This document shows, piece by piece, positions 1 through 64,000 of a stretch of DNA of 64,000 bases. Each line of letters opens with the position of its first letter. Positions within the stretch are counted from its first letter, which is position 1. Under the pieces are notes generated by a model, which was not told the origin of the DNA, made no database searches, and saw nothing but the letters and a program-made list of their open reading frames with translations. A program made the position numbers and the translations under genes. Source of the stretch: a bacterium (GTDB lineage Bacteria > Patescibacteriota > Minisyncoccia > Phycocordibacterales > UBA9973); assembly GCA_037130655.1 (NCBI GenBank), contig JBAXSP010000001.1, forward strand, positions 101,830-165,829, written 5' to 3'.

Positions 1-896
1 CCATTTTCTACTCCAAAGAATAAATCTTCCGGTTCACCGATGCCGAGCAAATGACGAGGTTTTCCTTCGGGCAATACTTCGTTTACCCATTTGACCGCTG
101 TATGCAAATCATTTTTATCAAAAGACCCTCCAATACCAAAACCATCAAACATTTTTCCATCTTCGGTTTTCATATCTGCAATAACTTGTGCGGATTTTTT
201 GCGAAGCGACTCACTGCGTCCACCTTGAATCACACCAAAGAGTGCTCGCTCTTCCCCGCTTTCATCCAACAATCTGTGATGACGTTCCAAACTTCGCTTC
301 GCCCAACTATGTGTACGCCCCAGTGCTTCTTCTTGATAACGTTCGGTATCAAGTGGTGATGTACATTCATCGAATGCAAAAATAATATCGGCACCAAGAT
401 TGTGTTGGATCTCCATCGATTTTTCAGGAGTAATGTAATGAAGTGATCCATCGATATGCGAACGAAATGACACACCGTCGTTTCCGATTGTTGCAAGTCG
501 TGGCACACCATCATCTGCCGATGAACGTTCTGGAATTTGCACGCTCGGGTCTTCGGGATGAAGCAATTTCGAAATACCTTTACCGTATGCGACACCCAAA
601 GAAAAAACTTGAAAGCCACCAGAGTCGGTCATTGATGGGCCTTCCCATTGCATCATCTTTGGAAAACCGCCGAGCATTTTGACTCGTTCATCTCCTGGTT
701 CCAAATACAAGTGATAGGTATTTGCGAGCACTACTTGCGAACCAGCGAGTTTGATCATTTCTGGAGTCAGTCCTTTGACGGTTCCTTTTGTACCAACGGT
801 CACAAAAGCTGGTGTCAGAATCGTGCCGTGTGGAGTTTCAAGTTCTCCTGCACGTCCGAGTGCGTTATCTAATTTTTGGGTAATTTTAAATTTCAT
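1..896 (-). CDS. tgt: queuine tRNA-ribosyltransferase (partial, C-terminus beyond window start)
   Basis: Manual reverse translation from ATG at 896-894 gives MKFKITQKLDNALGRAGELETPHGTILTPAFVTVGTKG...GGFQVFSL...DECT, the typical Tgt TIM-barrel; runs off the window edge so absent from the ORF track. Confidence 0.85.
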   Translation of the reverse strand, partial: MKFKITQKLDNALGRAGELETPHGTILTPAFVTVGTKGTVKGLTPEMIKLAGSQVVLANTYHLYLEPGDERVKMLGGFPKMMQWEGPSMTDSGGFQVFSLGVAYGKGISKLLHPEDPSVQIPERSSADDGVPRLATIGNDGVSFRSHIDGSLHYITPEKSMEIQHNLGADIIFAFDECTSPLDTERYQEEALGRTHSWAKRSLERHHRLLDESGEERALFGVIQGGRSESLRKKSAQVIADMKTEDGKMFDGFGIGGSFDKNDLHTAVKWVNEVLPEGKPRHLLGIGEPEDLFFGVEN

Positions 897-897
897 A

Positions 898-1695
898 TTA
901 TTGAATTTCTATGGTTACAAAATGAAGCGAACCAATATTCACCGGAGCACGAGCAAGTGTCAACTTGAAAGATTCGTGTTGATTGGAAACAATCCCTCCA
1001 ACTTGTGCAATCGGATATGAGTGCAGTGCTGGCAGAACCAATGTCATACCATTTTGTACGGTCATTCCCCGGGGTACAACAAATTCAAATGAACCACCAC
1101 CTTTTCCTTTAACTGAAAAAACCGTTCCGTTATCTACAAGCAGTGCATCAAATTGATTTCCTGATGCAGAAAGTAGTGCAACTTGTGCACTATGTTCATA
1201 CAAGGAAGTGACCTTTCCCAAAACAATTTCACCAGAAAGTACCAAATCACCTTCTTTGATTCCATCAGCACTTCCAACATCAATTGTCAGTGAGTCATAC
1301 ATCGAAGCGGTGTTTGATGAAAGCACAGTCGCCAATATTCTTTTTTTCACACTAGTACGTCCGAGTGTTTTCTTTAGTGAAGTATTTTCTTCTTGCAAGA
1401 CTACGTTTTCTACACGAAACGAATCGAGTTCAGTAATTTTATTTTTGAGTGCATCATTTTCATGCTGTAAAGATTTTTTTGAAAGAAAAAAACTTTTTGT
1501 GTTATGCAAACTTCCACCAATCGCATTCTTGACTTTGTATACCGGAGAAAAAATGGTCAAGAAAAATCCACCAACATTAGCGCGGAATGATGGAAATACC
1601 ATTGTGCACACTACCAACAAAGCAAAAAATCCCGCGACAATGAGCGGTGTTTTTTTGGATGGAGTATTTTTTTTGTTAGCGTGGAACGGAAGCAT
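898..1695 (-). CDS. mreC: rod shape-determining protein MreC
   Basis: 265 aa; N-terminal TM segment, coiled-coil then beta-rich C-terminal domain; directly downstream of and overlapping mreB. Confidence 0.75.
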   Translation of the reverse strand: MLPFHANKKNTPSKKTPLIVAGFFALLVVCTMVFPSFRANVGGFFLTIFSPVYKVKNAIGGSLHNTKSFFLSKKSLQHENDALKNKITELDSFRVENVVLQEENTSLKKTLGRTSVKKRILATVLSSNTASMYDSLTIDVGSADGIKEGDLVLSGEIVLGKVTSLYEHSAQVALLSASGNQFDALLVDNGTVFSVKGKGGGSFEFVVPRGMTVQNGMTLVLPALHSYPIAQVGGIVSNQHESFKLTLARAPVNIGSLHFVTIEIQ

Positions 1696-2722
1696 GATGA
1701 CCTTCTATTAAAAATGATTTATATCGTTCAATGTCTTCAAGTATTATACCAGTTCCGCGAGCAACAGCAGTCAGTGGTTCTTCGGCAACATACACCGGTA
1801 GATTGAGTGTCTCACCAAGCAAGGTAGAGAGTCCTTGAATATGCGCACCGCCACCGAGCAACACAATTCCTCGTTGCAAAATATCTGCCAAAATTTCTGG
1901 TGGTGTTGTTTCGAGTGTTTCTTTGACGGTATCAACAATTTGTAAAATAGACGGCATGATAGCTTCACGAACATCAGTATCAGTAACGATAACTTCACGT
2001 GGCAAACCGGTGAGCAAATCTCGTCCACGAACTTCAGCCTCCATAAAATCTCCTTGAACAACAGAACCAATCGCCATCTTCACTGCTTCAGCAGTTTTTT
2101 CTCCAACCAACAATTTGAATTCTTCTTTCAAATACGTTGTGATGTCGGTATTCAATTTGTCTCCAGCGATTTTCAAATTTTTTGAATGAACGATTCCACC
2201 TGACGCAATAACTGCCACATCAGTCGTACCACCACCAATATCAACAACAACAGAACCAACAGGATCTTCGACTGGCAAATGAATGCCGATAGCGCCGGCA
2301 ACTGGTTCTTCAACAAGAAATACTTCGCGTGCGCCGGCACTTTTGGCTGCGTCATACACCGCACGAGCTTCAACGTTGGTAATACCTGTCGGCACACCGA
2401 TGACTACACGCGGTTTGAAAAATTTCTTTGACATTCGATCTGCTTTGCCGATCAGATATGACAGCATTTCTTCAGTTACTTCGAAATCAGAAATAACTCC
2501 ATCAACAAGCGGACGAATTGTTTTCAAGTGAGCAGGAGTTCGTCCCATCATTTGTTTGGCTTCTGCACCAACAGCAACAATCACACCAGTTTTTATATTG
2601 AGCACAACGACTGATGGCTCATTGATGACAATGCCGTGCCCTTTCAAATACACCAACGTATTTGCGGTTCCCAAATCGATTCCTATTTCATTTGAAAATA
2701 CCTTGTAGAGCTTTTGGAACAT
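1676..2722 (-). CDS. mreB: rod shape-determining protein MreB (actin-like ATPase)
   Basis: 348 aa; IGIDLGTANT, DIGGGTTD actin-fold phosphate motifs. Confidence 0.9.
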   Translation of the reverse strand: MFQKLYKVFSNEIGIDLGTANTLVYLKGHGIVINEPSVVVLNIKTGVIVAVGAEAKQMMGRTPAHLKTIRPLVDGVISDFEVTEEMLSYLIGKADRMSKKFFKPRVVIGVPTGITNVEARAVYDAAKSAGAREVFLVEEPVAGAIGIHLPVEDPVGSVVVDIGGGTTDVAVIASGGIVHSKNLKIAGDKLNTDITTYLKEEFKLLVGEKTAEAVKMAIGSVVQGDFMEAEVRGRDLLTGLPREVIVTDTDVREAIMPSILQIVDTVKETLETTPPEILADILQRGIVLLGGGAHIQGLSTLLGETLNLPVYVAEEPLTAVARGTGIILEDIERYKSFLIEGHHASVPR

Positions 2723-2728
2723 AGTAGA

Positions 2729-4186
2729 TTAGTAGGCTTTTGCAAAGAGCACTTTTTTAGTTGATGAATTACCTGATTTAATACACACACCTGATTCATC
2801 TGCGCTGTCAAATGGAATACAGCGAATCGTTGCACCTGTTTCTTCTTTGATTTGTTTTTCTGTTTCTGCTGTACCGTCCCAGTGAGCTAGTACAAACTGA
2901 CCTTGTTCAATTGCAGACACAAAAGCATCCCAACTATCAACAGTAACTTTCTTTTCAACTAGTCGGTCTTTTGCAATTTGTAAAAGATTTTCTTGGATTG
3001 TACTCAAAAGTTCTGTAACTTTTTGCTGTAGTTCATTTAGAGGTGTTACTATTTTTTCTCCAGTATCACGACGAACAAGAACACAACTATTATTTTCTAT
3101 ATCTTTTGGTCCGTATTCAATACGTAGTGGCACACCTTCTTTTTCCCATTTGAAATATTTTTCCCCAGGACGAAGCTGTGGACGAGCATCAACGGTGACA
3201 CCAAATTCATATGTCGCTTTCAATATTGTTTCAAGTTCTCTCGCCTTCTCTACAATCGCATCGTGATTTGATTCATTGGTAATTGGAACAATGACTATCT
3301 TGATTGGCGCAATATTTGGAGGTAGCACCAAACCTTTATCATCACTGTGCGTCATAATCAAACCACCAATTGAACGTGTTGAAAGCCCCCAACTTGTTTG
3401 ATGTCCGTATTCAAGCGTATTTTGTTCATTCAAAAATTGTACGTTGAATGCTTTGGCGAAATGATCTCCAAGATTGTGTGACGTTGCGATTTGCAACGCT
3501 TTGCCATCTTGCATCATCGCTTCACAAGTATATGTTTTGAGTGCACCAGCAAATTTTTCACTTTCTGATTTTACTCCAGGAATAACTGGGATTGCCATAT
3601 ACTTTTCAAAAAAGTTTTTATACACATCAAGCATTTCACGAGCAAAAGCATCTGCCTCTTCAGGAGCCTGGTGCACAGTGTGACCTTCTTGCCACAAAAA
3701 TTCTGTTGTACGCAAGAAAAGTTTTGTACGCATCTCCCAGCGAATGACGTTTGCCCATTGATTGATAAGTAGTGGTAAGTCGCGATATGAACGGACCCAT
3801 TTTGAAAAAACATCATACATGATTGTTTCTGATGTCGGACGAAGCACGTATGACTCTTCCAATTTTTCACCTCCTGCGTGAGTAACTACTGCCACCTCTG
3901 GAGCAAAACCTTCAACGTGACTTTCTTCTTGTTTCAAAAGACGTTCAGGAATAAGCATCGGAAAATATGCATTACGAACTTGTTTTTTCTTGAACTCAAC
4001 ATCAAGCACTTTTTGAATACCTTCCCAAATTGCATAACCATTTGGTTTGATAATCATACAGCCTTTAACCGGAGAGTGTTCGGCAAGGTCTGCAGCTCCA
4101 ATTACATCCAAATACCATTCATTGTAATCAGTTGCTCGTGGAGTAATTGTTTTTTCGTAACTTTTTGCGTTTTTTGAGTCTTCCAT
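2729..4186 (-). CDS. proS: prolyl-tRNA synthetase (archaeal/eukaryotic-like class IIa, short form)
   Basis: 485 aa; class II motifs and C-terminal zinc-binding ProRS-type domain. Confidence 0.9.
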   Translation of the reverse strand: MEDSKNAKSYEKTITPRATDYNEWYLDVIGAADLAEHSPVKGCMIIKPNGYAIWEGIQKVLDVEFKKKQVRNAYFPMLIPERLLKQEESHVEGFAPEVAVVTHAGGEKLEESYVLRPTSETIMYDVFSKWVRSYRDLPLLINQWANVIRWEMRTKLFLRTTEFLWQEGHTVHQAPEEADAFAREMLDVYKNFFEKYMAIPVIPGVKSESEKFAGALKTYTCEAMMQDGKALQIATSHNLGDHFAKAFNVQFLNEQNTLEYGHQTSWGLSTRSIGGLIMTHSDDKGLVLPPNIAPIKIVIVPITNESNHDAIVEKARELETILKATYEFGVTVDARPQLRPGEKYFKWEKEGVPLRIEYGPKDIENNSCVLVRRDTGEKIVTPLNELQQKVTELLSTIQENLLQIAKDRLVEKKVTVDSWDAFVSAIEQGQFVLAHWDGTAETEKQIKEETGATIRCIPFDSADESGVCIKSGNSSTKKVLFAKAY

Positions 4187-4237
4187 ATAGCTCTATCGTA
4201 CGCCAAAATTGGCTTTTTTACAATATAAAACAAAAAG

Positions 4238-4262
4238 AAAGACCCCCTTTAAGGGGTCTTGG
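4238..4262 (-). terminator. intrinsic terminator hairpin (GACCCCTT-AAGGGGTC) downstream of the 4265..4804 gene
   Basis: Perfect GC-rich inverted repeat followed by T-run on the minus strand. Confidence 0.6.
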
Positions 4263-4264
4263 TT

Positions 4265-4804
4265 TTACTTTTTAGAAACGAGTGTTTTTTCAACAAGTCT
4301 ATTGATAATAGCTCTGGATTCTTTTTTGAAATCATTCCATTGGTTTTTATTAATATCATTGGCTTCTATGAGAAAATCTGAAAGCACTTTCAACCAAAAC
4401 TCAGAGGAGTGAATGGCCTTGTTTCTGCAAAAATAAAAGTTGTCATTAAAAATATTTGGATGCTTGTATTTCCTGACATCTTTTCCTTGCATCAAATCTT
4501 TTGTGTAATTTAGATTACTCTCAAATTTTTTTAGCAATAAACCAGTCAAGTCCTCAAATTGAGTATTGATACTTTTCATGTATTGATCGAGATGATCAAC
4601 CATTTTAGTTTTCAATGCTGTAAATTTCAGAGCAACACTGTTGAGATTTTTTTCATAGAGTTTATCTAATTCTTTTTTTGCTTCAGTGATATCATCACCA
4701 TACTTTCCATAGAAAGTGGTGTTTTTCCAATCTTCATAAAAATCTTTAAAAGCCATTTTGGCTTTTTGTTCCAAATCATCAAAAACTGCTTTAAATTCAT
4801 CCAT
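4265..4804 (-). CDS. hypothetical protein (K/E-rich, helical)
   Basis: 179-aa ORF, AT-rich, no recognisable motif, followed by terminator. Confidence 0.5.
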   Translation of the reverse strand: MDEFKAVFDDLEQKAKMAFKDFYEDWKNTTFYGKYGDDITEAKKELDKLYEKNLNSVALKFTALKTKMVDHLDQYMKSINTQFEDLTGLLLKKFESNLNYTKDLMQGKDVRKYKHPNIFNDNFYFCRNKAIHSSEFWLKVLSDFLIEANDINKNQWNDFKKESRAIINRLVEKTLVSKK

Positions 4805-4988
4805 ATGTATTTGTATTATTACTTATCCGAAAAAGACTATACCACACAATATACGATAAGACAAACTATTGATACTTCTGCAGAAAAATGGTACTATCAG
4901 CACTATGTTCATGAGGGATTAGGTCTCCCTTCGATATGCTGAAAATGCTTAAAAATGAACATTTTATTTAATTAATATTTTTTACACT

Positions 4989-5654
4989 ATGTCAGAAATT
5001 GACCACATGTTTGAAGCAGGTGTTCACTACGGCTACTCACGTACTCGTAGACACCCAACAACTGCTCCATTTATTTACACTACAAAAAACCGCATCGATA
5101 TCATCAATCTTGAAGATACCGAAGCACAACTAGAAAAAGCAAAAGCTTTTGTCAAAGAATTGAAAGCAACTGGCAAGAACATCCTTTGGGTTGGTATCAA
5201 GCCTGAAGCACAAAAAGTAATTGAAGAAACAGCATTGACTCTCGGTATGCCTTACGTAAACGAACGTTGGGTTGGGGGAACGTTGACTAACTGGGTAGAA
5301 ATCAAACGTCGCGTGAACGAATTGAATTCTTTGAAAGAAAAGAAAGCAAACGGCGAACTTGAGAAATACACAAAGAAAGAACGTTTACTTATCGACCGAA
5401 GTATTGCTAAAATGGAGAAGAACTTCTCAGGTATTTCAGCAATGACTCGCCTTCCAGATGCAGCTATCGTTATCGATCCAAAGCGTGAATACATCGCAGT
5501 GGAAGAATTGAACAAAGCTGGTATTCCGATCATCACTCTTGCAAACACAGACTGTAATCTTACTGGTTTGAAATATCCTATTGTCGGAAACGACGGTTCA
5601 CGTTCAAGTGTTACTTACATCGTAAATGCACTTAAAGAAGCTTACAAAGCTTAA
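4989..5654 (+). CDS. rpsB: 30S ribosomal protein S2
   Basis: 221 aa; MFEAGVHYGYSRTRRHP...ERWVGGTLTNW S2 signature. Confidence 0.95.
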   Translation: MSEIDHMFEAGVHYGYSRTRRHPTTAPFIYTTKNRIDIINLEDTEAQLEKAKAFVKELKATGKNILWVGIKPEAQKVIEETALTLGMPYVNERWVGGTLTNWVEIKRRVNELNSLKEKKANGELEKYTKKERLLIDRSIAKMEKNFSGISAMTRLPDAAIVIDPKREYIAVEELNKAGIPIITLANTDCNLTGLKYPIVGNDGSRSSVTYIVNALKEAYKA

Positions 5655-5693
5655 CAGTTCCATACTTTATTAGTTCTTAAATTACATATATCT

Positions 5694-6470
5694 ATGAGTA
5701 ACATTTCAGTTGACCTTATCAAGGAATTACGAGATCAAACCGGTGTCGCAGTAATGCAATGCCGTAAAGCTTTGGAAGAAGCTGGTGGTGATATCGAAAA
5801 AGCTCGAATCATCTTGAGTAAACAATCAAGTGCTGCAGCTGAGAAGAAAGCTGACCGTGCACTTGGTGATGGACTCGTTGTGGTGAAGCAAGACGGAAAC
5901 AAAGCAGTGATGCTTGTCCTCTTCTGCGAAACTGACTTCGTTGCAAAAAACGAAGAATTTATTGCAGCCGCAAACAAGCTTGGAGAAATCGCTCTCGCTG
6001 AAGGTGAAGATGCTATGCGCGCACAATCAGGAGAAATCATCAATCCATTGATTCAAAAAATTGGTGAAAATATGCAAGTTGGTTCTGTATACACATTCGA
6101 CAATGGTACTATCGGTAGCTATGTTCACAATGGACGTAATGCTTCTGTAGTAGTACTCGAAGGTGGTGACGAATCTCTTGCAAAAGATATCGCAATGCAC
6201 ATCAGTGCGATGAAGCCTCACTTCGTAAAGAAAGATGACATTACTGAAGACGACAAAGTCAAAGTAACTGAAGTATTTCAAAAAGAAGTTGATGAATCTG
6301 ACAAACCAGCAGATATGAAAGCAAAAATCCTTGAAGGAAAATTGTCTGCTTATTTCAAAGAAAAAATTCTCTTGGAACAACCGTTCATCAAAGACCCTAA
6401 TATGACTATCGGTCAATTAGCATCAAGTAAAGGTGCAACTGTTGTTCGTTTCGAACAATTTAACTTCTAA
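5694..6470 (+). CDS. tsf: translation elongation factor Ts
   Basis: 258 aa; LRDQTGVAVMQCRKALEEAGGDIEKA UBA-like N-terminus and EF-Ts dimerisation domain; rpsB-tsf synteny. Confidence 0.95.
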   Translation: MSNISVDLIKELRDQTGVAVMQCRKALEEAGGDIEKARIILSKQSSAAAEKKADRALGDGLVVVKQDGNKAVMLVLFCETDFVAKNEEFIAAANKLGEIALAEGEDAMRAQSGEIINPLIQKIGENMQVGSVYTFDNGTIGSYVHNGRNASVVVLEGGDESLAKDIAMHISAMKPHFVKKDDITEDDKVKVTEVFQKEVDESDKPADMKAKILEGKLSAYFKEKILLEQPFIKDPNMTIGQLASSKGATVVRFEQFNF

Positions 6471-6473
6471 TAT

Positions 6474-6935
6474 ATGTATCTAGTAATTATTCTTATCATT
6501 TCATCTATCTCACTCTTTTTGTTTCTTGCGTACAAAGCATGGGAATACAAAGCTGGTCCGGAAGCGAAACACGAGAGAATGATTATCGACAGAAAAGTAT
6601 TGGAATATGTTTTGAGATCAGTATTGTTGTCACTCAAAAATCACATCAGAGATTTCTTGATTTGGTTGACGAAGGTGAAATTCAAAATAAGTACAACGTT
6701 TGGAACTTTTTTCAAAGAACGATTTCCAAAAGTATATGCTTTGTTCTCTACCAAACACGCAATACAACTTGCGCAAGAAAGTGAAAGCAAATCAACATCA
6801 TACTTTTTCAGAACCGTTGCTGAATATAAGTACAAAATAAAAAAGACAAAACAAGCGCTTCATAAAGAAGCCGAGGAAAAAGCCCTTGAAGAGGAGATCG
6901 AGAAAGAAACAACAAACACCGAACAAGAAGACTAA
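6474..6935 (+). CDS. hypothetical membrane-anchored protein
   Basis: 153 aa; N-terminal TM helix, charged C-terminal tail. Confidence 0.45.
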   Translation: MYLVIILIISSISLFLFLAYKAWEYKAGPEAKHERMIIDRKVLEYVLRSVLLSLKNHIRDFLIWLTKVKFKISTTFGTFFKERFPKVYALFSTKHAIQLAQESESKSTSYFFRTVAEYKYKIKKTKQALHKEAEEKALEEEIEKETTNTEQED

Positions 6936-6968
6936 CCAAAAGAAAATCCCCATACAGGGATTTTCTTT

Positions 6969-7361
6969 TTACTTCTTAACCCTCCAAGACCTACCCTTTC
7001 CTTTATTTAAACTTTTAAAATTTGGAGTAAGTGCGTGGCAATTTGGACAAAGCAACCTCAGGTTATTTTCTTTATTATTGATTGAATTACCGTCAATATG
7101 ATCAATTTCAAGTGGAACATTTTTTGTAACTTGATTACGTTTCTGCCATCCACACAAAGAACATTTTTCTCCGTGTTTTTCTAAAAAATATCGTTTTAAA
7201 TGTTTTGATATATTCTTTGTTGTGGTTTTAATTTTATTTAATTTCCATTCTTTAATATACAAATTATATTGAAAATCTTTTTGACATTTATTAGAACAAT
7301 ATTTAAGCTGAGAACGTGTTTCAAGTTGCTTATTACAATTGGAACAAATTATACTTTTCAT
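6969..7361 (-). CDS. HNH endonuclease with N-terminal zinc ribbon
   Basis: CSNC...CSNKC zinc ribbon; CSLCGW...EIDHIDGN...NLRLLCPNCH HNH motif. Start taken at MKSIICSNC; the ORF track's longer ORF (to 7412) adds 17 aa. Confidence 0.65.
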   Translation of the reverse strand: MKSIICSNCNKQLETRSQLKYCSNKCQKDFQYNLYIKEWKLNKIKTTTKNISKHLKRYFLEKHGEKCSLCGWQKRNQVTKNVPLEIDHIDGNSINNKENNLRLLCPNCHALTPNFKSLNKGKGRSWRVKK

Positions 7362-7461
7362 ACAATTAGTATACCAAATATTATTCACTCGAAGGTATGC
7401 ATATCTATACATAACCGCTCAAAACAAAAAACAACATCAATTGATGTTGTTTTTTGTTTTG

Positions 7462-7534
7462 AGCCGCTTCTCGGACTTGAACCGAGGACCTTCACTTTAC
7501 AAAAGTGTTGCTCTACCAACTGAGCTAAAGCGGC
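7462..7534 (-). tRNA. tRNA-Thr (anticodon TGT)
   Basis: GCCGCTT acceptor, GCTCAGTTGGTAGAGC D-arm, anticodon loop TTTGTAA, GGTTCAAGTCC T-arm; manual cloverleaf fold. Confidence 0.8.
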
Positions 7535-7660
7535 TGATTTTTCCTACAAAGAAAAATCATGTCGGAAGAAATTCTTAGGCGAAGCCTGATAATTTTTCCG
7601 ACTAATTTTCTTACAGGGAAATACTTTTTGGTCAAAATTTTCCGACCAGAATTTTTCCTA
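7535..7660 (-). promoter_or_regulatory. conserved tRNA-Thr upstream leader/promoter element (shared with the tRNA-Thr at 63391..63463)
   Basis: 37 nt identical plus ~20 nt identical flanking a hairpin with compensatory changes, duplicated at 63464-63545; repeated TTTTCCGAC motifs. Confidence 0.4.
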
Positions 7661-7725
7661 TTGGTATTAGGCTGTTCTAAAAGTACCAAATAAATATATC
7701 ACATCCACCAAATTTTGCAACAAAA

Positions 7726-7749
7726 AAAACCCCTTTTAAGGGGGAGACT
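7726..7749 (-). terminator. intrinsic terminator (CCCCTTTT-AAGGGGG) downstream of the 7751..8263 gene
   Basis: Inverted repeat flanked by A/T runs. Confidence 0.55.
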
Positions 7750-7750
7750 T

Positions 7751-8263
7751 TTAGTCTGTTTCGGTTGCATCGTAATCGCTCGAGGTACGTTCCAGTAAAT
7801 CTTGTAATGCTTTTTGCTCTTCTTTTTTCTTATTAAGAAACAATTGTTCTATATCCTTTTGGGCTTCTTTTTTATACACATCAATTCGAATAAGGTGTGC
7901 TGAAAAAATGAACGAACATAGAGCCAAGATACTCGAAAAAATAATACGAACGCCCACCACTGTGACTAATTCAATTTCCCATAAAACAAAAAGATACAGT
8001 AGTAGTACAACCAAACAATCAATAGACCATTGGCTCATCTTTTTTGCAAAAAAGATGATCGGACTATTGATACTGTCCAGCAATTGATCCGATAGATCAT
8101 CGAGCTCTTTGTTTGGTTTGTCAGCAAAGCAAAAACGAGAAACCATTCTTTCTTCTTCTATTTCAGCAAAATCACAGAGAGTTTTTTTATAAGCTTTCGG
8201 TGGCAATAACACCATCTGTGTAAACAAAAAGCCTACAAGCATAACAAAAGCAATATGTAGCAT
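7751..8263 (-). CDS. hypothetical membrane protein
   Basis: 170 aa with several hydrophobic helices. Confidence 0.5.
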   Translation of the reverse strand: MLHIAFVMLVGFLFTQMVLLPPKAYKKTLCDFAEIEEERMVSRFCFADKPNKELDDLSDQLLDSINSPIIFFAKKMSQWSIDCLVVLLLYLFVLWEIELVTVVGVRIIFSSILALCSFIFSAHLIRIDVYKKEAQKDIEQLFLNKKKEEQKALQDLLERTSSDYDATETD

Positions 8264-8323
8264 ATAATTAGTGTACGAGTTTTTTCCTCAAAAACAATAC
8301 ACTATTGGGATGAAATTTTCAAG

Positions 8324-8602
8324 CTACGCATCACCTTCTATTTCCTGTCCCACCACATATTCGCACCCTTCATTCCCTACCAAAGCAGTATGTTTGACTC
8401 CAACAGGTACTTCAATAAACTCACCTGGACCAAGTGTTTGTTCAATCCCACCTGAGAATATTAGAGAACCTTTAGTTACATAAAAAGCTACTCTGCCTTT
8501 GTGGCTATGTTCTTCGTATACAGTCCCTGGTTCATCCGTCCATTCGTACACAATGAGGAATCCCTGGTCTGTTAGGTTTTGTTTTAATAATTCTTTATCC
8601 AT
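8324..8602 (-). CDS. cupin domain protein
   Basis: 92 aa; EEHSHKG...FIEVPVGVKHTA cupin motifs 1 and 2. Confidence 0.7.
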   Translation of the reverse strand: MDKELLKQNLTDQGFLIVYEWTDEPGTVYEEHSHKGRVAFYVTKGSLIFSGGIEQTLGPGEFIEVPVGVKHTALVGNEGCEYVVGQEIEGDA

Positions 8603-8735
8603 AAATTTATTTTACAGAATATTAGTACCTCGTTACATCATTATTTTTAAGTTTCGACAAAATTGGATTTGGAACATTCTCTAGTACTTTTTTTACTTCT
8701 GCGTCAGAAATGATCGTTCTTATAAATGCAACTAT

Positions 8736-8927
8736 TTATTGCAATAATTCTTCTTCATAGGTATTTTCAACAAGCGCAAAACGAACGGTATTTTCTTCAT
8801 CTTGTGCATTTTCTGCAAGTAAAACGATATCATTTTCTATAGCAAATTTACGAACTGTTCCACGGAATTTTACTCCGATAAGATTAGCAGAGACACTGTT
8901 TACTTGATATATATCCCAATAAGTCAT
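8736..8927 (-). CDS. small acylphosphatase-like protein (short, possibly degenerate)
   Basis: 63 aa; VSANLIGVKFRGTVRKFA resembles the acylphosphatase VxGxVQGVxFR motif but the protein is too short for a full domain. Confidence 0.3.
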   Translation of the reverse strand: MTYWDIYQVNSVSANLIGVKFRGTVRKFAIENDIVLLAENAQDEENTVRFALVENTYEEELLQ

Positions 8928-8931
8928 AATC

Positions 8932-9594
8932 CTATTCTACATCAAAAGTACCTTTTACCAATTCTAAAAATTGTCCGTGGGTTTCCGGTTTGTTTTCGTA
9001 GTGCATCGAAATAATCTTTCCGATCTTTTCGAATTTTTGAGCAAAGTCAAATGCTTCTTCTGGGCCAAAAGTATAAAATGTTCCGACAGGCAAAAGAAGA
9101 TAGTCAACTACTAGTTCTGACACGTCGATTTCTGATTCATAGAACATATCACCGGCAAAATAAATATTTTGATCATCAACATTAATCAAAAATCCATAAT
9201 TTTCAGTAATCGGAACAGTTAGATTAGGGCCGTGATCTACAGAAAATACTTGTAGGGTAAAATTTTCATCTTCATATTCTGCCTCAGTTGAAATAATACA
9301 CATATTACTAGCTATCACCGGCTTATCAGCAGGTGAAGCTGTTACTACATCTATAATACTTTGTTCGTGCAGAACATCGTAACAATTTCTAGGTAACAAT
9401 ATTGTTTTTGGATTAAGTTTCTTTATTTGTTCTATAGAAAAGTGGTCACCGTGAATATGAGAAATAAGCATCGTGTCACAACTTATTCCGTCCAATTTTT
9501 CCAATGGAGTTTTGTTGCCAATATCAATCGCCAGACGAAAACCTTTTTCACTTTCTATAATGAAGCCTGATTGTTCAAATTTGGTTATTTTCAT
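8932..9594 (-). CDS. MBL-fold metallo-hydrolase
   Basis: 220 aa; ISHIHGDH (HxHxDH) metallo-beta-lactamase motif. Confidence 0.8.
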   Translation of the reverse strand: MKITKFEQSGFIIESEKGFRLAIDIGNKTPLEKLDGISCDTMLISHIHGDHFSIEQIKKLNPKTILLPRNCYDVLHEQSIIDVVTASPADKPVIASNMCIISTEAEYEDENFTLQVFSVDHGPNLTVPITENYGFLINVDDQNIYFAGDMFYESEIDVSELVVDYLLLPVGTFYTFGPEEAFDFAQKFEKIGKIISMHYENKPETHGQFLELVKGTFDVE

Positions 9595-9597
9595 TAC

Positions 9598-10302
9598 TTA
9601 TTTCTTCGTTGAAGTTGCACTTGTTGCCTCCGCGTCTTTTTTCATTTTAACAAGCGTTGGAATCAATTTTTCGATATCTGCAACAGATTTGAAGCCAGTC
9701 ACTTTTGTTTTGTCATTGATGACCAAAGTCGGAAGTTCTGTGTCTTTGATATCGTAAATACGGAGGAGTGCATTTGATGCAGAAAGATCGAGGTTGTAGT
9801 CGAATGAATACACGCGCAAATCTGGATATTTACTGCGGAGTTCGGTCAACACATATCCTTGTTTGGTACAAAGTGTACAGTTTTCAGCGGTGGTATAAAA
9901 ATAGAACACTGTTGGTGTACGTTTACCACAACGTTCTCCAATCTTTTTTGAAAGCAGGTAGTCTTTGATTTCAAGCAACGTATAGTACTTTTTCAATTCA
10001 ATAACTTCATCACTATATTTCAAATTTTGTTCACTGTAGGCAATCTTATCAGCAATTGAATTCAATTCGTCTGACAAATTTCCCTGTCCAATATCTTCAC
10101 AAGAAAGCTCTGAAAGCAATGAGTATTGCGTTTCTGAAGAGAGAATATCTGTCGCGATTTTATCTTGAACAGTGCGGATCGATTGCAGTTTTTTGTCAGT
10201 AAAAAACCCAGAAAGTGCCCCTGCAATGAGGAACAACAAGATAGTAATAACGAGCACGATGATGTATTTTTTCCAATCTACTTTGTTTTGCATAAAATTC
10301 AT
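9598..10302 (-). CDS. membrane-anchored thioredoxin-like protein (CxxC)
   Basis: 234 aa; N-terminal TM helix; ENCTLCTKQG CxxC in a thioredoxin-like C-terminal region. Confidence 0.5.
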   Translation of the reverse strand: MNFMQNKVDWKKYIIVLVITILLFLIAGALSGFFTDKKLQSIRTVQDKIATDILSSETQYSLLSELSCEDIGQGNLSDELNSIADKIAYSEQNLKYSDEVIELKKYYTLLEIKDYLLSKKIGERCGKRTPTVFYFYTTAENCTLCTKQGYVLTELRSKYPDLRVYSFDYNLDLSASNALLRIYDIKDTELPTLVINDKTKVTGFKSVADIEKLIPTLVKMKKDAEATSATSTKK

Positions 10303-10325
10303 TTTAACATTAATTCTGGTATTTT

Positions 10326-11585
10326 CTAACTGACATTACGCTCCCCTGTCCAACTTGATTCTCTAGACCAAATAGCGTTCCAAACTGACTTGAGAAGCCA
10401 CACCGGCGCCACCACAGAGTAAATGATGACAAAAAGGAAGATATCCCATGAGAGCTTCTTTCGTCCTGGAATCATCGAACGTCCATTGATCAGTGAGAAA
10501 ATGACGAGTGTGTACAAAAGAACTGAAATGAATACTGCCATCTTGGTACTGAAATAAAAGAAGTCGAAAGATACGGTACTAAATGAAAATGACAATCCAG
10601 TTGTATTGATTTGCACAGCTTTGTGTTCAATATATTTCGCCCATTGATAGAACGTGAAAGACAACATAATAATCGTTGCTGAAATCGAAATCATTCCAGA
10701 CGGAATTGTAAAGAGTCCGATGTTGCCATATTTTGAACGAAAGATTAATTCTTTGTAATCGATTGCATTCTTGATGAATCCATAAATCCATCGCACACGT
10801 TGGCGATATAATTTTGGAATTGTATTTGGACTGTTGGTGAAGACATACGCATCTGGTGCGTGTTCGATTTTGTAGCCATGCTTTTGCATACGAAGTGCAA
10901 TCTCTTGATCTTCGGTATTGTGAGCTTTGCGATACGGACCAAGGTTCTCGAACACTTCTTTTCGAAAGATTGAAAACGGACCAGGGGTCACGTGAATAGC
11001 TCCGTTGAATGCGAGCATTTTCTTCATATAGTGCCCCATATCATATTCCACTGCTTGAGCGTACTGTATGAGCGTTTTTGGGTCACGTACGACGATTGAT
11101 GGAGCGACTGCCATCGTATCTTTATCATCAAAATACGTCATAATTCGTTTCAATGCTTCTGGGTGCACTGATGAGTCAGCATCAAGACAACCGACAAAGT
11201 CAGTCGTCAAAGATGCGAGTGCATGATTGAGTGCAGTATGTTTGCCACCATTTTCTTTGGCAAAAAGTGTGATTTGTGGGTGACCGGCAAATTTACTTAC
11301 CACATCCCAAGTACCATCTTTTGAACCGTCATCAACAATACTGATTTTGAGTTTATCTGCTGGATATGAAAGCGAAAGAATTGAATTGATTGTACCCTCA
11401 ACGGTTTTTTCTTCGTTGTAACAAGGCACGACAATAGTCACACTAGGGTAAGTAGTAAGTTCAATATGTTCGGTGCGAATAAGAATATCTTTGCGACGTT
11501 CAAAAAAGGTCACCAAAAAGAAGACTTGGACGTAAACCGCCAAGAAAGCAATACAATAAAAAATGGTCGTTATGACCTGTTCCAT
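10326..11585 (-). CDS. family 2 glycosyltransferase, processive type (QxxRW; PgaC/cellulose-synthase-like)
   Basis: VVPCYNEE, DDGSKDGT, DAD, QRVRW motifs plus C-terminal TM helices. Start taken at MEQVITT; the ORF track's longer ORF to 11699 is probably an artefact. Confidence 0.8.
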   Translation of the reverse strand: MEQVITTIFYCIAFLAVYVQVFFLVTFFERRKDILIRTEHIELTTYPSVTIVVPCYNEEKTVEGTINSILSLSYPADKLKISIVDDGSKDGTWDVVSKFAGHPQITLFAKENGGKHTALNHALASLTTDFVGCLDADSSVHPEALKRIMTYFDDKDTMAVAPSIVVRDPKTLIQYAQAVEYDMGHYMKKMLAFNGAIHVTPGPFSIFRKEVFENLGPYRKAHNTEDQEIALRMQKHGYKIEHAPDAYVFTNSPNTIPKLYRQRVRWIYGFIKNAIDYKELIFRSKYGNIGLFTIPSGMISISATIIMLSFTFYQWAKYIEHKAVQINTTGLSFSFSTVSFDFFYFSTKMAVFISVLLYTLVIFSLINGRSMIPGRKKLSWDIFLFVIIYSVVAPVWLLKSVWNAIWSRESSWTGERNVS

Positions 11586-11678
11586 AGAGCTAAAATACCA
11601 TAAAAAGAGGTTATTTTCAATGCACACAACAGTACATATACACCTTGTTAAGAAATCAAATATGCTAAAATAGTCCAT

Positions 11679-12386
11679 ATGGAACAAAACAAAACACAAG
11701 ACAATTTGTCTAAAACTATCGTGCTCGTCGTACTTATTATTCTTGCGCTGGTTATTTATAAGTCACCCAAGCTTCCACCAAAAGTCACCAAGCCAGCTGA
11801 TACTCAAACACAAACAGCAAACACGGCAGACATTTTGAAATTGCGAAGTGATGACTATGCAAACGGAATCACTGCAAGTGCACAAGTTACTATTATCGAA
11901 TATTCTGATTTGGAATGTCCTTTCTGCCGACTCTTCCACGGAACATTGATGCAAGCAATGCAAAAATATCCAGGAAAAATCGTATGGGTATACAGAAATT
12001 ATCCAATTGAAAGTTTGCACAAAAAAACAAGATTTGAAACCAATGCACTAGAATGTATCGGCGGAATCGGAGGGAATACTGCTTACTGGAATGCGTTGAA
12101 TGAGATCATGGCAACAACAAAATCAAATGACGGACTTGATTTGAGCACTATTCCAACTATTGCAAAAAATGCTGGTGTGTCACAAACAGATTTCGAGCAA
12201 TGTATGACAAACAAAACCTATGACGCAAAAATAATGGCACAAGTAGCTGAAGTACAAGCGCTTGGTGTACAAGGTACTCCATTCTCTATCGTCATCAATA
12301 ATGCCACTGGCGAAACAACTCCAATAATGGGATATCAAAAGTTTGAGAAATTTGATGAGACGCTGCAAAAAATAATTAAGAATTAG
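11679..12386 (+). CDS. DsbA-family thiol:disulfide oxidoreductase (membrane-anchored)
   Basis: 235 aa; N-terminal TM helix; CPFC active site in thioredoxin fold. Confidence 0.8.
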   Translation: MEQNKTQDNLSKTIVLVVLIILALVIYKSPKLPPKVTKPADTQTQTANTADILKLRSDDYANGITASAQVTIIEYSDLECPFCRLFHGTLMQAMQKYPGKIVWVYRNYPIESLHKKTRFETNALECIGGIGGNTAYWNALNEIMATTKSNDGLDLSTIPTIAKNAGVSQTDFEQCMTNKTYDAKIMAQVAEVQALGVQGTPFSIVINNATGETTPIMGYQKFEKFDETLQKIIKN

Positions 12387-12412
12387 TAATTAATAATTAC
12401 GAATGAAAAACA

Positions 12413-12450
12413 AAAAGAGCGGAACCCGAAGGGTTCCGCTCTTTTTGTTT
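12413..12450. terminator. bidirectional intrinsic terminator (AGAGCGGAACCCGAAGGGTTCCGCTCT)
   Basis: 12-bp perfect stem, GAA loop, flanked by A-run and T-run. Confidence 0.7.
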
Positions 12451-12646
12451 ATTAAAATATATTAGTCGAAGTATCAAAATTTAAGAACAAAATTTTGATA
12501 TTGTGACGTCACTCAGACGCTGTGAATGTATGAACATTCACACGCTCCCTCTTACAGAGGCTGTACACCTTTTGGATACTTTACTTCGCTATGCTCGTAA
12601 AGATATCACAAAAGCTTCTTCATCTTAATCCCATTAAGATGAAGCG

Positions 12647-13969
12647 TTAGTCAAAATAGTTCCTCAATCTCATAATCTTTTCATTGTGTCGCAATTTGTC
12701 ATGCACCTTTGCTTCAATTTGACGGATACGTTCACGAGTGACAGCAAACTCTTTTCCAACTTCTTCGAGTGTGTGTTGTACACCATCGAGTAGCCCATAA
12801 CGCATTTCCAAAATCTTTTGTTCTTTTGGAGAAAGTTCTGCCAATACTTCACGAACTTGGTCTTGCAAGATTCTTCGAGAAGATTCTTGGTCAGGACGAA
12901 GGATCTTATCATCAGCGATGAATTCGCCGAATGTTGATTTGTCTTCATCGTCACCGATTGGTTGTTCGAGTGAACGAGTTTCTTGATTGATTTGTTCGAT
13001 TACGTGAATCTTTTCTACATCAAGATCCATTTCCATTGCGACTTCTTCAGCCAATGGTTCACGCCCCAAATCTTGTGTCAAACGACGAAGTACTTGTTTG
13101 TATTTTGAAATCGTTTCAACCATGTGCACCGGAATACGAATCGTTCGAGATTGGTCAGCCAATGCACGAGTGATTGATTGACGAATCCACCAGGTCGCAT
13201 AGGTTGAGAATTTGTAGCCTTTTGTCCAGTCGAATTTTTCAACGGCCTTGAAGAGACCGATGTTCCCTTCTTGAATCAAATCAAGCAGTGTTAGATCTGC
13301 ACTACGGTTTGAGTATTTCTTGGCGATAGACACCACGAGACGAAGGTTTGCACGAGCAAGCAACGTCTTGGCTTCAATGTCTCCTGCTTCGATGCGCTTC
13401 GCCAATTCTTTTTCTTCATTTGAATTGATCAATGGATATTGACCAATTTCCTTCAAATAAATTTGAATTGAATCATATGCAGAATCTTTGTATCTTCCGA
13501 CTTCTTTGAGCTCATTAACAGCTGCATCGATATCAAGCAAATTTCCACCTTCAAGAATATCAATACCTGCGACTTGCAACTTTTCATACAGTTCATCGAG
13601 GAACAATACATTTTGTTCAATCGTTGGAAATGTTTTCAAAATTTCGTCATAGGTAATGAATCCACGCTTCTTACCTTTTGCTACCATTTCATCTGCTTTT
13701 GCAACCAAATCTTCACCTTTTTTACCTGGCTTTGTAACAGCTTTGACAGCAGGTTTTGCAACTGGTTTTGATGAAACTTTCTTAGGAGCTACTTTTTTTG
13801 TAGGTAAAACTTTTTTCACAACAGTCTTTTTTGCTACAACTTTTTTGGTTGCTTTTGGAGCAACTTTTTTCTTTGTAACGACTTTTTTAGGAGCCACCTT
13901 TTTGGTCACCTGTTTGGTGTTTTTTGATGGAGCCTTCTTCGATTGTGTTTTTGTTTTTTTATTATTCAT
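12647..13969 (-). CDS. rpoD: RNA polymerase sigma-70 factor RpoD with N-terminal Lys/Ala/Pro/Val-rich repeat tail
   Basis: 440 aa; sigma70 regions 1.2-4 ([18 protein letters not shown], helix-turn-helix at C-terminus); first ~90 aa are KKVAPKK-type repeats. Confidence 0.9.
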
Positions 13970-13991
13970 AATTATTATGTATGTCCTTTTA

Positions 13992-15680
13992 CTATACCTC
14001 GTGACGCTTATTTTTCACAAGGTCAAGAGATTGAATAACTCGATTATATTCTCCTAATAAAGACTCATCACTACTGTTACTTTTTATTGCTTGTTTGAGC
14101 AGGATACTTTTTGCAACCAATCGTTCTTCGGCAATAAACAAGATTGATTCTTTTAATGCGTTTGGAAGAACGTTTTTGTTTGTACTAAATTCCGCTTCAC
14201 TAATCAACACTTCTTTTTCATTTTCAAATGTTGAAAGAAATTCTATTACATCACTATCCAAAAACGTTTTCATCAATTCGGCAACAGCATCTTTTTTGAC
14301 CATCTCCAATTCTTCGTTCCAAAAAAGATATCCTGCAAGTATCCGTTCTCGGTCAATTGATGACAACTTTTTTCGTTCATCAATCTTAGGAGCTGTCGGT
14401 GTACTTGGTACAACATATTCGTTGATAACTTGTACGATATCTGCATCAGACAAATCAACAGCACGGGCTAATATATTCGTATAGTGTGCCCGCTCCATCG
14501 CCCCTGGAATTGTTCTCACATACGGAACAATTTTGCTTGCAACATATTTTCGAAGCTCATGAATATCTTTGATTGATCCTTTTGCAAAATCAATCAACGC
14601 ATCAATCACTGGTCGACTCGCATCAATCAAAGAAACAAACGCTTCTTTGTCTGCGATGACCATATCAGCTGGATCTTTGCCATCTTTGAGAAAAACTACT
14701 TTTGTATCACATCCAAGTGAAAGTGATTTCATAATACTTTTTTCAGAAGCAGCCATTCCTGCTGTATCACCATCGAAACAAAAAACAATATTATCCGTGA
14801 AGCGTTTGAGTAGATTGATGTGATTGTCAGTCAATGCAGTTCCTGAAACACCAACGGTTTCTGTTAGCCCTGCTTGATGACACAAAATCACATCCATTTG
14901 TCCTTCGACTACCACTGCTCGTTTTTTCAAACGAATATTATTTTTGGCTTTGTCATACGCAAACAAGATGTCTGATTTATGGAACAACGCCGTTTCGGGA
15001 GAATTCACATACTTGGCCGGCGTGTTTCCGGTCGAAACACCAGAGACAACGAGGGCCGGAAGAATGCGTCCAGTAAATGCAACGACACGACCTTGTGTAT
15101 CTGCAATCGGAAACATAATTCTTCCACGAAAACGGTCATAAATTCCCTTTTCAGTTTTGATTGCGAGTCCTGACAAAACGAGTTGTGCATCGGTATAACC
15201 TTTGCCTCGCAAATAAGTTGTCAGTGCACGCCAATCATCTGGTGCATAACCAACAGAAAACTGTTTGATTGTTTCTTCTGTTAATCCTCGTTCTTTGAGA
15301 TACGTTGCAACATCAGTATTCAAATTGCCAACAAAGAAATTTGTCGCTTCTTCCAAAATACTAAATAAGTTTTTTGAATCGTCAGCACTTTTTTCTTTGT
15401 ATTCAATTTTGACACCGGCACGTTCTGCCAATAGTTTCAATGCGTCTTTGAAAGCAATACCTTCCATTTCTTCTACGAAAGAAAAGATATCTCCCCCTTT
15501 TCCGCAACCAAAACAATGGTACGTATTTCGGTCTGGTGACAAATAGAAAGACGGTGTCTTTTCGTTATGAAAAGGACATCGTGCTTTCAATCGATTGCCG
15601 GAATTCTCAACACTAATATAGCCTGAGACAACGTCGACAATTGAGAGTCGTTCTTTTATTTGCCGGACAGCGTCAGGCAT
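13992..15680 (-). CDS. dnaG: DNA primase
   Basis: 562 aa; [11 protein letters not shown]...YHCFGCG zinc finger, Toprim domain (EGQMDV, DGDTAG). Confidence 0.9.
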
Positions 15681-15688
15681 AAGAGAAG

Positions 15689-18600
15689 CTATTCGTTTTC
15701 TTCTACTACCTTCACAGGAGTACTGTCTTTTTGACTAAAGCCAGTTCCTGCAGGTATCAAGCGACCTACGATCACGTTTTCTTTCAAACCACGAAGATCA
15801 TCATCAGAACCTTTGAGGGCACTGTTGATCAAAATACGGTTTGTGTTTTGGAAAGACGCAGCTGACAACCAACTCTTCGTCTTCAAAGCTGTTTCAGTGA
15901 TACCAAGAATCATTACTTCAGCAGTAGCTTCTTTGCCACCTTCTTTGACTGCACGATTGTTTTCTTCAAACAATTCTGCCATTTCAACAATATCTCCTGG
16001 TGACAATGCAGTATCTCCAGCATCAGTAACACGGCGACGTGAGAACATCAAACGAATAATAATTTCAGTGTGCTTACGAGAAATAGATGCGCCTTGCACT
16101 TCATACACTTTGTTGATTTCGTTCAAGATGTAGTCTTCAGCAACTTGTTTGCCTCCGTACTTGAAGATTTCTTCAATGTTTGCAGAACCGTCAGTCAATA
16201 CTTGTCCAGGTGCTACACGAGAACCACTTTTAACGATTGGTGTACGTGGGTACGAAACAACATATTCAACTTGATTACTCTTACCGTCATGTTTTGTATC
16301 AGAAAGAACAACGATTGTTTTTTCAGGACCAGTACCACGAACTTCCAATACTTCACCAGCTGTTCTTGAAACAATTGCTGGGTGACGAGGTGCGCGACGT
16401 TCGAAGATTTCTTCAACACGAGGCAAACCTGCGGTAATATCGAGACCCGCCAAACCTCCGGCGTGGAAAGTACGAAGTGTCAACTGTGTACCTGGTTCAC
16501 CGATCGCTTGTGCAGCCACAATACCAACAGCTTCTCCGAGATCAACAAGATGATTTCTTCCAAGATCAAGACCGTAACACATCTGACAGAGTCCGTATGT
16601 TGTCTTACAGTTGAGCGGTGTGCGAACCAATACTGATTCAACTCCAGCTGCTTCAATCTTGTTTGCATCAGCACGCATCAAGAGTGTTCCTTTTTTGTAC
16701 AATGTTGCACCAGTTGCATCTTTGACATCTTCCAAAGTTACGCGACCGATAAGTCCTTTTGAAAGTGGTACTTCTAGTCCAGAAATAACTTCTTTTGTTA
16801 CTTTCTTTCCTTCTTTTGTTCCACAATCATGTTCAGTCACCATCATATCTTGTGACACATCAACAAGACGACGTGTAAGGTATCCGGCTTTTGCAGTGTT
16901 CAAAGCTGTGTCAGAAAGACCTTTACGAGAACCGTGAGTTGTAATGAAGTATTCAATCGGAGAAAGACCTTCGATGAATGATGGGATAACAGGGAATTCA
17001 ATAGTTCGTCCTTGGTTGTTTTGGATCAAACCTTTCATACCTGCCATTTGAGTCAAGTTAGACATTGTTCCTCGAGCTCCTGAGTGAATCATATCGTAAT
17101 ATGAACCAGTTGGACTCACTGTTTGTGGAAGCAATTTTTCAACTTCTTTTTTCGCTTGTTCCCATACTTCAATCACCATTTGGTATTTTTCTTCTCCAGA
17201 CAAAAGACCTTCTTCAAATTGCGCATTGATTTCATCTTGTTTTTTACGTCCAGCAGCAATAACAGTTGCTTTTCCTTCTGGTACAAAGACACTGTCGATA
17301 GCCCAAGTTGTTCCTGATTTCATTGCGTATTTGAAACCGAAGTCCTTGATTTTATCAAGCACGACTGGAGTTTGTTCAAATCCATATGACACCACAATAC
17401 GATCAAGTACTGCAGGCAATTTCTTTGTACTCATTTCATCATTAACGAATGGGAAATCTTCTGGGAAGACTGAGTTGAACAACAATCGTCCAACAGATGT
17501 TTCAAATAGTTCACCATTGTATTGTGAGTATTTCGCATCTTTGTTTCCGCGAACTTTGATTTTTGCACGCATACCAACCATTCCATGGTCATACGCAAGC
17601 ATTGCTTCTTTTGGATTTCCAAAAACTTTTCCTTCACCTTTTTCACCTTCAACGTTCTTTGTCATCCAGTAAATACCCAAAATAATTTCAAGCATTTTTG
17701 CTGACGCAATCGGATCTCCGTTTTGTGGTTTCAACAAGTTTTTGTGAGCAGCCATCAATGTTGCAGCTTCATCTTGTGATTCTTTTGAAAGTGGTACGTA
17801 TACCGCCATTTGGTCACCGTCGAAGTCGGCGTTGAAGCCAGTACAAACGAGTGGGTGCAATTGAATAGCATTTCCTTCAATCAATTTTGGTTGGAAGGCT
17901 TGAATACCAAGTCGGTGCAATGTTGGCGCACGGTTCAAAAGAACGTATTTACCAGCAATCACTTCATCAAGAATCGCCCATACTTCAGGAACACGATCTT
18001 CGATCAATTTGTTTGCTCCACGAATGTTGTATGCCAATTCACCTGCAAGAATTTTTGCAATCACGAATGGTCGGAACAATTCAAGTGCCATATGTTTCGG
18101 CAATCCACATTGGTTGAGTTTCAATGTTGGACCAACAACGATAACAGAACGTCCTGAGTAGTCCACACGTTTTCCAAGCAAGTTTTGACGGAACAAACCT
18201 TGTTTTGACTTCAAGTTGTCAGCCAAAGATTTCAATGCACGCTTTTGACTTTGGTTCACCGCAGCACCTGCTGATGCTCCCATTGAGTTGTCGACAAGTG
18301 CGTCAACCGCTTCTTGCAAAATACGTTTTTCGTTACGCAAGATCACATCTGGCGCACCGATTTCTTTCAATTTCTTCAAACGATTGTTTCTGTTGATAAC
18401 ACGTCGGTACAGGTCGTTCAAATCAGAAGTTGCGTGACGTCCACCTTCAAGTGCAACCATTGGGCGCAATGCTGGTGGGATCACTGGCAACATTGTAAGG
18501 AACATCCATTCAGGACGAACTTGTGCAGAAATCATTCCACGAAGGAGTGACAAACGCTTTTGCAATTTTTCACGATCAACAGAGTTTGCTGTTTCAAGTG

Positions 18601-19309
18601 ATTTGATTACAGAATCACGAAGTTCAACCAAGTCGATTGTCTTGAACAAATTGTGAATCGCTTCAGCACCAATCGATGCTTCGAAACAAGTTCCATATTT
18701 CAATGAGTAACTGTGGTATTGCATTTCGTTCAACACTTTTCCAGGTACGAGTTCAACAATCTCTTTCTTTGATTGCATAAACAAATCTTTCAATTTGTCT
18801 TTTGTATCTTCATCGTTTGCAAGCTTGATTTTGTTCTTGTATTCATTTTCAAGCTCTTTGATCATTCGTTCTTTTTCTCCTGCATCAGCTTTGATGACGA
18901 TGTATCCAGCGAAGTACACAACCTTTTCAAGTTCATTGATTGGCACACCAAGGAGTGTTGCCATACGTGATGGCACACCTTTCAAGAACCAAATGTGTGC
19001 AACAGGGGATGCGAGTTCGATGTGACCCATACGTTCACGTCGAACAATAGCGCGAGTTACTTCAACACCACATTTTTCACACACGATACCAGCATAACGA
19101 ATACGCTTGTATTTTCCACAGTAACATTCGTAATCCTTTTCAGGACCAAAGATTTTTTCATCGAACAATCCTCCACGTTCTGAACGTCCAGTACGATAAT
19201 TGATTGTTTCTGGTTTGGTAACTTCACCGTATGACCATTCCAAAATGTTTTCTGGAGAAGCCAAGGTGATACCAATACTATTGAAGTCTGTTGTATCTAA
19301 TGTTTTCAT
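15689..19309 (-). CDS. rpoC: DNA-directed RNA polymerase subunit beta-prime
   Basis: 1206 aa; [14 protein letters not shown] catalytic motif, zinc-binding CxxC N-terminus. Confidence 0.95.
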
Positions 19310-19318
19310 ATAATAAGA

Positions 19319-22300
19319 TTATTTTTTCTTTTTAAGATTGATATGAAGTGCAAGACCTCGTAGGTAGTTCAACATCACACTAAACGATGCCGGAGCATTT
19401 GGTTGTGGTAATGGTTCACCTTTGATAATTGCATCATATGTTGCTGAACGACCCAAAATATCATCAGACTTCACTGTAATCATTTCGCGAAGGACGTGTG
19501 ATACACCGTACCCTTCCAAAGCCCAGACTTCCATTTCTCCAAAACGTTGTCCTCCACCTTGAGCTTTACCGCCGAGTGGTTGTTGTGTAATGAGAGAGTA
19601 GGGACCAATCGAACGCATATGGATCTTGTCTTCCACCATGTGGTGCAGCTTCAAGATGTACATATAGCCGACTGCGATTTCATTTTCAAATTGTTCACCA
19701 GTACGTCCATCAAAGAGTGGGATGCGTCCGTGTTCAGGAAGACCAACATTACCCAATTCTTTCATAATTTCTGGAGCAGTTGCACCTCCAAAGATTGGCA
19801 CTACCGCTTGGTAATTCCCTTCTTGTGCTGCCATTCCCAAGTGAAGTTCCAAGACTTGTCCCAAGTTCATACGAGATGGCACACCGAGCGGTGTAAGCAC
19901 CACGTCGACAGGAGTTCCGTCTGCCATATATGGCATATCTTCTTCTGGAAGAACGACTGAGATAACACCTTTGTTTCCGTGACGTCCTGCAAGTTTGTCA
20001 CCGACAGAAATGTTTCGAATTTGTGCAACAGTAATAATAATTTTTTTGATGATACCAGATTCAAGATTATGTCCTTGTTCTCGAGAGAAAATACGCACAC
20101 CGACAACACGTCCACGTGCACCTTTGTCCAAACGCATTGATGTATCTTTTACATCACGAGCTTTTTCGGCAAAGATAGATCGGAGCAAACGTTCTTCTGG
20201 AGTCAATTCTGTTTCGCCTTTTGGTGTAATTTTTCCAACCAAGATATCACCTTCGCGGAGTTCAGCACCAACACGAACGATTCCGTCTTCATCCAAGTCT
20301 TTCAATTTGACTTCACCGACGTTTGGAATATCACGAGTAGTTACTTCGGGGCCAAGCTTTGTGTCGCGAACAGTACAAACATACTCTTCGATGTGCACTG
20401 AAGTGAATTTACTATTTTTGATCAATCGTTCTGAGATGATAATCGCATCTTCGTAGTTTTGACCGTTCCATGGCATGAATGCAACGAAAGCGTTTTGACC
20501 GATTGCCATTTGTCCACCATCGGTTGATGAAGCGTCAGCAATGACCATTCCTTTCTTCAATTTTTGCCCCATAGACACGATTGGTCGTTGGTTGAATGCA
20601 TTGAATCCGTTTGTTTGTGAGAATGATTTCAATGTTTGTGTGTGTTTCTTGCCTTGTTTGTCTTCGATGATAACTTTTGCAGAATCAACGTGAACAACTT
20701 CACCATCAACTGCTGCGAGCACCATACGTCCACAGTCTTTTGCTGCGAGTTCTTCCATACCTGTTGAAACAAGTGGAGCTTCTGGGCGAATACATGGTAC
20801 CGCTTGGCGTTGCATGTTTGATCCCATGAGTGAACGGTTCGCGTCATCGTGATCGAGGAACGGAATCATAGAAGCCGCAATAGAGAATGGTTGGTTTGTT
20901 GCAACGTCTACGAAGTGTAGATCTGTTGGCTTTACCAAACCTGGAATTGTTTTGACACGAGCACCAACATATTCGTCAGTGATTACACCTTTATCATCGT
21001 AGTTCAATGCTGCATGAGCAATAGTGTATTCTTCTTCTTCAAGCGCGTTCAAATACACGATTTCACTCGTGATTTTTCCGTTCTTTACTTTTGCATATGG
21101 AGTTTCGATAATACCGAACTCATTGATCTTTGCGTATGTTGCAAGGTGAACAACGAGACCGATGTTTGGACCTTCAGGAGTTTGAATCGGACACACACGT
21201 CCATAGTGAGAAGTGTGCACGTCACGAACTTCAAGTGAAGCGCGTTCACGAGTAAGTCCTCCAGAACCGAGTGCTGAAAGACGGCGCAAGTGTTCTGTTT
21301 CTGCCAAGACGTTTTCTTGGTCCATGAATTGTGACAATTGGTTTGTGGTGAAAAATTCTTTGATACGAGCTTGGAGTGGGCGTTGGTTGATGATTTGCAT
21401 TGGCATTGCAGTTGCAACATCAATCGTAGACATACGGTCTTGTACGTTACGCTTGATTTGTGTCATACCGACACGAACCTTTGCTTGAATCATTTCTCCC
21501 ATAAACTTCACGCGACGCTTTCCAAGGTGATCGATATCATCAGGTTTTGCATTTGGTGTAATGTTCAATGTCAGTGTGTGGGACACGATCATTGCCAAAT
21601 CTTCCTTTGTCAAAAGTTTTTGTTCGAGTGCTTTTTTGTCAGTAGGTTTACCGAGTTGTTGGTTGAGACGAAAACGTCCAACTGGAGAGATGTCATATCG
21701 GTCAGCTCCGAAAAGTGAGTCGATATATCCTTTTGCGTTATCAGCAGTTGCAAGATCTCCATCACGCAAACGCTTGTAGATTTCTACATAAGAATCATTC
21801 AAATTCTTTGCAGTGTCTTTTTCAATAGAAAGTGCAATCAAAGCTTCGTGCTTTGTACCTGCAAATGCCTTCATAATAGCTTCATCAGTATGGTAACCCA
21901 TAACGCGAAGCAGTGAAGTGATAGGGAACTTGCGTTTTTTGTCGATACGAACAGCAAGTGTTCCGTCTTGTTCAGTTTCAATTTCCATCCATACTCCACG
22001 AGCAGGAATTACTTTTGCACCGAATACGCGTTTTCCTTTCAAGTCTTGGTCAATGAAGAACACACCAGCAGAACGAGCAAGTTGTGGCACGATAACACGT
22101 TCCACACCATTGATCACGAATGTTCCACGAGTAGTCATCATTGGCAAATCAGACAAGAAAATTTCTTGTTCTTTTGTAGAACCAGTGATTTTATTCAAAA
22201 GACGAAAACGAACTTTGATTGGCACTTCGTATGTCAACTTGTTGATACGTGCATGCTCTTCATCAAATTTCGGTTCACCGATAGTGAACGAAACAATTTC

Positions 22301-22483
22301 CAATTCAAACTTCTTTTCAGAATAGTCTTTGATTGGAGTGAACTCATTGAATACTTCTTTGAGTCCTTGTTCGACGAGCCATTTATAAGATGCTAGTTGG
22401 TTCTCGATAAGATTCGGGAATTCAACCAACGGCTTTTTGTACTTTGAAAAGTACTTTTTCTTCCTCATTGCGATGTCTTTCAT
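19319..22483 (-). CDS. rpoB: DNA-directed RNA polymerase subunit beta
   Basis: Approximately 1055 aa; conserved beta-subunit blocks (GDKLAGRHGNKG, rifampicin region). ORF track ORF extends to 22510; start at MKDIAM assumed. Confidence 0.95.
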   Translation of the reverse strand: MKDIAMRKKKYFSKYKKPLVEFPNLIENQLASYKWLVEQGLKEVFNEFTPIKDYSEKKFELEIVSFTIGEPKFDEEHARINKLTYEVPIKVRFRLLNKITGSTKEQEIFLSDLPMMTTRGTFVINGVERVIVPQLARSAGVFFIDQDLKGKRVFGAKVIPARGVWMEIETEQDGTLAVRIDKKRKFPITSLLRVMGYHTDEAIMKAFAGTKHEALIALSIEKDTAKNLNDSYVEIYKRLRDGDLATADNAKGYIDSLFGADRYDISPVGRFRLNQQLGKPTDKKALEQKLLTKEDLAMIVSHTLTLNITPNAKPDDIDHLGKRRVKFMGEMIQAKVRVGMTQIKRNVQDRMSTIDVATAMPMQIINQRPLQARIKEFFTTNQLSQFMDQENVLAETEHLRRLSALGSGGLTRERASLEVRDVHTSHYGRVCPIQTPEGPNIGLVVHLATYAKINEFGIIETPYAKVKNGKITSEIVYLNALEEEEYTIAHAALNYDDKGVITDEYVGARVKTIPGLVKPTDLHFVDVATNQPFSIAASMIPFLDHDDANRSLMGSNMQRQAVPCIRPEAPLVSTGMEELAAKDCGRMVLAAVDGEVVHVDSAKVIIEDKQGKKHTQTLKSFSQTNGFNAFNQRPIVSMGQKLKKGMVIADASSTDGGQMAIGQNAFVAFMPWNGQNYEDAIIISERLIKNSKFTSVHIEEYVCTVRDTKLGPEVTTRDIPNVGEVKLKDLDEDGIVRVGAELREGDILVGKITPKGETELTPEERLLRSIFAEKARDVKDTSMRLDKGARGRVVGVRIFSREQGHNLESGIIKKIIITVAQIRNISVGDKLAGRHGNKGVISVVLPEEDMPYMADGTPVDVVLTPLGVPSRMNLGQVLELHLGMAAQEGNYQAVVPIFGGATAPEIMKELGNVGLPEHGRIPLFDGRTGEQFENEIAVGYMYILKLHHMVEDKIHMRSIGPYSLITQQPLGGKAQGGGQRFGEMEVWALEGYGVSHVLREMITVKSDDILGRSATYDAIIKGEPLPQPNAPASFSVMLNYLRGLALHINLKKKK

Positions 22484-22850
22484 ATATAAAGGATAGCTTC
22501 TCGTACACACAAAAAATAAAAAACGAAAACACGCAATCTCTGCGTCTTTTTAAATTATTTATTTAAAGAGTGTAAAATCAGCAAAAAAATCGGTAAATTA
22601 ACACACTGATAAAGATCAATTTCACCCACAACTCAATCAATCAATCGTGAAGAAAATATACCAAATCCCCCACCCTCTGTCAATCAGTTATCCACAGGAC
22701 AATTTTTGGGATTATGATATCAGCTCCGCTCGTGGAGAAGTGCTGGCAAAGCACGCATATTTTTGTGGTCAAAAATTGCTTTGCTCGACCAACCGTCTGC
22801 ACAGAGCCTTGCCAACACTTTCCACTCGCTCCGTGAAAAAGCTACAGATT

Positions 22851-25800
22851 TTATAATTTAGAAATAAATTCAACCAAATTATCCATTTCTTTACTATGAT
22901 CATGCCACCAACGAGTTGACCATATTCTATAGACAACAAAACCCATTTCTTTAAGTTCTTTTTGTCTATACATATCATGTGCATAGGCTTCATTTGAAGA
23001 ATGGTATGTTTTACCGTCGCACTCAATTGCTATCTTTTTTTCATTGATATTCAGAACAAAATCAATTCTAAAACCACCTATTTTATGTTGAATAGAAATT
23101 TGATCTTTAGAAAATTTTTCAGAAAGCATTTCATAAACCTCTTGCTCAAAAGGAGATTCTGTTAAACCTTCTTCTAATACAAAATTAGCTCTTGGTGCCT
23201 CATGACTATTTTGTTTAAGACTTTCAAGTATAGACTGAACTCGAGTTATATCACCATTACTAACAGCTTCAGAATAAGCTAAATATGCATAAAAAATACC
23301 TTTCTTGTTATTACCAGTAGATTCTATAATTTGCTCATATCCATGATATTTTTCCTTAGGAACCGAAGTGCAAACGTATACTTTATATTTTGCACGTGTA
23401 ATTAGAACATTAAGAAGCTTATATCCTTTTGTATAATTAACTGGACCAAAACGCTCGAGAAATCTACCATCATCTCCTTTTCCGTAGGTAGTAGAGATTA
23501 TAATTATATCCATTTCATCTCCTTGAATATTTTCAAGATTTTTTATAAAAAGACCTGATTCTTTTATTCCATCTAATATTTTAGCAAAATCTTCATTTTC
23601 AGAACTGAACTTATCCAATGCATCTCTAATTTCATTTCTTTGTTTTAAGTTAAAAGTAGCAATACCTACGGAAGGATAGGTACCGTCTGGTTTAACATGA
23701 ATATCCTCACTTATAATTCTTAAAACTTCTTTTACTTCACTCTCATTAATATTATTTTTATAATGCCCATTAACTTGAACAAGCTCAATAGGAGAATAAT
23801 CATTCATAGCAGGAAACGGAACTAAATTTCCTCCATAAAAAGCTGCGTTTGAAAAATCTATAAGAGCAGGGTGTTTGGAACGATAGTGATAGTCTAAGTA
23901 TGAATAACTTTTTTTAGGTAAATTTTCTGCATAATCGAGAAGTGATTCACTTGATGCAAGTTGTCGCTCCATTTCCTCTTCAGATATTTCCATATCATCA
24001 ATATCTTGATATATAGCATCCGTTGAAACTCCTCCTGTTTCAAAAAAACTTGAAGGTGGCATTTGGTGCTTATCACCTGCAATAACTTTGTATTTTCCGC
24101 GAATGAATGAGGTAAAAACATCTTCTATTCTCAACTGACTTGCTTCATCAAAAATTACCACGTCAAACAGACCTTGTTTTAAAGGAAGCACAGAATCAGA
24201 AGCAACCGGATTTGTAAGTATCACAGGAAAAATGCTAGTGAAAAGATCAAATTCTGATTGAATAATTCTACGTAATGGATTAGCTCTGTCCGAGACTTTA
24301 TTTTTTCTTAAATTATAAAGAAGATTAAAACCATTCTTTCTTTCATAAAGATTTTTTTGATTCTTTGCATTGTCGTCCCAATCACTACGAATTTTCAGTT
24401 TTTGCTCTTTTTTCAATTGATCATAAAGATCTGTGAGTGTTTTAAGCTCTTCATCACTAGTATTCAATGAGCCAATTTTAGATTCATGATTAATCAAAGC
24501 TCCATACAGATACCATGCAGTGTACGCACCTAACCAGTCATCTACACCATATTGACAGAGTGATGAAATTAAAGATTTTTGATTTGAATTCAATTTGTTT
24601 AAATAAAACATCCAACGATAAAATGGTTCATATTCATGAATTTCTTTTTTCAAACTATCAAAAAATACAATCTCCTTTTCAATGTAATCCTTATACTCTG
24701 ATATTCCTTTTATAGAAACAAAATTAATTGGCTTTCTTTTAGTAAATACATCGTAATCATTTATTAAGATATTTTCTTCATCTACAAAATATTTATTTAA
24801 TTTCAAAATATTTTTTATTTTTTCTATAATTAAATTCGACTCCTCGTGTAGTAAATTTAATTTTTCTAAAACTGAAGATATGTTTGTTGTTTCATCAAAA
24901 TTAATCAAACCAATTAATGATTCTTTTTCAGAATCAATTATATTATTATATGTATCAATCTTTAATAAACATGATGTCTTTTTTTCATTTAAAATCTTTT
25001 TTCTTTTGTTAAAAAAAGCTTCAAAAATATCAATATTTTTGATTTTGAGTAATTCTTTTTCTGAATATTTAGTATAATCCTGATAATCATTTAATGTAGA
25101 TATACTCTCTTGTAGTAAATTTTTTATCTTTTGAAAAAAATCTATTCCATTTTTTAAATTTTGTTGATCTGTAATAAAGTACTTACCAATAGAAATATCT
25201 TCTTCTGATAGATTGTTTATTTTTTCAAGTAATCCAGATAATATTTTTTCCTTATTCTTTACAAATTTAGATAAGTTATCACTTGATAATCTTGAATATT
25301 CTACTTTAAATAAGTTTTTATTTATTTCTTTTAGTGCGATAAGATTATTTATATTAAAAGCTTTATATAAATTGGTAGCATTGAAAATTATATCTTTTAA
25401 ATTCAAAAATTCCGTTTCTTCAAACGAATATTTCTCATAATCTAATTGTTCTTCAATTTTAATATAATCATGTTTTCTGCTATTTTGCAGAAAATCTCCA
25501 ATTGTTTCTTTCCAATTCTTACCTACTACTTTTTTAAAAAGTTCTGTATGTTTTTGATTAAAAATATCTCTTAGTCTAAGAAATTTTTTATATTTTAAAT
25601 CAAAATCATTTGAATTGTAGATGTTCCTAGATAGGTTTTCTGCTCGTAGCCTAGCTTTCTTTACAACCTCATTTCTATCTTTATTTACGTCATCTATAAT
25701 TACAATATACTGATCCAACCCAACATCTTTTAAATTCCTATATATTACTTCTAATGCTGTCTTTTTTTCACAAACAACTAGACACCTGCCACCATTTTCC

Positions 25801-26801
25801 AAAGTGTTAGTTATTATTGCTGTTAAAGCCTGACTTTTTCCGGTACCTGGCGGCCCTTGGATAAGTTTTATCTCTGTATCAGTAAAAGAATTTATTAACT
25901 CCTCTTTACTTGGGTCAGTTTTAACAGAACTGACTGTGGAAGTTTGAAAACTTTCAATAACAAGTTTATTATTTTGAAATTCTTCAAGTTTCTTTAGAAG
26001 TTCTTCATTACAGTGAATAATAGATTCTTTTCTAGATTTATATATACCAAAAACAGCTGACCATTGAATCCAAACATTATCTGTTGCCAAAGAATCAAGC
26101 TTCTCTTTACCCGGACAAGGTTCTAACTTAATACTCAATTTACTATTCTCAGAATTAACATTTAACTGAGATAAAATATTATTACAAATATCAATGAGCT
26201 CCTTTTCATTTATTAAATTATCTTCTAAAAGAGATTCGGATAATTGATCGAGATTTATTTGAGCATCACTAGCAACGTGACTTCTCAAAAGTTCATTTAG
26301 TACAATTGGAGAATTTTCATCACGAGTGATGATCCAAGAATTTGTCTTATTGGCCGATTTTTGTATATCTAAATTCCAAATGAGTAGAGGTGCTTTGATT
26401 ACCTTGGTTGGATCACTAGTATCACGTCGAATTAAAATAGGATACCCAATACCGAAGTTTTTTATACCGAACTCAAGAAATTGATCTTCGTTCTCATAAA
26501 CTATGTTATTTAACTTTCTTGATAAAAGAAAAAGGGAATTTTTTTGATTTTCTCCTAATTTAGATATATCAATATTGTCAAAATTAATTTCAAAAGAGAG
26601 CCTTTCTTCACTTAACAATCTTTGTAAAAAATTTAGTGAAGAATCAGGAGATATGGCATCAAATGCACTCAAATCAAGCCGTGAAGCAAATCGCCCAGGT
26701 AGCGCATTGAGATGGATACCTCGACGGTTCCCTACCTTAAGCTTGTTTAACAAACCATTAATAAACTCCTTATTAAAATTGATTTGAGAAACTTCATTCA
26801 T
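22851..26801 (-). CDS. Upf1-like SF1 helicase with DUF4011-like N-terminus and C-terminal DUF559/Vsr-like endonuclease domain (Hhe-like single-gene defence candidate)
   Basis: 1316 aa. Motif I LIQGPPGTGKSQ, motif II VIFDEASQ, III AGDKHQMPP, V IQGDEMDIIIIST, VI NVLITRAK; C-terminal IAIECDGKTYH...YRIWSTRWW matches the DUF559 ExDG..H pattern. Markedly more AT-rich and N/K/I-rich than neighbouring core genes. Confidence 0.8.
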   Translation of the reverse strand: MNEVSQINFNKEFINGLLNKLKVGNRRGIHLNALPGRFASRLDLSAFDAISPDSSLNFLQRLLSEERLSFEINFDNIDISKLGENQKNSLFLLSRKLNNIVYENEDQFLEFGIKNFGIGYPILIRRDTSDPTKVIKAPLLIWNLDIQKSANKTNSWIITRDENSPIVLNELLRSHVASDAQINLDQLSESLLEDNLINEKELIDICNNILSQLNVNSENSKLSIKLEPCPGKEKLDSLATDNVWIQWSAVFGIYKSRKESIIHCNEELLKKLEEFQNNKLVIESFQTSTVSSVKTDPSKEELINSFTDTEIKLIQGPPGTGKSQALTAIITNTLENGGRCLVVCEKKTALEVIYRNLKDVGLDQYIVIIDDVNKDRNEVVKKARLRAENLSRNIYNSNDFDLKYKKFLRLRDIFNQKHTELFKKVVGKNWKETIGDFLQNSRKHDYIKIEEQLDYEKYSFEETEFLNLKDIIFNATNLYKAFNINNLIALKEINKNLFKVEYSRLSSDNLSKFVKNKEKILSGLLEKINNLSEEDISIGKYFITDQQNLKNGIDFFQKIKNLLQESISTLNDYQDYTKYSEKELLKIKNIDIFEAFFNKRKKILNEKKTSCLLKIDTYNNIIDSEKESLIGLINFDETTNISSVLEKLNLLHEESNLIIEKIKNILKLNKYFVDEENILINDYDVFTKRKPINFVSIKGISEYKDYIEKEIVFFDSLKKEIHEYEPFYRWMFYLNKLNSNQKSLISSLCQYGVDDWLGAYTAWYLYGALINHESKIGSLNTSDEELKTLTDLYDQLKKEQKLKIRSDWDDNAKNQKNLYERKNGFNLLYNLRKNKVSDRANPLRRIIQSEFDLFTSIFPVILTNPVASDSVLPLKQGLFDVVIFDEASQLRIEDVFTSFIRGKYKVIAGDKHQMPPSSFFETGGVSTDAIYQDIDDMEISEEEMERQLASSESLLDYAENLPKKSYSYLDYHYRSKHPALIDFSNAAFYGGNLVPFPAMNDYSPIELVQVNGHYKNNINESEVKEVLRIISEDIHVKPDGTYPSVGIATFNLKQRNEIRDALDKFSSENEDFAKILDGIKESGLFIKNLENIQGDEMDIIIISTTYGKGDDGRFLERFGPVNYTKGYKLLNVLITRAKYKVYVCTSVPKEKYHGYEQIIESTGNNKKGIFYAYLAYSEAVSNGDITRVQSILESLKQNSHEAPRANFVLEEGLTESPFEQEVYEMLSEKFSKDQISIQHKIGGFRIDFVLNINEKKIAIECDGKTYHSSNEAYAHDMYRQKELKEMGFVVYRIWSTRWWHDHSKEMDNLVEFISKL

Positions 26802-26842
26802 GGTATTTATATATCTTTTAATTTTATCACACTTAGTTATAT

Positions 26843-27562
26843 CTATCTGTTATTTTTAGAATTCTTCCACTCTTCAATCTTCTTATGGTCTCCTGAGAGT
26901 AGCACTGGTGGGACTTTGTATTTTTTTGTCTTCCCTTCCTTCCCTTTTATTTCAATGATTTCCGGACGAGTATAAAACTCACTTGATGAGACACGTTCTT
27001 CTTCACGAGAATCAAAATTACCGAGCACGCCTTGTACTTGTCGAGAAATAGAATCAATCAAAATCATTGCTGGAATTTCTCCACCAGTCAACACATAGTC
27101 CCCGATTGAAACTTCTTCGATATCAGCCACCCCTTTGGTCAGGTCTTTCAGGATTTTGACTGCACGAGCATCTACTCCTTCATAACGTCCGCAGATCATA
27201 ATGATGTGTTCGTATTTTTTACTCACCGTTTTTGCATACGTTGTATCAAACTTTTTTCCGCTTGGTGAGAAATTGATTATCTTCACTTTTCCTTTTTTGA
27301 TTTTCTTTGTAATAGAAAGCACCGCACGAACAATCGGCTCTGCCATCAATATCATTCCTGGGCCACCACCATATGGACGTTCGTCGATTTGTAGAGAAAT
27401 ATTTCCATCAGGCCAAACTTTGCGATATTTACCAGTCACAAATTTGCGTGGATTCACAAAATCTACTTTGATTTTCTTTTCTTTGATTGCCCGCGCCAAA
27501 ATAGATTCGCCGAGATACGAATCAAACATTTCTGGAAATAGCGTGACGATATGGAATTTCAT
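26843..27562 (-). CDS. trmD: tRNA (guanine37-N1)-methyltransferase
   Basis: 239 aa; SPOUT fold, GRYEGVD and SIGDYVLTGGE motifs. Confidence 0.9.
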   Translation of the reverse strand: MKFHIVTLFPEMFDSYLGESILARAIKEKKIKVDFVNPRKFVTGKYRKVWPDGNISLQIDERPYGGGPGMILMAEPIVRAVLSITKKIKKGKVKIINFSPSGKKFDTTYAKTVSKKYEHIIMICGRYEGVDARAVKILKDLTKGVADIEEVSIGDYVLTGGEIPAMILIDSISRQVQGVLGNFDSREEERVSSSEFYTRPEIIEIKGKEGKTKKYKVPPVLLSGDHKKIEEWKNSKNNR

Positions 27563-27658
27563 TGTTTGAATAATACAATATTTCTACCTTTATGTCCAAA
27601 ACAAAAAAAATACGCGATGCCGGCGTATTTTTTATTTCACTATTGTAATCTATAGAAA

Positions 27659-27967
27659 TTACAGATCTTTCAAATCAGCTAATGCTTCATCAATCGATTT
27701 CGAAGCTGGATGTGAACTTCCAACAGGTTCATTGATTTTCAAATTCACCCGTGCGTTATTTTTCATTCCCATTACTCGTAGCAATGTACGGATTGCCTTG
27801 GCAGTATTACCTTGGCGTCCGATGATCTTCCCCATATCTGATGGGTCTACGGTCAATGAAATGAGTACTCCCATTTCATCAACAGTTCGATCGATCACTA
27901 CTTTTTCTGGCTGATCAACCAATGCTTTCACTAAATATTCAAGAAACGCTTTGTCGTCGTACTGCAT
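27659..27967 (-). CDS. KH-domain RNA-binding protein (YlqC/UPF0109 family)
   Basis: 102 aa; KIIGRQGNTAKAIR KH GXXG motif; classic position between rpsP and trmD. Confidence 0.8.
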   Translation of the reverse strand: MQYDDKAFLEYLVKALVDQPEKVVIDRTVDEMGVLISLTVDPSDMGKIIGRQGNTAKAIRTLLRVMGMKNNARVNLKINEPVGSSHPASKSIDEALADLKDL

Positions 27968-28058
27968 AAAAGAATGTCTAAGTTTTTAATGCGCACCTTT
28001 CGAGTGGCTGTATACATTATAAAATAAATAAAAAAAGTCTTCTGTTAATAAATTTATT

Positions 28059-28170
28059 TAATGACTAGTGACTAATGACCAATGACTAATTTAATCAAAC
28101 AAAATAAAAGAAACTTGCCTTCGGCAAGTTTCTTTTATTGGTCACTAGTCATTAGTAATTGGTCATTACT
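28059..28170. repeat. palindromic intergenic element copy 1: heptamer-repeat arm - GC hairpin - inverted arm
   Basis: ATGACTAGTGACTAATGACCAATGACTAAT ... AAAGAAACTTGCCTTCGGCAAGTTTCTTT ... TGGTCACTAGTCATTAGTAATTGGTCATTAC; right arm overlaps the rpsP stop codon. Confidence 0.75.
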
Positions 28171-28462
28171 TTTGCTTTCTTTTTGTTGTAATAGATTTTT
28201 TCGGAAGTACGTTTTTCTTTGTTCCTTCGATAACTTTTTGGTGAACCAAGAAGTTATGAACTGTTTGTGAAGGTTGTGCACCGTTCGCAATCCAGTGAAG
28301 TACTCGGTCTTTTTTCAAAGTAACGAGATCTCCTTTTGGAGCGTATGAACCCAATATTTCTAAAAACTTTCCACTTTTTGTACTGTTTTTTGAGTCAGTC
28401 AAAACAACGCGAAATTGGGCGTCGTTCTTTCTTCCTGTTCTTAGTAGTCTGATTGCTAACAT
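28166..28462 (-). CDS. rpsP: 30S ribosomal protein S16
   Basis: 98 aa; MLAIRLLRTGRKNDAQFRVV S16 signature. Confidence 0.9.
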   Translation of the reverse strand: MLAIRLLRTGRKNDAQFRVVLTDSKNSTKSGKFLEILGSYAPKGDLVTLKKDRVLHWIANGAQPSQTVHNFLVHQKVIEGTKKNVLPKKSITTKRKQK

Positions 28463-28548
28463 ATGGAGAGATAATAACAGAATAACCTCAAAAACGCAAG
28501 GTAGGTCAAGCTACTAGCGTCTAGCTCCTAGCAACTAGCTTAAATTCA

Positions 28549-28573
28549 TGGGCGATTGGCGAAGCCAATCGCC
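28549..28573. promoter_or_regulatory. perfect 10-bp-stem hairpin (GGGCGATTGG-CGAAG-CCAATCGCCC) in the divergent rpsP/rnr leader region
   Basis: Perfect inverted repeat with a 5-nt CGAAG loop; adjacent CTAGC direct repeats at 28510-28545. Confidence 0.3.
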
Positions 28574-28644
28574 CGGTATTTTGTGTTCCTTATACTTATA
28601 CTAAATCCTTATACTACTGTGCTTTTTATGTTATATTTATCTAT

Positions 28645-30579
28645 ATGAATACTCCCTCAAATCAAACAGATACAACCCAATACGATGGGGTTGTTTTTAT
28701 TTCAGCTAAAGGTGCCGGTTTCGTCAAAGTAAAGGATCTTGAAAACAGTATCGAGATAGCTCCTGACATGTTGGCGACTGCGCTTCATGGCGACAAAGTC
28801 ACTGCAATCATCACGGGCACCAATGAATACGGTTCACCAACTGGTAAAATCACCAGCATCGTTACTCGTTCAAAACGCGGATTTGCCGGTACCCTTGTCG
28901 AAGAATCAGGCAAATGTTTACTTCGTCCAAGTGATCCCAAAATGCACCTCCCTATCGAAATCAAAGATGGTTGTACTGCAGGTGCAAATCTTGGGCAAAA
29001 AGTGTTCGCGGTGATTACTGATTGGAAAAGCCAAGCAGATCTACCAAAAGGTGAAGTCACACACGTCCTCGGAATGCCGATGGAAAACAATGCCGAGATG
29101 CAAGGTCTCGCTCTTGAAAAAGGATTTGATTCAACATTTCCAAGTAGTGTAGACAAAGAAGCTGAAGCTTGGAAAACTGAAGGAATTCCAGCAAGTGAAA
29201 TAGCTATTCGTCGTGATATGCGAGGCACAACAACATTCACTATCGACCCAGCCGATGCCAAAGACTTCGACGACGCATTGTCATTCAAAAAGTTGGACAA
29301 TGATAATTTCGAAATCGGTATTCACATTGCTGATGTATCACACTATGTTCGCCCAGGCACTGAGCTCGACAAAGAAGCATATCAACGCGCAACATCTGTA
29401 TATCTTGTAGACCGCACCATTCCAATGCTTCCCGAAGCACTATCAAACGAGCTTTGTAGTTTGAATCCAAATGAAGACAAACTCACCATGAGTGCCGTGT
29501 TTGAATTGAACGACAAAGGTGATGTCATTTCTGAATGGTTCGGCAAAACAATCATTCACTCTGACAAACGTTTTACCTACGAAGAAGCACAAGGAATCAT
29601 CGATGCAAAAACTGGAATCTTTTTTGATGAACTAGATACATTGAACAAAATTGCCAAAAATCTAACGGTTGCCCGAATGAAAGCAGGTGCACTGTCACTT
29701 GATCAAGATGAGGTTCGTTTTGTGCTTGATGAAAACGGTGTGCCGATCAAGGTCTACAAAAAAGAACGTGGTGACACAAACAAATTGATTGAAGAATTTA
29801 TGTTGCTTGCAAACAGAAAGGTAGCAGAATTCATCGCCAAGAAATCTGAACTCGATGAAAATATTTTCGTCTATCGTATTCACGATTTACCTAACAAAGA
29901 AAAGATGCACGAGTTGTCACTCTTTTTGAAGAAGCTCGGCTATCCAGTCACACTCAAAGACGGCATTATCCCGTCAGTTGAACTCAATCGCGTATTGGAA
30001 AAACTAGAAGGCAAAGAAGAAAAGAATACGGTGCATACTTCTATCATTCGTTCAATGGCCAAAGCGATTTATTCGACAGAAAACATCGGCCACTACGGAC
30101 TAGCGTTTGAATACTACACACACTTCACTTCTCCGATTCGTCGCTACCCAGACACCATCGTGCACCGTCTCCTTGAAGAATATTTACAAGGCCACAAAGT
30201 TCCAAAAGAACAATGGGAAGAATATATGAAAATTTGTCAGCATTCTTCTGATCGTGAAAAAGAAGCCGCTGAAGCAGAGCGTGCAAGTATCAAATACAAA
30301 CAAGTTGAATATATGTCATATCGAATCGGCCAAGTATTCGACGGTGTCGTTACTGGTATTTCAAAAAACGGTATCTTCGTAGAAGAAAAAGAAACAAAAT
30401 GTGAAGGTATGATTCGCTTGCGAGATTTGGGCAGTGACTTTTATTCATTCAACGACAAAGATAATACAATCATCGGACGAAGTAGTCGCAAGGTATTCAA
30501 AATTGGTGACAACCTCCGCATCAAAGTGACCGCTGCTGATATGCAAAAAAGAATTATCGATTACACCCTGTCTGTTTAA
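28645..30579 (+). CDS. rnr: ribonuclease R (RNB family 3'-5' exoribonuclease with C-terminal S1 domain)
   Basis: 644 aa; RRDMRGTTTFTIDPADAKDFDDALS RNB catalytic motif; C-terminal S1 (GQVFDGVVTGISKNGIFVE). Confidence 0.9.
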   Translation: MNTPSNQTDTTQYDGVVFISAKGAGFVKVKDLENSIEIAPDMLATALHGDKVTAIITGTNEYGSPTGKITSIVTRSKRGFAGTLVEESGKCLLRPSDPKMHLPIEIKDGCTAGANLGQKVFAVITDWKSQADLPKGEVTHVLGMPMENNAEMQGLALEKGFDSTFPSSVDKEAEAWKTEGIPASEIAIRRDMRGTTTFTIDPADAKDFDDALSFKKLDNDNFEIGIHIADVSHYVRPGTELDKEAYQRATSVYLVDRTIPMLPEALSNELCSLNPNEDKLTMSAVFELNDKGDVISEWFGKTIIHSDKRFTYEEAQGIIDAKTGIFFDELDTLNKIAKNLTVARMKAGALSLDQDEVRFVLDENGVPIKVYKKERGDTNKLIEEFMLLANRKVAEFIAKKSELDENIFVYRIHDLPNKEKMHELSLFLKKLGYPVTLKDGIIPSVELNRVLEKLEGKEEKNTVHTSIIRSMAKAIYSTENIGHYGLAFEYYTHFTSPIRRYPDTIVHRLLEEYLQGHKVPKEQWEEYMKICQHSSDREKEAAEAERASIKYKQVEYMSYRIGQVFDGVVTGISKNGIFVEEKETKCEGMIRLRDLGSDFYSFNDKDNTIIGRSSRKVFKIGDNLRIKVTAADMQKRIIDYTLSV

Positions 30580-30667
30580 AAAGTTCGAAAAGAATTTCAA
30601 AATAAAATATTTTTTTGAGACTTGCGCAGTCGGGTAGACGAGCAGAGCAAAAATTCACCAGAATTTT

Positions 30668-32182
30668 ATGCGTGTCTCAAAAAAATATTTTATAAAAACT
30701 ATGCGCAAAAAAAATAAGTTGTTCATTTTAATATTGATAGCTATTTTGTGCCTTTTTGTCATGAAGGTTTTTTGGCTTCAGAAAATAGAACAACGAGTTG
30801 TCGCAATGTATGCAAAAAACGTTGTTGCTATCAAAAAAGAATTTCATTTCAATCCAAAACCATATCCGCAAACCAACGGACTATATATGTTTCGTGGCAA
30901 CCCAACACGTTCAAGTTATGGCACCGGACCACTTCCAACCAATCCGACTATTGCATGGAAATATCCCAAAGAAGCAATGTGTCGAATGTCTGAAACATTA
31001 GGTGTAACCAAACAATGGTGTGGTGCTGGCTGGACTGGACAACCAGTTGTCGATGAACGAGCTGATGGTATCACCGAATTAATGTTCGGTGCATATGACG
31101 GAGCAGTTCACTTTGTGAACGCCGAAACGGGGACAGATCTACGCCCAAAATTCCAAACTGGTGATATCATCAAGGGCTCTATCGCAAAAGACCCAGACAA
31201 CTTCCCGCTTATTTATTTTGGTTCACGCGACAACAAGCTCCGTATTCTTGCACTCGACAGAGACACCCCAACCGAACTCTGGTCACTCAATGCAGATCAC
31301 AATAAAGGCTTATGGAATGATGACTGGGATGGTAATCCAGTGATTTTGAATGACCTCCTTTTTGAAGGTGGAGAAAATGGCTGGTTTTATATTATCAAAC
31401 TCAATCGTTCGTATGATGCAAACGGTAAAGCACAAGTCGATCCAAAATTCCTTGTGCAAATGCCAGGCTGGACTGATCAGCTTTTGAAAGATGCTGGTGA
31501 TATCGAAGTTAGTATTGAAAATTCTCCTGCACTTTATAAAGACCGTGTGTACTTTGCAAACTCTGCTGGGCGAATTGTTGGACTTGATATTTCTCGTGCA
31601 GAAGAAGGCCTTGCACCAATCGCCTTTGATTTTTGGACTGGCGATGATACCGACGCATCAATCGTAATAGATGAAGAAGGTATGCTCTATGTAGGTAGCG
31701 AAGAACAACGTCACAATGAGCGTGGACGAGAGATCGGACAAATTATGAAGCTTGATCCATATACCAAAGGCAATCCACTTGTATGGAGCATCAAACTTCC
31801 TGCAAGTGAACATCTCGAAGGTGGTGTATGGTCTACCATGGCAATCACCAGAGATTTAGCAAAGAACCTGGCATTCTCTGTGACCAATTCAGGATACCTT
31901 TTGACCATCGACCGACAAACAGGCGAAGTCTATTCAAAGACCTACATGGGTGAACATTCTTGGTCTTCACCAAATATCATTGATGGCAAATTAGTAGTAG
32001 CAAGTTGCAAAGGCAATCTAACTGCTTATGATTTCACTGATCCAAATAAACTCAAACAAATCTGGAACCTCGCAATTCCAAGCGGTTCTTGTATCGAAAC
32101 AACTCCCGCTATCTGGAAAGGAAATTTCTACTTTGGTGTACGTGATGGATTTTTTTATAAAATTGAAGATAAGAAAAAATAA
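30668..32182 (+). CDS. membrane-anchored PQQ-like beta-propeller repeat protein
   Basis: 504 aa; N-terminal TM helix, repeated beta-propeller blades (BamB/PQQ-like repeats); true start possibly MRKKNKL at 30701. Confidence 0.65.
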   Translation: MRVSKKYFIKTMRKKNKLFILILIAILCLFVMKVFWLQKIEQRVVAMYAKNVVAIKKEFHFNPKPYPQTNGLYMFRGNPTRSSYGTGPLPTNPTIAWKYPKEAMCRMSETLGVTKQWCGAGWTGQPVVDERADGITELMFGAYDGAVHFVNAETGTDLRPKFQTGDIIKGSIAKDPDNFPLIYFGSRDNKLRILALDRDTPTELWSLNADHNKGLWNDDWDGNPVILNDLLFEGGENGWFYIIKLNRSYDANGKAQVDPKFLVQMPGWTDQLLKDAGDIEVSIENSPALYKDRVYFANSAGRIVGLDISRAEEGLAPIAFDFWTGDDTDASIVIDEEGMLYVGSEEQRHNERGREIGQIMKLDPYTKGNPLVWSIKLPASEHLEGGVWSTMAITRDLAKNLAFSVTNSGYLLTIDRQTGEVYSKTYMGEHSWSSPNIIDGKLVVASCKGNLTAYDFTDPNKLKQIWNLAIPSGSCIETTPAIWKGNFYFGVRDGFFYKIEDKKK

Positions 32183-32189
32183 TTAAAAA

Positions 32190-32216
32190 AAAACCGCATC
32201 ATTGCTGATGCGGTTT
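32190..32216. terminator. bidirectional terminator (AAACCGCATCA-TTGC-TGATGCGGTTT)
   Basis: 11-bp stem between convergent genes, flanked by A-run and T-rich sequence. Confidence 0.65.
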
Positions 32217-32235
32217 CCATAAAAAATAATTTAAA

Positions 32236-32709
32236 TTATTTTTTATGGTCATGTACTTCTACGCCAGAATAAGATTCTGCATTTCCTCCGTGTCCACCAT
32301 ATAGATAGAAAATCATAGGTCGCTGATTTCCAGAAGTATTACCTCCTGATCTCCTTTGAGAAAAGAAGAATCCCCAAATAAAACAAACTACACCAACAAA
32401 TCCTGCCAATAAAAACATAAACAGCTTTTGATGATCACTGAAACCGTCCGGATTTTGCATTGGGGCAACCGGTGGCAATTGCTGAATTGTTACTGGAACA
32501 GTAACTTCAGGATTTGTCACACGAACCGTTGGTGCCGGAGAATAATTCCTCACAATCACTTGAGGTTGTTGTGGTGCAGGTGCATAATACGAAGAAGGTG
32601 TTGGAAAATGTTGTTCTGTTTGTTGAGGTTGAACAGGAACAGAATTTTGTGCAAATGTAGGAGCAATCATTCCGAAAGCTACAACTACGATTAAAAGTGC
32701 TTTTTTCAT
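32236..32709 (-). CDS. hypothetical secreted/membrane protein (signal peptide, Pro/Gln-rich, C-terminal TM)
   Basis: 157 aa; MKKALLIVVVAFGMIAPTFAQ signal peptide; PQQ-rich; hydrophobic segment near C-terminus. Confidence 0.5.
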   Translation of the reverse strand: MKKALLIVVVAFGMIAPTFAQNSVPVQPQQTEQHFPTPSSYYAPAPQQPQVIVRNYSPAPTVRVTNPEVTVPVTIQQLPPVAPMQNPDGFSDHQKLFMFLLAGFVGVVCFIWGFFFSQRRSGGNTSGNQRPMIFYLYGGHGGNAESYSGVEVHDHKK

Positions 32710-32878
32710 TTAATGAATTTTTTATATTTTTTATTTAAATAACTTCTTACATATTATATACCATATTAAACTATATGTCAAGTACTTTTTCTCCTTATTT
32801 TACAAGCTCAAAAAGCGGCGAAACCAAGGGTTTCGCCGCTTTTATTATGTTTTTACTAGAGCCTGATAGCTAAAACCT

Positions 32879-32901
32879 TTGCGAAGCTGTCCCACAGCTT
32901 C
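32879..32901 (-). terminator. terminator hairpin (GCGAAGCTGT-CCC-ACAGCTTCGC) downstream of smc-like gene
   Basis: 10-bp perfect stem; a second hairpin AAGCGGCGAAACC-AAG-GGTTTCGCCGCTT at 32811-32840. Confidence 0.6.
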
Positions 32902-32912
32902 GCACTATTTTA

Positions 32913-35156
32913 TTATTTAGCGTACTGCTCCGCCTCATCAAACTTCACACAAAGGAGTTTTGATCCCCCGTCAGCCCCCACAGTCACTCCGTAGAGCAAT
33001 CCTGCTCGAGACATCGTCTCACGATTGTGTGTCACCACAACAAGCTGTGTATGCTTCGACAATCGTTCAATCATATCTCCGTATCGGCGAGAGTTTGCTT
33101 CATCGAGCGCCGCATCTGTTTCGTCGAGTACGAGGAATGGTGGCGGTGTCACTTGTGACATTGCAAACAAGAGTGCGATTGAAGTCAGAGAGCGTTCTCC
33201 ACCTGAAAGCATTTGCAAATCTTTGACTTTCTTGTGTGGCAAGTTCACGTGTATTTCAACTCCTTGTTCAAAACGGAATTCTTGGTCTTCCATATCAGAT
33301 TTGACCGGTATGTCAGAATCTTCGTCTTCCTCTGTATTCTTGCTCGGCTTTTTGTGCTCCACAGAAATAGAAAGAAACGCCGATCCTCCACCAAACATCG
33401 CATCAAAGAATTCTTGGAAGCGTTGATTGATTTTTTCAACACCTTCTTTGAATTCCCTGTCGAGTGTTTCTCGTAAATCTGCAATCAATCGTGTCAGATG
33501 CAAAATACTTTCATCCAGATCTTGCAATTCTTTTGACAGGAATTGATCACGTGCAATTGTCTCATCATATTCTTTGAGTACATCGTTTCCACTGACAATC
33601 CCCGCTTCTTCCAAACGGATTTTCATTCGTTCAATTTTGCGTCGCAAACTTTCGTGCTCTTCTTCATTGATATCACCGGCAATTTCTTCGTAGTTCAAAA
33701 TATCGATACCAATCAACACACTTGCCTCTTTGCGTTCTTCTTCGAAAAGATGTTTTCGTTTTTCAAAATTTTGCTCTTCTAGTTGATGCAATTGTTCGCC
33801 AGCTTCGATTTCACTTTGTTGTTTAATTAATGCAAAGTACTCAGTATCATCAAATGGTTTTTCATTACGCTTTGTGGTGAGTATTTTTTCTAAATCTGAA
33901 ATACCGTTTTCAATGTGTGCACGATTTTCGATAAATCCTGCCAACTGTAGTGCGAGTTGTTCTTTTGACGTTTGATACTCATCGAGCTTTTCTTGTTTAT
34001 TTTCTGTATTTTTACCTGCCACCAATTCTGTTTCGATGAACTGATTTGCGGTAATTTTGATTTGCGCCAAATGCTCACGAAGTTTTTCATCAGATACATT
34101 CTCATCTGCGAGTGTACTTATTTTTTCAAACACTTCTTTGACACGGTCAGCGGCAATAGAGATTATTTTCTTATCTGCTGTGTCACTTTCAAGTAAAGCA
34201 ATCATTCCTTCAAGACGCCCAATCGCACGACTCGTCTCGTCGACAAGTGAAGCGATTTTTTGTAACTCCTGACGCTTTTCTCTAATCAATCCTTCTTCTT
34301 CGTATACAACTACTTGATTGCGAGTTGCTTGAATTTCTTGGATTCGTGTTTTGATTCGTTCCAATTCTTGATTGTGTGAAGCTACACTGTGTTTGTTTTT
34401 TTGAGAAAGCGAGTGGATCGCATATGATTCCTTGCCCAAATACTCTTTGTAAAAAACACGAAGTTCTGTCCGAAACTCTTCAGTCTTTGCAATCTTATCA
34501 ACCTGTTTTTTCAAGAAGTTGATATGTGGTGCAAGTTCGCGACGAATAGCCGAAACCTCTTTCATATTGGCACGAGTCTTTTCGAGCTTACGTTCACTTT
34601 CTTTGATTTTGTATTGATAGATTTTGAGCCCGAGCGCATCTTCGATCATCACGCGTCGTTCTTTGCTATTGGCAGACAAAATACGATCTGCTTCACCTTG
34701 CGAAATGATGTGGTGACCAGATGCACCGATATGAACTGATGCGAGCAGATCTACAATGTCTTTCAAACGAACATCAGTGCCGTTGATTGAGTATTTGTTA
34801 CTTCCATCACGAAAAACTTCACGAGTGATTGTCACTTCATCAAAGTCGAGTGAAATGTTCTTTTCTCCATCACCAGTAAACGTAAATAGTTTTTTCTTAT
34901 TATCAAATGTAATAGAGACAGAAGCACGAGCAAGTTGTGACAATTGTTTTGAGCCTTTGAAGATGAGGTCTGCTCCAGATTTCGAACGCATTGATTTGAT
35001 TGATTGTTCACCGAGCACGAATCGGAATGATTCAACCACGTTTGATTTTCCAGAACCATTCGGTCCAACAACTGCCACCACAGGCTTATCAAAAGAAAGC
35101 GTGTGCTTTTTGGCAAACGATTTGAACCCCGAAATTTCAATAGATTTGAGCACCAT
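32913..35156 (-). CDS. smc: SMC-family chromosome segregation ATPase (short, 747 aa)
   Basis: N-terminal Walker A VVGPNGSGKSN, long coiled coils, C-terminal LSGGERSLTSIALLFA signature and Walker B LVLDETDAALD; shorter than canonical SMC, no obvious hinge. Confidence 0.75.
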   Translation of the reverse strand: MVLKSIEISGFKSFAKKHTLSFDKPVVAVVGPNGSGKSNVVESFRFVLGEQSIKSMRSKSGADLIFKGSKQLSQLARASVSITFDNKKKLFTFTGDGEKNISLDFDEVTITREVFRDGSNKYSINGTDVRLKDIVDLLASVHIGASGHHIISQGEADRILSANSKERRVMIEDALGLKIYQYKIKESERKLEKTRANMKEVSAIRRELAPHINFLKKQVDKIAKTEEFRTELRVFYKEYLGKESYAIHSLSQKNKHSVASHNQELERIKTRIQEIQATRNQVVVYEEEGLIREKRQELQKIASLVDETSRAIGRLEGMIALLESDTADKKIISIAADRVKEVFEKISTLADENVSDEKLREHLAQIKITANQFIETELVAGKNTENKQEKLDEYQTSKEQLALQLAGFIENRAHIENGISDLEKILTTKRNEKPFDDTEYFALIKQQSEIEAGEQLHQLEEQNFEKRKHLFEEERKEASVLIGIDILNYEEIAGDINEEEHESLRRKIERMKIRLEEAGIVSGNDVLKEYDETIARDQFLSKELQDLDESILHLTRLIADLRETLDREFKEGVEKINQRFQEFFDAMFGGGSAFLSISVEHKKPSKNTEEDEDSDIPVKSDMEDQEFRFEQGVEIHVNLPHKKVKDLQMLSGGERSLTSIALLFAMSQVTPPPFLVLDETDAALDEANSRRYGDMIERLSKHTQLVVVTHNRETMSRAGLLYGVTVGADGGSKLLCVKFDEAEQYAK

Positions 35157-35208
35157 ATATGATAAAAGTATAGCAAAAATTTTAGTAAGTAGTTAGTAGA
35201 AAATATAT

Positions 35209-35305
35209 TTTAATGACCAATGACTAATGACCAGTACTTTCGAAAAGAACGAAGACAATGTCTTCGTTCTTTATTAGTCATTCGTCATTAGTAATTAGTC
35301 ATTAC
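35209..35305. repeat. palindromic intergenic element copy 2
   Basis: TAATGACCAATGACTAATGACCAG ... GAACGAAGACAATGTCTTCGTTC ... TTAGTCATTCGTCATTAGTAATTAGTCATTAC; between smc and rnc, right arm abuts the rnc stop. Confidence 0.75.
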
Positions 35306-36001
35306 TTAGTCGTTCCACTCTTTGACTACCAGCGCATTAGTCGCCGCAGCCTGTTCAGCTTCTTGTTTTGACTTCCCTTTTCCGCGAGCAATTTCTTCCT
35401 CTCCGAAGAATATCGCAATCGTAAAATGTTTGTCATGGTCTGGGCCGTTTTCAGAAATTACTTTATAGAGTGGTGTCGTTTTGTAAATCTCCTGAGCTTT
35501 TTCTTGCACCAAAGATTTTGCATCACGCCACAATTTCTTGCTAACGATTTCATCAAGTCTCGGCATCAAAGTGTCTTCGACAAATTTCTTTGCTGTATCA
35601 TATCCTTGATCCAAATACACAGCACCCAAAAATGCTTCGTAGGTATTCGCCAAAATATATGAACGAGCCTTGCCAGTATCTTTTGATTCACCTTTTGAGA
35701 GGAGCAAGTATTCGTTCATTCCGATTTCACTCGCAACTTCAGAAATAATAATTGCGTTCACGAGCGCTGAACGATATGCAGTCAATTCTCCTTCATTGTT
35801 TCCTGGATATGCTTTGTAGAGGAAATCAGTTGTGATCAGTTCAAGTACCGCATCACCCAAAAATTCCAAACGTTCATTGTGACCATTTTTAGTACCACCA
35901 TTTTCATTGATATATGAACGGTGAGTAAAAGATTGTGCAAGGAGCGATTTATCAGAGAATACAATCCCTGTTTTATTTTCAAATTCTGTAAAATTTATCA
36001 T
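35306..36001 (-). CDS. rnc: ribonuclease III
   Basis: 231 aa; ERLEFLGDAVLEL RNase III signature, C-terminal dsRBD. Confidence 0.9.
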   Translation of the reverse strand: MINFTEFENKTGIVFSDKSLLAQSFTHRSYINENGGTKNGHNERLEFLGDAVLELITTDFLYKAYPGNNEGELTAYRSALVNAIIISEVASEIGMNEYLLLSKGESKDTGKARSYILANTYEAFLGAVYLDQGYDTAKKFVEDTLMPRLDEIVSKKLWRDAKSLVQEKAQEIYKTTPLYKVISENGPDHDKHFTIAIFFGEEEIARGKGKSKQEAEQAAATNALVVKEWND

Positions 36002-36058
36002 TTAATTATTTTATAGAGAAATATGATTCGTGCATCAAAATAATTTAATACGCGATTC

Positions 36059-36961
36059 TTAGTTCTCAAGCTTACTTACAATTTCGACTGCCTTTGTTAC
36101 CAACGGCACAATATCATCATACATGCGAAGATCCGCAATCTCATCTGGGGTGAACCATTTTGCATCATCAAGTCCGCCTGATTGTTCCAGTGTGAGTTCA
36201 ACATAATCAGCTTCAGCCAAGAAATATGAGACTTGCTTGCGTATCTTACCTTTTTCTGGATGAGATGCAAGGTATTCATTTTCACCCAATGTTTGTATCA
36301 CTCGGATATCAACACCAATTTCTTCTTTGAGTTCACGAATCACTGCATCTTCTGATGTCTCACCTTCTTCAACAGTTCCTTTTGAAAGCGTCCAATAACC
36401 GAAGACATCATGAACAAATGCAAATGATACACCTGCTTCGTGACGAGCAAACACTACCGCACCAGCCTTTCGTTCGATTGGAAGTTTTTCAAAATCAATC
36501 GGTTCAGTTGGTTTTTTCTTTTTAGAAATTTGATCTTTACCTGGCTCACCAAGTTCTTTGTAGACCGCACCGAGCACCCCATTGATAAAGCGACTAGAGT
36601 TGTCTCCGCCAAAACTCTTGGCAAGTTCGATTGCTTCATTGATAGCAACTTTTGGTGGTACTTCGTCTCGATTACCAAACAAAAGCTCAAATAAGCCGAC
36701 ACGCAGAATATTGCGATCAGCTACAGCAATCTTTTCGACTGGCCATTCAGGAGCAGCTTTGGTAATGATATCGTCGATAATAACTTGTTTTTTGACGACA
36801 CCATCAACAAGCAATTCGAGGAATTCAACTTCTTCCATTCCAGGACCAAATTCCGCAATATTGCGTTTCAAAATATCTAGTGCATTAGTAGTCTTCCCAT
36901 TAAAATCCCATTCAAAAAGTGTTTGGAGAACGATTGAGCGAGCGAGATGTCTATTTGCCAT
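36059..36961 (-). CDS. nusB: NusB antitermination factor fused to a C-terminal Nudix hydrolase domain
   Basis: N-terminal ~140 aa NusB fold (ARSIVLQTLFEWDF..., AINEAIELAK); C-terminal Nudix box GTVEEGETSEDAVIRELKEEIGV. Confidence 0.8.
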   Translation of the reverse strand: MANRHLARSIVLQTLFEWDFNGKTTNALDILKRNIAEFGPGMEEVEFLELLVDGVVKKQVIIDDIITKAAPEWPVEKIAVADRNILRVGLFELLFGNRDEVPPKVAINEAIELAKSFGGDNSSRFINGVLGAVYKELGEPGKDQISKKKKPTEPIDFEKLPIERKAGAVVFARHEAGVSFAFVHDVFGYWTLSKGTVEEGETSEDAVIRELKEEIGVDIRVIQTLGENEYLASHPEKGKIRKQVSYFLAEADYVELTLEQSGGLDDAKWFTPDEIADLRMYDDIVPLVTKAVEIVSKLEN

Positions 36962-36996
36962 ATTTTTATAAAGAACTAAATTAATGATTTGATAAA

Positions 36997-37200
36997 TTAT
37001 TTTTTACCAGCTTTCTTTTCAACTTTTTTCACAACATCGATAACTTTTCGTCCGCGATATTGACCAGTTGTAAGAGATGCTCGGTGGCGCAAGTGAACAG
37101 CACCGGTCTTTGCATCGGTAGTAATAGGAGCTCCATTTAGTGCATGGTGACTACGTCGGTTTGCACTGTGGGCACGTGTATGTCTCATTCGTACTGTCAT
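36997..37200 (-). CDS. rpmF: 50S ribosomal protein L32
   Basis: 67 aa; RRSHHALNG...DAKTGAVHLRHRASL..GQYRGRKVI matches the L32 pattern RRSHDAL...GE.HLRHH...G.YRGRKV. Confidence 0.75.
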   Translation of the reverse strand: MTVRMRHTRAHSANRRSHHALNGAPITTDAKTGAVHLRHRASLTTGQYRGRKVIDVVKKVEKKAGKK

Positions 37201-37240
37201 ATGTCAAACAATATAGCAGAAATGGAAAAATAAGTAAAGA

Positions 37241-37268
37241 AAAAAGCCGGAATAAGATTCCGGCTTTT
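37241..37268 (-). terminator. terminator hairpin (AAAAGCCGGAATAAGATTCCGGCTTTT)
   Basis: Inverted repeat with A/T flanks downstream of the 37281..38033 gene. Confidence 0.55.
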
Positions 37269-37280
37269 GTGAGCACTGCT

Positions 37281-38033
37281 TTACAGGAGCCCCACTAAAT
37301 TTTGATACGTAAAAACCAATCTCTTTGAAAATTCTTGATCTTCATAAGAATCTATTTTTTTCAAAAGATCCTCAATTCCAGAAATCACCGTTTCTAAATG
37401 TTTAAAAAAGATTAATGATTTAGGTCCCCTCTTAAGATTTAACTTAACTTCAACGTCAGCCAAATCAAGAGATAACCAAAATCCATTTCCTGTTTCTGGA
37501 TCATTTGGATTTCTGAAATCTGGGAAAAAGGCAATTTCACCCTCAAAATCGAAAGTAATGTACCGGTGAACTAAGTGCTTCTTGTACAAATGCTGCTTTG
37601 CTGGATCAGCATCTCGCTCTTCAGGTTTTCCATTGTCTTGCTTTCTGTAAACCTCAATAAGATTAAAAACTCTTATTTTGAATTCTTCATCAACTTCTCT
37701 GACAGCAGTGTCTTCAGGCTTCTCTCCGGTTGGTTTCTTTTTTTTCTGGGTTTTATCCCTTTCTTTATTTGCTTGTGAATTATAGGGCAACAGGCCTATA
37801 TACCACTTAGTGCCTATTTTCCGAAGAATACAGACTTGGGAAGAGTAGTCTCCTTGAAGACTCGTGCCTGCCGGAAGACGGATTTGGTCATATCCGAAAC
37901 TTACAGCTTTTTCAATTAAAGAGAAAAGTTCTTCTTTTGTTGAAATAATGATTTCTTTTGATGTTTGCTTATTAGCAGAGACATCTGATGTTTGCTTATT
38001 AGCAGGGACACCATCACCTTTTTGTTGTGTCAT
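37281..38033 (-). CDS. hypothetical protein with N-terminal 27-bp (9-aa) tandem duplication
   Basis: 250 aa; direct repeat of CATCTGATGTTTGCTTATTAGCAG(A/G)GACA at 37962-38015 encoding DVSANKQTS x2; AT-rich. Confidence 0.5.
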   Translation of the reverse strand: MTQQKGDGVPANKQTSDVSANKQTSKEIIISTKEELFSLIEKAVSFGYDQIRLPAGTSLQGDYSSQVCILRKIGTKWYIGLLPYNSQANKERDKTQKKKKPTGEKPEDTAVREVDEEFKIRVFNLIEVYRKQDNGKPEERDADPAKQHLYKKHLVHRYITFDFEGEIAFFPDFRNPNDPETGNGFWLSLDLADVEVKLNLKRGPKSLIFFKHLETVISGIEDLLKKIDSYEDQEFSKRLVFTYQNLVGLL

Positions 38034-38100
38034 ATTTTTTTGTATGTTTTATGTACGTTCGACTTCAATTATACTCTATATATAAGTTTTGTCAAGTAAA

Positions 38101-38127
38101 AAACCTCTGCCATTGTGTGGCAGAGGT
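38101..38127 (-). terminator. terminator hairpin (AACCTCTGCCA-TTGTG-TGGCAGAGGTT)
   Basis: 11-bp perfect stem directly downstream of the 38128..38688 gene. Confidence 0.6.
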
Positions 38128-38688
38128 TTATTGCTTGATACGTTCTTTTATTTTCCAAAGGATCCATTTCTGGTCTTCCGTAAGGATTTTACTAAGTTTT
38201 TCTAATGGAAAAAGGAAGGGTTCTCCCTTGTTAGGATCTGAGAAATTTTTTGTAAATTCTCCAAAATATGAATTAACGATATATACATAATGTCGTTGTT
38301 TTTTGTTTTGCGACATGATTGTATTCATAACTAATTGTTCAAGATCATCTGAACTAGCAGTAACACCGACATCATTAAACAAAGCACGCAGAGCTGTTTC
38401 TTTTTGTGATTCAACAATTTTTTCGTCAAGAAAATCATTTCCGATTATCTTGTCTTTGTTACAAGGGAGAACTAGTATATATAGTTTTTTCTTTCCTTTT
38501 TCTGCATTAAAAAGAACAACATATGAACAGTACTTTGAATCTTGCGATTCACTGTTCGGTAATACAATATCTGAAAATCCATGAGTCTCCAAATATTGCT
38601 CAACTTCGGAGATTGTATTCATGAATTTCATGATAGTAGTAACTATTAAGTCCTTGTAAAGTTTACTTATTTTGGTCAATTTTGTCAA
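38128..38688 (-). CDS. hypothetical protein
   Basis: 186-aa AT-rich ORF, no recognised motifs. Confidence 0.5.
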   Translation of the reverse strand: MTKLTKISKLYKDLIVTTIMKFMNTISEVEQYLETHGFSDIVLPNSESQDSKYCSYVVLFNAEKGKKKLYILVLPCNKDKIIGNDFLDEKIVESQKETALRALFNDVGVTASSDDLEQLVMNTIMSQNKKQRHYVYIVNSYFGEFTKNFSDPNKGEPFLFPLEKLSKILTEDQKWILWKIKERIKQ

Positions 38689-38728
38689 TAGCTGTAAAAA
38701 GCCTTCAAAATGGTATATTTATCAGTAT

Positions 38729-40474
38729 ATGCAACATGAAGAATTACAACATCTCCGTCACTCACTCGCCCACTTGCTTGGGGCAGCAGTTTTGGAATTG
38801 TATCCTGGTTCAAAATTAACACTTGGTCCAGCAATCGACAATGGCTTCTACTATGACGTCGATATTACCGGAAAAATCAGTGAAGATGATTTGGTCAAAA
38901 TCGAAGCAAAGATGCAAGAACTGATTACATCTTGGAGTACCTTTAGTAAACAAGCGGTTGACGCATCTACTGCCCAACAAACATTTGAAGGCAATCAATA
39001 CAAACACGAACTCATTGGTGAAATCGTCGAAAAAGGCGAAGAAATTTCTTTGTACACTTCTGGTAATTTCACTGATCTTTGTCGTGGTGGACACATTGAA
39101 AATATGCAAGACATCAAACCTGGTTCTTGGAAATTGGACCGTGTTGCTGGTGCCTACTGGAGAGGAAATGAAAAAAACAAAATGCTGACTCGTATCTATG
39201 GACTCGCATTTGAAACAAAAGAAGCACTTGATGCCTATGTAACACAACAAACAGAAGCCGAAAAACGTGATCACCGAAAACTTGCAAAAGAACTGTCATT
39301 GTTTACTATCTCAGACCTTGTTGGCTCAGGACTTCCACTCTGGCAACCAAAAGGAACCATTCTTCGACAAGAGCTCACCAATTTCCTTTGGGATCTTCAT
39401 AAACACAATGGATACAATTGGGTCACCACTCCTCACATCGCAAAAGAAGCACTGTACGAAACTTCTGGTCACGCTGGGCACTATATGGAAGATATGTTTT
39501 CTGTTCACGGAGGAACAAGTAAAGAAAACTTTTTCTTGAAACCAATGAATTGTCCGCATCACATGCAAATATTCAGTTCTTCACCATGGAGTTACCGTGA
39601 TATGCCTGTTCGTTATTTTGAACCAGCAACAGTGTACCGAGATGAAAAAACGGGGCAACTTTCAGGACTTACTCGTGTACGTTCTATCACACAAGATGAT
39701 GGACACCTCTTTTGTCGCGTCAATCAAATCCATGATGAAGTAGCGACGATTGTTGATATCATCAAACAATTCTATACAACATTCGGAATGATTGAAGGAT
39801 ATCGTGTACGTCTTTCACTTCGTGAAATTGGTAGTGACAAATATCTTGGTAGTGACGAAGTTTGGGAAAAAGCAGAAAAAGCATTAACAGCGGTTTGTGA
39901 AGATCACGGGCTTCCATATTTTGAAGGACCAGGAGAAGCTGCTTTTTATGGACCGAAACTCGACTTTATGTTCAAGGACGCTATTGGACGTGAACACCAA
40001 CTCGCAACAGTTCAACTTGATTTCAACCTACCAGAACGATTTGATTTGTCATTCACCAACGAAGAAGGAAAGGCAGAACGTCCAGTAGTTATTCACCGTG
40101 CAATCAGTGGATCACTCGAACGTTTCCTTGGAGTTGCAATAGAACACTTTGCTGGAGCCTTCCCTGTTTGGATGTCACCAGTACAAGTTTCAGTACTTCC
40201 TGTTTCAGAAGAACATCATGGAACATACGCAAAAGAATTATTCAAAAAACTTCAACAAGAAGATATTCGAGTTGAATTACTCACAGAAGACAGTCTTGGT
40301 AAAAGAATTCGTCACTCAAAAACTCAAAAAGTACCGTACCAAATCGTCATCGGTGACAAAGAAAAAGATTCTGGTAACCTAACTATTGAAGGACGTGGAG
40401 ATAAGATGGAAATGAGTATTGATGATTTTGTAGAAAAAATTTCAAACGAAATTAAAAACAGAACGCTCAACTAA
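38729..40474 (+). CDS. thrS: threonyl-tRNA synthetase (lacks N-terminal TGS domain)
   Basis: Editing-domain HxxxH (HSLAHLLG), class II motifs, C-terminal anticodon-binding domain. Start at MQHEEL assumed; ORF track ORF begins at 38672 and overlaps the upstream gene. Confidence 0.9.
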   Translation: MQHEELQHLRHSLAHLLGAAVLELYPGSKLTLGPAIDNGFYYDVDITGKISEDDLVKIEAKMQELITSWSTFSKQAVDASTAQQTFEGNQYKHELIGEIVEKGEEISLYTSGNFTDLCRGGHIENMQDIKPGSWKLDRVAGAYWRGNEKNKMLTRIYGLAFETKEALDAYVTQQTEAEKRDHRKLAKELSLFTISDLVGSGLPLWQPKGTILRQELTNFLWDLHKHNGYNWVTTPHIAKEALYETSGHAGHYMEDMFSVHGGTSKENFFLKPMNCPHHMQIFSSSPWSYRDMPVRYFEPATVYRDEKTGQLSGLTRVRSITQDDGHLFCRVNQIHDEVATIVDIIKQFYTTFGMIEGYRVRLSLREIGSDKYLGSDEVWEKAEKALTAVCEDHGLPYFEGPGEAAFYGPKLDFMFKDAIGREHQLATVQLDFNLPERFDLSFTNEEGKAERPVVIHRAISGSLERFLGVAIEHFAGAFPVWMSPVQVSVLPVSEEHHGTYAKELFKKLQQEDIRVELLTEDSLGKRIRHSKTQKVPYQIVIGDKEKDSGNLTIEGRGDKMEMSIDDFVEKISNEIKNRTLN

Positions 40475-40512
40475 TGCTATAATCGAACTATTATTCTTAG
40501 CCACTAAAAAAT

Positions 40513-40707
40513 ATGGAAAACAACAATTTGTACAACATGATGCACCAATTGACTCAAGAACAAAAGTCACTATGGCGTCTCTCAAATCAATATCAAACTG
40601 ATGCTTCAGGAAATCCAGAACTAGTAACATTCTGGGCGAACCTCGCAAAAGAAAAAGAGCGTCATATTGCAGATCTAAAAGAAATGATTAAAGCTGAACT
40701 AAAATAA
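40513..40707 (+). CDS. small hypothetical protein (64 aa, helical)
   Basis: ORF immediately after thrS; stop codon lies in the left arm of repeat copy 3. Confidence 0.35.
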   Translation: MENNNLYNMMHQLTQEQKSLWRLSNQYQTDASGNPELVTFWANLAKEKERHIADLKEMIKAELK

Positions 40708-40820
40708 TGACCAGTTACTAATGACCAATGGCTAATATTCAAAAAGAGCGAAACCCTTCGGGTTCCGCTCTTTTTATTCTGTATTTTTACTAGTCATTAG
40801 TCATTGGTAATTAGTCATTG
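40705..40820. repeat. palindromic intergenic element copy 3
   Basis: TAATGACCAGTTACTAATGACCAATGGCTAAT ... AGAGCGAAACCCTTCGGGTTCCGCTCT ... CTAGTCATTAGTCATTGGTAATTAGTCATTGC. Confidence 0.75.
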
Positions 40821-41020
40821 CATTGTTGCATTTATTTGGCAAAGTGCTATATTCCTATAGTACTTTTACAGAGTCGTACGTAAGACTTTAGAAAAGCTAT
40901 GTTCTTTGACTTGATGCTCTGCCTCTTTTTTATTAACCATAACGGGATAATTGAGGGAGAAATCAAAACAAGAGGTATTGTGAACGGAGCACTGCTTATC
41001 GTAAAAACCATTCGTGATGA

Positions 41021-41041
41021 GAACTGAAACATCTAAGTACC
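41021..41041 (+). other. 23S rRNA-derived fragment (GAACTGAAACATCTAAGTACC) inside a ~500-bp non-coding region
   Basis: 21-nt identity to the universally conserved 23S domain I segment GGAACUGAAACAUCUAAGUACC; flanking ~40 nt show weaker 23S-like similarity; no rRNA gene continues. Confidence 0.5.
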
Positions 41042-41169
41042 ATCCAAAAGGCGTATGGGTCACAAAAAAAACTTCTTACAATGATTGAAAAAAGTAAGGA
41101 TTAAAATCCCTCTCCATATAAAATACACGGAGACAATGATTTTTCCTTCTAACCAAAAACTCAATCAAA

Positions 41170-41197
41170 AAACCACGGTTCACAACCGTGGTTTTTA
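41170..41197. terminator. bidirectional terminator (AACCACGGTT-CACA-AACCGTGGTT)
   Basis: 10-bp perfect stem flanked by A6 and T5 runs. Confidence 0.65.
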
Positions 41198-41337
41198 AAT
41201 TTCTACAACCTAAGATTTCAGTAAAATGTTTCAGATGCGAGGCGTCGAGGAAGAAAAATACGAGATGTACTGATGGTACATTGAGTGTTTTTGTGACGAT
41301 GACAACGAAGCAGATGAGGTATTTTAGTGGAATCTTT

Positions 41338-43401
41338 TTATACGTCGATATTTGCCATCTTAGCATGCGACTGAATAAAATTCTTGCGTGGTGGCACCTC
41401 CCCTCCCATCAACATATCGAAGACTTTGTTTGCTTCTTCAGCATCATCAACTTTGACTTGTTTCAAAATACGACGAGCAGGATCCATGGTAGTTTCCCAA
41501 AGTTCTTCAGCGTTCATTTCTCCGAGACCTTTATACCGTTGAATAGTCCACTTACCTGTTTTCTTTTTGTTTTCTGCTTCTTCTACTGCTTCATCGGTTT
41601 CCATTGTATCTCCATCTTCTAGTTCTACAATTTCATCTGGAGCAACATCACCGACGATAGCGAATTTTTCTTCGTCAGTATATGCATAGTGCAATTCTTT
41701 ACCGCGTTTGATTTTGTACAATGGCGGTTGTGCAATATAAATATATCCTGCATCAATGATCGGACGAAAATGTCTGAACAGTAATGTCAAAATAAGTGTA
41801 CGAATGTGTGCCCCATCGACGTCCGCATCAGTTGCAAGAATAATCTTGTGATAACGAATCTTTTCCAAATCAAATGTATCACCGATAGATGTACCCATGG
41901 CAACAACCAAATTTTTAATTTGTTCTGATTTGATCATTTGATCAAGACGAGCACGTTCAACATTCAAGATCTTTCCACGAAGTGGCAAGATCGCTTGTGT
42001 CTTTCGGTCGCGTCCCATTTTTGCAGTACCACCCGCAGAGTCTCCCTCCACAATGAATAGTTCAGAATCGAGTGCAGATTTCGTCTGACAGTCTGCCAAT
42101 TTTCCAGGCAAGGTCATTCCTTCGAGTGCACCTTTACGCAAAATAGAGTCTTTTGCAGCTTTTGCAGCTTTGCGAGCACGGAGTGCCAAAATAGATTTAT
42201 TGATGATTGCTTTGGCTTGATCTGGATTCTCTTCGAAAAATGCTTCGAGCCCTTGTCCGAACACTGATGCAGTTGCACCTTGCGCTTCAACAGAACCAAG
42301 CTTCACCTTGGTCTGACCTTCGAATTGAATTTCTCGGAGCTTCACCGAAACAACTGCAACCAATCCTTCGAGCACATCATCTCCAGTAAGTGCACCGTCA
42401 GCTTCTTTGATGAGGTTATTTTTCTTACCGTAACTATTAATCACGCGAGTGAGTGCGGTCTTGAAACCAATGATATGTGTACCACCTTCCATGGTATAAA
42501 TGTTGTTTGCAAATGGAACAATCTTTGTTGAAATATCATCAACATATTGCAATGCAACTTCAACACCAACATCGTTCAATTCTTTTTCTACATAAAAAAT
42601 AGTGTCATGAATCGTCTTTTCACTTTTGGTATATTTACGAATCAGAGAAACAAGTCCTCCTTCGAAATAGTATGTGATTGATGGAAATTCAAAACCAAGT
42701 GACTTGATCCAGAATGTATCTTCGATATCACCTTTGCCGTGTGTCAGTGGAGAATATTCACGCGCATCAATGATGTCTACACGAAGCCCTTTGACCAAGT
42801 AGGCTTGTTGTTCGAGACGATGAATCACCGTGTTCCAGTCAAAATTGATTTCTTTAAAAATTTCAATATCTGGTTCAAATGTAATAATTGTTCCGTTTTC
42901 TTTTGATGCACCAATTTTTTTGACATTCGCTTTTTTCTTTCCTTGAGAATATTCTTGTACATGACGCCCACCTTCACGGTGTACTTCAGCACGAGTATAA
43001 ATAGAGAGCGCGTTTACTACAGACGCACCAACACCGTGAAGACCTCCTGAAACTTTATATCCTTCACCGCCAAATTTTCCTCCGGCGTGAAGTGTTGTCA
43101 TAACAGTTTCGAGTGCAGAAACTTTTGTCTTTGAGTGAATATCAACTGGAATACCGCGACCGTTGTCGGCTACACGAATACGATTGCCTGGCAAAAAAGT
43201 TACTTCAATATGATCACAATATCCTCCCATCGCCTCGTCGCGAGAGTTATCAAAAATTTCCCAGATCAAGTGATGGAGACCTTCAGTACCAGTACCTCCG
43301 ATGTACATTCCGGGACGACGACGTACTGGTTCAAGACCCTCAAGAACCGAGATTTCATCTGCGCCGTACGAACCTTTTTTTGTTTCTTTTTCTTTTGCCA
43401 T
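41338..43401 (-). CDS. gyrB: DNA gyrase subunit B (type IIA topoisomerase ATPase subunit)
   Basis: 687 aa; GHKL ATPase (LHHLIWEIFDNSRDEA), Toprim (EGDSAGG), C-terminal tail. Confidence 0.9.
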   Translation of the reverse strand: MAKEKETKKGSYGADEISVLEGLEPVRRRPGMYIGGTGTEGLHHLIWEIFDNSRDEAMGGYCDHIEVTFLPGNRIRVADNGRGIPVDIHSKTKVSALETVMTTLHAGGKFGGEGYKVSGGLHGVGASVVNALSIYTRAEVHREGGRHVQEYSQGKKKANVKKIGASKENGTIITFEPDIEIFKEINFDWNTVIHRLEQQAYLVKGLRVDIIDAREYSPLTHGKGDIEDTFWIKSLGFEFPSITYYFEGGLVSLIRKYTKSEKTIHDTIFYVEKELNDVGVEVALQYVDDISTKIVPFANNIYTMEGGTHIIGFKTALTRVINSYGKKNNLIKEADGALTGDDVLEGLVAVVSVKLREIQFEGQTKVKLGSVEAQGATASVFGQGLEAFFEENPDQAKAIINKSILALRARKAAKAAKDSILRKGALEGMTLPGKLADCQTKSALDSELFIVEGDSAGGTAKMGRDRKTQAILPLRGKILNVERARLDQMIKSEQIKNLVVAMGTSIGDTFDLEKIRYHKIILATDADVDGAHIRTLILTLLFRHFRPIIDAGYIYIAQPPLYKIKRGKELHYAYTDEEKFAIVGDVAPDEIVELEDGDTMETDEAVEEAENKKKTGKWTIQRYKGLGEMNAEELWETTMDPARRILKQVKVDDAEEANKVFDMLMGGEVPPRKNFIQSHAKMANIDV

Positions 43402-43597
43402 CCCAAATGAAATTTAAATAATAATGTTTATTTTAAAGCAATATTTCTTTGATTTATATCTTCTATTTTACCACTAAATCCACATAATCAAAAATTTCAT
43501 ACGGGACAAGTAATATTTGAAAAAACCTTGAAAAATAAAGCTAATTTACCCTTTTAGTATACCAAAAAACCGGCAATGAAGCCAGCTTTTTTTGTTC

Positions 43598-46396
43598 CTA
43601 TTCTGCAGGTACAGGTGTATCATTTTGAGGTGCGTTTTCTGTCTGAGGCACAGCTTCAGGAGTCGGAGGTGTTACGAGAGGAGCACTTTCTTCGCCTGTC
43701 TGAACAGTTTCATCTACAGGAGAATTTCCTCCATTGGTAACCGGGGCATTTCCACCACCTTGCTGTTGCAAGAGTTGCTTCAATTGATTTTCATCGACAC
43801 AAGTTTGACCAATACATAATTGTTTTGTTTCAACACGATCTGCGTGAATAATTTGCGCATACAAATCTAAAATAGTATTTTGTGTATTTGCCAAAAATTG
43901 TTTGACCAGACTTCCAAGTGAATTTGGATTCGCCACATCAAGTGATGTAATTGGTGTGATTTTCAAATCAAGTTCTTGAATTGATTTCGCAAGCAATGGG
44001 ATCATATCGATATAGTACACACCGTGTGGAGTGACTCCATCTGCTTCATACACCACATAATCTTTGTTAACTTTTTCAACTTCTTCTGCAATGAAACCAG
44101 TTCGAAGTTTATCAGTACCGTTGTATTTGAAATTGACCGGACGAAGTGCATTGACTGTATCAAGCGCATTGAGTGGTAATGATACGATATCGTGTTTGAA
44201 TCGCTGTGACGACACCGCACAAGAACCAGAATTATCACGAGAAAGCGTGTTACTACCATTAATACAAACAACATCCCCTGCACCGGAAGAAATATTAAGA
44301 CCTGAAAAAGTAATAGCACCTGATGAAGTAAGACCTGTTGCTGAGGTAATTGTCCCGTTTACATCTACAGCAAAAGCTGTACCTCCAACAGAAAGTGTCC
44401 CATCAGTAGAAATATTACCACTTGCATCAACCTCAAAAGCATCATTAGTTCCGACGGTAAGTAAACTATTTGGAGTAGCATCCCCAATTCCAAAGTAACC
44501 ATTTTCATTCATTACAACCTTTGCGCCTGTATCAAAATTACGAAGTACTATATCTGAAGTACCAAGTCCTACTGTTTGCAAATAAAAAGCATCGTCGTTT
44601 GCATTATAATAACTTGAAGCATAAGACCCGGTATTACTTATGTTCGGATATAAATTAATAGTTGGACTATTACCACCATTACCACCAAGTACAATATTTC
44701 CCCCACCGGTAACCAAAACAGCAGCAAACAAAGGATTGCTTCCAGGACTATTTACCGTAAGTGCAGCATCTGGTGTAGTTGTACCAATTCCAACTTTCCC
44801 TGAACCGGTAGCGACGAGTGTTGCTCCTGTATAATTACCATTAGTTACACTCATACCAGTACCTCCGAGGGCTACCGTACCGTCAGCATTTACTTTAAAA
44901 TTTGCGAAGCCTGAACCCCAACTATCACCCGCATTAAGAGCGGTTTTAAAACGAAACTGTCCTTCGTCTCCAGCAAAATAGAATAATCCTCCAGTACCAG
45001 TCTCCCGTGCAACAAAATTCGTGCCATTAAAATATACGTTCTCACCCAACCATGCATTGTTTACCGCATATGTTTGTAATTCAATCGAACCAATGCGTGC
45101 TTGCGAATTTGTTTGATTGATTCCAGCAATATGCAAATTTGAAGTCGGAGTATTTGTACCAATACCCAAAAAATTATTACTATCATCCCAAAAGAAATTA
45201 TTACTATCCTCTGCAATTGATGTACCATCAAAAAACAATACGGAACCAGCTTGTAAAGAAGGGAGTGCGTCTTGCTTGGCATTGAGTGCATTTTGCAAAT
45301 CTGTTTGAGAAGATATCGTCCCTGTAATACCACCCCAGCTTCCGCCACCAATGTTACCACCATTAATAGTTACCGGTCCTTTGAAATCAATATTTCCATT
45401 TCCGTCTACCTGCATTCTTATGTTTCCATATCCATCAGCAAGAATAATATTATTGTTTGATGTCGCAATACCTGAGCCATCATATCCTCCGATGATCACA
45501 TTGTATTGCCCAGTAGTGATCAACTTTCCAGCCTCCCATCCAAGTGCGACATTTTGAATACCTGTAGCATTTTTAAGGGCACGATACCCAACACCAATAG
45601 AATCACTATTTGTTGTATTGCTATACAAAGCTTCAACACCAACAGCAACATTATAATAACCAGATGTATTAGAACGTAATGCACTTGCACCAATAGCAAT
45701 ATTACTGTTACCAGTTGTTGAATATAGAGCATCAGAACCAATTCCAATATTAGCCTGACTACTACTAGCGTTGCGAAGGGCATTATTTCCAATTGCTATA
45801 TTGTTTACAAAATGATCTGCACCAGAAAGTGCATTAGCTCCTATCGCAATACTTTGTTGCCCATCAGTAGAACTCGCCATTGTGTTTTTACCTAATACTG
45901 TATTCAAAAATCCACTTGTTGCACCAACATTGATACCGTTCACACTTAAATCAGAAGAAAATGTTTTTGCTCCAGCAAATGTTTGTGTTCCTGTGGTCAC
46001 CAAACCACGAGCAGTTGCACTAGCACTTGGAAGGTTAAAGGTATGAACACTACCCGATGAAGTAATCGAAAAATCAGTACCTGTTGTTGAACTTGCAAAT
46101 GTTTGCGTTGAACCGGTCAAACCATTGAGCGATGAAATGCCTGAACCCGAAAGTGTAGCCCAACTAGCGGTCGTACCATCAGTAGTTAAATACTTTCCAC
46201 TATTACCAGTTTGATCTGGAATAATGGAAACGATACAGTTCGTACTTCCTGGTGTACAAGTCGGGTCTAGTGTCTCGCCTTGAGAGTAAGGATTGGTCGG
46301 AGGTGCTGCGAAAATGTGTAGCGAAAGACTGAACACCGCAAAAAATGCGAGTGAAAAAAGAAGTTTTTTGTGCTGTTTAAATACACTTAGTCCCAT
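43598..46396 (-). CDS. large secreted Gly/Ser/Thr/Asn-rich beta-helical surface protein with C-terminal tail-fibre intramolecular chaperone (peptidase S74) domain
   Basis: 932 aa; signal peptide; repetitive G/N/T/S beta-strand repeats; C-terminal SSQRFKHDI...GFIAEEVEKV...YIDMIPLLAKSIQEL resembles the autoproteolytic chaperone domain of phage tail fibres/endosialidases. Confidence 0.75.
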   Translation of the reverse strand: MGLSVFKQHKKLLFSLAFFAVFSLSLHIFAAPPTNPYSQGETLDPTCTPGSTNCIVSIIPDQTGNSGKYLTTDGTTASWATLSGSGISSLNGLTGSTQTFASSTTGTDFSITSSGSVHTFNLPSASATARGLVTTGTQTFAGAKTFSSDLSVNGINVGATSGFLNTVLGKNTMASSTDGQQSIAIGANALSGADHFVNNIAIGNNALRNASSSQANIGIGSDALYSTTGNSNIAIGASALRSNTSGYYNVAVGVEALYSNTTNSDSIGVGYRALKNATGIQNVALGWEAGKLITTGQYNVIIGGYDGSGIATSNNNIILADGYGNIRMQVDGNGNIDFKGPVTINGGNIGGGSWGGITGTISSQTDLQNALNAKQDALPSLQAGSVLFFDGTSIAEDSNNFFWDDSNNFLGIGTNTPTSNLHIAGINQTNSQARIGSIELQTYAVNNAWLGENVYFNGTNFVARETGTGGLFYFAGDEGQFRFKTALNAGDSWGSGFANFKVNADGTVALGGTGMSVTNGNYTGATLVATGSGKVGIGTTTPDAALTVNSPGSNPLFAAVLVTGGGNIVLGGNGGNSPTINLYPNISNTGSYASSYYNANDDAFYLQTVGLGTSDIVLRNFDTGAKVVMNENGYFGIGDATPNSLLTVGTNDAFEVDASGNISTDGTLSVGGTAFAVDVNGTITSATGLTSSGAITFSGLNISSGAGDVVCINGSNTLSRDNSGSCAVSSQRFKHDIVSLPLNALDTVNALRPVNFKYNGTDKLRTGFIAEEVEKVNKDYVVYEADGVTPHGVYYIDMIPLLAKSIQELDLKITPITSLDVANPNSLGSLVKQFLANTQNTILDLYAQIIHADRVETKQLCIGQTCVDENQLKQLLQQQGGGNAPVTNGGNSPVDETVQTGEESAPLVTPPTPEAVPQTENAPQNDTPVPAE

Positions 46397-46483
46397 TATT
46401 TTAATTGTAACAAAAATAACGCATTTTCAAGTGCATTATTTTGTGAATTAATCCTTATCTTTTCAGTGTATTTTCCGTATTAC

Positions 46484-47614
46484 TTATCGAATAATTGACC
46501 CGAATTCTTTGACTGTTTCTATTTCAAGTTTTTTGTGCAAAGTGTTCACTTCTTCGTCGGTCATAGTGTGGTCGAGAGAGCGATAGGTGATGCGATATGC
46601 ATAACTTTTCTTCCCTTCGCCAAACTTGGCAGCGTTTTCATATTCATCAATCAATGCCATTTCTTCAGCCATATCACCGATCACATCACGAACCAAATCA
46701 AAATAATTGTTTGGTTGGAAAGTGTTTTCTACGATGAATGAGATATCACGTACAATCGGCGGATACTTACTTACTTCTTTGAAGGTTTGACCGAGTACCA
46801 ATTGTTTTTTGACACGTTCATCGTCTGACCAAAGGAGACGAATATCTGGAAGTTCCATTGATAAAATTGCGAGACGCTCAAGACCGAAACCGAATGCCCA
46901 ACCGTTGTAACCTTCGATACCCATTTTTGCAAGGACAGATGATTTGATCATTCCTGCACCAAGAATTTCTACCCACTCACCTTTCACCTTCACTTCAATT
47001 TGTGTTGATGGATCAGTGTATGGAAATGTATCGTCGAGGAATTGGTATTCAGTTTCCGGACCAAAGACTGTTTCAACAATTTCAGACAACACACGCTTCA
47101 ACTCATCGAGCGATAACATGCCTTCAGTATTTGGAATCAATTTCCATCCATCGATTTGATGAAAGACATTCATGTGACGACGATCAATTTCATCTTTGCG
47201 ATATACTTTACCGAAACAAAGCGCACCAAGATGTTCACCGCGAGCAGCTCGCTCTTTTATTTCAGGATGATTGAAATAGTAATACCAAGAAACGGTATTG
47301 TGTGTGCGAAGAATATTTTGCGCGTCAGCGTAGTAGGTATCAGATGTTGAACGAGCGACGTGATTTGCTGGGAAATCGAACAGGTCAAACGTAATCGCTG
47401 ATGGAACAATTTCTGGAATTTCAATCACATCAAGTCCTGCAAGTGATGACACTCCTTGCACACGCTCAACGATTTCATGAAGTGGACTACCTGGTGTACG
47501 AGCAAGATCTGGCATCGCCAAATAACGCTTCATACGCAAAGCTTCTGCGTCGGTACGACTTTCGAGTTGTTTTAATAATTCATCTTGTTCGGTTGTGTCT
47601 ATAGATATGTTCAT
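46484..47614 (-). CDS. pheS: phenylalanyl-tRNA synthetase alpha-type catalytic chain with C-terminal FDX-ACB anticodon-binding domain
   Basis: 376 aa; class II core ending GFGLERLAILSM...; extra ~95 aa YPPIVRDISFIV...YRITYRS resembles the FDX-ACB domain normally at the C-terminus of PheT or mitochondrial PheRS. Confidence 0.85.
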   Translation of the reverse strand: MNISIDTTEQDELLKQLESRTDAEALRMKRYLAMPDLARTPGSPLHEIVERVQGVSSLAGLDVIEIPEIVPSAITFDLFDFPANHVARSTSDTYYADAQNILRTHNTVSWYYYFNHPEIKERAARGEHLGALCFGKVYRKDEIDRRHMNVFHQIDGWKLIPNTEGMLSLDELKRVLSEIVETVFGPETEYQFLDDTFPYTDPSTQIEVKVKGEWVEILGAGMIKSSVLAKMGIEGYNGWAFGFGLERLAILSMELPDIRLLWSDDERVKKQLVLGQTFKEVSKYPPIVRDISFIVENTFQPNNYFDLVRDVIGDMAEEMALIDEYENAAKFGEGKKSYAYRITYRSLDHTMTDEEVNTLHKKLEIETVKEFGSIIR

Positions 47615-47667
47615 AAAGTTTTTAAAGTTATAAAGTTTATAAAGTATTTTTTAAAAGTTATTAGAGA

Positions 47668-48015
47668 CTAAGTGAGTGTTTTAATAAAACCGGATAACAA
47701 TTTAGATATTTCTAATGTTAAATTATATGTTTTCTCAAAATCTTTCTGGTTAATATATTTTAACTCAAGAGCCATATCTAACATTGACCTAACTTCTCCA
47801 GCAGAACCTTTAGCAATGAAGAGAAAATTTTTTAACTCTTTATTTGTTCTTCGTTCGAATCCTTCGGCAATATTGTTCATAATCGAAATCGAGGCTCTTT
47901 CAATTTGATTTTTAAAACTAAAGTCTTTAGATGTTTTAAATATAGAATAGATAGCCAAAGTCAATTCTTTTCCTTTCTGCCAAGCTATTATATCTTCAAA
48001 CTTCTCTATTTTCAT
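47668..48015 (-). CDS. four-helix-bundle protein (23S rRNA intervening-sequence protein family)
   Basis: 115 aa; AWQKGKEL...IMNNIAEGFERRTNKE...AKGSAGEVRSMLDMA typical of TIGR02436. Confidence 0.7.
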   Translation of the reverse strand: MKIEKFEDIIAWQKGKELTLAIYSIFKTSKDFSFKNQIERASISIMNNIAEGFERRTNKELKNFLFIAKGSAGEVRSMLDMALELKYINQKDFEKTYNLTLEISKLLSGFIKTLT

Positions 48016-48016
48016 A

Positions 48017-48997
48017 TTACTTTAAGAACTTTAAAAACTTTATTAACTTTCTACTCCACGGTGATGGGACTTTTTTGCCACTTCGAGAAATCGTACATTT
48101 GACCGGGCATTTCATAATGCCTTTTTCTTTTCGCATTTCTTGTTCACAATTTTCGCACAGCAAAAAGTGACGATGACAGCCCATGACTTCACAGTTCACA
48201 AATCGTTCGTTCAATCCGTCGCATTTTTCACAATGAGCAACGACTTTGTGTTTTGGGTCATCAGTATAAAATCCCATCATCACACGTTTATCAAACACAT
48301 ACAATTTGCCGACGAAGTCTTCGTTCGGATATTTTTCCATATATGACACGATACCGTTGTCGAGTTGATACACATCAGTAAATCCTTGCGTAATCAAATA
48401 ACCTGATGCTTTTTCACAACGCACTCCGCCAGTACAAACTGTCAGCACTGTTTTGTCTTTCAAGTGTTTGATACTTTCGATAAATTTCGGCAAGTCACGG
48501 AAGTTGTCGAGTGGTGGACATACTGAACCTTCAAAATGTCCGACGCGGTGTTCGTATGCATTGCGCATATCAACAATATAAAATTCTTTGCCATCCTTAA
48601 TCCATTGATGTAGTTCTTCTGGTTTCAAATGAATACCAGTTGTCACATTCGGATCGACATCACACACACCGAGACCAAGGGTCACGATTTCTGGACGAAC
48701 TTTGACTGATAATTTTGGAAATGAATTTCCATCACCAACACTACGTTTGATGTTGGTATTTGCAAATCGTGGATCTGCGAGATAATTGTTCAAATATTCG
48801 GCGATGGCTTCTTTGGTGCCTTCGAGTGTGGCATTGATACCTTCAGAGGCGATGATTGTGCGCCCTTTGAGCCCCAATTTCTGACACAAAGCAAATTGCT
48901 CATCACGCAAAGCTTGCGGGTCTTTTATGTGGACGTATTTATAAAATAGGATTACTTCGTATTCTTGTTGCATAATATTATAAGAACATATTACCAC
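48017..48997 (-). CDS. trhO: rhodanese-domain tRNA U34 hydroxylase-like protein (YceA/TrhO, UPF0176)
   Basis: 326 aa; N-terminal alpha/beta domain, rhodanese CTGGVRCEKASG, C-terminal Cys-rich tail. Confidence 0.8.
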   Translation of the reverse strand: MVICSYNIMQQEYEVILFYKYVHIKDPQALRDEQFALCQKLGLKGRTIIASEGINATLEGTKEAIAEYLNNYLADPRFANTNIKRSVGDGNSFPKLSVKVRPEIVTLGLGVCDVDPNVTTGIHLKPEELHQWIKDGKEFYIVDMRNAYEHRVGHFEGSVCPPLDNFRDLPKFIESIKHLKDKTVLTVCTGGVRCEKASGYLITQGFTDVYQLDNGIVSYMEKYPNEDFVGKLYVFDKRVMMGFYTDDPKHKVVAHCEKCDGLNERFVNCEVMGCHRHFLLCENCEQEMRKEKGIMKCPVKCTISRSGKKVPSPWSRKLIKFLKFLK

Positions 48998-49008
48998 AAA
49001 TTTGCGTT

Positions 49009-49042
49009 TTTAGAAGCGGCGACAAGCTCCGCTTGTCGCCGC
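49009..49042. terminator. very stable hairpin (GAAGCGGCGACAAGC-TCCG-CTTGTCGCCGCTTC)
   Basis: 15-bp perfect stem followed by TTTTG; a second terminator AAACCGAAACAACA-CTG-TTGTTTCGGTTT at 49213-49241. Confidence 0.6.
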
Positions 49043-49246
49043 TTCTTTTGTCTATATTCTGATTATCTGTTTACTGATATACTTGTTTTAATGCATTCAA
49101 AAACACTCAGAAAATTACTCGTATGGCTCGTCGTATTACTCGCGATTGGATTTTATTTGGGGTGGTTGGATAACGGCCCTCGACCATTGTTTTAAATTTA
49201 GAAAAACAAAAAAACCGAAACAACACTGTTGTTTCGGTTTACTGTT

Positions 49247-49540
49247 TTACCCGTGAAGCATGTGATAAATATCTTCGTGCTTTGTACCCTTAGGAAAAAA
49301 CTCTCTTACAATAAGTGATAAGTCATCACCTTGAGGTGTTGAGCTAACAACACTTCCGACATCACGCCATGACTGTTTCTTTAAAATTTGACCTCTATTG
49401 TTCACATGAACAATAGGAGAATCTTTTCCTTCAATTGTTACGGCGTACGGAGTATTCTCACCAGTAAACGTGTTCTGTGGTAGCGGTAAAACGTGTACGA
49501 TATATTTTGTTGTATTTTCCATTTCGAATATACTATACAC
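49247..49540 (-). CDS. hypothetical protein
   Basis: 97-aa ORF with downstream terminator. Confidence 0.45.
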   Translation of the reverse strand: MYSIFEMENTTKYIVHVLPLPQNTFTGENTPYAVTIEGKDSPIVHVNNRGQILKKQSWRDVGSVVSSTPQGDDLSLIVREFFPKGTKHEDIYHMLHG

Positions 49541-49562
49541 TATTTATACATAAAAGTCAATA

Positions 49563-52550
49563 CTAGTTAAAAATCCTTTTAGACAAAGCACAGTAAGGAC
49601 ACTCATCAGCTCCCCCGCCCCACGGTTTGAAATGACATTCATTTTCTATCCATGTTCCATTTTGCAATGCTTGATTGTATTCACCGATATCGCGTTTCAA
49701 TAAATCAATTTGCTCTTGTGATATATGAGCACTGTATAATGCGTTTTTGTCTTTAGTTTCTGCTTCTAAGAAAAGCAATTTTGAAATAGACACTGACTCA
49801 TCTTTTTTGCCACCACGCACCAAATACGAATACATAGCCAATTGACGCATATAATCAGACAACCGTCCTTCGTCGGTCATTTTCTCTATCTCACTTTTTG
49901 TTTTTGGCTTACCTGTTTTGAAATCAGTCACGACAATGTCTCCATTTGGAAATGTTTCAGTCAGATCCAACTTACCGTACATTTTAAGTTGTGGAAAATC
50001 TGAATCACGGAATTGCAACGATCGTTCTGATTGATGATCTTTTGCCAAATGTTCATAATAATTCTTGATCCAATTACTAACTGCTTTTTCGGCAGATTTC
50101 GATAAGTCTTTTAATTCTTTTTTGTCTTGTACACCTTCTTTCAGTAGACACTCCTCAATTTTTGCTTTGAGTATTTTGTCGGTCGGCAACTTCTTTTCTT
50201 TCAAAATAAATTCAATCGTACTGTGTACTGCAGAACCGAGCGCAAGACTCACTCCTTTGACTTCTGGCAGTTTCAAGAAATTTCTAAAATACCATTTCCA
50301 TGGACACTCAAAGAAATTGTTGAGTAGCGTGACAGTCGCATTTGTTTGTTCAAAATTCTCTTTGACGTATTGTTTCAATGCTTCGAGTGTTTCAGTTTTT
50401 TCGACTGAAGTAATTTCAGTATAAATTTTGGGCCCATGCACCAGTAACTCCGTTTCTGTTTGTTCGGCTGTTTTTTCGATGAAATGTTTTTTGTCTAAGT
50501 CAGCAACAATACGAGCAAGCTCAAGTTCTCCTCCACCATAATTTTCTTTTGCGTAAGAAATTGTACACAACTCTTTTGCGCGAGTAATTGCCACATACAG
50601 TTCACGTTTTGCAGCTTCGACGGTGCGTTCATTGATTTTTTCTTTGACCTTTTCTGGCAACGTAAATGCACTGCGTTTTTCACTCATCAGTGTTTGTTCA
50701 TTCATATGTGCAATCCACACTGCTTTGTACTCCAAACCTTTTGAACGATGGAGTGTCATAACTTGAATACCTGAAGTTCCACCGAACGTCGCAAGTTCGA
50801 TACTGTTGCCGTATGATTTCAGTCGTTCGATATATTCCAAAAATTCGGGCAACGTCGCACCAACGTGTTTGGTCTCATATGCAAGTGCAGTATGAATAAA
50901 ACTTCGTACTACTTCGACAGTATGTAAAAGCTCATCATGACTTGTCACCTTGTTTATCAAAAGTTCATTTCCAATTGTTGCGACAACCAACGACAACTTT
51001 TCATATGTCAGCGTACTGATCCAAGATTCAAGTTGCTTGCCCCATGTGGCAATTTCATTTTGATCATCAAATAATCCATTTGATTTTCCATTGTCAGTAA
51101 GTTCTCCGATTGTTAGATATTGCGGTTTTGTATTTCGTAAGAACGTATGTGCCATCATTGGTGGAATACCGCTTGTCTTGTCGAGTAAACTCGCAGACAG
51201 CGACACTGCATTAAATGGATCAGCGACAATCGAAAGTACCCGAAGCAAACTTTCTGTTTCTGGTTTACTAAACAGTGAGATATTGCCGGCTGAAGAAACA
51301 TGAAGTCCCATCTGTGACAAAATACTGACAGCGTTTCGAACGTGACGATTTTTCGGTACCAACAGTGCACATTCATGTTCTGGAATACCTTGTGCTATTT
51401 GTTGCTTGAAATACAATCCTGCACCGAGAATCTCATCGCGTTCGTACACATATTGCGCAAGCGTGATCCCTGTATCACCTGCACTGTTACTGCGGAGTTT
51501 TTCTTCAGTGATAGAACTACTGAGTAAGTCATCAGCTAGCGCGAGAATTGGAGAGGTTGAACGGTAATTTTCGGTCAATGTAATCAATTTAGCCTTTCCA
51601 AAAAATGTTTTGAATTCAGTAAAATAATTGATATTTGCACCAGAGAAACCATAGATAAGTTGGCGGTCATCACCCACGACGAAAATGTTTGGCGTAAGCC
51701 CCATCGATTCGAAATCTCCCCAAACAGCTTTCAAGAAATTGTTCTGCACCGCCGAAGAGTCTTGATGTTCGTCCACCAAAACATATTGATAATTTTCATA
51801 CACATCAGCACGAGCTTCATCTGATATTTCAACCACTCGCACCGCAAAATAAAGCACATCATCATAATCCATCAATCCGAGACCACGTTTGCGTTCTTCG
51901 TAGAGTTTATAAAATTGCACAACTTCTTTGGTTCGTTCAAGACTTTCGATTTTCTTCTCGACATCTTTTTTCAAACTTCCCTTACTTTCTCCGCGACTAG
52001 AGATGCTATCTGGATTTTCTTTCAGTTCCTTGATTTCAGTTTCGATATATTCCAAAAATTGCTCGTGTGTGAGCCGTTCGCGCTTCATCAAAGAAATCAA
52101 ACTTTTGAGTTCACCGAAATACATTGCTGGATTGGTACGTGGGCGCAAATGTTCCCAGTCATTGTCGTGCAAAATTTCATCCACGAGAAAAACTCCTTCT
52201 GCATCATCAATCAATTTTGGTTCTATTTCAAAACCAATCAAATCAAAATGTTTTTGTACCAAAGAAATTGCAAATGAGTGAAAGGTGTTGATGACGACAT
52301 CATTTGCCCGTGTACCGATATATGATTCCAAACGATCACGCATTGCAGTGACTCCTGAGCGAGTAAATGTCAGACACAAAATACCACTTGGACCAATGTC
52401 GGTCTTTTGTAAAATGTTGGCAATACGAAGCGCAAGAACTTGTGTCTTGCCCGTTCCTGGGCCTGCTACCACCATCACCGGACCGTCGAGTGTATCGACA
52501 GCGAGTTTTTGATTGGTATTGAGTTTGTTGTAAGCGTCAGCAAATTGCAT
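49563..52550 (-). CDS. UvrD/PcrA-like SF1A helicase with C-terminal RecB/Cas4-like PD-(D/E)xK nuclease and Cys cluster (AddA-like)
   Basis: 995 aa; VVAGPGTGKT Walker A, helicase motifs; C-terminal GKLDLTE...VVTDFKTGKPK nuclease motif and CPWKW...ECHF...CPYC cysteines. Confidence 0.85.
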   Translation of the reverse strand: MQFADAYNKLNTNQKLAVDTLDGPVMVVAGPGTGKTQVLALRIANILQKTDIGPSGILCLTFTRSGVTAMRDRLESYIGTRANDVVINTFHSFAISLVQKHFDLIGFEIEPKLIDDAEGVFLVDEILHDNDWEHLRPRTNPAMYFGELKSLISLMKRERLTHEQFLEYIETEIKELKENPDSISSRGESKGSLKKDVEKKIESLERTKEVVQFYKLYEERKRGLGLMDYDDVLYFAVRVVEISDEARADVYENYQYVLVDEHQDSSAVQNNFLKAVWGDFESMGLTPNIFVVGDDRQLIYGFSGANINYFTEFKTFFGKAKLITLTENYRSTSPILALADDLLSSSITEEKLRSNSAGDTGITLAQYVYERDEILGAGLYFKQQIAQGIPEHECALLVPKNRHVRNAVSILSQMGLHVSSAGNISLFSKPETESLLRVLSIVADPFNAVSLSASLLDKTSGIPPMMAHTFLRNTKPQYLTIGELTDNGKSNGLFDDQNEIATWGKQLESWISTLTYEKLSLVVATIGNELLINKVTSHDELLHTVEVVRSFIHTALAYETKHVGATLPEFLEYIERLKSYGNSIELATFGGTSGIQVMTLHRSKGLEYKAVWIAHMNEQTLMSEKRSAFTLPEKVKEKINERTVEAAKRELYVAITRAKELCTISYAKENYGGGELELARIVADLDKKHFIEKTAEQTETELLVHGPKIYTEITSVEKTETLEALKQYVKENFEQTNATVTLLNNFFECPWKWYFRNFLKLPEVKGVSLALGSAVHSTIEFILKEKKLPTDKILKAKIEECLLKEGVQDKKELKDLSKSAEKAVSNWIKNYYEHLAKDHQSERSLQFRDSDFPQLKMYGKLDLTETFPNGDIVVTDFKTGKPKTKSEIEKMTDEGRLSDYMRQLAMYSYLVRGGKKDESVSISKLLFLEAETKDKNALYSAHISQEQIDLLKRDIGEYNQALQNGTWIENECHFKPWGGGADECPYCALSKRIFN

Positions 52551-52644
52551 ATCTGTTTATTATACAATATCACTATAAACACCGATGGTTGACCTATATT
52601 TTGATTGTGGTACAATTGAAAACGGTAAAAAGTTCTATTGATAA

Positions 52645-52968
52645 ATGTGTAAAAAAACTAACCAAAACCGCAAAGGTGATCACCAACCAGCAAAACAAGT
52701 AGTACCTGAACTTCTAAATGAAGTGCTTGCATTCAACAGTAAAGGCAGGCAGAACAAAGTAGAAAACTATGTACCACTTGCACAAAAACTTCACAAACAT
52801 GGTTACTCAGTAAATACCTTCCTCAAATATTGGGACGGTGACAAATTGACTGAACGAATGATTTCAAACTTACAAAATGCTCTTGATATCGTTCAAGGCA
52901 GACAAGAACAGGAGAACACACAACTGATCACCGAAGAAGAAAACTCTTTCGCAGTTATTACACTTTAA
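52645..52968 (+). CDS. hypothetical protein
   Basis: 107-aa ORF followed by terminator AAAGCCTCC-TTTTC-GGAGGCTTT at 52975-52997. Confidence 0.45.
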   Translation: MCKKTNQNRKGDHQPAKQVVPELLNEVLAFNSKGRQNKVENYVPLAQKLHKHGYSVNTFLKYWDGDKLTERMISNLQNALDIVQGRQEQENTQLITEEENSFAVITL

Positions 52969-53009
52969 ACAAAAAGCCTCCTTTTCGGAGGCTTTTTTAT
53001 TTTGATAAT

Positions 53010-53327
53010 TTATTTTTCTTTCTTACCCCATCGCCATGATGGTTTTTCTCCGGTTGCATAACAAATGATAATCAGAAAGACTGTTACGATGTATGTGTTC
53101 GGAAAGAAATTGATAATAAAATCTGAGTCAGAATGTACGTGATTGTCGATGAAAATCAAATTTCCATAAACCACAAAAAGATACATCACAAGCACCGCCC
53201 AACCTTGCCAAGTACATGGAGTCCAGCCCCAGCCGTATGATTTTGCTCTAAACCAAACCTTGTTTGGTCGAGCGTCCGTCTCTGACGGATTAGCTTCAAA
53301 CCATAGTTTTTTGTTTTCTTGTTCCAT
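53010..53327 (-). CDS. small hypothetical membrane protein (SYGWGWTPCTWQGW motif)
   Basis: 105 aa; two predicted TM helices. Confidence 0.5.
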   Translation of the reverse strand: MEQENKKLWFEANPSETDARPNKVWFRAKSYGWGWTPCTWQGWAVLVMYLFVVYGNLIFIDNHVHSDSDFIINFFPNTYIVTVFLIIICYATGEKPSWRWGKKEK

Positions 53328-53384
53328 ATTTAAACTAAATTATATCATTAAAACTTACAAAAATAATTATAATTAAAAAGTTAT

Positions 53385-53500
53385 AAAATCGATACAGTTC
53401 AAGGCGGTGTGGTTAAAAGATGAGGAGATGTACAACACGTACATTGACGAATATTTTAACCACACCAACGCAGAAATGTACGATTTTATAACTTTTTAAC
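53385..53500. promoter_or_regulatory. nested inverted-repeat structure (outer AAGTTATAAAATCG/CGATTTTATAACTT, inner GGTGTGGTTAAAA/TTTTAACCACACC, central ATGTACAACACGTACAT)
   Basis: ~115-nt element able to form a long branched or extended hairpin; outer arm contains the stop codon of the 53486..53926 gene. Confidence 0.4.
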
Positions 53501-53926
53501 CTGTTCTTGGCGAGCATTAAATACTATCTTTGACCGGCGAGTGATTGCGAAAATACCGAGCACAACAATATAGGTTGTCGTAACTTCGGATGGCATCACA
53601 TACGGTAAATGCAAAATTGCATCAACTACCAAAATTCCAAATACGAGAATTGTCCAAATAAGTACATATCGCTCCCCAACCCTTTTTCCGCTGTGGTGTT
53701 CGTGCCAACGTTCAAACTCCTTTTCAGCAATGAAGATGACCAAAATAGCTTTGTAAATAATAGCAATCGGACCTAACAAATCAGGCTCGCTGTTGTTCGT
53801 ATAAAAATCAAATAAGATTGTCCCGAATAAAATAATAGAAGCAAGACCAGCTAGTAGTCTCCAGAAGTAATCGTCATATTTCTTTGGAAATATTGGATTA
53901 TCCATAACACTCGTATTGTAACACAA
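53486..53926 (-). CDS. hypothetical membrane protein
   Basis: 146 aa; 4 predicted TM helices. Confidence 0.5.
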   Translation of the reverse strand: MCYNTSVMDNPIFPKKYDDYFWRLLAGLASIILFGTILFDFYTNNSEPDLLGPIAIIYKAILVIFIAEKEFERWHEHHSGKRVGERYVLIWTILVFGILVVDAILHLPYVMPSEVTTTYIVVLGIFAITRRSKIVFNARQEQVKKL

Positions 53927-53927
53927 A

Positions 53928-54037
53928 TAATGACTAATTACTAGTGACCAATGACTAATTTAATAAAACACAAACTATTCAAAAAAGAGGCGAAAACCGT
54001 AGGTTTTCGCCTCTTTTTATTAGACACTGGTCATTAC
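53928..54037. repeat. palindromic intergenic element copy 4 (right arm shortened)
   Basis: AATAATGACTAATTACTAGTGACCAATGACTAAT ... AAGAGGCGAAAACCGTAGGTTTTCGCCTCTT ... ATTAGACACTGGTCATTAC. Confidence 0.7.
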
Positions 54038-54148
54038 TTCGAACAGCTTCCACAAGAACATCCGCACCTTCCTTACAGGAACAGTACACCTTTTGGATAT
54101 ATTTCTTCGTAAAACTCGAAATCTATCTCAAAAGGTCTTGCGTCTGTA

Positions 54149-54727
54149 TTACGATACAGACTCACCAGTCTTACCTGAACAACCACAAGATGCATCTTTG
54201 CAAGAAGCACAGTCACAAGTTTTTGCAGTACCAGTTGTAGCACTTGCATCACAGACACAAGTTTCGCATCCGTTGCAAGAACCGCATCCACCGCAAGTTC
54301 CTTTGCCACAGCAATCACCGGTATTACAAACGCCACATACGCATTTTGTCTTCATTGCGTATTTACCACAACCAAGAGAAAGAATTGCAATGTTTGCAAC
54401 GAGCAACATCAAATCAATTTCCATTGCTTGGAATCCCATTTTGCGTTTTACCAACAACATTGCAAATACCATTACCAATGCAAGTAGTGGTGCAACGATA
54501 CAAGCTCCAATACCAAGTACCAACATGATACCTCCCAATAGTTCTATTGCGCCGATAGCGTATGCAAAGAATTTTGCAAGACCGAGCATTGCGAAGAATC
54601 CTACTGTTTGATCAATATGTGCCAACTTTTGGTATCCGTGGAAAATAAAAATAATACCGACAGCGACACGCAACAACAACAATCCAAAGTGTGGAGTGAA
54701 GTATTTTCTCATACAATCTTTTGTCAT
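54149..54727 (-). CDS. DoxX-family membrane protein with C-terminal Cys-rich (metallothionein-like) tail
   Basis: 192 aa; N-terminal DoxX-like 3-4 TM helices; last ~65 aa contain 20 Cys in CxC/CxxC/CC patterns (CVCGVCNTGDCCGKGTCGGCGSCNGCETCVC...). Confidence 0.7.
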   Translation of the reverse strand: MTKDCMRKYFTPHFGLLLLRVAVGIIFIFHGYQKLAHIDQTVGFFAMLGLAKFFAYAIGAIELLGGIMLVLGIGACIVAPLLALVMVFAMLLVKRKMGFQAMEIDLMLLVANIAILSLGCGKYAMKTKCVCGVCNTGDCCGKGTCGGCGSCNGCETCVCDASATTGTAKTCDCASCKDASCGCSGKTGESVS

Positions 54728-54772
54728 AAAAAATAAAATTAAAAACTACTAATATGTTATTCCTTTATTGTA

Positions 54773-55549
54773 TCACTTACCACCAAAGCGAGGAAGTAAA
54801 TCTTTACCAATAGCACTATATGGAATCGTAATACTCACCTCTCCTGTCGCATATGGCGCGACTTGATATGGATTGAACACCACCACAAGTCCGGTGTCAG
54901 ACAAATAGACATTGTCGAAATTTTTGGGATCAGGACCAGCACCTTCGTTTACCATGTCTTCATCATAATTTTCGGCAAGCACGGTCTTCAATTGCTCTTT
55001 TGATAATTGAGATAAATCTTTCCAGAACAATGTTTTTTTATTGAACAAATTTTCGGTATAGATTTGTTGTCCATCAGTATCACCAATCAGCAAAACTTGT
55101 GAATATTCGTATGGATGCGCAGAACCTTTTGATTCTGATTCGAGTTTGAAAATAATCGTCGTGACACTGTGCACCGGTTGCAGAATTTGATATTCACCAG
55201 TCAACTTACTGACTCCGTCATCAGTTGCAGTCACATCAGTTTCGTTGGCAATAAAATTATCAATTTCTTTTTTGATAACCGTGCGAATCGTTGCATTGGC
55301 AATCGCCAAAAACGGCATAGCTTCTTGGTACTCTGGATAATGCACTTTGATATAGATACCGGTATCGCGTTTGGTAAATGTTTTGTCTTTTGTTTGCGCA
55401 AGCGAAAGATTGGTAATACTTGGATTTGGACGATTGTCGACTTTTTGTTTTGCAAAACGAATCCAAAAAGCACCGAGGATTACAACGAGCAAAAATACCG
55501 TTACTAAAAATTTTGGATTCCGAACAAGGTCGGCAATAAACTTCTTCAT
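54773..55549 (-). CDS. membrane-anchored DUF3298/DUF4163 (RsiV-like) domain protein
   Basis: 258 aa; N-terminal TM anchor, extracytoplasmic beta-rich domain resembling anti-sigma-V C-terminal domain family. Confidence 0.5.
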   Translation of the reverse strand: MKKFIADLVRNPKFLVTVFLLVVILGAFWIRFAKQKVDNRPNPSITNLSLAQTKDKTFTKRDTGIYIKVHYPEYQEAMPFLAIANATIRTVIKKEIDNFIANETDVTATDDGVSKLTGEYQILQPVHSVTTIIFKLESESKGSAHPYEYSQVLLIGDTDGQQIYTENLFNKKTLFWKDLSQLSKEQLKTVLAENYDEDMVNEGAGPDPKNFDNVYLSDTGLVVVFNPYQVAPYATGEVSITIPYSAIGKDLLPRFGGK

Positions 55550-55623
55550 GATATATAAAGTATATCACGCAGTGTATTTAGAGTACAAAATATGATATAA
55601 AAGTATTGTTATTTTGTATTCTG

Positions 55624-55712
55624 AGCTGGGGAATCGTCTAATGGTAGGACTTCGGTTTCTGGTATAAAAAGTGAACTGCTTCACTTTTTATCCGATTCCG
55701 AGTCACACGAGG
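55624..55712 (+). pseudogene. degenerate tRNA-Gln-like copy with 27-nt hairpin insertion after the anticodon loop and broken T-arm
   Basis: 32 nt ATCGTCTAATGGTAGGACTTCGGTTTCTGGTA identical to the 5' half of the tRNA at 55804..55874, then AAAAAGTGAA-CTGC-TTCACTTTTT hairpin, then degenerate TCCGAGTC T-loop remnant. Confidence 0.5.
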
Positions 55713-55803
55713 AAATTGCTGTTATAATTCTTTTTAATTACAAAAAGAATTATAGGCAATAGGGACTACTATTTGGGTATTTGAATTTTATTGTTTACAA
55801 AGC

Positions 55804-55874
55804 TGTCGGATCGTCTAATGGTAGGACTTCGGTTTCTGGTACCGACTATCTTGGTTCGAGTCCAAGTCCGACAG
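55804..55874 (+). tRNA. tRNA-Gln (anticodon CTG)
   Basis: Manual fold: acceptor TGTCGGA/TCCGACA, D-arm GTCT-AATGGTA-GGAC, anticodon stem TCGGT/ACCGA with loop TTCTGGT, T-arm CTTGG-TTCGAGT-CCAAG. Confidence 0.65.
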
Positions 55875-55934
55875 CTTTGTAAATAATTCACAATAAGGTG
55901 CATCCCAGCTTCCCAGCTTAAAATAGAAAATCAT

Positions 55935-56441
55935 ATGAAAAAAATCATTAACAACAAAATGCAAAAGGGATATGAATATGAATTGGTTGCGCCAATGGGC
56001 AAACAATTTGATCCGAAATTCAAACCCGATCTCACTCCGAAACAAATGCTCGCACTTGGTGTCTTTGGTGGTGTGTATATGCGTGATGTTGCAAAAACTG
56101 ATGAATACCCTTCTGATTGGTTCACTCGAGCAAAATTGGCAACCGGCAAACGAGACAAGAACCTCAACTATTTCAACGTGAACGCTTCACAATCACTCGC
56201 AATCTGGCGAAAGAATGGTTGGATATACAAAGACGATCCACGAGGATGGTTCGAATGGTATTGCCGATATTATATGGGACGACGAATTCCCAAAGAAGAC
56301 GCTCGACAAATCGACCGCTGGCAAAAGATGGTACGACATGTAGGGCAAATCAAAAACAATTGCCGAGTTGGTGATGAATTTTGCCGACCACGACAACGAC
56401 AAGCCTTGCTCCACTGGGCATATGATAGTAGAAAAATGTAA
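55935..56441 (+). CDS. conserved hypothetical protein (Trp/Tyr/Arg-rich; GVFGGVYMRD and WFEWYCRYYMGRR motifs)
   Basis: 168-aa ORF immediately downstream of tRNA-Gln. Confidence 0.5.
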   Translation: MKKIINNKMQKGYEYELVAPMGKQFDPKFKPDLTPKQMLALGVFGGVYMRDVAKTDEYPSDWFTRAKLATGKRDKNLNYFNVNASQSLAIWRKNGWIYKDDPRGWFEWYCRYYMGRRIPKEDARQIDRWQKMVRHVGQIKNNCRVGDEFCRPRQRQALLHWAYDSRKM

Positions 56442-56625
56442 TAACCACTGCTAATTATTTAGTAGCGTAATTTTTAAATACACCAAATAAGAAAAAATAC
56501 TTCTTATACTTTTATGTAAGTATTTTAAAAATTCTCGTACCAAAATCTATTATTTTACAGATAGTCTTATGTATGATATAATTTTTAGGAAATAAAATAA
56601 ATTCTGTAACTTAAAACAATTAAAT

Positions 56626-57384
56626 ATGAACAAAGAAAATCTTATCGACAAATTACCCAGAACTGTTCCTTTTGGATACTGGAAAGGATCTGGAGAAAGC
56701 CATCAGTTCAATGTTGGTTTGAATCACCTAATCTTTCTTGATTTATCAAGTTTATTGGGAATTAACACTGATATTAACTTACTGAGATTTTACGCTAAAG
56801 AGGAACACAATGAAGAACTATTATTTGATGGTAATTCTATGTCTTCCGACAATGCTGAGGATCAATTGAAAAGGGTTGAAAAATCTTTCATGATTCTTGA
56901 ATCAAAAGGTGTTGATGTTGATGAAAGAATCAAAGCTAAAAAAGATTTCTTTTCTTTTTTAAGCCTGCATTCTTTTTATGGAAACAGTTTATCAGGAATA
57001 GTCATACTTAAAGCAGTAGAAGTTGGTCAAACATCACCAGAAGTATTACAAAGGAATTTAGTCTTACCAGAATACGTAAAACTTATTCCAGCAAAGATGG
57101 CGTACCAAATTGCTTTTCTTCTGTCTCATTGTATGACTGAGAACTTTATGAAGGTTTTCGATCTTTATCAAATTCTTATAATGAATGAACCATTAGAAAA
57201 ATCGGATCCAAATGATAATAACCTGACTGTATCAGTATCTCCGCCGAGAAAAAAGGAAGGATTAGGCCCAGTAAAAGCAAAAATTGGACTGAACCTTTTC
57301 GATAACCCTTATACAATCAATAAGGGAGACGGGCTCTGTTTTCTTTGTTTCCAATCAACCATCAAAGAACGAGGCATGTGGTAA
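56626..57384 (+). CDS. hypothetical protein (AT-rich)
   Basis: 252-aa ORF in a very AT-rich stretch; no motif recognised. Confidence 0.5.
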   Translation: MNKENLIDKLPRTVPFGYWKGSGESHQFNVGLNHLIFLDLSSLLGINTDINLLRFYAKEEHNEELLFDGNSMSSDNAEDQLKRVEKSFMILESKGVDVDERIKAKKDFFSFLSLHSFYGNSLSGIVILKAVEVGQTSPEVLQRNLVLPEYVKLIPAKMAYQIAFLLSHCMTENFMKVFDLYQILIMNEPLEKSDPNDNNLTVSVSPPRKKEGLGPVKAKIGLNLFDNPYTINKGDGLCFLCFQSTIKERGMW

Positions 57385-57622
57385 ATGCACAAAAAAAAAG
57401 GCATATCCGATTAAAACTATCGAGGTGTGCCTTTTTCTAATTCAATAAATCGTTCTCCGACGCTTGAACTAGTACTCTCTTATGTATACAATGAACGTAT
57501 ATGAATCCCGCTCAAAAATCGCGGTCGCAATTTTTTATTTGGGTTTTTCATTTTTTAATAACAAATTAATATGATAGTGTTTCGGTTTTGTTCAAAAATA
57601 ACCGCGACCTATTTCTAACGGG

Positions 57623-58141
57623 ATGAATAAAATTATCGCAATACTCATCACTGCACTCCTTTTGGTTGGAGGAGGTGTATATGTAAAAACACACAAACAA
57701 GACAGCACTAAACAATCAACACAAGCAACGAGTACAACCGAAGAATCGTACAAACAAGAAGCTTCTTCAACTGAATCTGTTGGTCAAAAAACAGAACGAG
57801 AAGATGAAGACAGTAACGAGAATGATGACGATGACAATGAAGGACGAACCAGTGCTTCAAAAGAAACAATCAAACCAACAACAAAGCCAGCAACACAAAC
57901 TAGTGCGACATTTACGCTCGCTCAAATCGCGACACACAACAATAGTGCAAGTTGCTACACAACTATTTCAGGTGGTGTATATGATCTGACTACATGGATC
58001 AATCAACATCCGGGTGGACGTATGGCGATACTTTCTTTGTGTGGTAAAGACGGCACTGTATCATTTATGAACCAACACGGCGGACAAGGACGACCTGAAC
58101 AAGAATTGGCGAGTTTCAAAATTGGAACATTAGTAAAATAA
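57623..58141 (+). CDS. membrane-anchored cytochrome b5-like heme-binding domain protein
   Basis: 172 aa; N-terminal TM, acidic S/T/E/D linker, C-terminal LAQIATHNNSASCYTTISGGVYDLTTWINQHPGG cyt-b5 HPGG motif. Confidence 0.65.
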   Translation: MNKIIAILITALLLVGGGVYVKTHKQDSTKQSTQATSTTEESYKQEASSTESVGQKTEREDEDSNENDDDDNEGRTSASKETIKPTTKPATQTSATFTLAQIATHNNSASCYTTISGGVYDLTTWINQHPGGRMAILSLCGKDGTVSFMNQHGGQGRPEQELASFKIGTLVK

Positions 58142-58154
58142 TATTCAATCACAA

Positions 58155-58532
58155 ATGGAAATAAAAAACGTCAACAAAGTACATAAAGAAAAATTGAGTA
58201 AACTCGACAAGATTGCACTTCGAGCAACAAGTTTTGTCGGTTCAATGAAATTCTTTTTTGCAATCGTCATTTGGACAACACTCTGGTTTTCATGGAATAT
58301 TTTTGCACCAGTAGAATTTCGCTTCGACCCATTCCCTGCTTTTGTACTCTGGCTCTTCTTGTCGAATATGATTCAAATCTTTTTGATGCCACTCGTGATG
58401 ATTGGGCAAAATTTGCAAGGACGACACTCTGAAGAACGCGCAGAAAATGATTACCAAGTGAATATCAAAGCAGAAAAGGATATTGCTGTCATCCTTGGAA
58501 AATTGGAAGCGATAGAAAATAAAATGAAGTAG
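58155..58532 (+). CDS. DUF1003-like membrane protein
   Basis: 125 aa; two TM helices, FRFDPFPAFVLWLF...NLQ pattern resembling DUF1003. Confidence 0.5.
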   Translation: MEIKNVNKVHKEKLSKLDKIALRATSFVGSMKFFFAIVIWTTLWFSWNIFAPVEFRFDPFPAFVLWLFLSNMIQIFLMPLVMIGQNLQGRHSEERAENDYQVNIKAEKDIAVILGKLEAIENKMK

Positions 58533-58533
58533 T

Positions 58534-59106
58534 ATGAAAAACGCAATTATTGTTCATGGAATGCCGAACAAAGAAGAGTTTGAAAAGAATGGCATATTCA
58601 AACATTGGCTTCCGTGGATTAAAACCGAATTAGAAACAAAAGGAGTCGGTGTAACAATTCCAGAAATGCCGACACCGTATGCTCCGATATATGAAGCGTG
58701 GAAAGAAGTGTTTGAACAATTCCCTCTCACTGAAGAAACAATATTGATTGGACATAGTTATGGAGCAGGATTTCTTTTGAGATACTTATCTGAGAACAAC
58801 GTCTCTGTTGGCAAGGTTGCGTTGGTTGCGCCATGGATTGATCCTGATGGATACTTAGCAACACTATCGCTTCCGAATTCATTTGATTTCACCCCCGACA
58901 ATAATCTTGTAGAAAAAACAAAAGGAGTAACGGTGTTTTGTTCAGAAGACGATGATGAATATATTTTGGAAAGTGTCAGACAAATCAAAGCAACATACAC
59001 TGGTTTTGATTACAAAGAATTCACCGATCGTGGACATTTCACCACTGAACCTGGATATGATAATGATACGTTTCCGGAACTACTCCGAGTAATTACCAAT
59101 GACTAA
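58534..59106 (+). CDS. serine hydrolase of the YdeN/RBBP9 alpha/beta-hydrolase family
   Basis: 190 aa; GHSYGAG nucleophile elbow, catalytic Asp/His candidates; last codons (ITND-TAA) encoded by repeat copy 5 arm. Confidence 0.75.
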   Translation: MKNAIIVHGMPNKEEFEKNGIFKHWLPWIKTELETKGVGVTIPEMPTPYAPIYEAWKEVFEQFPLTEETILIGHSYGAGFLLRYLSENNVSVGKVALVAPWIDPDGYLATLSLPNSFDFTPDNNLVEKTKGVTVFCSEDDDEYILESVRQIKATYTGFDYKEFTDRGHFTTEPGYDNDTFPELLRVITND

Positions 59107-59198
59107 TGACCAAGGACTAATAAAAATAATAAAATAAAAGATGCGGACCGAAGGTCCGCATCTTTTATTAGTCACTAGTAATTGGTCACTGGTCATTA
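59091..59198. repeat. palindromic intergenic element copy 5
   Basis: AATTACCAATGACTAATGACCAAGGACTAAT ... AAGATGCGGACCGAAGGTCCGCATCTT ... TAGTCACTAGTAATTGGTCACTGGTCATTAT; between convergent hydrolase and pyrG. Confidence 0.75.
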
Positions 59199-59203
59199 TT
59201 TTT

Positions 59204-60862
59204 TTATTTCTTTTTTCTGTGTTCCGTAGACGCTTTGATGAAAGCAGAGAATACTGGATGTGGAGCAAGTGGTCGTCCTTTGAATTCTGGATGAAATTGT
59301 ACGCCAATCATAAAAGGATGAATACTTGTCGGCAACTCGGCAATTTCACAAAGTGACCCATCGGGAGATTTTCCAGAGAATATAAGTCCTGCTTTTTCGA
59401 GTTGTTCTACATAGTGTGGATTGACTTCGAATCGATGTCGGTGACGTTCTGAAATAGTTGTTTGCTTGTAGGCATTGTATGCAAGTGTTCCCTTTTTCAA
59501 AACTGCTTCATATGCACCGAGTCGCATTGAGCCACCATACCGATTTTCATCCATGAGCGATTTCTGATGTTCCATAATATCAATAACAAGATGCTTTGAT
59601 TTTGGATCAACTTCACGAGTATGTGCATCTTTCCATCCAAGCACATTGCGTGCGTATTCGATGACCATAAGTTGCATTCCATAACAAATACCGAAATATG
59701 GAATATTATTTTTGCGACAATATTCAATCACTTTCAATTTGCCGTCGACACCACGAGAACCAAATCCTCCTGGCACAAGCACCCCGTCGTAATCACTAAG
59801 CTTTTTTAATTTCTTTGCATCCTTTTCAAAATCAAGCGCGTTGACCCATTCGAGCACTGGACGTTTCTTTTGTGCATAACAAGAATATTTGAGTGATTCA
59901 ATCACTGACAAATATGAATCTGACAACGTGAAGTCTCCCGTATCAAAATATTTTCCGATGATGGCGATACGAACTTCGTCCTTCAATCCTTTTGTACTTT
60001 TGACAAACTTTTGCCATTCTTTTGGTTGTTTGTTTTCGGTTGGAATTTTGACGCCAAGTGTATTCAAGATGCGATCACCAAATAATTCTTTTTCAAAGTT
60101 GAGTGGAATGTCATAGACACTGTCTACATCTGGTGCAGAAATAACATTATCTTTTGGTACGTTACAAAAGAGTGCGATTTTTTCTTTGCGAACATCATCA
60201 AGTGGTCGCTCCGCGCGACAAAGAAGAAAATCAGGAAAAATACCAGCCGAGTTCAATGTACGTACGGCGTATTGCGTTGGCTTGGTTTTCATTTCACCGA
60301 CTTTTGATGGAATCGGTAAATATGAGACCATTACTGTTGCGACATCATGTGGAAGTTGTGTTTTCATCATACGAAGTCCTTCAAGGAAAAGCATACTTTG
60401 ATATTCACCAACCGTTCCACCAATTTCAATAATCGTGAAATCAGCTTTTGCATTATGACTTGCCTTCTTGATTCGCTCAATCATTTCCATCGGCACATGC
60501 GGAACCACTTCGACACATTTGCCTTTATAATGCATGGCGCGCTCTTTTTCAATCACCGACAGATAGACACGACCCGTTGTCATATAGTTGATCTTTGTAA
60601 TATCGATATCCAAAAATCGTTCGTAGTTGCCGATGTCTTGATCTGTCTCATCACCATCATCAGTCACAAACACTTCTCCGTGTTCTGTCGGATTCATCGT
60701 ACCCGCATCGACATTGATATACGGATCAATTTTAAGTGCGGTGACTCGAAACCCTTTGTCTTTCAAAATGCGACCTATTGATGCAGCTGCAATTCCTTTT
60801 CCAACGGAAGACATTACACCTCCAACGACGAAGATGTATTTTGTAAGTGGTTCTTTCGGCAT
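59204..60862 (-). CDS. pyrG: CTP synthase
   Basis: 552 aa; N-terminal synthetase domain (VVGGVMSSVGKG) and C-terminal glutamine amidotransferase (GICYGMQ, HPEF). Confidence 0.95.
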   Translation of the reverse strand: MPKEPLTKYIFVVGGVMSSVGKGIAAASIGRILKDKGFRVTALKIDPYINVDAGTMNPTEHGEVFVTDDGDETDQDIGNYERFLDIDITKINYMTTGRVYLSVIEKERAMHYKGKCVEVVPHVPMEMIERIKKASHNAKADFTIIEIGGTVGEYQSMLFLEGLRMMKTQLPHDVATVMVSYLPIPSKVGEMKTKPTQYAVRTLNSAGIFPDFLLCRAERPLDDVRKEKIALFCNVPKDNVISAPDVDSVYDIPLNFEKELFGDRILNTLGVKIPTENKQPKEWQKFVKSTKGLKDEVRIAIIGKYFDTGDFTLSDSYLSVIESLKYSCYAQKKRPVLEWVNALDFEKDAKKLKKLSDYDGVLVPGGFGSRGVDGKLKVIEYCRKNNIPYFGICYGMQLMVIEYARNVLGWKDAHTREVDPKSKHLVIDIMEHQKSLMDENRYGGSMRLGAYEAVLKKGTLAYNAYKQTTISERHRHRFEVNPHYVEQLEKAGLIFSGKSPDGSLCEIAELPTSIHPFMIGVQFHPEFKGRPLAPHPVFSAFIKASTEHRKKK

Positions 60863-60874
60863 ATAACGTAAAAA

Positions 60875-61801
60875 TTATTTAGTAAGATATTTTCTAACGG
60901 CCCAAACACTTGAGATTGCCGAGATAATTGCTCCGGCAATCAAAATAATAAAGAAGATTTGAAAAATGTTTGAGATGTAGTAACTAAACAGATTTACTCC
61001 CAAGAAGTCAGAAAGATTACTACCTGCCCAAATGGTGAGCGGAATAAATGCGAGAATAGTAATGAAGGTGCCAATAACACCTGAAAGTAATCCTTCCACA
61101 ATAAATGGACCACGGATATATTTGTTTTCAGCACCAACCAACCGCATCACACCGATTTCTTCACGAGAAGTATAGATTGCAAGACGAATAGTGTTGTACG
61201 TAATCAACACAGACACGAGGGCAAGAATGAGTGTCACCGCAAAACCAAGTTTTTTACCACCATCAATAATCACATTGAGCCTGTCGATAATATCTTTGTT
61301 TTGTGAATAATTGATACGTTCGACACTACCAGTGTACTGTGCCATTGCATCATTTTCACTTTCTAAAAATCGAGCAATACTTTCATATTGACCAGAATCT
61401 TTTGCACGAACATTCAATATTGCACCGAGTGGATTACCGTTCAATTCTGATAACGCTTGTAATGTCACATAGTCATTGGCGTGACGAATACGAAAATCTT
61501 CGAGCGCTTTGTCGCGAGAGACATATTCAACAGAACCAACTTCGGGCAATTGTTCGAGTGATTGTTTGAGTGACAATACTTTCTCTTCCGGTGTATCGGT
61601 AGTCATATACACAGAGATATCAACGCGATTTTTCAAATCAGCGAGCGATGATTGGAGTAGTGCTTGAAAGAGCACGATAAAAGCAATCACTGAAAGCGTA
61701 ATTGTCATCACGAGCACTGAAGCAAGCGAAACGGTACCGTTTCTTCTAAAGTTAAGAATTCCGCCACGAATAATTCTTTTAAATCCAAGTGTGTTTCTCA
61801 T
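60875..61801 (-). CDS. ftsX: cell-division ABC transporter permease FtsX
   Basis: 308 aa; 4 TM helices with large periplasmic loop; downstream of ftsE. Confidence 0.85.
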   Translation of the reverse strand: MRNTLGFKRIIRGGILNFRRNGTVSLASVLVMTITLSVIAFIVLFQALLQSSLADLKNRVDISVYMTTDTPEEKVLSLKQSLEQLPEVGSVEYVSRDKALEDFRIRHANDYVTLQALSELNGNPLGAILNVRAKDSGQYESIARFLESENDAMAQYTGSVERINYSQNKDIIDRLNVIIDGGKKLGFAVTLILALVSVLITYNTIRLAIYTSREEIGVMRLVGAENKYIRGPFIVEGLLSGVIGTFITILAFIPLTIWAGSNLSDFLGVNLFSYYISNIFQIFFIILIAGAIISAISSVWAVRKYLTK

Positions 61802-61807
61802 ATACGA

Positions 61808-62500
61808 TTATTTTTTATTAGTTATTGGATAAGATCCGACTTTTTGATCATTGATAATCTTTCCTTTTTCAAAAGTAATAACACGACGACCAATACTATC
61901 AATCACCTCTTTGTTGTGTGTAGTCAAAATAACAGTTGTTCCTAGGTCGTTGATTTTTTTCAAAATTTGAACGACTTCATAGGCATTTACTGGATCGAGG
62001 TTCCCTGTCGGCTCATCAGCAATAATCACTTCTGGTTGATTGATGATGGCACGAGCGATAGCCAAGCGTTGTTTTTCTCCGCCTGACATTTGATGTGGAA
62101 AATTAAAAATCTTTGTTGTGAGATCAACAAGTTCAAGTACGTGAGGTACATCATTTTGAATTTCTTCATCAGACTTTCCTGAAGCCTCCATTGCAAACGC
62201 AATATTTTCGTACGCATTTTTATTTGCCAACAATTTGAAATCCTGAAAGACCGTACCGATACGACGACGATATTTTGTCACTTCAGTATTTGAAAGTCGG
62301 TGCACATCGATAGATTCGAAATACACAGAACCGTCAGTTGGTTTTTCTTCAGCAAGCAATAATTTTGTCAGTGTTGTTTTACCGGCACCAGAATGTCCGA
62401 TAATACTGACAAACTCACCTTGTTCGATTGAGAGCGTAACATCATCTAATGCCAAAGTACCATCTTGATATACCTTGGACACATTTTCGAATTGAATCAT
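61808..62500 (-). CDS. ftsE: cell-division ABC transporter ATP-binding protein FtsE
   Basis: 230 aa; GHSGAGKTT Walker A, LSGGEKQR signature, IIADEPTGNLD Walker B. Confidence 0.9.
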   Translation of the reverse strand: MIQFENVSKVYQDGTLALDDVTLSIEQGEFVSIIGHSGAGKTTLTKLLLAEEKPTDGSVYFESIDVHRLSNTEVTKYRRRIGTVFQDFKLLANKNAYENIAFAMEASGKSDEEIQNDVPHVLELVDLTTKIFNFPHQMSGGEKQRLAIARAIINQPEVIIADEPTGNLDPVNAYEVVQILKKINDLGTTVILTTHNKEVIDSIGRRVITFEKGKIINDQKVGSYPITNKK

Positions 62501-62508
62501 AGGTATTA

Positions 62509-63396
62509 TTATACCTTCTTTAATGACTCTATCAAACCTTCGATTTCCCCATCTTCGAGAATTGCTCCTACATTTGAAGATTCATAATTGCTTCGTAAAT
62601 CTTTGACCAATTTATATGGATGCAATACATAGTTACGAATTTGATTTCCCCATTCAATATCAGTATTTTTGGCAGTGTGCATACTTTCTACCAAATCTTT
62701 GTGTTCGTCTTCGGCTTTTTTGAATAATTTGCCACGCAACAATTCCATCGCTTTTTCACGATTGGCTTCTTGACTTCGTTCTTCACGAGACGCAGTTGTG
62801 ATACCCGTCGGCTTGTGTGTAATGCGTACAGCAGTTTCTCGTTTGTTCACATTCTGACCTCCAGGACCACCTGCTTTGGTAAAATCAACTTCTACATCTC
62901 TTTCATCAAGTTCTGGCATTGCATGTTTTTCGATTTTTGGAATTACTTCAACTAAGACAAAACTAGTACTGCGTTTTCCTTTTGCGTTGAACGGACTATT
63001 GCGAACAAGTCGGTGTACACCACTTTCGTGTTTCAAACTTCCGTACACATTCTTGCCGGTAATTTCGAGTGTGATATTTTTGAAACCTTTTTGATCATTT
63101 TCACTTTTAGATAAGATAGTTGAAGAAAAATTATTCCGTGCAAAATACTTCTCATACATTTCATACAACATCCGCGCAAAATCTTCTGCGTCGTCCCCGC
63201 CCGCACCAGAGATAATCGACATAATAGCTCCACCGCGATCAAAAGCACCGAATCCTTCTTTCTTGTCTTTCAATTCTTGTAATTCTTTGATGAGTGACTG
63301 TGCCTGATTTTTGTCATTCCAAAAATCTGCACCTGCCATGGCGTTTTCGATTTCTGTAATACGTAGATTGATTTCGTCTGAATTCATTTGAGCCAT
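62509..63396 (-). CDS. prfB: peptide chain release factor 2
   Basis: SPF tripeptide (RNSPFNAKG) and GGQ (GGPGGQNVN) motifs. ORF track ORF extends to 63432 through the tRNA; start MAQ at 63396 overlaps the tRNA by 6 nt, so MNSDEI at 63387 may be the true start. No programmed frameshift needed. Confidence 0.85.
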
Positions 63397-63463
63397 TGTC
63401 GGGAATCGAACCCGAGACCTCATTCTTACCATGAATGCGCTCTACCGACTGAGCTACAACGGC
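63391..63463 (-). tRNA. tRNA-Thr (anticodon GGT)
   Basis: Manual fold: acceptor GCCGTTG/CAATGGC, D-arm GCTC-AGTCGGTA-GAGC, anticodon stem CATTC/GAATG with loop ATGGTAA, T-arm TCGGG-TTCGATT-CCCGA. Confidence 0.75.
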
Positions 63464-63560
63464 TGATTTTTCCTACAAAGAAAAATCATGTCGGAAGAAT
63501 TTTTATGGCAAAGCCATATAAAATTTTCCGACTAATTTTCCTCTCATAAATTCGCGTCGA
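63464..63560 (-). promoter_or_regulatory. second copy of the conserved tRNA-Thr upstream leader element
   Basis: CTGATTTTTCCTACAAAGAAAAATCATGTCGGAAGAA identical to 7535-7571; hairpin TATGGCAAAGCCATA vs TTAGGCGAAGCCTGA; shared AATTTTCCGACTAATTTTC. Confidence 0.4.
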
Positions 63561-63722
63561 AAGATTTTTATCAACGAAGTTGTTAAAAATTTTCGACGAA
63601 ATTTTTCTTATAATGAAAGAATATCCCAATACTATAGTATTTTATGGCTTTTTTCAACAACAGGCTTGCTAAAAATACTTTTTACTATATAATGGCAACA
63701 TACTTTAACAGTATAACTCTAT

Positions 63723-63793
63723 CGCGGGTTAGAGGAACGGTACCTCATCAGGCTCATAACCTGGGGAACCCGGTTCGACTCCGGGACCCGCAA
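63723..63793 (+). tRNA. initiator tRNA-fMet (anticodon CAT)
   Basis: C1-A72 mismatch, discriminator A, D-arm GAGG-AACGGTA-CCTC, anticodon stem TCAGG/CCTGG with loop CTCATAA, T-arm CCCGG-TTCGACT-CCGGG; TTGCTA..TATAAT promoter upstream. Confidence 0.7.
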
Positions 63794-63860
63794 CAATTCG
63801 GCAAGTGACATGCCACAGTCTATTGTGTCTATTGCCGAAAATTTGGTATTTTTAAATATT

Positions 63861-63934
63861 GTCGATGTAGCTCAGTTGGTTAGAGCGTAGCACTCATAAA
63901 GCTAAGGTCGGAGGATCGTTCCCTCCCATCGACA
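63861..63934 (+). tRNA. elongator tRNA-Met (anticodon CAT; could be tRNA-Ile2 if lysidinylated) with unusual A54/T58 T-loop
   Basis: Acceptor GTCGATG/CATCGAC, D-arm GCTC-AGTTGGTTA-GAGC, anticodon loop CTCATAA, T-arm GGAGG-ATCGTTC-CCTCC. Confidence 0.7.
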
Positions 63935-63944
63935 CCCCGATGGT

Positions 63945-63972
63945 AAATCAGATGATGACTCATCTGATTTTG
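63945..63972 (+). terminator. terminator hairpin (AATCAGATGA-TGAC-TCATCTGATT) after the tRNA pair
   Basis: 10-bp perfect stem followed by a T-rich tract. Confidence 0.55.
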
Positions 63973-64000
63973 AGGGAACGATGACCTTGAGTTTATCGCG

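Follow-up and report, generated by a model that had tools for sequence, protein, structure and literature searches.

The 64,000-nucleotide stretch of DNA analysed here (the window) carries what appears to be a horizontally acquired gene for a stand-alone helicase-nuclease in a Paceibacteria/Nomurabacteria-type Patescibacterium, and sequence and analogy suggest, with modest confidence, that its product acts on its own in defence against phages or other incoming DNA. The gene is a complete open reading frame of 1316 aa with an ATG start, intact over exactly the span that the earlier note had given. By base composition, the chance of 1316 stop-free codons at 28.5% GC is about 1e-49. The gene and its surroundings contain the following features.

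22851..26801, minus strand: helicase-nuclease ORF, with a DUF4011-like N-terminal domain, a split Upf1-like SF1B helicase and a C-terminal Vsr/MTES_1575 nuclease
22737..26861, unstranded: acquired segment, 4125 bp, relative to the sister genome L007; blastn homology ends at 22736 on the rpoB side and at 26862 on the trmD side
26802..26842, minus strand: spacer of 41 nt from the trmD stop codon to the helicase ATG; a terminator search detected none
22655..22683, minus strand: strong sigma-70-like rpoB promoter, TTGACA, 17-nt spacer, TG-extended TATATT, 11/12 matches

The neighbouring genes lie on the same (minus) strand, with trmD (26843-27562), a KH protein gene and rpsP on one side and rpoB (19319-22510) and rpoC on the other. 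Identical gene order was observed in the separately built Logan assembly of SRR12676975, which probably comes from the same sample as the metagenome-assembled genome and thus is not an independent biological replicate. The order rpsP-KH-trmD-[gap]-rpoB-rpoC is conserved in 56 of 80 related genomes of the Paceibacteria/Nomurabacteria type. The gap is empty (166-319 bp) in 19 of these 56 and holds other cargo in 37. Synteny therefore bears out the proposed insertion between trmD and rpoB. However, the gene did not interrupt the canonical operon rpsP-KH-rimM-trmD-rplS, which according to the earlier note would continue here: in this lineage the ancestral arrangement has rpoB-rpoC after rpsP-KH-trmD, and the lack of rimM and rplS is likewise ancestral and unrelated to the insertion.

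No helicase-nuclease was found at the trmD loci of the 80 relatives (tblastn, E <= 1e-5, about 20 kb around each trmD). In the sister genome L007, whose rpoB is 98% identical, the same slot contains an unrelated ORF of 297 aa; the flanks are 86-94% identical at the DNA level, and 1414 unrelated bases stand opposite the acquired segment. With the helicase missing from this locus in all 80 relatives and an unrelated ORF in its place in the sister, the gene is cargo that this strain acquired at a variable hotspot. The empty gaps and the absence from all relatives also reject a housekeeping orthologue conserved at this locus.

The acquired segment contains the helicase-nuclease gene only, together with the last few trmD codons and 114 bp of 3' flank. 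It is not flanked by direct or inverted repeats, no tRNA or Rfam feature was found at it, and the gene is not accompanied by an integrase, transposase or att repeats. As such mobility functions are lacking, homologous recombination between the conserved core genes on either side probably brought the gene in. Upstream of it, neither a Shine-Dalgarno-like sequence nor a clear promoter of its own was detected. As no terminator was detected in the spacer, co-transcription with rpsP-KH-trmD is likely, and expression would probably occur by read-through from this operon. The rpoB promoter lies downstream of the insertion boundary, within a leader conserved with L007, so rpoBC retains its own promoter. 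In the relatives, the cargo of the slot includes tail-fibre-like surface proteins, M29 peptidases, DUF1015 proteins, a Pif1-like helicase and orphans. Such varied content makes it a general variable-cargo spot rather than a defence island, and thus the location lends the defence reading no support.

The gene is a compositional outlier. Its GC content is 0.285 compared with a mean of 0.388 in the 41 other ORFs of the window (z = -3.6), and its GC3 is 0.180 compared with 0.317 (z = -3.3); both values are the lowest among all 42 window ORFs. The combined fraction of Asn, Lys and Ile is 0.277 compared with 0.204 (z = +2.2). The richness in A/T and in these amino acids that had been noted relative to the neighbours is thus confirmed, and a composition indistinguishable from that of the genome is rejected.

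The protein can be divided into the following parts.

25932..26801, minus strand: N-terminal alpha/beta domain, divergent DUF4011, aa 1-290 (Pfam, homologue conservation, AlphaFold model)
25614..25931, minus strand: RecA-like domain 1A, N-terminal part, aa 291-396 (Pfam, homologue conservation, motifs)
24312..25613, minus strand: large all-alpha insert in domain 1A, aa ~397-830 (conservation, predicted structure, segment GC)
23952..24311, minus strand: domain 1A, C-terminal part, aa 831-950 (Pfam, homologue conservation, motifs)
23352..23951, minus strand: RecA-like domain 2A, aa 951-1150 (Pfam AAA_12 1.6e-16, structural neighbours)
22854..23156, minus strand: Vsr-family (MTES_1575/DUF559) endonuclease domain, aa 1216-1316 (Pfam MTES_1575 2.9e-26, DUF559 4.9e-07)

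The Pfam search reproduces the claimed three-part architecture of DUF4011, helicase and nuclease, with DUF4011 only just above threshold; the AAA_12 match covers aa 952-1144, the MTES_1575 match aa 1218-1313, and AAA_11 is matched at 1.6e-13. All helicase and endonuclease motifs quoted in the earlier note were located in the translation, between aa 316 and 1299. Motif I (Walker A) is GPPGTGKSQ (aa 316-324, containing K322), and the N-terminal part of domain 1A also holds motif Ia, VVCEKKTAL, and the conserved stretch IDDVNKDR. Motif II is VIFDEASQ (aa 882-889; D885, E886) and motif III is GDKHQMPP (aa 909-916). Domain 2A contains YHYRSKHPALIDFSN, GIATFNLKQRN, motif V QGDEMDIIII (aa 1093-1102) and motif VI NVLITRAK (aa 1131-1138). 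The models of the protein are confident (pLDDT 85 and 89), and the structural neighbours of the helicase core are SETX, UPF1, Dna2, Sen1, IGHMBP2 and nsp13 (Foldseek E from 6.5e-10 to 1e-6), with Sen1 (6.5e-10) and IGHMBP2 matched at the sequence level as well. The two RecA-like domains, motifs I, Ia, II, III, V and VI, the insertions in 1A and the structural neighbours are all those of Upf1-like SF1B helicases.

As in UPF1, SETX, Sen1, IGHMBP2, Dna2 and nsp13, RecA domain 1A is interrupted by accessory domains. However, in place of the 1B barrel and 1C stalk of Upf1-like helicases there is an all-helical insert of about 430 aa, modelled with high confidence as long helices of 25-40 residues. 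No part of the protein evolves faster: identity is 11-22% at aa 451-750 versus 50-70% in the flanking catalytic cores. The insert is also the most AT-rich segment (GC 0.217) and is rich in Lys, Leu, Ile and Asn. The distance between motifs I and II spans 431-784 aa across the family. Nuclease and motor are coupled as in Dna2, but the Dna2 nuclease is a PD-(D/E)xK domain that contains an Fe-S cluster and stands at the N-terminus, whereas here it is C-terminal and of the Vsr fold. Nor is there a link to RNA surveillance or Okazaki-fragment processing, in contrast to Upf1-like helicases.

The nuclease domain, of the MTES_1575/Vsr restriction endonuclease fold defined by Anantharaman et al. 2013 (PMC3710099), lies C-terminal to the SF1 helicase and scores 91.8 bits against PF18741 (gathering score 38.2). 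Its acidic and histidine residues are found in ESPFE (E1215, E1219), GGFRIDF (D1247) and IECDGKTYH (aa 1259-1267; E1260, D1262, H1267), and YRIWSTRWW occurs at aa 1291-1299. MTES_1575 itself carries a DUF3320 winged-helix pair, whereas none follows the nuclease here. The SF1 motifs and these nuclease residues are all intact, and their conservation among 120 homologues is 90% or more. From the intact motifs and confident models, the protein is predicted to be enzymatically competent.

The DUF4011 match of the N-terminal domain is marginal (25.3 bits, Pfam gathering score 22.2) and covers aa 93-173 only; the precomputed PF13195 hit is present in only some homologues. Nevertheless the domain has its own motifs, KLKVGNRRGIHLNALPGR (aa 20-37), DQFLEFGIKNFGIGYPILIRRD (aa 106-127) and KAPLLIWNLDI (aa 136-146), conserved at 90% or more in the 120 homologues. 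Its AlphaFold model has pLDDT 85 and pTM 0.80, and a structural search of the PDB produced nothing significant (best E = 0.06, TM < 0.2). Carriers of the domain form only 358 clusters at 50% identity among 1.84 billion representatives. In an exhaustive single-sequence search with aa 1-300, the longest protein among the best 150 of the 358 hits had at most 1758 aa, and none was of Hhe size. We propose that this domain is a substrate- or trigger-recognition module.

The earlier note had called the protein an Hhe-like candidate, with the architecture of the antiphage system Hhe (HheA, Gao et al. 2020; NCBIfam NF042953, equivalog cut-off 2000 bits; PADLOC PDLC02194). A relationship at the superfamily level stands (2.4e-73 with the PADLOC profile, 1.7e-93 with the NCBIfam one), but strict membership is rejected: the score is 314.2 bits against the cut-off of 2000, and the alignment is limited to aa 787-1315 (profile 1189-1682 of 1797) and the P-loop. 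Seven diverse members of the family score similarly, 289-318 bits. The layout resembles that of Hhe, a single-protein system with a DUF4011-type N-terminal domain, an SF1 helicase (AAA_11 and AAA_12) and a Vsr-family nuclease, and the helicase with intact ATPase motifs is present. However, Hhe is about 500 aa longer, and the N-terminal domain here is barely recognisable as DUF4011 (25 bits). E. coli Hhe confers protection from the phages lambda, T3, T7 and PhiV-1, whereas the nuclease mutant E1731A is no longer active (bioRxiv 10.1101/2022.06.16.496414). Our protein and its homologues retain the acidic motifs ESPFE, RIDF and ECDG, a likeness at the motif level only to the nuclease in which that glutamate is needed for defence.

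The best NCBIfam profile is ProA (7.1e-120), 'anti-phage protein ProA' (NF058533, equivalog cut-off 1500 bits). Membership is again rejected at 401.7 bits: the match spans the second half of the helicase and the nuclease, and the profile has 1903 positions compared with 1316 aa here. The seven family members score 411-443 bits. The best PADLOC profile is PDC-S37 (3.2e-124, 414 bits), a single-gene phage defence candidate of PADLOC v2 (PDLC05009, 1550 positions). It is one of 145 'guilt-by-embedding' candidates, predicted from their location inside BREX, DISARM or Type I RM systems. A full-length match was not reached, as only profile positions ~640-1350 of 1550 are covered, the best stretch aligning aa 793-1315 with positions 854-1340. 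PDC-S37 is also the best PADLOC match of all 12 further proteins with the N-terminal domain (the seven family members and five longer ones). Most of them score 385-471 bits over positions ~290-1430 at most, and one (P0137) only 176. Judged by the size of the 1550-position model alone, these scores look too low for true members. In the window trmD and rpoB adjoin the gene, and in none of eight homologue neighbourhoods is the homologue embedded in BREX, DISARM or Type I RM; one of the eight has methyltransferases nearby. PADLOC profiles of Mokosh MkoA and MkoC were matched too (4e-27, 1e-24), within the helicase region only, SF1 helicase domains being common to both. Most of the similarity to Hhe and ProA falls in the generic helicase and nuclease halves. 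Sequence comparison places the protein in an unnamed compact sister clade (~1,150-1,750 aa) of the superfamily that holds Hhe, ProA and the candidate PDC-S37.

Its homologues number more than 1000 and have a scattered distribution across classes of Patescibacteria, Asgard archaea, Alphaproteobacteria and Bacteroidales. The nearest, from other lineages, is only 55% identical, and a metagenome scan found no closer relative. The wider superfamily occurs on 520 plasmid records, 221 of them conjugative. In 50,697 phage records only five places matched, weakly or in part; 2.9 million viral contigs contained 24 distant loci. At seven of seven homologue loci the gene has a lower GC content than its flanks. 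The neighbourhoods have no conserved partner gene. One contains a resolvase, a Bub-like ubiquitin system, AAA_13 and methyltransferases; another, a transposase and a serine recombinase; a third, rve and Y1 transposases, a Panacea toxin-antitoxin module and a DGR reverse transcriptase; in a fourth, SieB and Ltp adjoin smpB. Some are plainly housekeeping, and many homologues stand alone among chromosomal genes. All P. aeruginosa isolates carry a large DUF4011 gene as part of the core genome (PMC10250203), and thus the architecture alone need not mean accessory defence. By description, that protein resembles ours in its position near translation-related genes, at the edge of the variable region cDHS1; however, there the gene is conserved and borders the hotspot, whereas here it is the variable cargo (PMC10250203).

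Retention of the catalytic residues throughout the family, patchy taxonomy, frequent plasmid carriage, rarity in phages and some neighbourhoods rich in mobile or defence functions together lead us to infer that the protein most likely defends against phages or mobile DNA. The DUF4011-like domain, possibly with the fast-evolving helical insert, would recognise a foreign nucleic-acid structure or a phage-induced state. The Upf1-like motor, whose motifs are intact, would use ATP to translocate 5'->3' along a single strand, a polarity assumed from the family. The Vsr-fold nuclease would cut DNA, by analogy with the nuclease-site glutamate of E. coli Hhe.

One possibility, less probable yet deserving attention, is that the gene serves a mobile element, in inter-element competition, exclusion of plasmid or conjugative DNA or element maintenance, and is a stranded remnant here. 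Superfamily relatives are often found on conjugative and mobilisable plasmids, transposases or recombinases directly adjoin close family members, and a few predicted prophage regions contain distant relatives. However, the acquired segment is a single gene lacking a recombinase, repeats or a tRNA target, many homologues are solitary among chromosomal genes, and such a role overlaps defence mechanistically and is hard to separate from it. It is rather doubtful that the gene is an inert passenger, recently transferred, unexpressed or non-functional in this host and heading for decay. The absence of a visible Shine-Dalgarno-like sequence or clear own promoter, a codon composition far from that of the host and the turnover of cargo at this slot in reduced genomes would agree with it; however, the 3.95 kb frame is intact despite a stop-codon probability of about 8% per codon, all catalytic motifs are retained, and transcription is likely as no terminator follows trmD.

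A housekeeping repair or replication helicase-nuclease needed by the lineage, Dna2-like or RecD/AddAB-like in function, is very unlikely and largely refuted by synteny. Dna2 is among the structural neighbours, the P. aeruginosa DUF4011 gene is core, and our gene lies between core genes with which it is probably co-transcribed. On the other hand, it is absent from the trmD loci (about 20 kb each) of all 80 relatives, including the sister whose RpoB is 98% identical. In composition it is an extreme outlier, and its taxonomy is patchy, no other sequence being more than 55% identical to it. Moreover, the window also encodes an AddA-type UvrD+PDDEXK_1 protein (49563-52550), so the host already has a helicase-nuclease of this type and ours is not its recombination helicase. 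Least credible is an assembly or binning chimera, an AT-rich segment of another organism mis-joined into the contig. The sharp GC drop is limited to the segment, and the sequence is known from one sample only. Still, the same junctions occur in two assemblies, albeit probably of the same sample; no junction repeat could cause a mis-join; the breakpoints fall exactly where 37 of 56 relatives carry other cargo; and family members are AT-shifted relative to their hosts at all seven loci checked. If the defence reading holds, this foreign gene between core genes would plausibly be ordinary defence cargo.

The helicase-nuclease gene is a single uninterrupted frame on the strand opposite to the one read here:

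22851..26801, minus strand, helicase-nuclease ORF of 1316 aa with an ATG start

The chance of a stop-free run of this length in DNA of 28.5% GC is about 1e-49. All helicase and nuclease motifs listed in the earlier note are present in the 1316-aa translation, at aa 316-324, 882-889, 909-916, 1093-1102, 1131-1138, 1259-1267 and 1291-1299. Pfam matches were found to MTES_1575 (2.9e-26), AAA_12 (1.6e-16), AAA_11 (1.6e-13) and DUF559 (4.9e-07); DUF4011 barely passes, at 25.3 bits where the threshold is 22.2. No other ORF of the window has so extreme a composition: GC is 0.285 (mean 0.388, z = -3.6) and GC3 is 0.180 (mean 0.317, z = -3.3), in agreement with the AT-richness claimed for the gene earlier. 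GC falls to 0.217 in its middle part. Two more low-GC ORFs without Pfam matches, 4265-4804 (minus strand, GC 0.296) and 38128-38688 (minus strand, GC 0.310), may be other foreign or fast-evolving genes.

The genes rpsP, that of the KH protein, trmD, the helicase-nuclease gene, rpoB and rpoC follow each other in this order on one strand, with the RNase R gene upstream of rpsP in divergent orientation. The spacer between trmD and the helicase-nuclease gene is 41 nt long and contains no terminator, so that the gene is probably transcribed by read-through from trmD. The other features considered in the window are:

22683-22655, minus strand, promoter-like site of rpoB, within a leader conserved with the sister genome L007
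22531-22545, minus strand, terminator-like hairpin with a T-run after it, in the same conserved leader, ~20-35 nt before the start of rpoB
28213-28433, plus strand, sub-threshold match to the Rfam family GcvB (27.8 bits, gathering score 42, E = 0.004), antisense to rpsP
49563-52550, minus strand, AddA-type helicase-nuclease with Pfam domains UvrD, UvrD_C and PDDEXK_1

The hairpin may act as a leader or attenuator element, or may have arisen by chance. The GcvB match is most likely due to chance. The remainder of the window is occupied by housekeeping genes (dnaG, rpoD, SMC, gyrB, thrS), including the AddA-type gene, which is the host's own recombination enzyme.

We compared 80 loci (L007-L086) fetched with a TrmD probe from genomes labelled Paceibacteria, Nomurabacteria, 'Saccharibacteria' or Patescibacteria. 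In 56 loci trmD is followed by rpoB-rpoC on the same strand, in most cases with the RNase R gene and rpsP-KH-trmD upstream. Therefore the absence of rimM and rplS from the window is the ancestral arrangement of the lineage and not a consequence of insertion. The gene was indeed inserted between trmD and rpoB, as had been suggested; the interruption of a canonical rpsP-KH-rimM-trmD-rplS operon is not borne out, as the order rpsP-KH-trmD, rpoBC is ancestral and the slot is a generic variable spot. The length of the trmD-rpoB gap in the 56 relatives varies from 166 bp to 6.2 kb. It does not exceed 319 bp in 19 of them. The other 37 have 0.4-6.2 kb of cargo that is unrelated from one genome to the next and usually has a lower GC than the flanks; tail-fibre-like Peptidase_S74 proteins, M29 peptidases, DUF1015, a Pif1-like helicase and orphans are among the cargo sampled. 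In the loci with no rpoB nearby, the region is rearranged or occupied by giant surface proteins. The trmD-rpoB junction, at 22511-26842 in the window, is a hotspot of variable cargo in Paceibacteria/Nomurabacteria-type genomes.

A defence island at this hotspot was considered and rejected, since the cargo consists mostly of surface proteins, peptidases, DUF1015, orphans and rearranged housekeeping genes. When 19 cargo or downstream ORFs of the relatives were scanned with Pfam, and 10 of these with PADLOC, a single PADLOC match was observed among the ten. It belongs to a Pif1-like helicase that ends in an HTH_40 tail and lies in the trmD-rpoB gap of one relative (L070:11373-13037, plus strand); the models matched are PADLOC RecD-like and PDC-S68/PDC-M16A. 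Elsewhere in the window, 43598-46396 (minus strand) encodes a protein of 932 aa that has a Peptidase_S74 (endosialidase/tail-fibre chaperone) domain, and the gap of another relative, L040, is filled by proteins of the same type (1211 aa and 697 aa).

The closest genome is L007, where RpoB, the KH protein and TrmD are 98%, 99% and 91% identical to those of the window. The alignment reaches 22736 on one side and 26862 on the other; between these positions there are 4.1 kb in the window and 1.4 kb in L007. The exact slot of the helicase-nuclease gene contains in L007 an unrelated 297-aa orphan ORF (L007:3147-4040, plus strand; gap GC 0.289) with no Pfam or PADLOC match. No homologue of the helicase-nuclease was observed in any of the 80 loci. 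As the gene is absent from the trmD loci of all these relatives, the sister genome has a different ORF in the slot and the gaps hold varied cargo, the gene is strain-specific cargo in a general variable hotspot. The insertion is not accompanied by a tRNA, an Rfam family or a recombinase gene, and the only direct or inverted repeats in its flanks are AT-rich matches of the kind expected by chance. The simplest route of exchange would be homologous recombination in the core genes on either side.

The protein has more than 1000 homologues, the best of them 55% identical, in several classes of Patescibacteria, an Asgard archaeon, Alphaproteobacteria and Bacteroidales; a metagenome pattern scan produced no closer relatives. 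In the alignment of the 120 best hits the N-terminal region is strongly conserved, as are all SF1 motifs, and the nuclease motifs ES.FE, R.DF, ECDG..YH and YRIWS are each at least 90% conserved. The single poorly conserved stretch is aa ~450-750 (11-22% identity). This alignment gave confident AlphaFold models, with a pLDDT of 85 for the N-domain (aa 1-300), an alpha/beta fold with no significant PDB match, and 89 for aa 290-1316, a Upf1-like motor. In the latter model domain 1A is split by an all-helical insert of ~430 aa and followed by domain 2A, a helical linker and a Vsr-fold nuclease; its structural neighbours are SETX/Sen1, UPF1, Dna2, IGHMBP2 and nsp13. The protein belongs to the Upf1-like SF1B group. 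No solved structure of any Hhe-like protein was found by sequence or fold in the structure database copy searched. When 1.84 billion representatives were searched exhaustively with the N-domain alone, no more than 358 clusters (50% identity) matched; in the full-length hits among the best 150 of the 358, the domain is always N-terminal, in proteins of ~1,150-1,750 aa. Two kinds of extension were noticed in homologues P0013-P0044 and P0080-P0112. An N-terminal zinc-ribbon-like extension CxxC...CxxC is present in 30 of the 120 family members. About 13 of the 120 have an extra tail past the nuclease, which places ECDG 91-212 aa from the C-terminus (median 59); some of these proteins match the GreA/GreB C-terminal domain PF01272.

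The scores against models of the named anti-phage proteins Hhe and ProA and of the PADLOC candidate PDC-S37 are as follows:

PADLOC PDC-S37, 414 bits
PADLOC Hhe, 245 bits
NCBIfam ProA, 402 bits (cut-off 1500)
NCBIfam Hhe, 314 bits (cut-off 2000)

In PADLOC the SF1 helicases of the Mokosh defence system are matched as well. The matches to known systems are confined essentially to the P-loop and the C-terminal ~530 aa. Thus the description as Hhe-like holds, whereas identity with Hhe does not, at 314 bits against a cut-off of 2000. The score pattern is shared by seven diverse members of the family and by five longer proteins with the same N-domain; hence the whole clade appears to be a sister group of Hhe, ProA and PDC-S37 rather than a set of their divergent members. 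The longer proteins (1,540-1,760 aa) were considered as a link to true PDC-S37 and rejected, as they too score only ~176-468 bits. The clade is an unnamed, compact one of single-protein helicase-Vsr nucleases. Hhe protects against lambda, T3, T7 and PhiV-1 in experiment, and its nuclease mutant E1731A is inactive (bioRxiv 10.1101/2022.06.16.496414). According to the general PDC paper, PDC-S37 is among 145 untested candidates whose prediction rests on their embedding in BREX, DISARM or Type I RM loci; our literature search found no publication specific to PDC-S37 or behind the name ProA. The definition of the MTES_1575 type of nuclease domain is that of Anantharaman et al. 2013 (PMC3710099). 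The founding protein has a DUF3320 winged-helix tail, which is missing here.

Superfamily matches occur in 520 plasmid records, 221 of them conjugative, and are nearly absent from phages and from viral contigs. In all seven loci compared, GC of the homologue gene is lower than that of the flanks. The trmD/rpoB context is not common to homologues: each inspected neighbourhood is different, and no conserved partner gene was observed. Several neighbourhoods hold transposases, recombinases, a Panacea toxin-antitoxin module, a DGR, a Bub-like ubiquitin system, methyltransferases or SieB/Ltp; others are plain. In Kaiserbacteria (CP060229.1, locus L087, around 8001-12275) the homologue P0018 lies in an island with rve, two Y1 transposases, a Panacea (SocA) module, DUF2779, a DGR-type reverse transcriptase with bAvd, and a ResIII helicase.

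Very probably, then, the gene is a horizontally acquired accessory member of the Hhe-like superfamily. We lean towards a role in defence against phage or other invading DNA, given the homology to Hhe, ProA and PDC-S37, the intact and conserved catalytic residues, the patchy distribution with plasmid carriage and near-absence from phages and viral contigs, the low gene GC, the lack of a partner gene, and the neighbourhoods rich in mobile and defence genes. Against this or neutral are the plain neighbourhoods, the hotspot without defence enrichment, and the DUF4011 gene that is core in P. aeruginosa (PMC10250203). The motor would translocate 5'->3' on a single strand at the expense of ATP, the Vsr-fold domain would cleave DNA, the N-domain would recognise the target, and the fast-evolving helical insert may have a specificity or regulatory role. 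A bolder proposal, which we consider doubtful, is that the ~358-cluster clade is a separate unnamed anti-phage family with the unmatched N-domain and the hypervariable ~430-aa insert as sensor or specificity module. It would have spread among ultra-small Patescibacteria, archaea and other bacteria, entering core-gene-flanked hotspots such as trmD-rpoB by recombination and being expressed by read-through from the ribosomal-protein operon.

Service to mobile elements is a less probable function; it overlaps with defence, and the two are inseparable without experiments. It is improbable that the gene is an inert passenger, as the frame is intact and the motifs are kept. A housekeeping repair helicase is very improbable, since the gene is missing from the trmD loci of all 80 relatives and the window already contains the AddA-type gene. 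Least credible is an assembly chimera: two assemblies agree, the junctions contain no repeat, and the breakpoints fall at a known variable spot.

Whatever the function of the gene, accessory cargo of this lineage can be mined conveniently with the trmD-rpoB spot as a marker. Current ideas are not overturned, as sporadic defence-like genes in variable slots are to be expected. Reduced-genome Patescibacteria have few recognised immune systems. If the defence reading is true, they take up such genes at a hotspot of recombination that lies between core genes, and a compact, easily cloned, single-gene helicase-nuclease clade joins the Hhe-like group. The N-domain, with its confidently predicted fold and no solved relative, would then be a reasonable structural target for understanding how Hhe-like proteins recognise their targets.

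Follow-up and report, generated by a model that had tools for sequence, protein, structure and literature searches.

Putative intrinsic terminators bracketed by inverted arrays of an AATGACY heptamer in a Paceibacteria-like bacterium

We describe five modules of approximately 100-115 bp each, and one decayed relative, in the window (the whole 64-kb stretch of DNA under study), each module comprising three or four AATGACY-type heptamers, then a hairpin made of an A-tract, a GC stem and a T-tract, and then inverted heptamers. On balance, and with modest confidence, we regard them as species-specific intrinsic terminators embedded in a propagating AATGACY heptamer repeat that would be recognized through its sequence. 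The host, a Paceibacteria-like bacterium, belongs to the candidate phyla radiation, and the best named homologues of its PyrG and RNase III belong to Candidatus Nomurabacteria, Pacebacteria and Paceibacterota.

Anatomy and gene context of the modules

The order of elements within a module is an arm of AATGACY, AATTACY or AGTGACY units, the trinucleotide AAT, the hairpin, ATT, and the inverted arm. Scanning the window with the two-unit probe AATGACYAATGAC, with up to two mismatches allowed, retrieved 30 matches, against 5.4 ± 2.0 (maximum 12) in dinucleotide shuffles, and 28 of these 30 fall within the five modules. TRF reported period-7 arrays of 3.1-4.6 copies at all arms, including those at 28059-28090, 28137-28168, 35212-35233 and 35273-35304 (modules 1 and 2) and at 40705-40736, 40791-40819, 53928-53959 and 59090-59121 (modules 3 to 5); TRF and an array finder alike resolved the head-to-tail 7-nt unit in at least three copies that is characteristic of STRR-type repeats. 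All five copies located by a first-pass annotation of this DNA are confirmed by sequence, with three to four units in nine arms and two in the right arm of copy 4. Repeat clustering separated left arms, right arms and hairpins into distinct families. All ten arrays in the segment are paired around terminators, with none solitary, and every full module is computed to fold into a single long hairpin, with energies of -38 to -51 kcal/mol and z-scores from -9 to -11. Within the window the modules are clustered (28-59 kb), and the portion of the genome examined amounts to 73 kb, including 9 kb past the left edge of the window in which no further module was found. No Rfam match to the modules was obtained, either across the whole window at gathering thresholds or around module 3 at permissive thresholds.

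Gene context, assigned through Pfam, places module 1 between rpsP and khpA. Its left arm (28060..28087, plus strand; AATGACT AGTGACT AATGACC AATGACT) is followed by a T-rich spacer (28088-28102) on the downstream side for the minus-strand rpsP gene, by a terminator hairpin (28103..28139; AATAAAAGAAACTTGCC TTC GGCAAGTTTCTTTTATT, 17 pairs, flanked by an A-tract and a T-tract), and by a right arm (28140..28167, minus strand; reverse complement AATGACC AATTACT AATGACT AGTGACC), the last 2 nt of which are overlapped by the rpsP stop (28166-28168). Between rnc and an SMC-like gene lies module 2, with a three-unit left arm (35212..35232, plus; AATGACC AATGACT AATGACC), a hairpin (35244..35272; AAAGAACGAAGAC AAT GTCTTCGTTCTTT) and a right arm (35276..35303, minus; reverse complement AATGACT AATTACT AATGACG AATGACT) whose end is 2 nt from the rnc stop (35306-35308). 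Module 3 separates an ORF of 64 aa from a conserved non-coding stretch; the ORF stop (40705-40707) overlaps the first 2 nt of the left arm (40706..40733, plus; AATGACC AGTTACT AATGACC AATGGCT), the hairpin (40741..40775; AAAAAGAGCGAAACCC TTC GGGTTCCGCTCTTTTT) is a member of a genus-specific family named here after GAGCGGAACC, and sister homology restarts right after the right arm (40792..40819, minus; reverse complement AATGACT AATTACC AATGACT AATGACT). Module 4, between DoxX and a DoxX-like gene, has a left arm (53929..53956, plus; AATGACT AATTACT AGTGACC AATGACT), a hairpin (53982..54018; AAAAAGAGGCGAAAACC GTA GGTTTTCGCCTCTTTTT) and the short right arm of two units (54022..54035, minus; AGACACT GGTCATT). 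Module 5 occupies the space between Ser_hydrolase and the convergent pyrG gene: the Ser_hydrolase ORF runs across two units of the left arm (59091..59118, plus; AATTACC AATGACT AATGACC AAGGACT) to a stop at 59104-59106, the hairpin (59133..59169; AATAAAAGATGCGGACC GAA GGTCCGCATCTTTTATT) abuts the right arm (59170..59197, minus; reverse complement AATGACC AGTGACC AATTACT AGTGACT), and the pyrG stop (59204-59206) lies 6 nt beyond. The decayed relative, noticed initially as sharing the core of copy 3, is confirmed at 12371..12454, where a decayed AATAATT-type array (12371-12399) directly follows a dsbA-like stop and a hairpin (12404-12454) is homologous, in inverted orientation, to the interior of copy 3, the segment 12402-12454 being 87% complementary to that interior over 53 nt; the relative has no clear second arm.

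The symmetry of the modules is imperfect. In copies 1, 2, 4 and 5 the hairpin is joined directly to one arm (AAT-AAAAGA...) and set off from the other by an A/T-rich spacer of 10-24 nt, which is downstream with respect to the minus-strand gene and makes the U-tract of that gene longer. The centers consist of an A-tract, a stem of 13-17 bp with 5-7 G-C pairs, a loop of 3-4 nt and a T-tract, the stem starting with AAAAGA or AAAAAGA in all five. A GC-containing stem-loop followed by a U-tract is thereby present on both strands, and it stands just 3' of the stop codons of rpsP, rnc, the 64-aa ORF, DoxX, Ser_hydrolase and pyrG. We infer that these centers are ordinary intrinsic terminators able to act both ways: the two-way terminator proposed at first has its full anatomy in place, and termination itself is predicted from that anatomy. 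A simple scan of the window found approximately 16-17 hairpins with A-tract, stem and T-tract, five with arms and about 11 without, and the module hairpins match the style of arm-less terminators both in the window and in sister species.

Several particulars of the hairpins were revised. Stems first given as 10-13 bp extend to 13-17 bp when A-T pairs are included; the supposed UUCG/GAAG-type tetraloops read, in copies 1-5, TTCG, ACAATGT, TTCG, CGTAG and GAAG, and folding closes one extra pair around most of them to leave 3-nt loops; and the perfect self-complementarity ascribed to every stem is interrupted by one A.C mismatch in copy 3. Compensatory change between the stems of different copies, also suggested, is not demonstrated: homology between the hairpins of different copies could not be established, and the stems have the character of ordinary terminators that come from a hairpin family specific to the genus.

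One module stands between convergent genes and the other four between co-directional ones, as read from the Pfam context given above, and two-way termination therefore does not explain the presence of both arms. Stop codons in all three frames, attributed initially to every copy, occur in seven of the ten arms and are incomplete in the remaining three. Several genes were also said to terminate inside an arm, which is accurate for the hydrolase ORF only; the stops of rpsP and the 64-aa ORF overlap an arm by 2 nt, and those of rnc and pyrG lie 2 and 6 nt outside.

The two arms of a copy are 0.77 complementary, compared with 0.79-0.82 when left arms are matched to reverse-complemented right arms of other copies, and a search for arm-arm covariation within copies found none. 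Because arms match no better within than between modules, it is sequence and not pairing that is conserved; the helix receives no compensatory upkeep. AATGACC units also contain the CCAAT/ATTGG cores of Y-boxes.

Orthologous sites in sister species

Contigs of sister species share approximately 87% nucleotide identity with the window and 59-63% identity at four-fold degenerate sites, the encoded proteins being 93-94% (Rnc), 96% (PyrG) and 95% (KhpA) identical. At four orthologous sites the sisters have bare terminators with no heptamers. The rpsP-khpA spacer contains AAAAAAATTCCC GAAA GGGAATTTTTTT with no far arm, and the khpA leader past this terminator is identical to that of the window; the rnc-smc spacer has, in five contigs, the bare terminator AAAAGAGCGGAACCC AAAG GGTTCCGCTCTTTT; 3' of the 64-aa ORF the sister sequence reads TAA-T-AAAAACCCTGC AATT GCAGGGTTTTT, and homology to the window restarts exactly at the end of the right arm; and the 3' end of pyrG has the bare terminator AAAAAAAGAGCGGGACC ATAC TGGTCCCGCTCTTTTTT together with an extra gene of 100 aa. 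Sister contigs totaling approximately 35 kb (23 kb once overlaps are removed) contained no tandem units, and neither did 54 kb of sequence from relatives whose PyrG is 70-76% identical; a single three-unit array was encountered in 1.05 Mb (80 loci) of more distant Paceibacteria. The bare sister sites and the near-absence of arrays in relatives support the view that the modules are a discrete unit, apparently species-specific among the relatives sampled. Most simply, they would represent a gain after the split from the sisters, a direction of change that we deduce from these comparisons.

The history of the hairpins is more intricate. An arm-less terminator of the window (41168-41196) is conserved in the sister, the two orthologues differing by compensated changes at two pairs. 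At sites 1 and 3 the module hairpins bear no relation to the hairpins that the sisters have there, and at sites 2 and 5 the module hairpins resemble their sister counterparts only as far as members of a shared family do, although with a raw four-fold divergence of 0.4 they could be diverged orthologues. The GAGCGGAACC hairpin family (AAAGAGCGG[A/G]ACC...) is confined to this genus and absent from 1.1 Mb of other relatives, and its members occupy non-orthologous sites: in the window they lie at 12.4 kb and in module 3, and in the sisters they lie in the rnc-smc spacer and at the pyrG 3' end. Terminator hairpins have therefore been copied between sites, and the arms would constitute a second, species-specific layer over a genus-wide shuffling of hairpins. 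A scheme in which module hairpins are always replaced and never decorated in place is weakened by the measured neutral divergence to the sisters, on account of which decoration in situ and replacement by a cassette are not cleanly separable. Site 3 clearly favors the whole-cassette route over the addition of arms around a resident hairpin.

The heptamer in other phyla and the explanations weighed

Tandem arrays of the heptamer occur in more than 12 phyla. The arm signature AATGACYAATTACYAATGAC was found at no fewer than 118 loci (at least) in species-representative genomes, compared with approximately four expected by chance in a calculation that assumes uniform base composition. Matching taxa include cyanobacteria of the Nostocales and Oscillatoriales, with loci in Nostoc, Anabaena, Calothrix and Tolypothrix, as well as Bacteroidota, Ignavibacteria, Planctomycetota, Chloroflexota, Saccharibacteria, other Patescibacteria, Margulisiibacteriota, Methylomirabilota, Omnitrophota, Kiritimatiellia, Parabeggiatoa and more. 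A slightly broader pattern retrieved 94 viral loci, some on contigs of 60-68% GC and some accompanied by portal and terminase genes. A consensus drawn from 1,474 units reads A-A-T-(G 77% / T 20%)-A-C-(C 53% / T 41%). Arrays elsewhere contain from three to 24 units and the majority are solitary; a central hairpin enclosed by a convergent inverted pair was present at six of 118 genome loci among the matches listed (Phycisphaera and Anatilimnocola of the Planctomycetota, Ignavibacteria, Methylomirabilota, Omnitrophota and Bacteroidales), and divergent pairs that form hairpins by themselves are commoner in the viral set. Where the neighboring genes are co-directional, arrays favor the AAUGACY-sense orientation by approximately 2:1 (89 versus 46).

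Stable hairpins showed no enrichment beside arrays in other phyla, the median folding energy being about -6 kcal/mol on either side. Clustering of ORFs within 1.5 kb of the arrays at 212 listed loci yielded no recurrent gene that might read or write the repeat, the clusters being confined to unrelated families and to the portal and terminase genes of phages; the genes enclosed by array pairs spaced 150-1500 nt apart are heterogeneous; and no candidate reader, writer or transposase was found among the window ORFs scanned. The element had at first not been recognized as one of a described family, but the unit of its arms is the known GAC(C/T)AAT heptamer, widespread across phyla. Judged from their sequence, the arms are not a new family, and what is unusual about them is their architecture and apparent youth.

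The favored explanation, of terminators set within a sequence-recognized and propagating repeat, can be laid out in steps. Judged by its canonical anatomy, the hairpin at the center would, together with its U-tract, end transcription of the upstream gene and, where one is present, of the convergent gene. The gene-proximal arm, of 21-28 nt, begins 0-6 nt past the stop codon or overlaps the ORF end, and would keep an unstructured spacer before the hairpin; we read it as unstructured because its unit is without evident self-complementarity. Since this arm usually has TAA, TGA or TAG in all frames, any ribosome would be released before reaching the hairpin. Upon read-through, the far arm is predicted to pair with the near arm into the computed hairpin of approximately 110 nt, which could serve as a backstop, a protective 3' structure or a substrate of RNase III type. 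The arms would be kept for their sequence and not for their mutual pairing, and would thus be read by something that recognizes the 7-nt register, perhaps a single-stranded nucleic acid-binding protein or the machinery that spreads the repeat; such reading is suggested by conservation of sequence only, by the identity of the unit across phyla and by its presence in phages. The arms may have arisen after the split from the sisters, at sites already furnished with bare terminators, and at some sites at least a different hairpin from the genus-specific pool probably arrived with them. Absence from the sisters, taken with the shuffled hairpins, suggests that the module behaves as a propagated cassette and not as an ancient conserved signal. 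The link between arms and terminators may be an accident of this lineage, considering that arrays elsewhere are mostly solitary and without stable hairpins. A bolder extension, improbable in our judgment, would see AATGACY arrays as the footprint of a hitherto unrecognized, horizontally transferred protein or ribonucleoprotein system, distributed in many phyla and in phages, that reads and possibly writes the 7-nt register and that recently invaded this species, installing inverted arrays around its terminators.

Conservation of arm sequence without pairing, the orientation preference between co-directional genes and the occurrence of arrays in contigs with phage portal and terminase genes are also what would be expected if the arms were arrays for a single-stranded nucleic acid binder with a 7-nt footprint, for example a cold-shock-domain protein, that tunes termination, antitermination or 3'-end stability. 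We consider this rather unlikely. Each monomer of B. subtilis CspB engages a single heptanucleotide, for which the consensus is GTCTTTG/T, C being strongly preferred at position 3, and GTCATTG fits that consensus at six of seven positions, which we treat as a lead only; the Y-box cores in AATGACC units, the discussion of cold-shock proteins as antiterminators in the literature, and the proposal of such proteins for the TAACTGA repeats (MacGregor 2015, PMC4679880) point in the same direction. The CspB-like consensus, however, is on the RGTCATT strand, which corresponds to the untranscribed arm in a terminated transcript; the common GTAATT variant lacks the key C; ATTGG and CCAAT were bound only weakly in the same study of CspB; a motif scan revealed no cold-shock-domain gene in the window; and cold-shock proteins are near-universal, whereas the arrays are patchy even between sister species.

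The arrays might instead be a functionless by-product of a slippage-prone heptamer beside a hairpin, copied across it by template switching (quasi-palindrome correction), an account that we find unlikely. Were template switching responsible, the two arms of a copy should match each other best, but the observed values are 0.77 within copies versus about 0.80 between them. Drift would also leave unexplained why more than 12 phyla and contigs of 60-68% GC share one heptamer down to its G/T and C/T variants. The pairing of every array in this segment around a terminator likewise speaks against a by-product. This account is helped by the existence of arms on both sides even where only one direction is transcribed, and by other heptamer arrays similarly placed in relatives: TAGGCGM x3 at one locus (L130), AATTTTC-type inverted arms at another (L295), and AATTCTT/AATTACG.

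Unlikely too, in our assessment, is a classical non-autonomous MITE, in which the arms would be terminal inverted repeats for a transposase encoded elsewhere, insertion would target TA, and the terminator would be incidental. The size of approximately 110 bp, the intergenic location, the inverted ends (77% complementary within a copy) and the difference in presence or absence between sister species all conform to such an element, and copies 1 and 4 are 89% identical to each other over 46 nt of left arm and spacer. Nine of ten arm ends are flanked by T...A, but the same flanks are expected from periodic continuation of the repeat. Homology does not extend over the full length: upper stems, loops and spacers differ between copies, a spacer segment being common to copies 1 and 4 only. 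The 'empty sites' of the sisters hold a different terminator and not flank+TA+flank; no transposase was found among the scanned ORFs of the 64-kb window, nor does any gene recur beside arrays at the 212 listed loci; and arrays elsewhere, mostly solitary, reach 24 units. For these reasons (non-homologous interiors, no clean target-site duplication seen and no transposase found in the window) the initial comparison with MITE/REP-like elements is not sustained. Chance, base composition or faulty assembly, for which the AT-richness of the genome speaks and nothing else, can virtually be dismissed in view of the probe statistics given above, the recovery of modules 1 and 5 in separately assembled Logan contigs, and arms shorter than sequencing reads.

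Comparison with known systems

Ordinary bidirectional Rho-independent terminators resemble the module centers in anatomy and in their position right after stop codons, and differ from the modules in having no conserved inverted repeat arrays to bracket them. MITEs such as Correia/NEMIS and ERIC, and REPINs, are short intergenic palindromes whose RNA folds into hairpins. These elements share with the modules a length of approximately 100-150 bp, inverted ends, an intergenic location, variable presence between close relatives and a whole-element hairpin that could terminate transcription or be processed. The modules differ from them in that copies share only their arms, in that these arms are tandem heptamers and not unique inverted repeats or palindromic REP units, and in that there is no demonstrable target-site duplication and no transposase or RAYT gene seen in the window. 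A REPIN or REP origin was rejected specifically on the tandem heptamers, whose unit lacks self-complementarity, and on the absence of a Y1 transposase from the window. An integron attC site was likewise rejected, the arm ends being AATGACY/RGTCATT rather than RYYYAAC ... GTTRRRY and the window encoding no integrase.

A closer parallel is found in the TAACTGA heptamers of Beggiatoaceae, Cyanobacteria and Bacteroidetes, which place stops in all frames of one orientation and are patchily distributed, and for which S1, cold-shock or CsrA-type binders were suggested (MacGregor 2015, PMC4679880). Like the arms, they are intergenic, unstructured as RNA, patchy across phyla in a manner suggesting horizontal spread, and overlap ORF ends by at most about two units (PMC4679880). 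Unlike the arms, they consist of another heptamer in nearly always direct array, one inverted set having been reported, and lie just upstream of start codons, where a role in translation was proposed (PMC4679880).

The nearest relatives by sequence are the STRR heptamers of heterocystous cyanobacteria, which have the identical 7-nt unit and C/T wobble of the arms described here and, like them, form tandem arrays of three or more units in intergenic positions beside gene ends. In 1990 Mazel et al. reportedly gave the STRR2 unit as TTGGTCA, which we take to be the same as the AATGACY arm unit. STRR-type repeats have served as fingerprinting targets since 1990, and we know of no function or binding partner found for them. 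A search of the open-access literature with tandem 14-mers of the heptamer returned no relevant match. In Nostoc 7120, eight copies of GAC(C/T)AAT, of which AATGACY is a cyclic permutation, precede recO, no fewer than 13 start codons have an array of at least three units within 30 nt, and a binding protein has been postulated (bioRxiv 10.1101/2022.06.06.494920). The arms nevertheless depart from the described arrays in two respects: they form inverted pairs around a terminator at gene 3' ends, whereas those of Nostoc are solitary and within 30 nt upstream of starts, and their host belongs to the Patescibacteria and not to the heterocystous cyanobacteria. The restriction to heterocystous cyanobacteria in the original definition of STRR repeats is accordingly contradicted by this Paceibacteria-like host and by many other phyla, so that the heptamer is now known far outside cyanobacteria, in a minimal-genome bacterium of the candidate phyla radiation, in GC-rich genomes and in phage contigs. 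Inverted pairs that bracket predicted terminators tie the repeat to transcript 3' ends, in a genus whose terminator hairpins are themselves shuffled between sites. The presence of arrays in one species and their absence from sisters of 87% identity offers a natural experiment for the gene that reads or spreads the repeat; were a transferred system responsible, comparison with the array-free sisters would point to the gene or genes concerned, and the 35-year-old question of what STRR repeats are would be addressed.

Dispersed hairpins and intergenic repeats

Terminator hairpins of the form AAAGAGCGG[A/G]ACC... constitute a genus-specific terminator type; both the window and its sister species have them, at places that are not orthologous. 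Window members are the hairpin of the decayed module relative (12404-12454) and that of the third heptamer module (40741-40775); the contigs of the sister species carry them at 1871-1908 (L125) and 6269-6302 (L127), and none was found in 1.1 Mb of sequence from other Paceibacteria. The terminator hairpins themselves thus appear to have been copied between sites.

A second mobile intergenic element of the genus is a repeat of ~95 nt (TTCAGATGCGAGGCGTCGAGGAAGAAAAAT...GTACTGAT...), with one copy in the window (41215-41310) and two in sister contig L127 (about 200-320 and 6150-6250), one of these sites being the sister rnc-smc spacer. Two further repeats were observed within the window. An element of ~50 nt (...CTTACAG..GTACACCTTTTGGATA...) is common to 12551-12600 and 54072-54121, with 76% identity, each time lying between a gene stop (rpoD, DoxX) and the next terminator or module. 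A direct repeat of 88 nt (7510-7597 and 63439-63526; 86% identity) is associated with the two minus-strand tRNA-Thr genes (7461-7534 and 63390-63463), starting within each gene and reaching ~60 nt upstream of it.

Candidate non-coding RNAs

A non-coding stretch (40830-41200) that is conserved with L127 carries a promoter-like TTGCAT-N17-TATATT immediately beyond module 3, contains a 23S-rRNA-like motif (GAACTGAAACATCTAAGTACC), and ends with a terminator lacking heptamer arms (41168-41196). This stretch, which returned no match in Rfam, may be a small RNA gene. In the rpsP-khpA spacers of many Paceibacteria (L226-L305), the promoter and khpA are separated by a conserved hairpin motif (GCAGTTTGTAGTCGATACACTGC) that may represent an uncharacterised leader RNA.

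Heptamer arrays in other settings

The inverted-heptamer architecture is also found with unit sequences other than AATGACY: at 1900-2000 in another member of the Paceibacteria (L295), an intergenic AT-rich centre is bracketed by inverted arms made of a heptamer of AATTTTC type. A viral contig of 60% GC (L153) bears paired arrays of four to six heptamer units each (673-759 and 2726-2820), set in opposite orientation, separated by 11-17 nt and located directly 3' of a terminase-like ORF; these would fold as long A/U-rich hairpins in a GC-rich, phage-like contig. Within the window, an AGCTACT array of period 7 (4.6 units; 28509-28540) occupies the region of the divergent promoters of rpsP and RNase R and adjoins a strong hairpin (28549-28575).

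Heptamers also occur in coding sequence. In trmD genes of other Paceibacteria, in-frame arrays whose coding strand reads (AATTACG)n or (AATTAAG)n (L230, 6269-6296; L234, 8244-8271; L259, 240-274; L287, 8119-8146) are heptamer DNA repeats read out as 7-residue protein repeats, translated in L230 and L234 as NYELRIKN or NYELRITN.

A helicase-nuclease gene and 9-mer arrays

An island of 26% GC in the window holds a gene (22851-26801; 1316 aa) whose product combines a helicase (AAA_11/AAA_12) and a DUF559/MTES_1575 nuclease in one fusion protein; this is probably a defence or nuclease gene gained horizontally. Elsewhere, inverted 9-mer arrays (ATAAAGTTT; 47609-48050) lie on either side of a minus-strand gene (47668-48015; 115 aa) for a four-helix-bundle protein of the 23S-rRNA-intervening-sequence type (PF05635, E = 1e-32). 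Two further PF05635 genes are present in comparison contig L306, and 9-mer arrays resembling those in the window occur in two rpsP-khpA spacers (L291 and L299). The PF05635 gene with its inverted 9-mer arrays is an analogue of the heptamer module with a gene inside.
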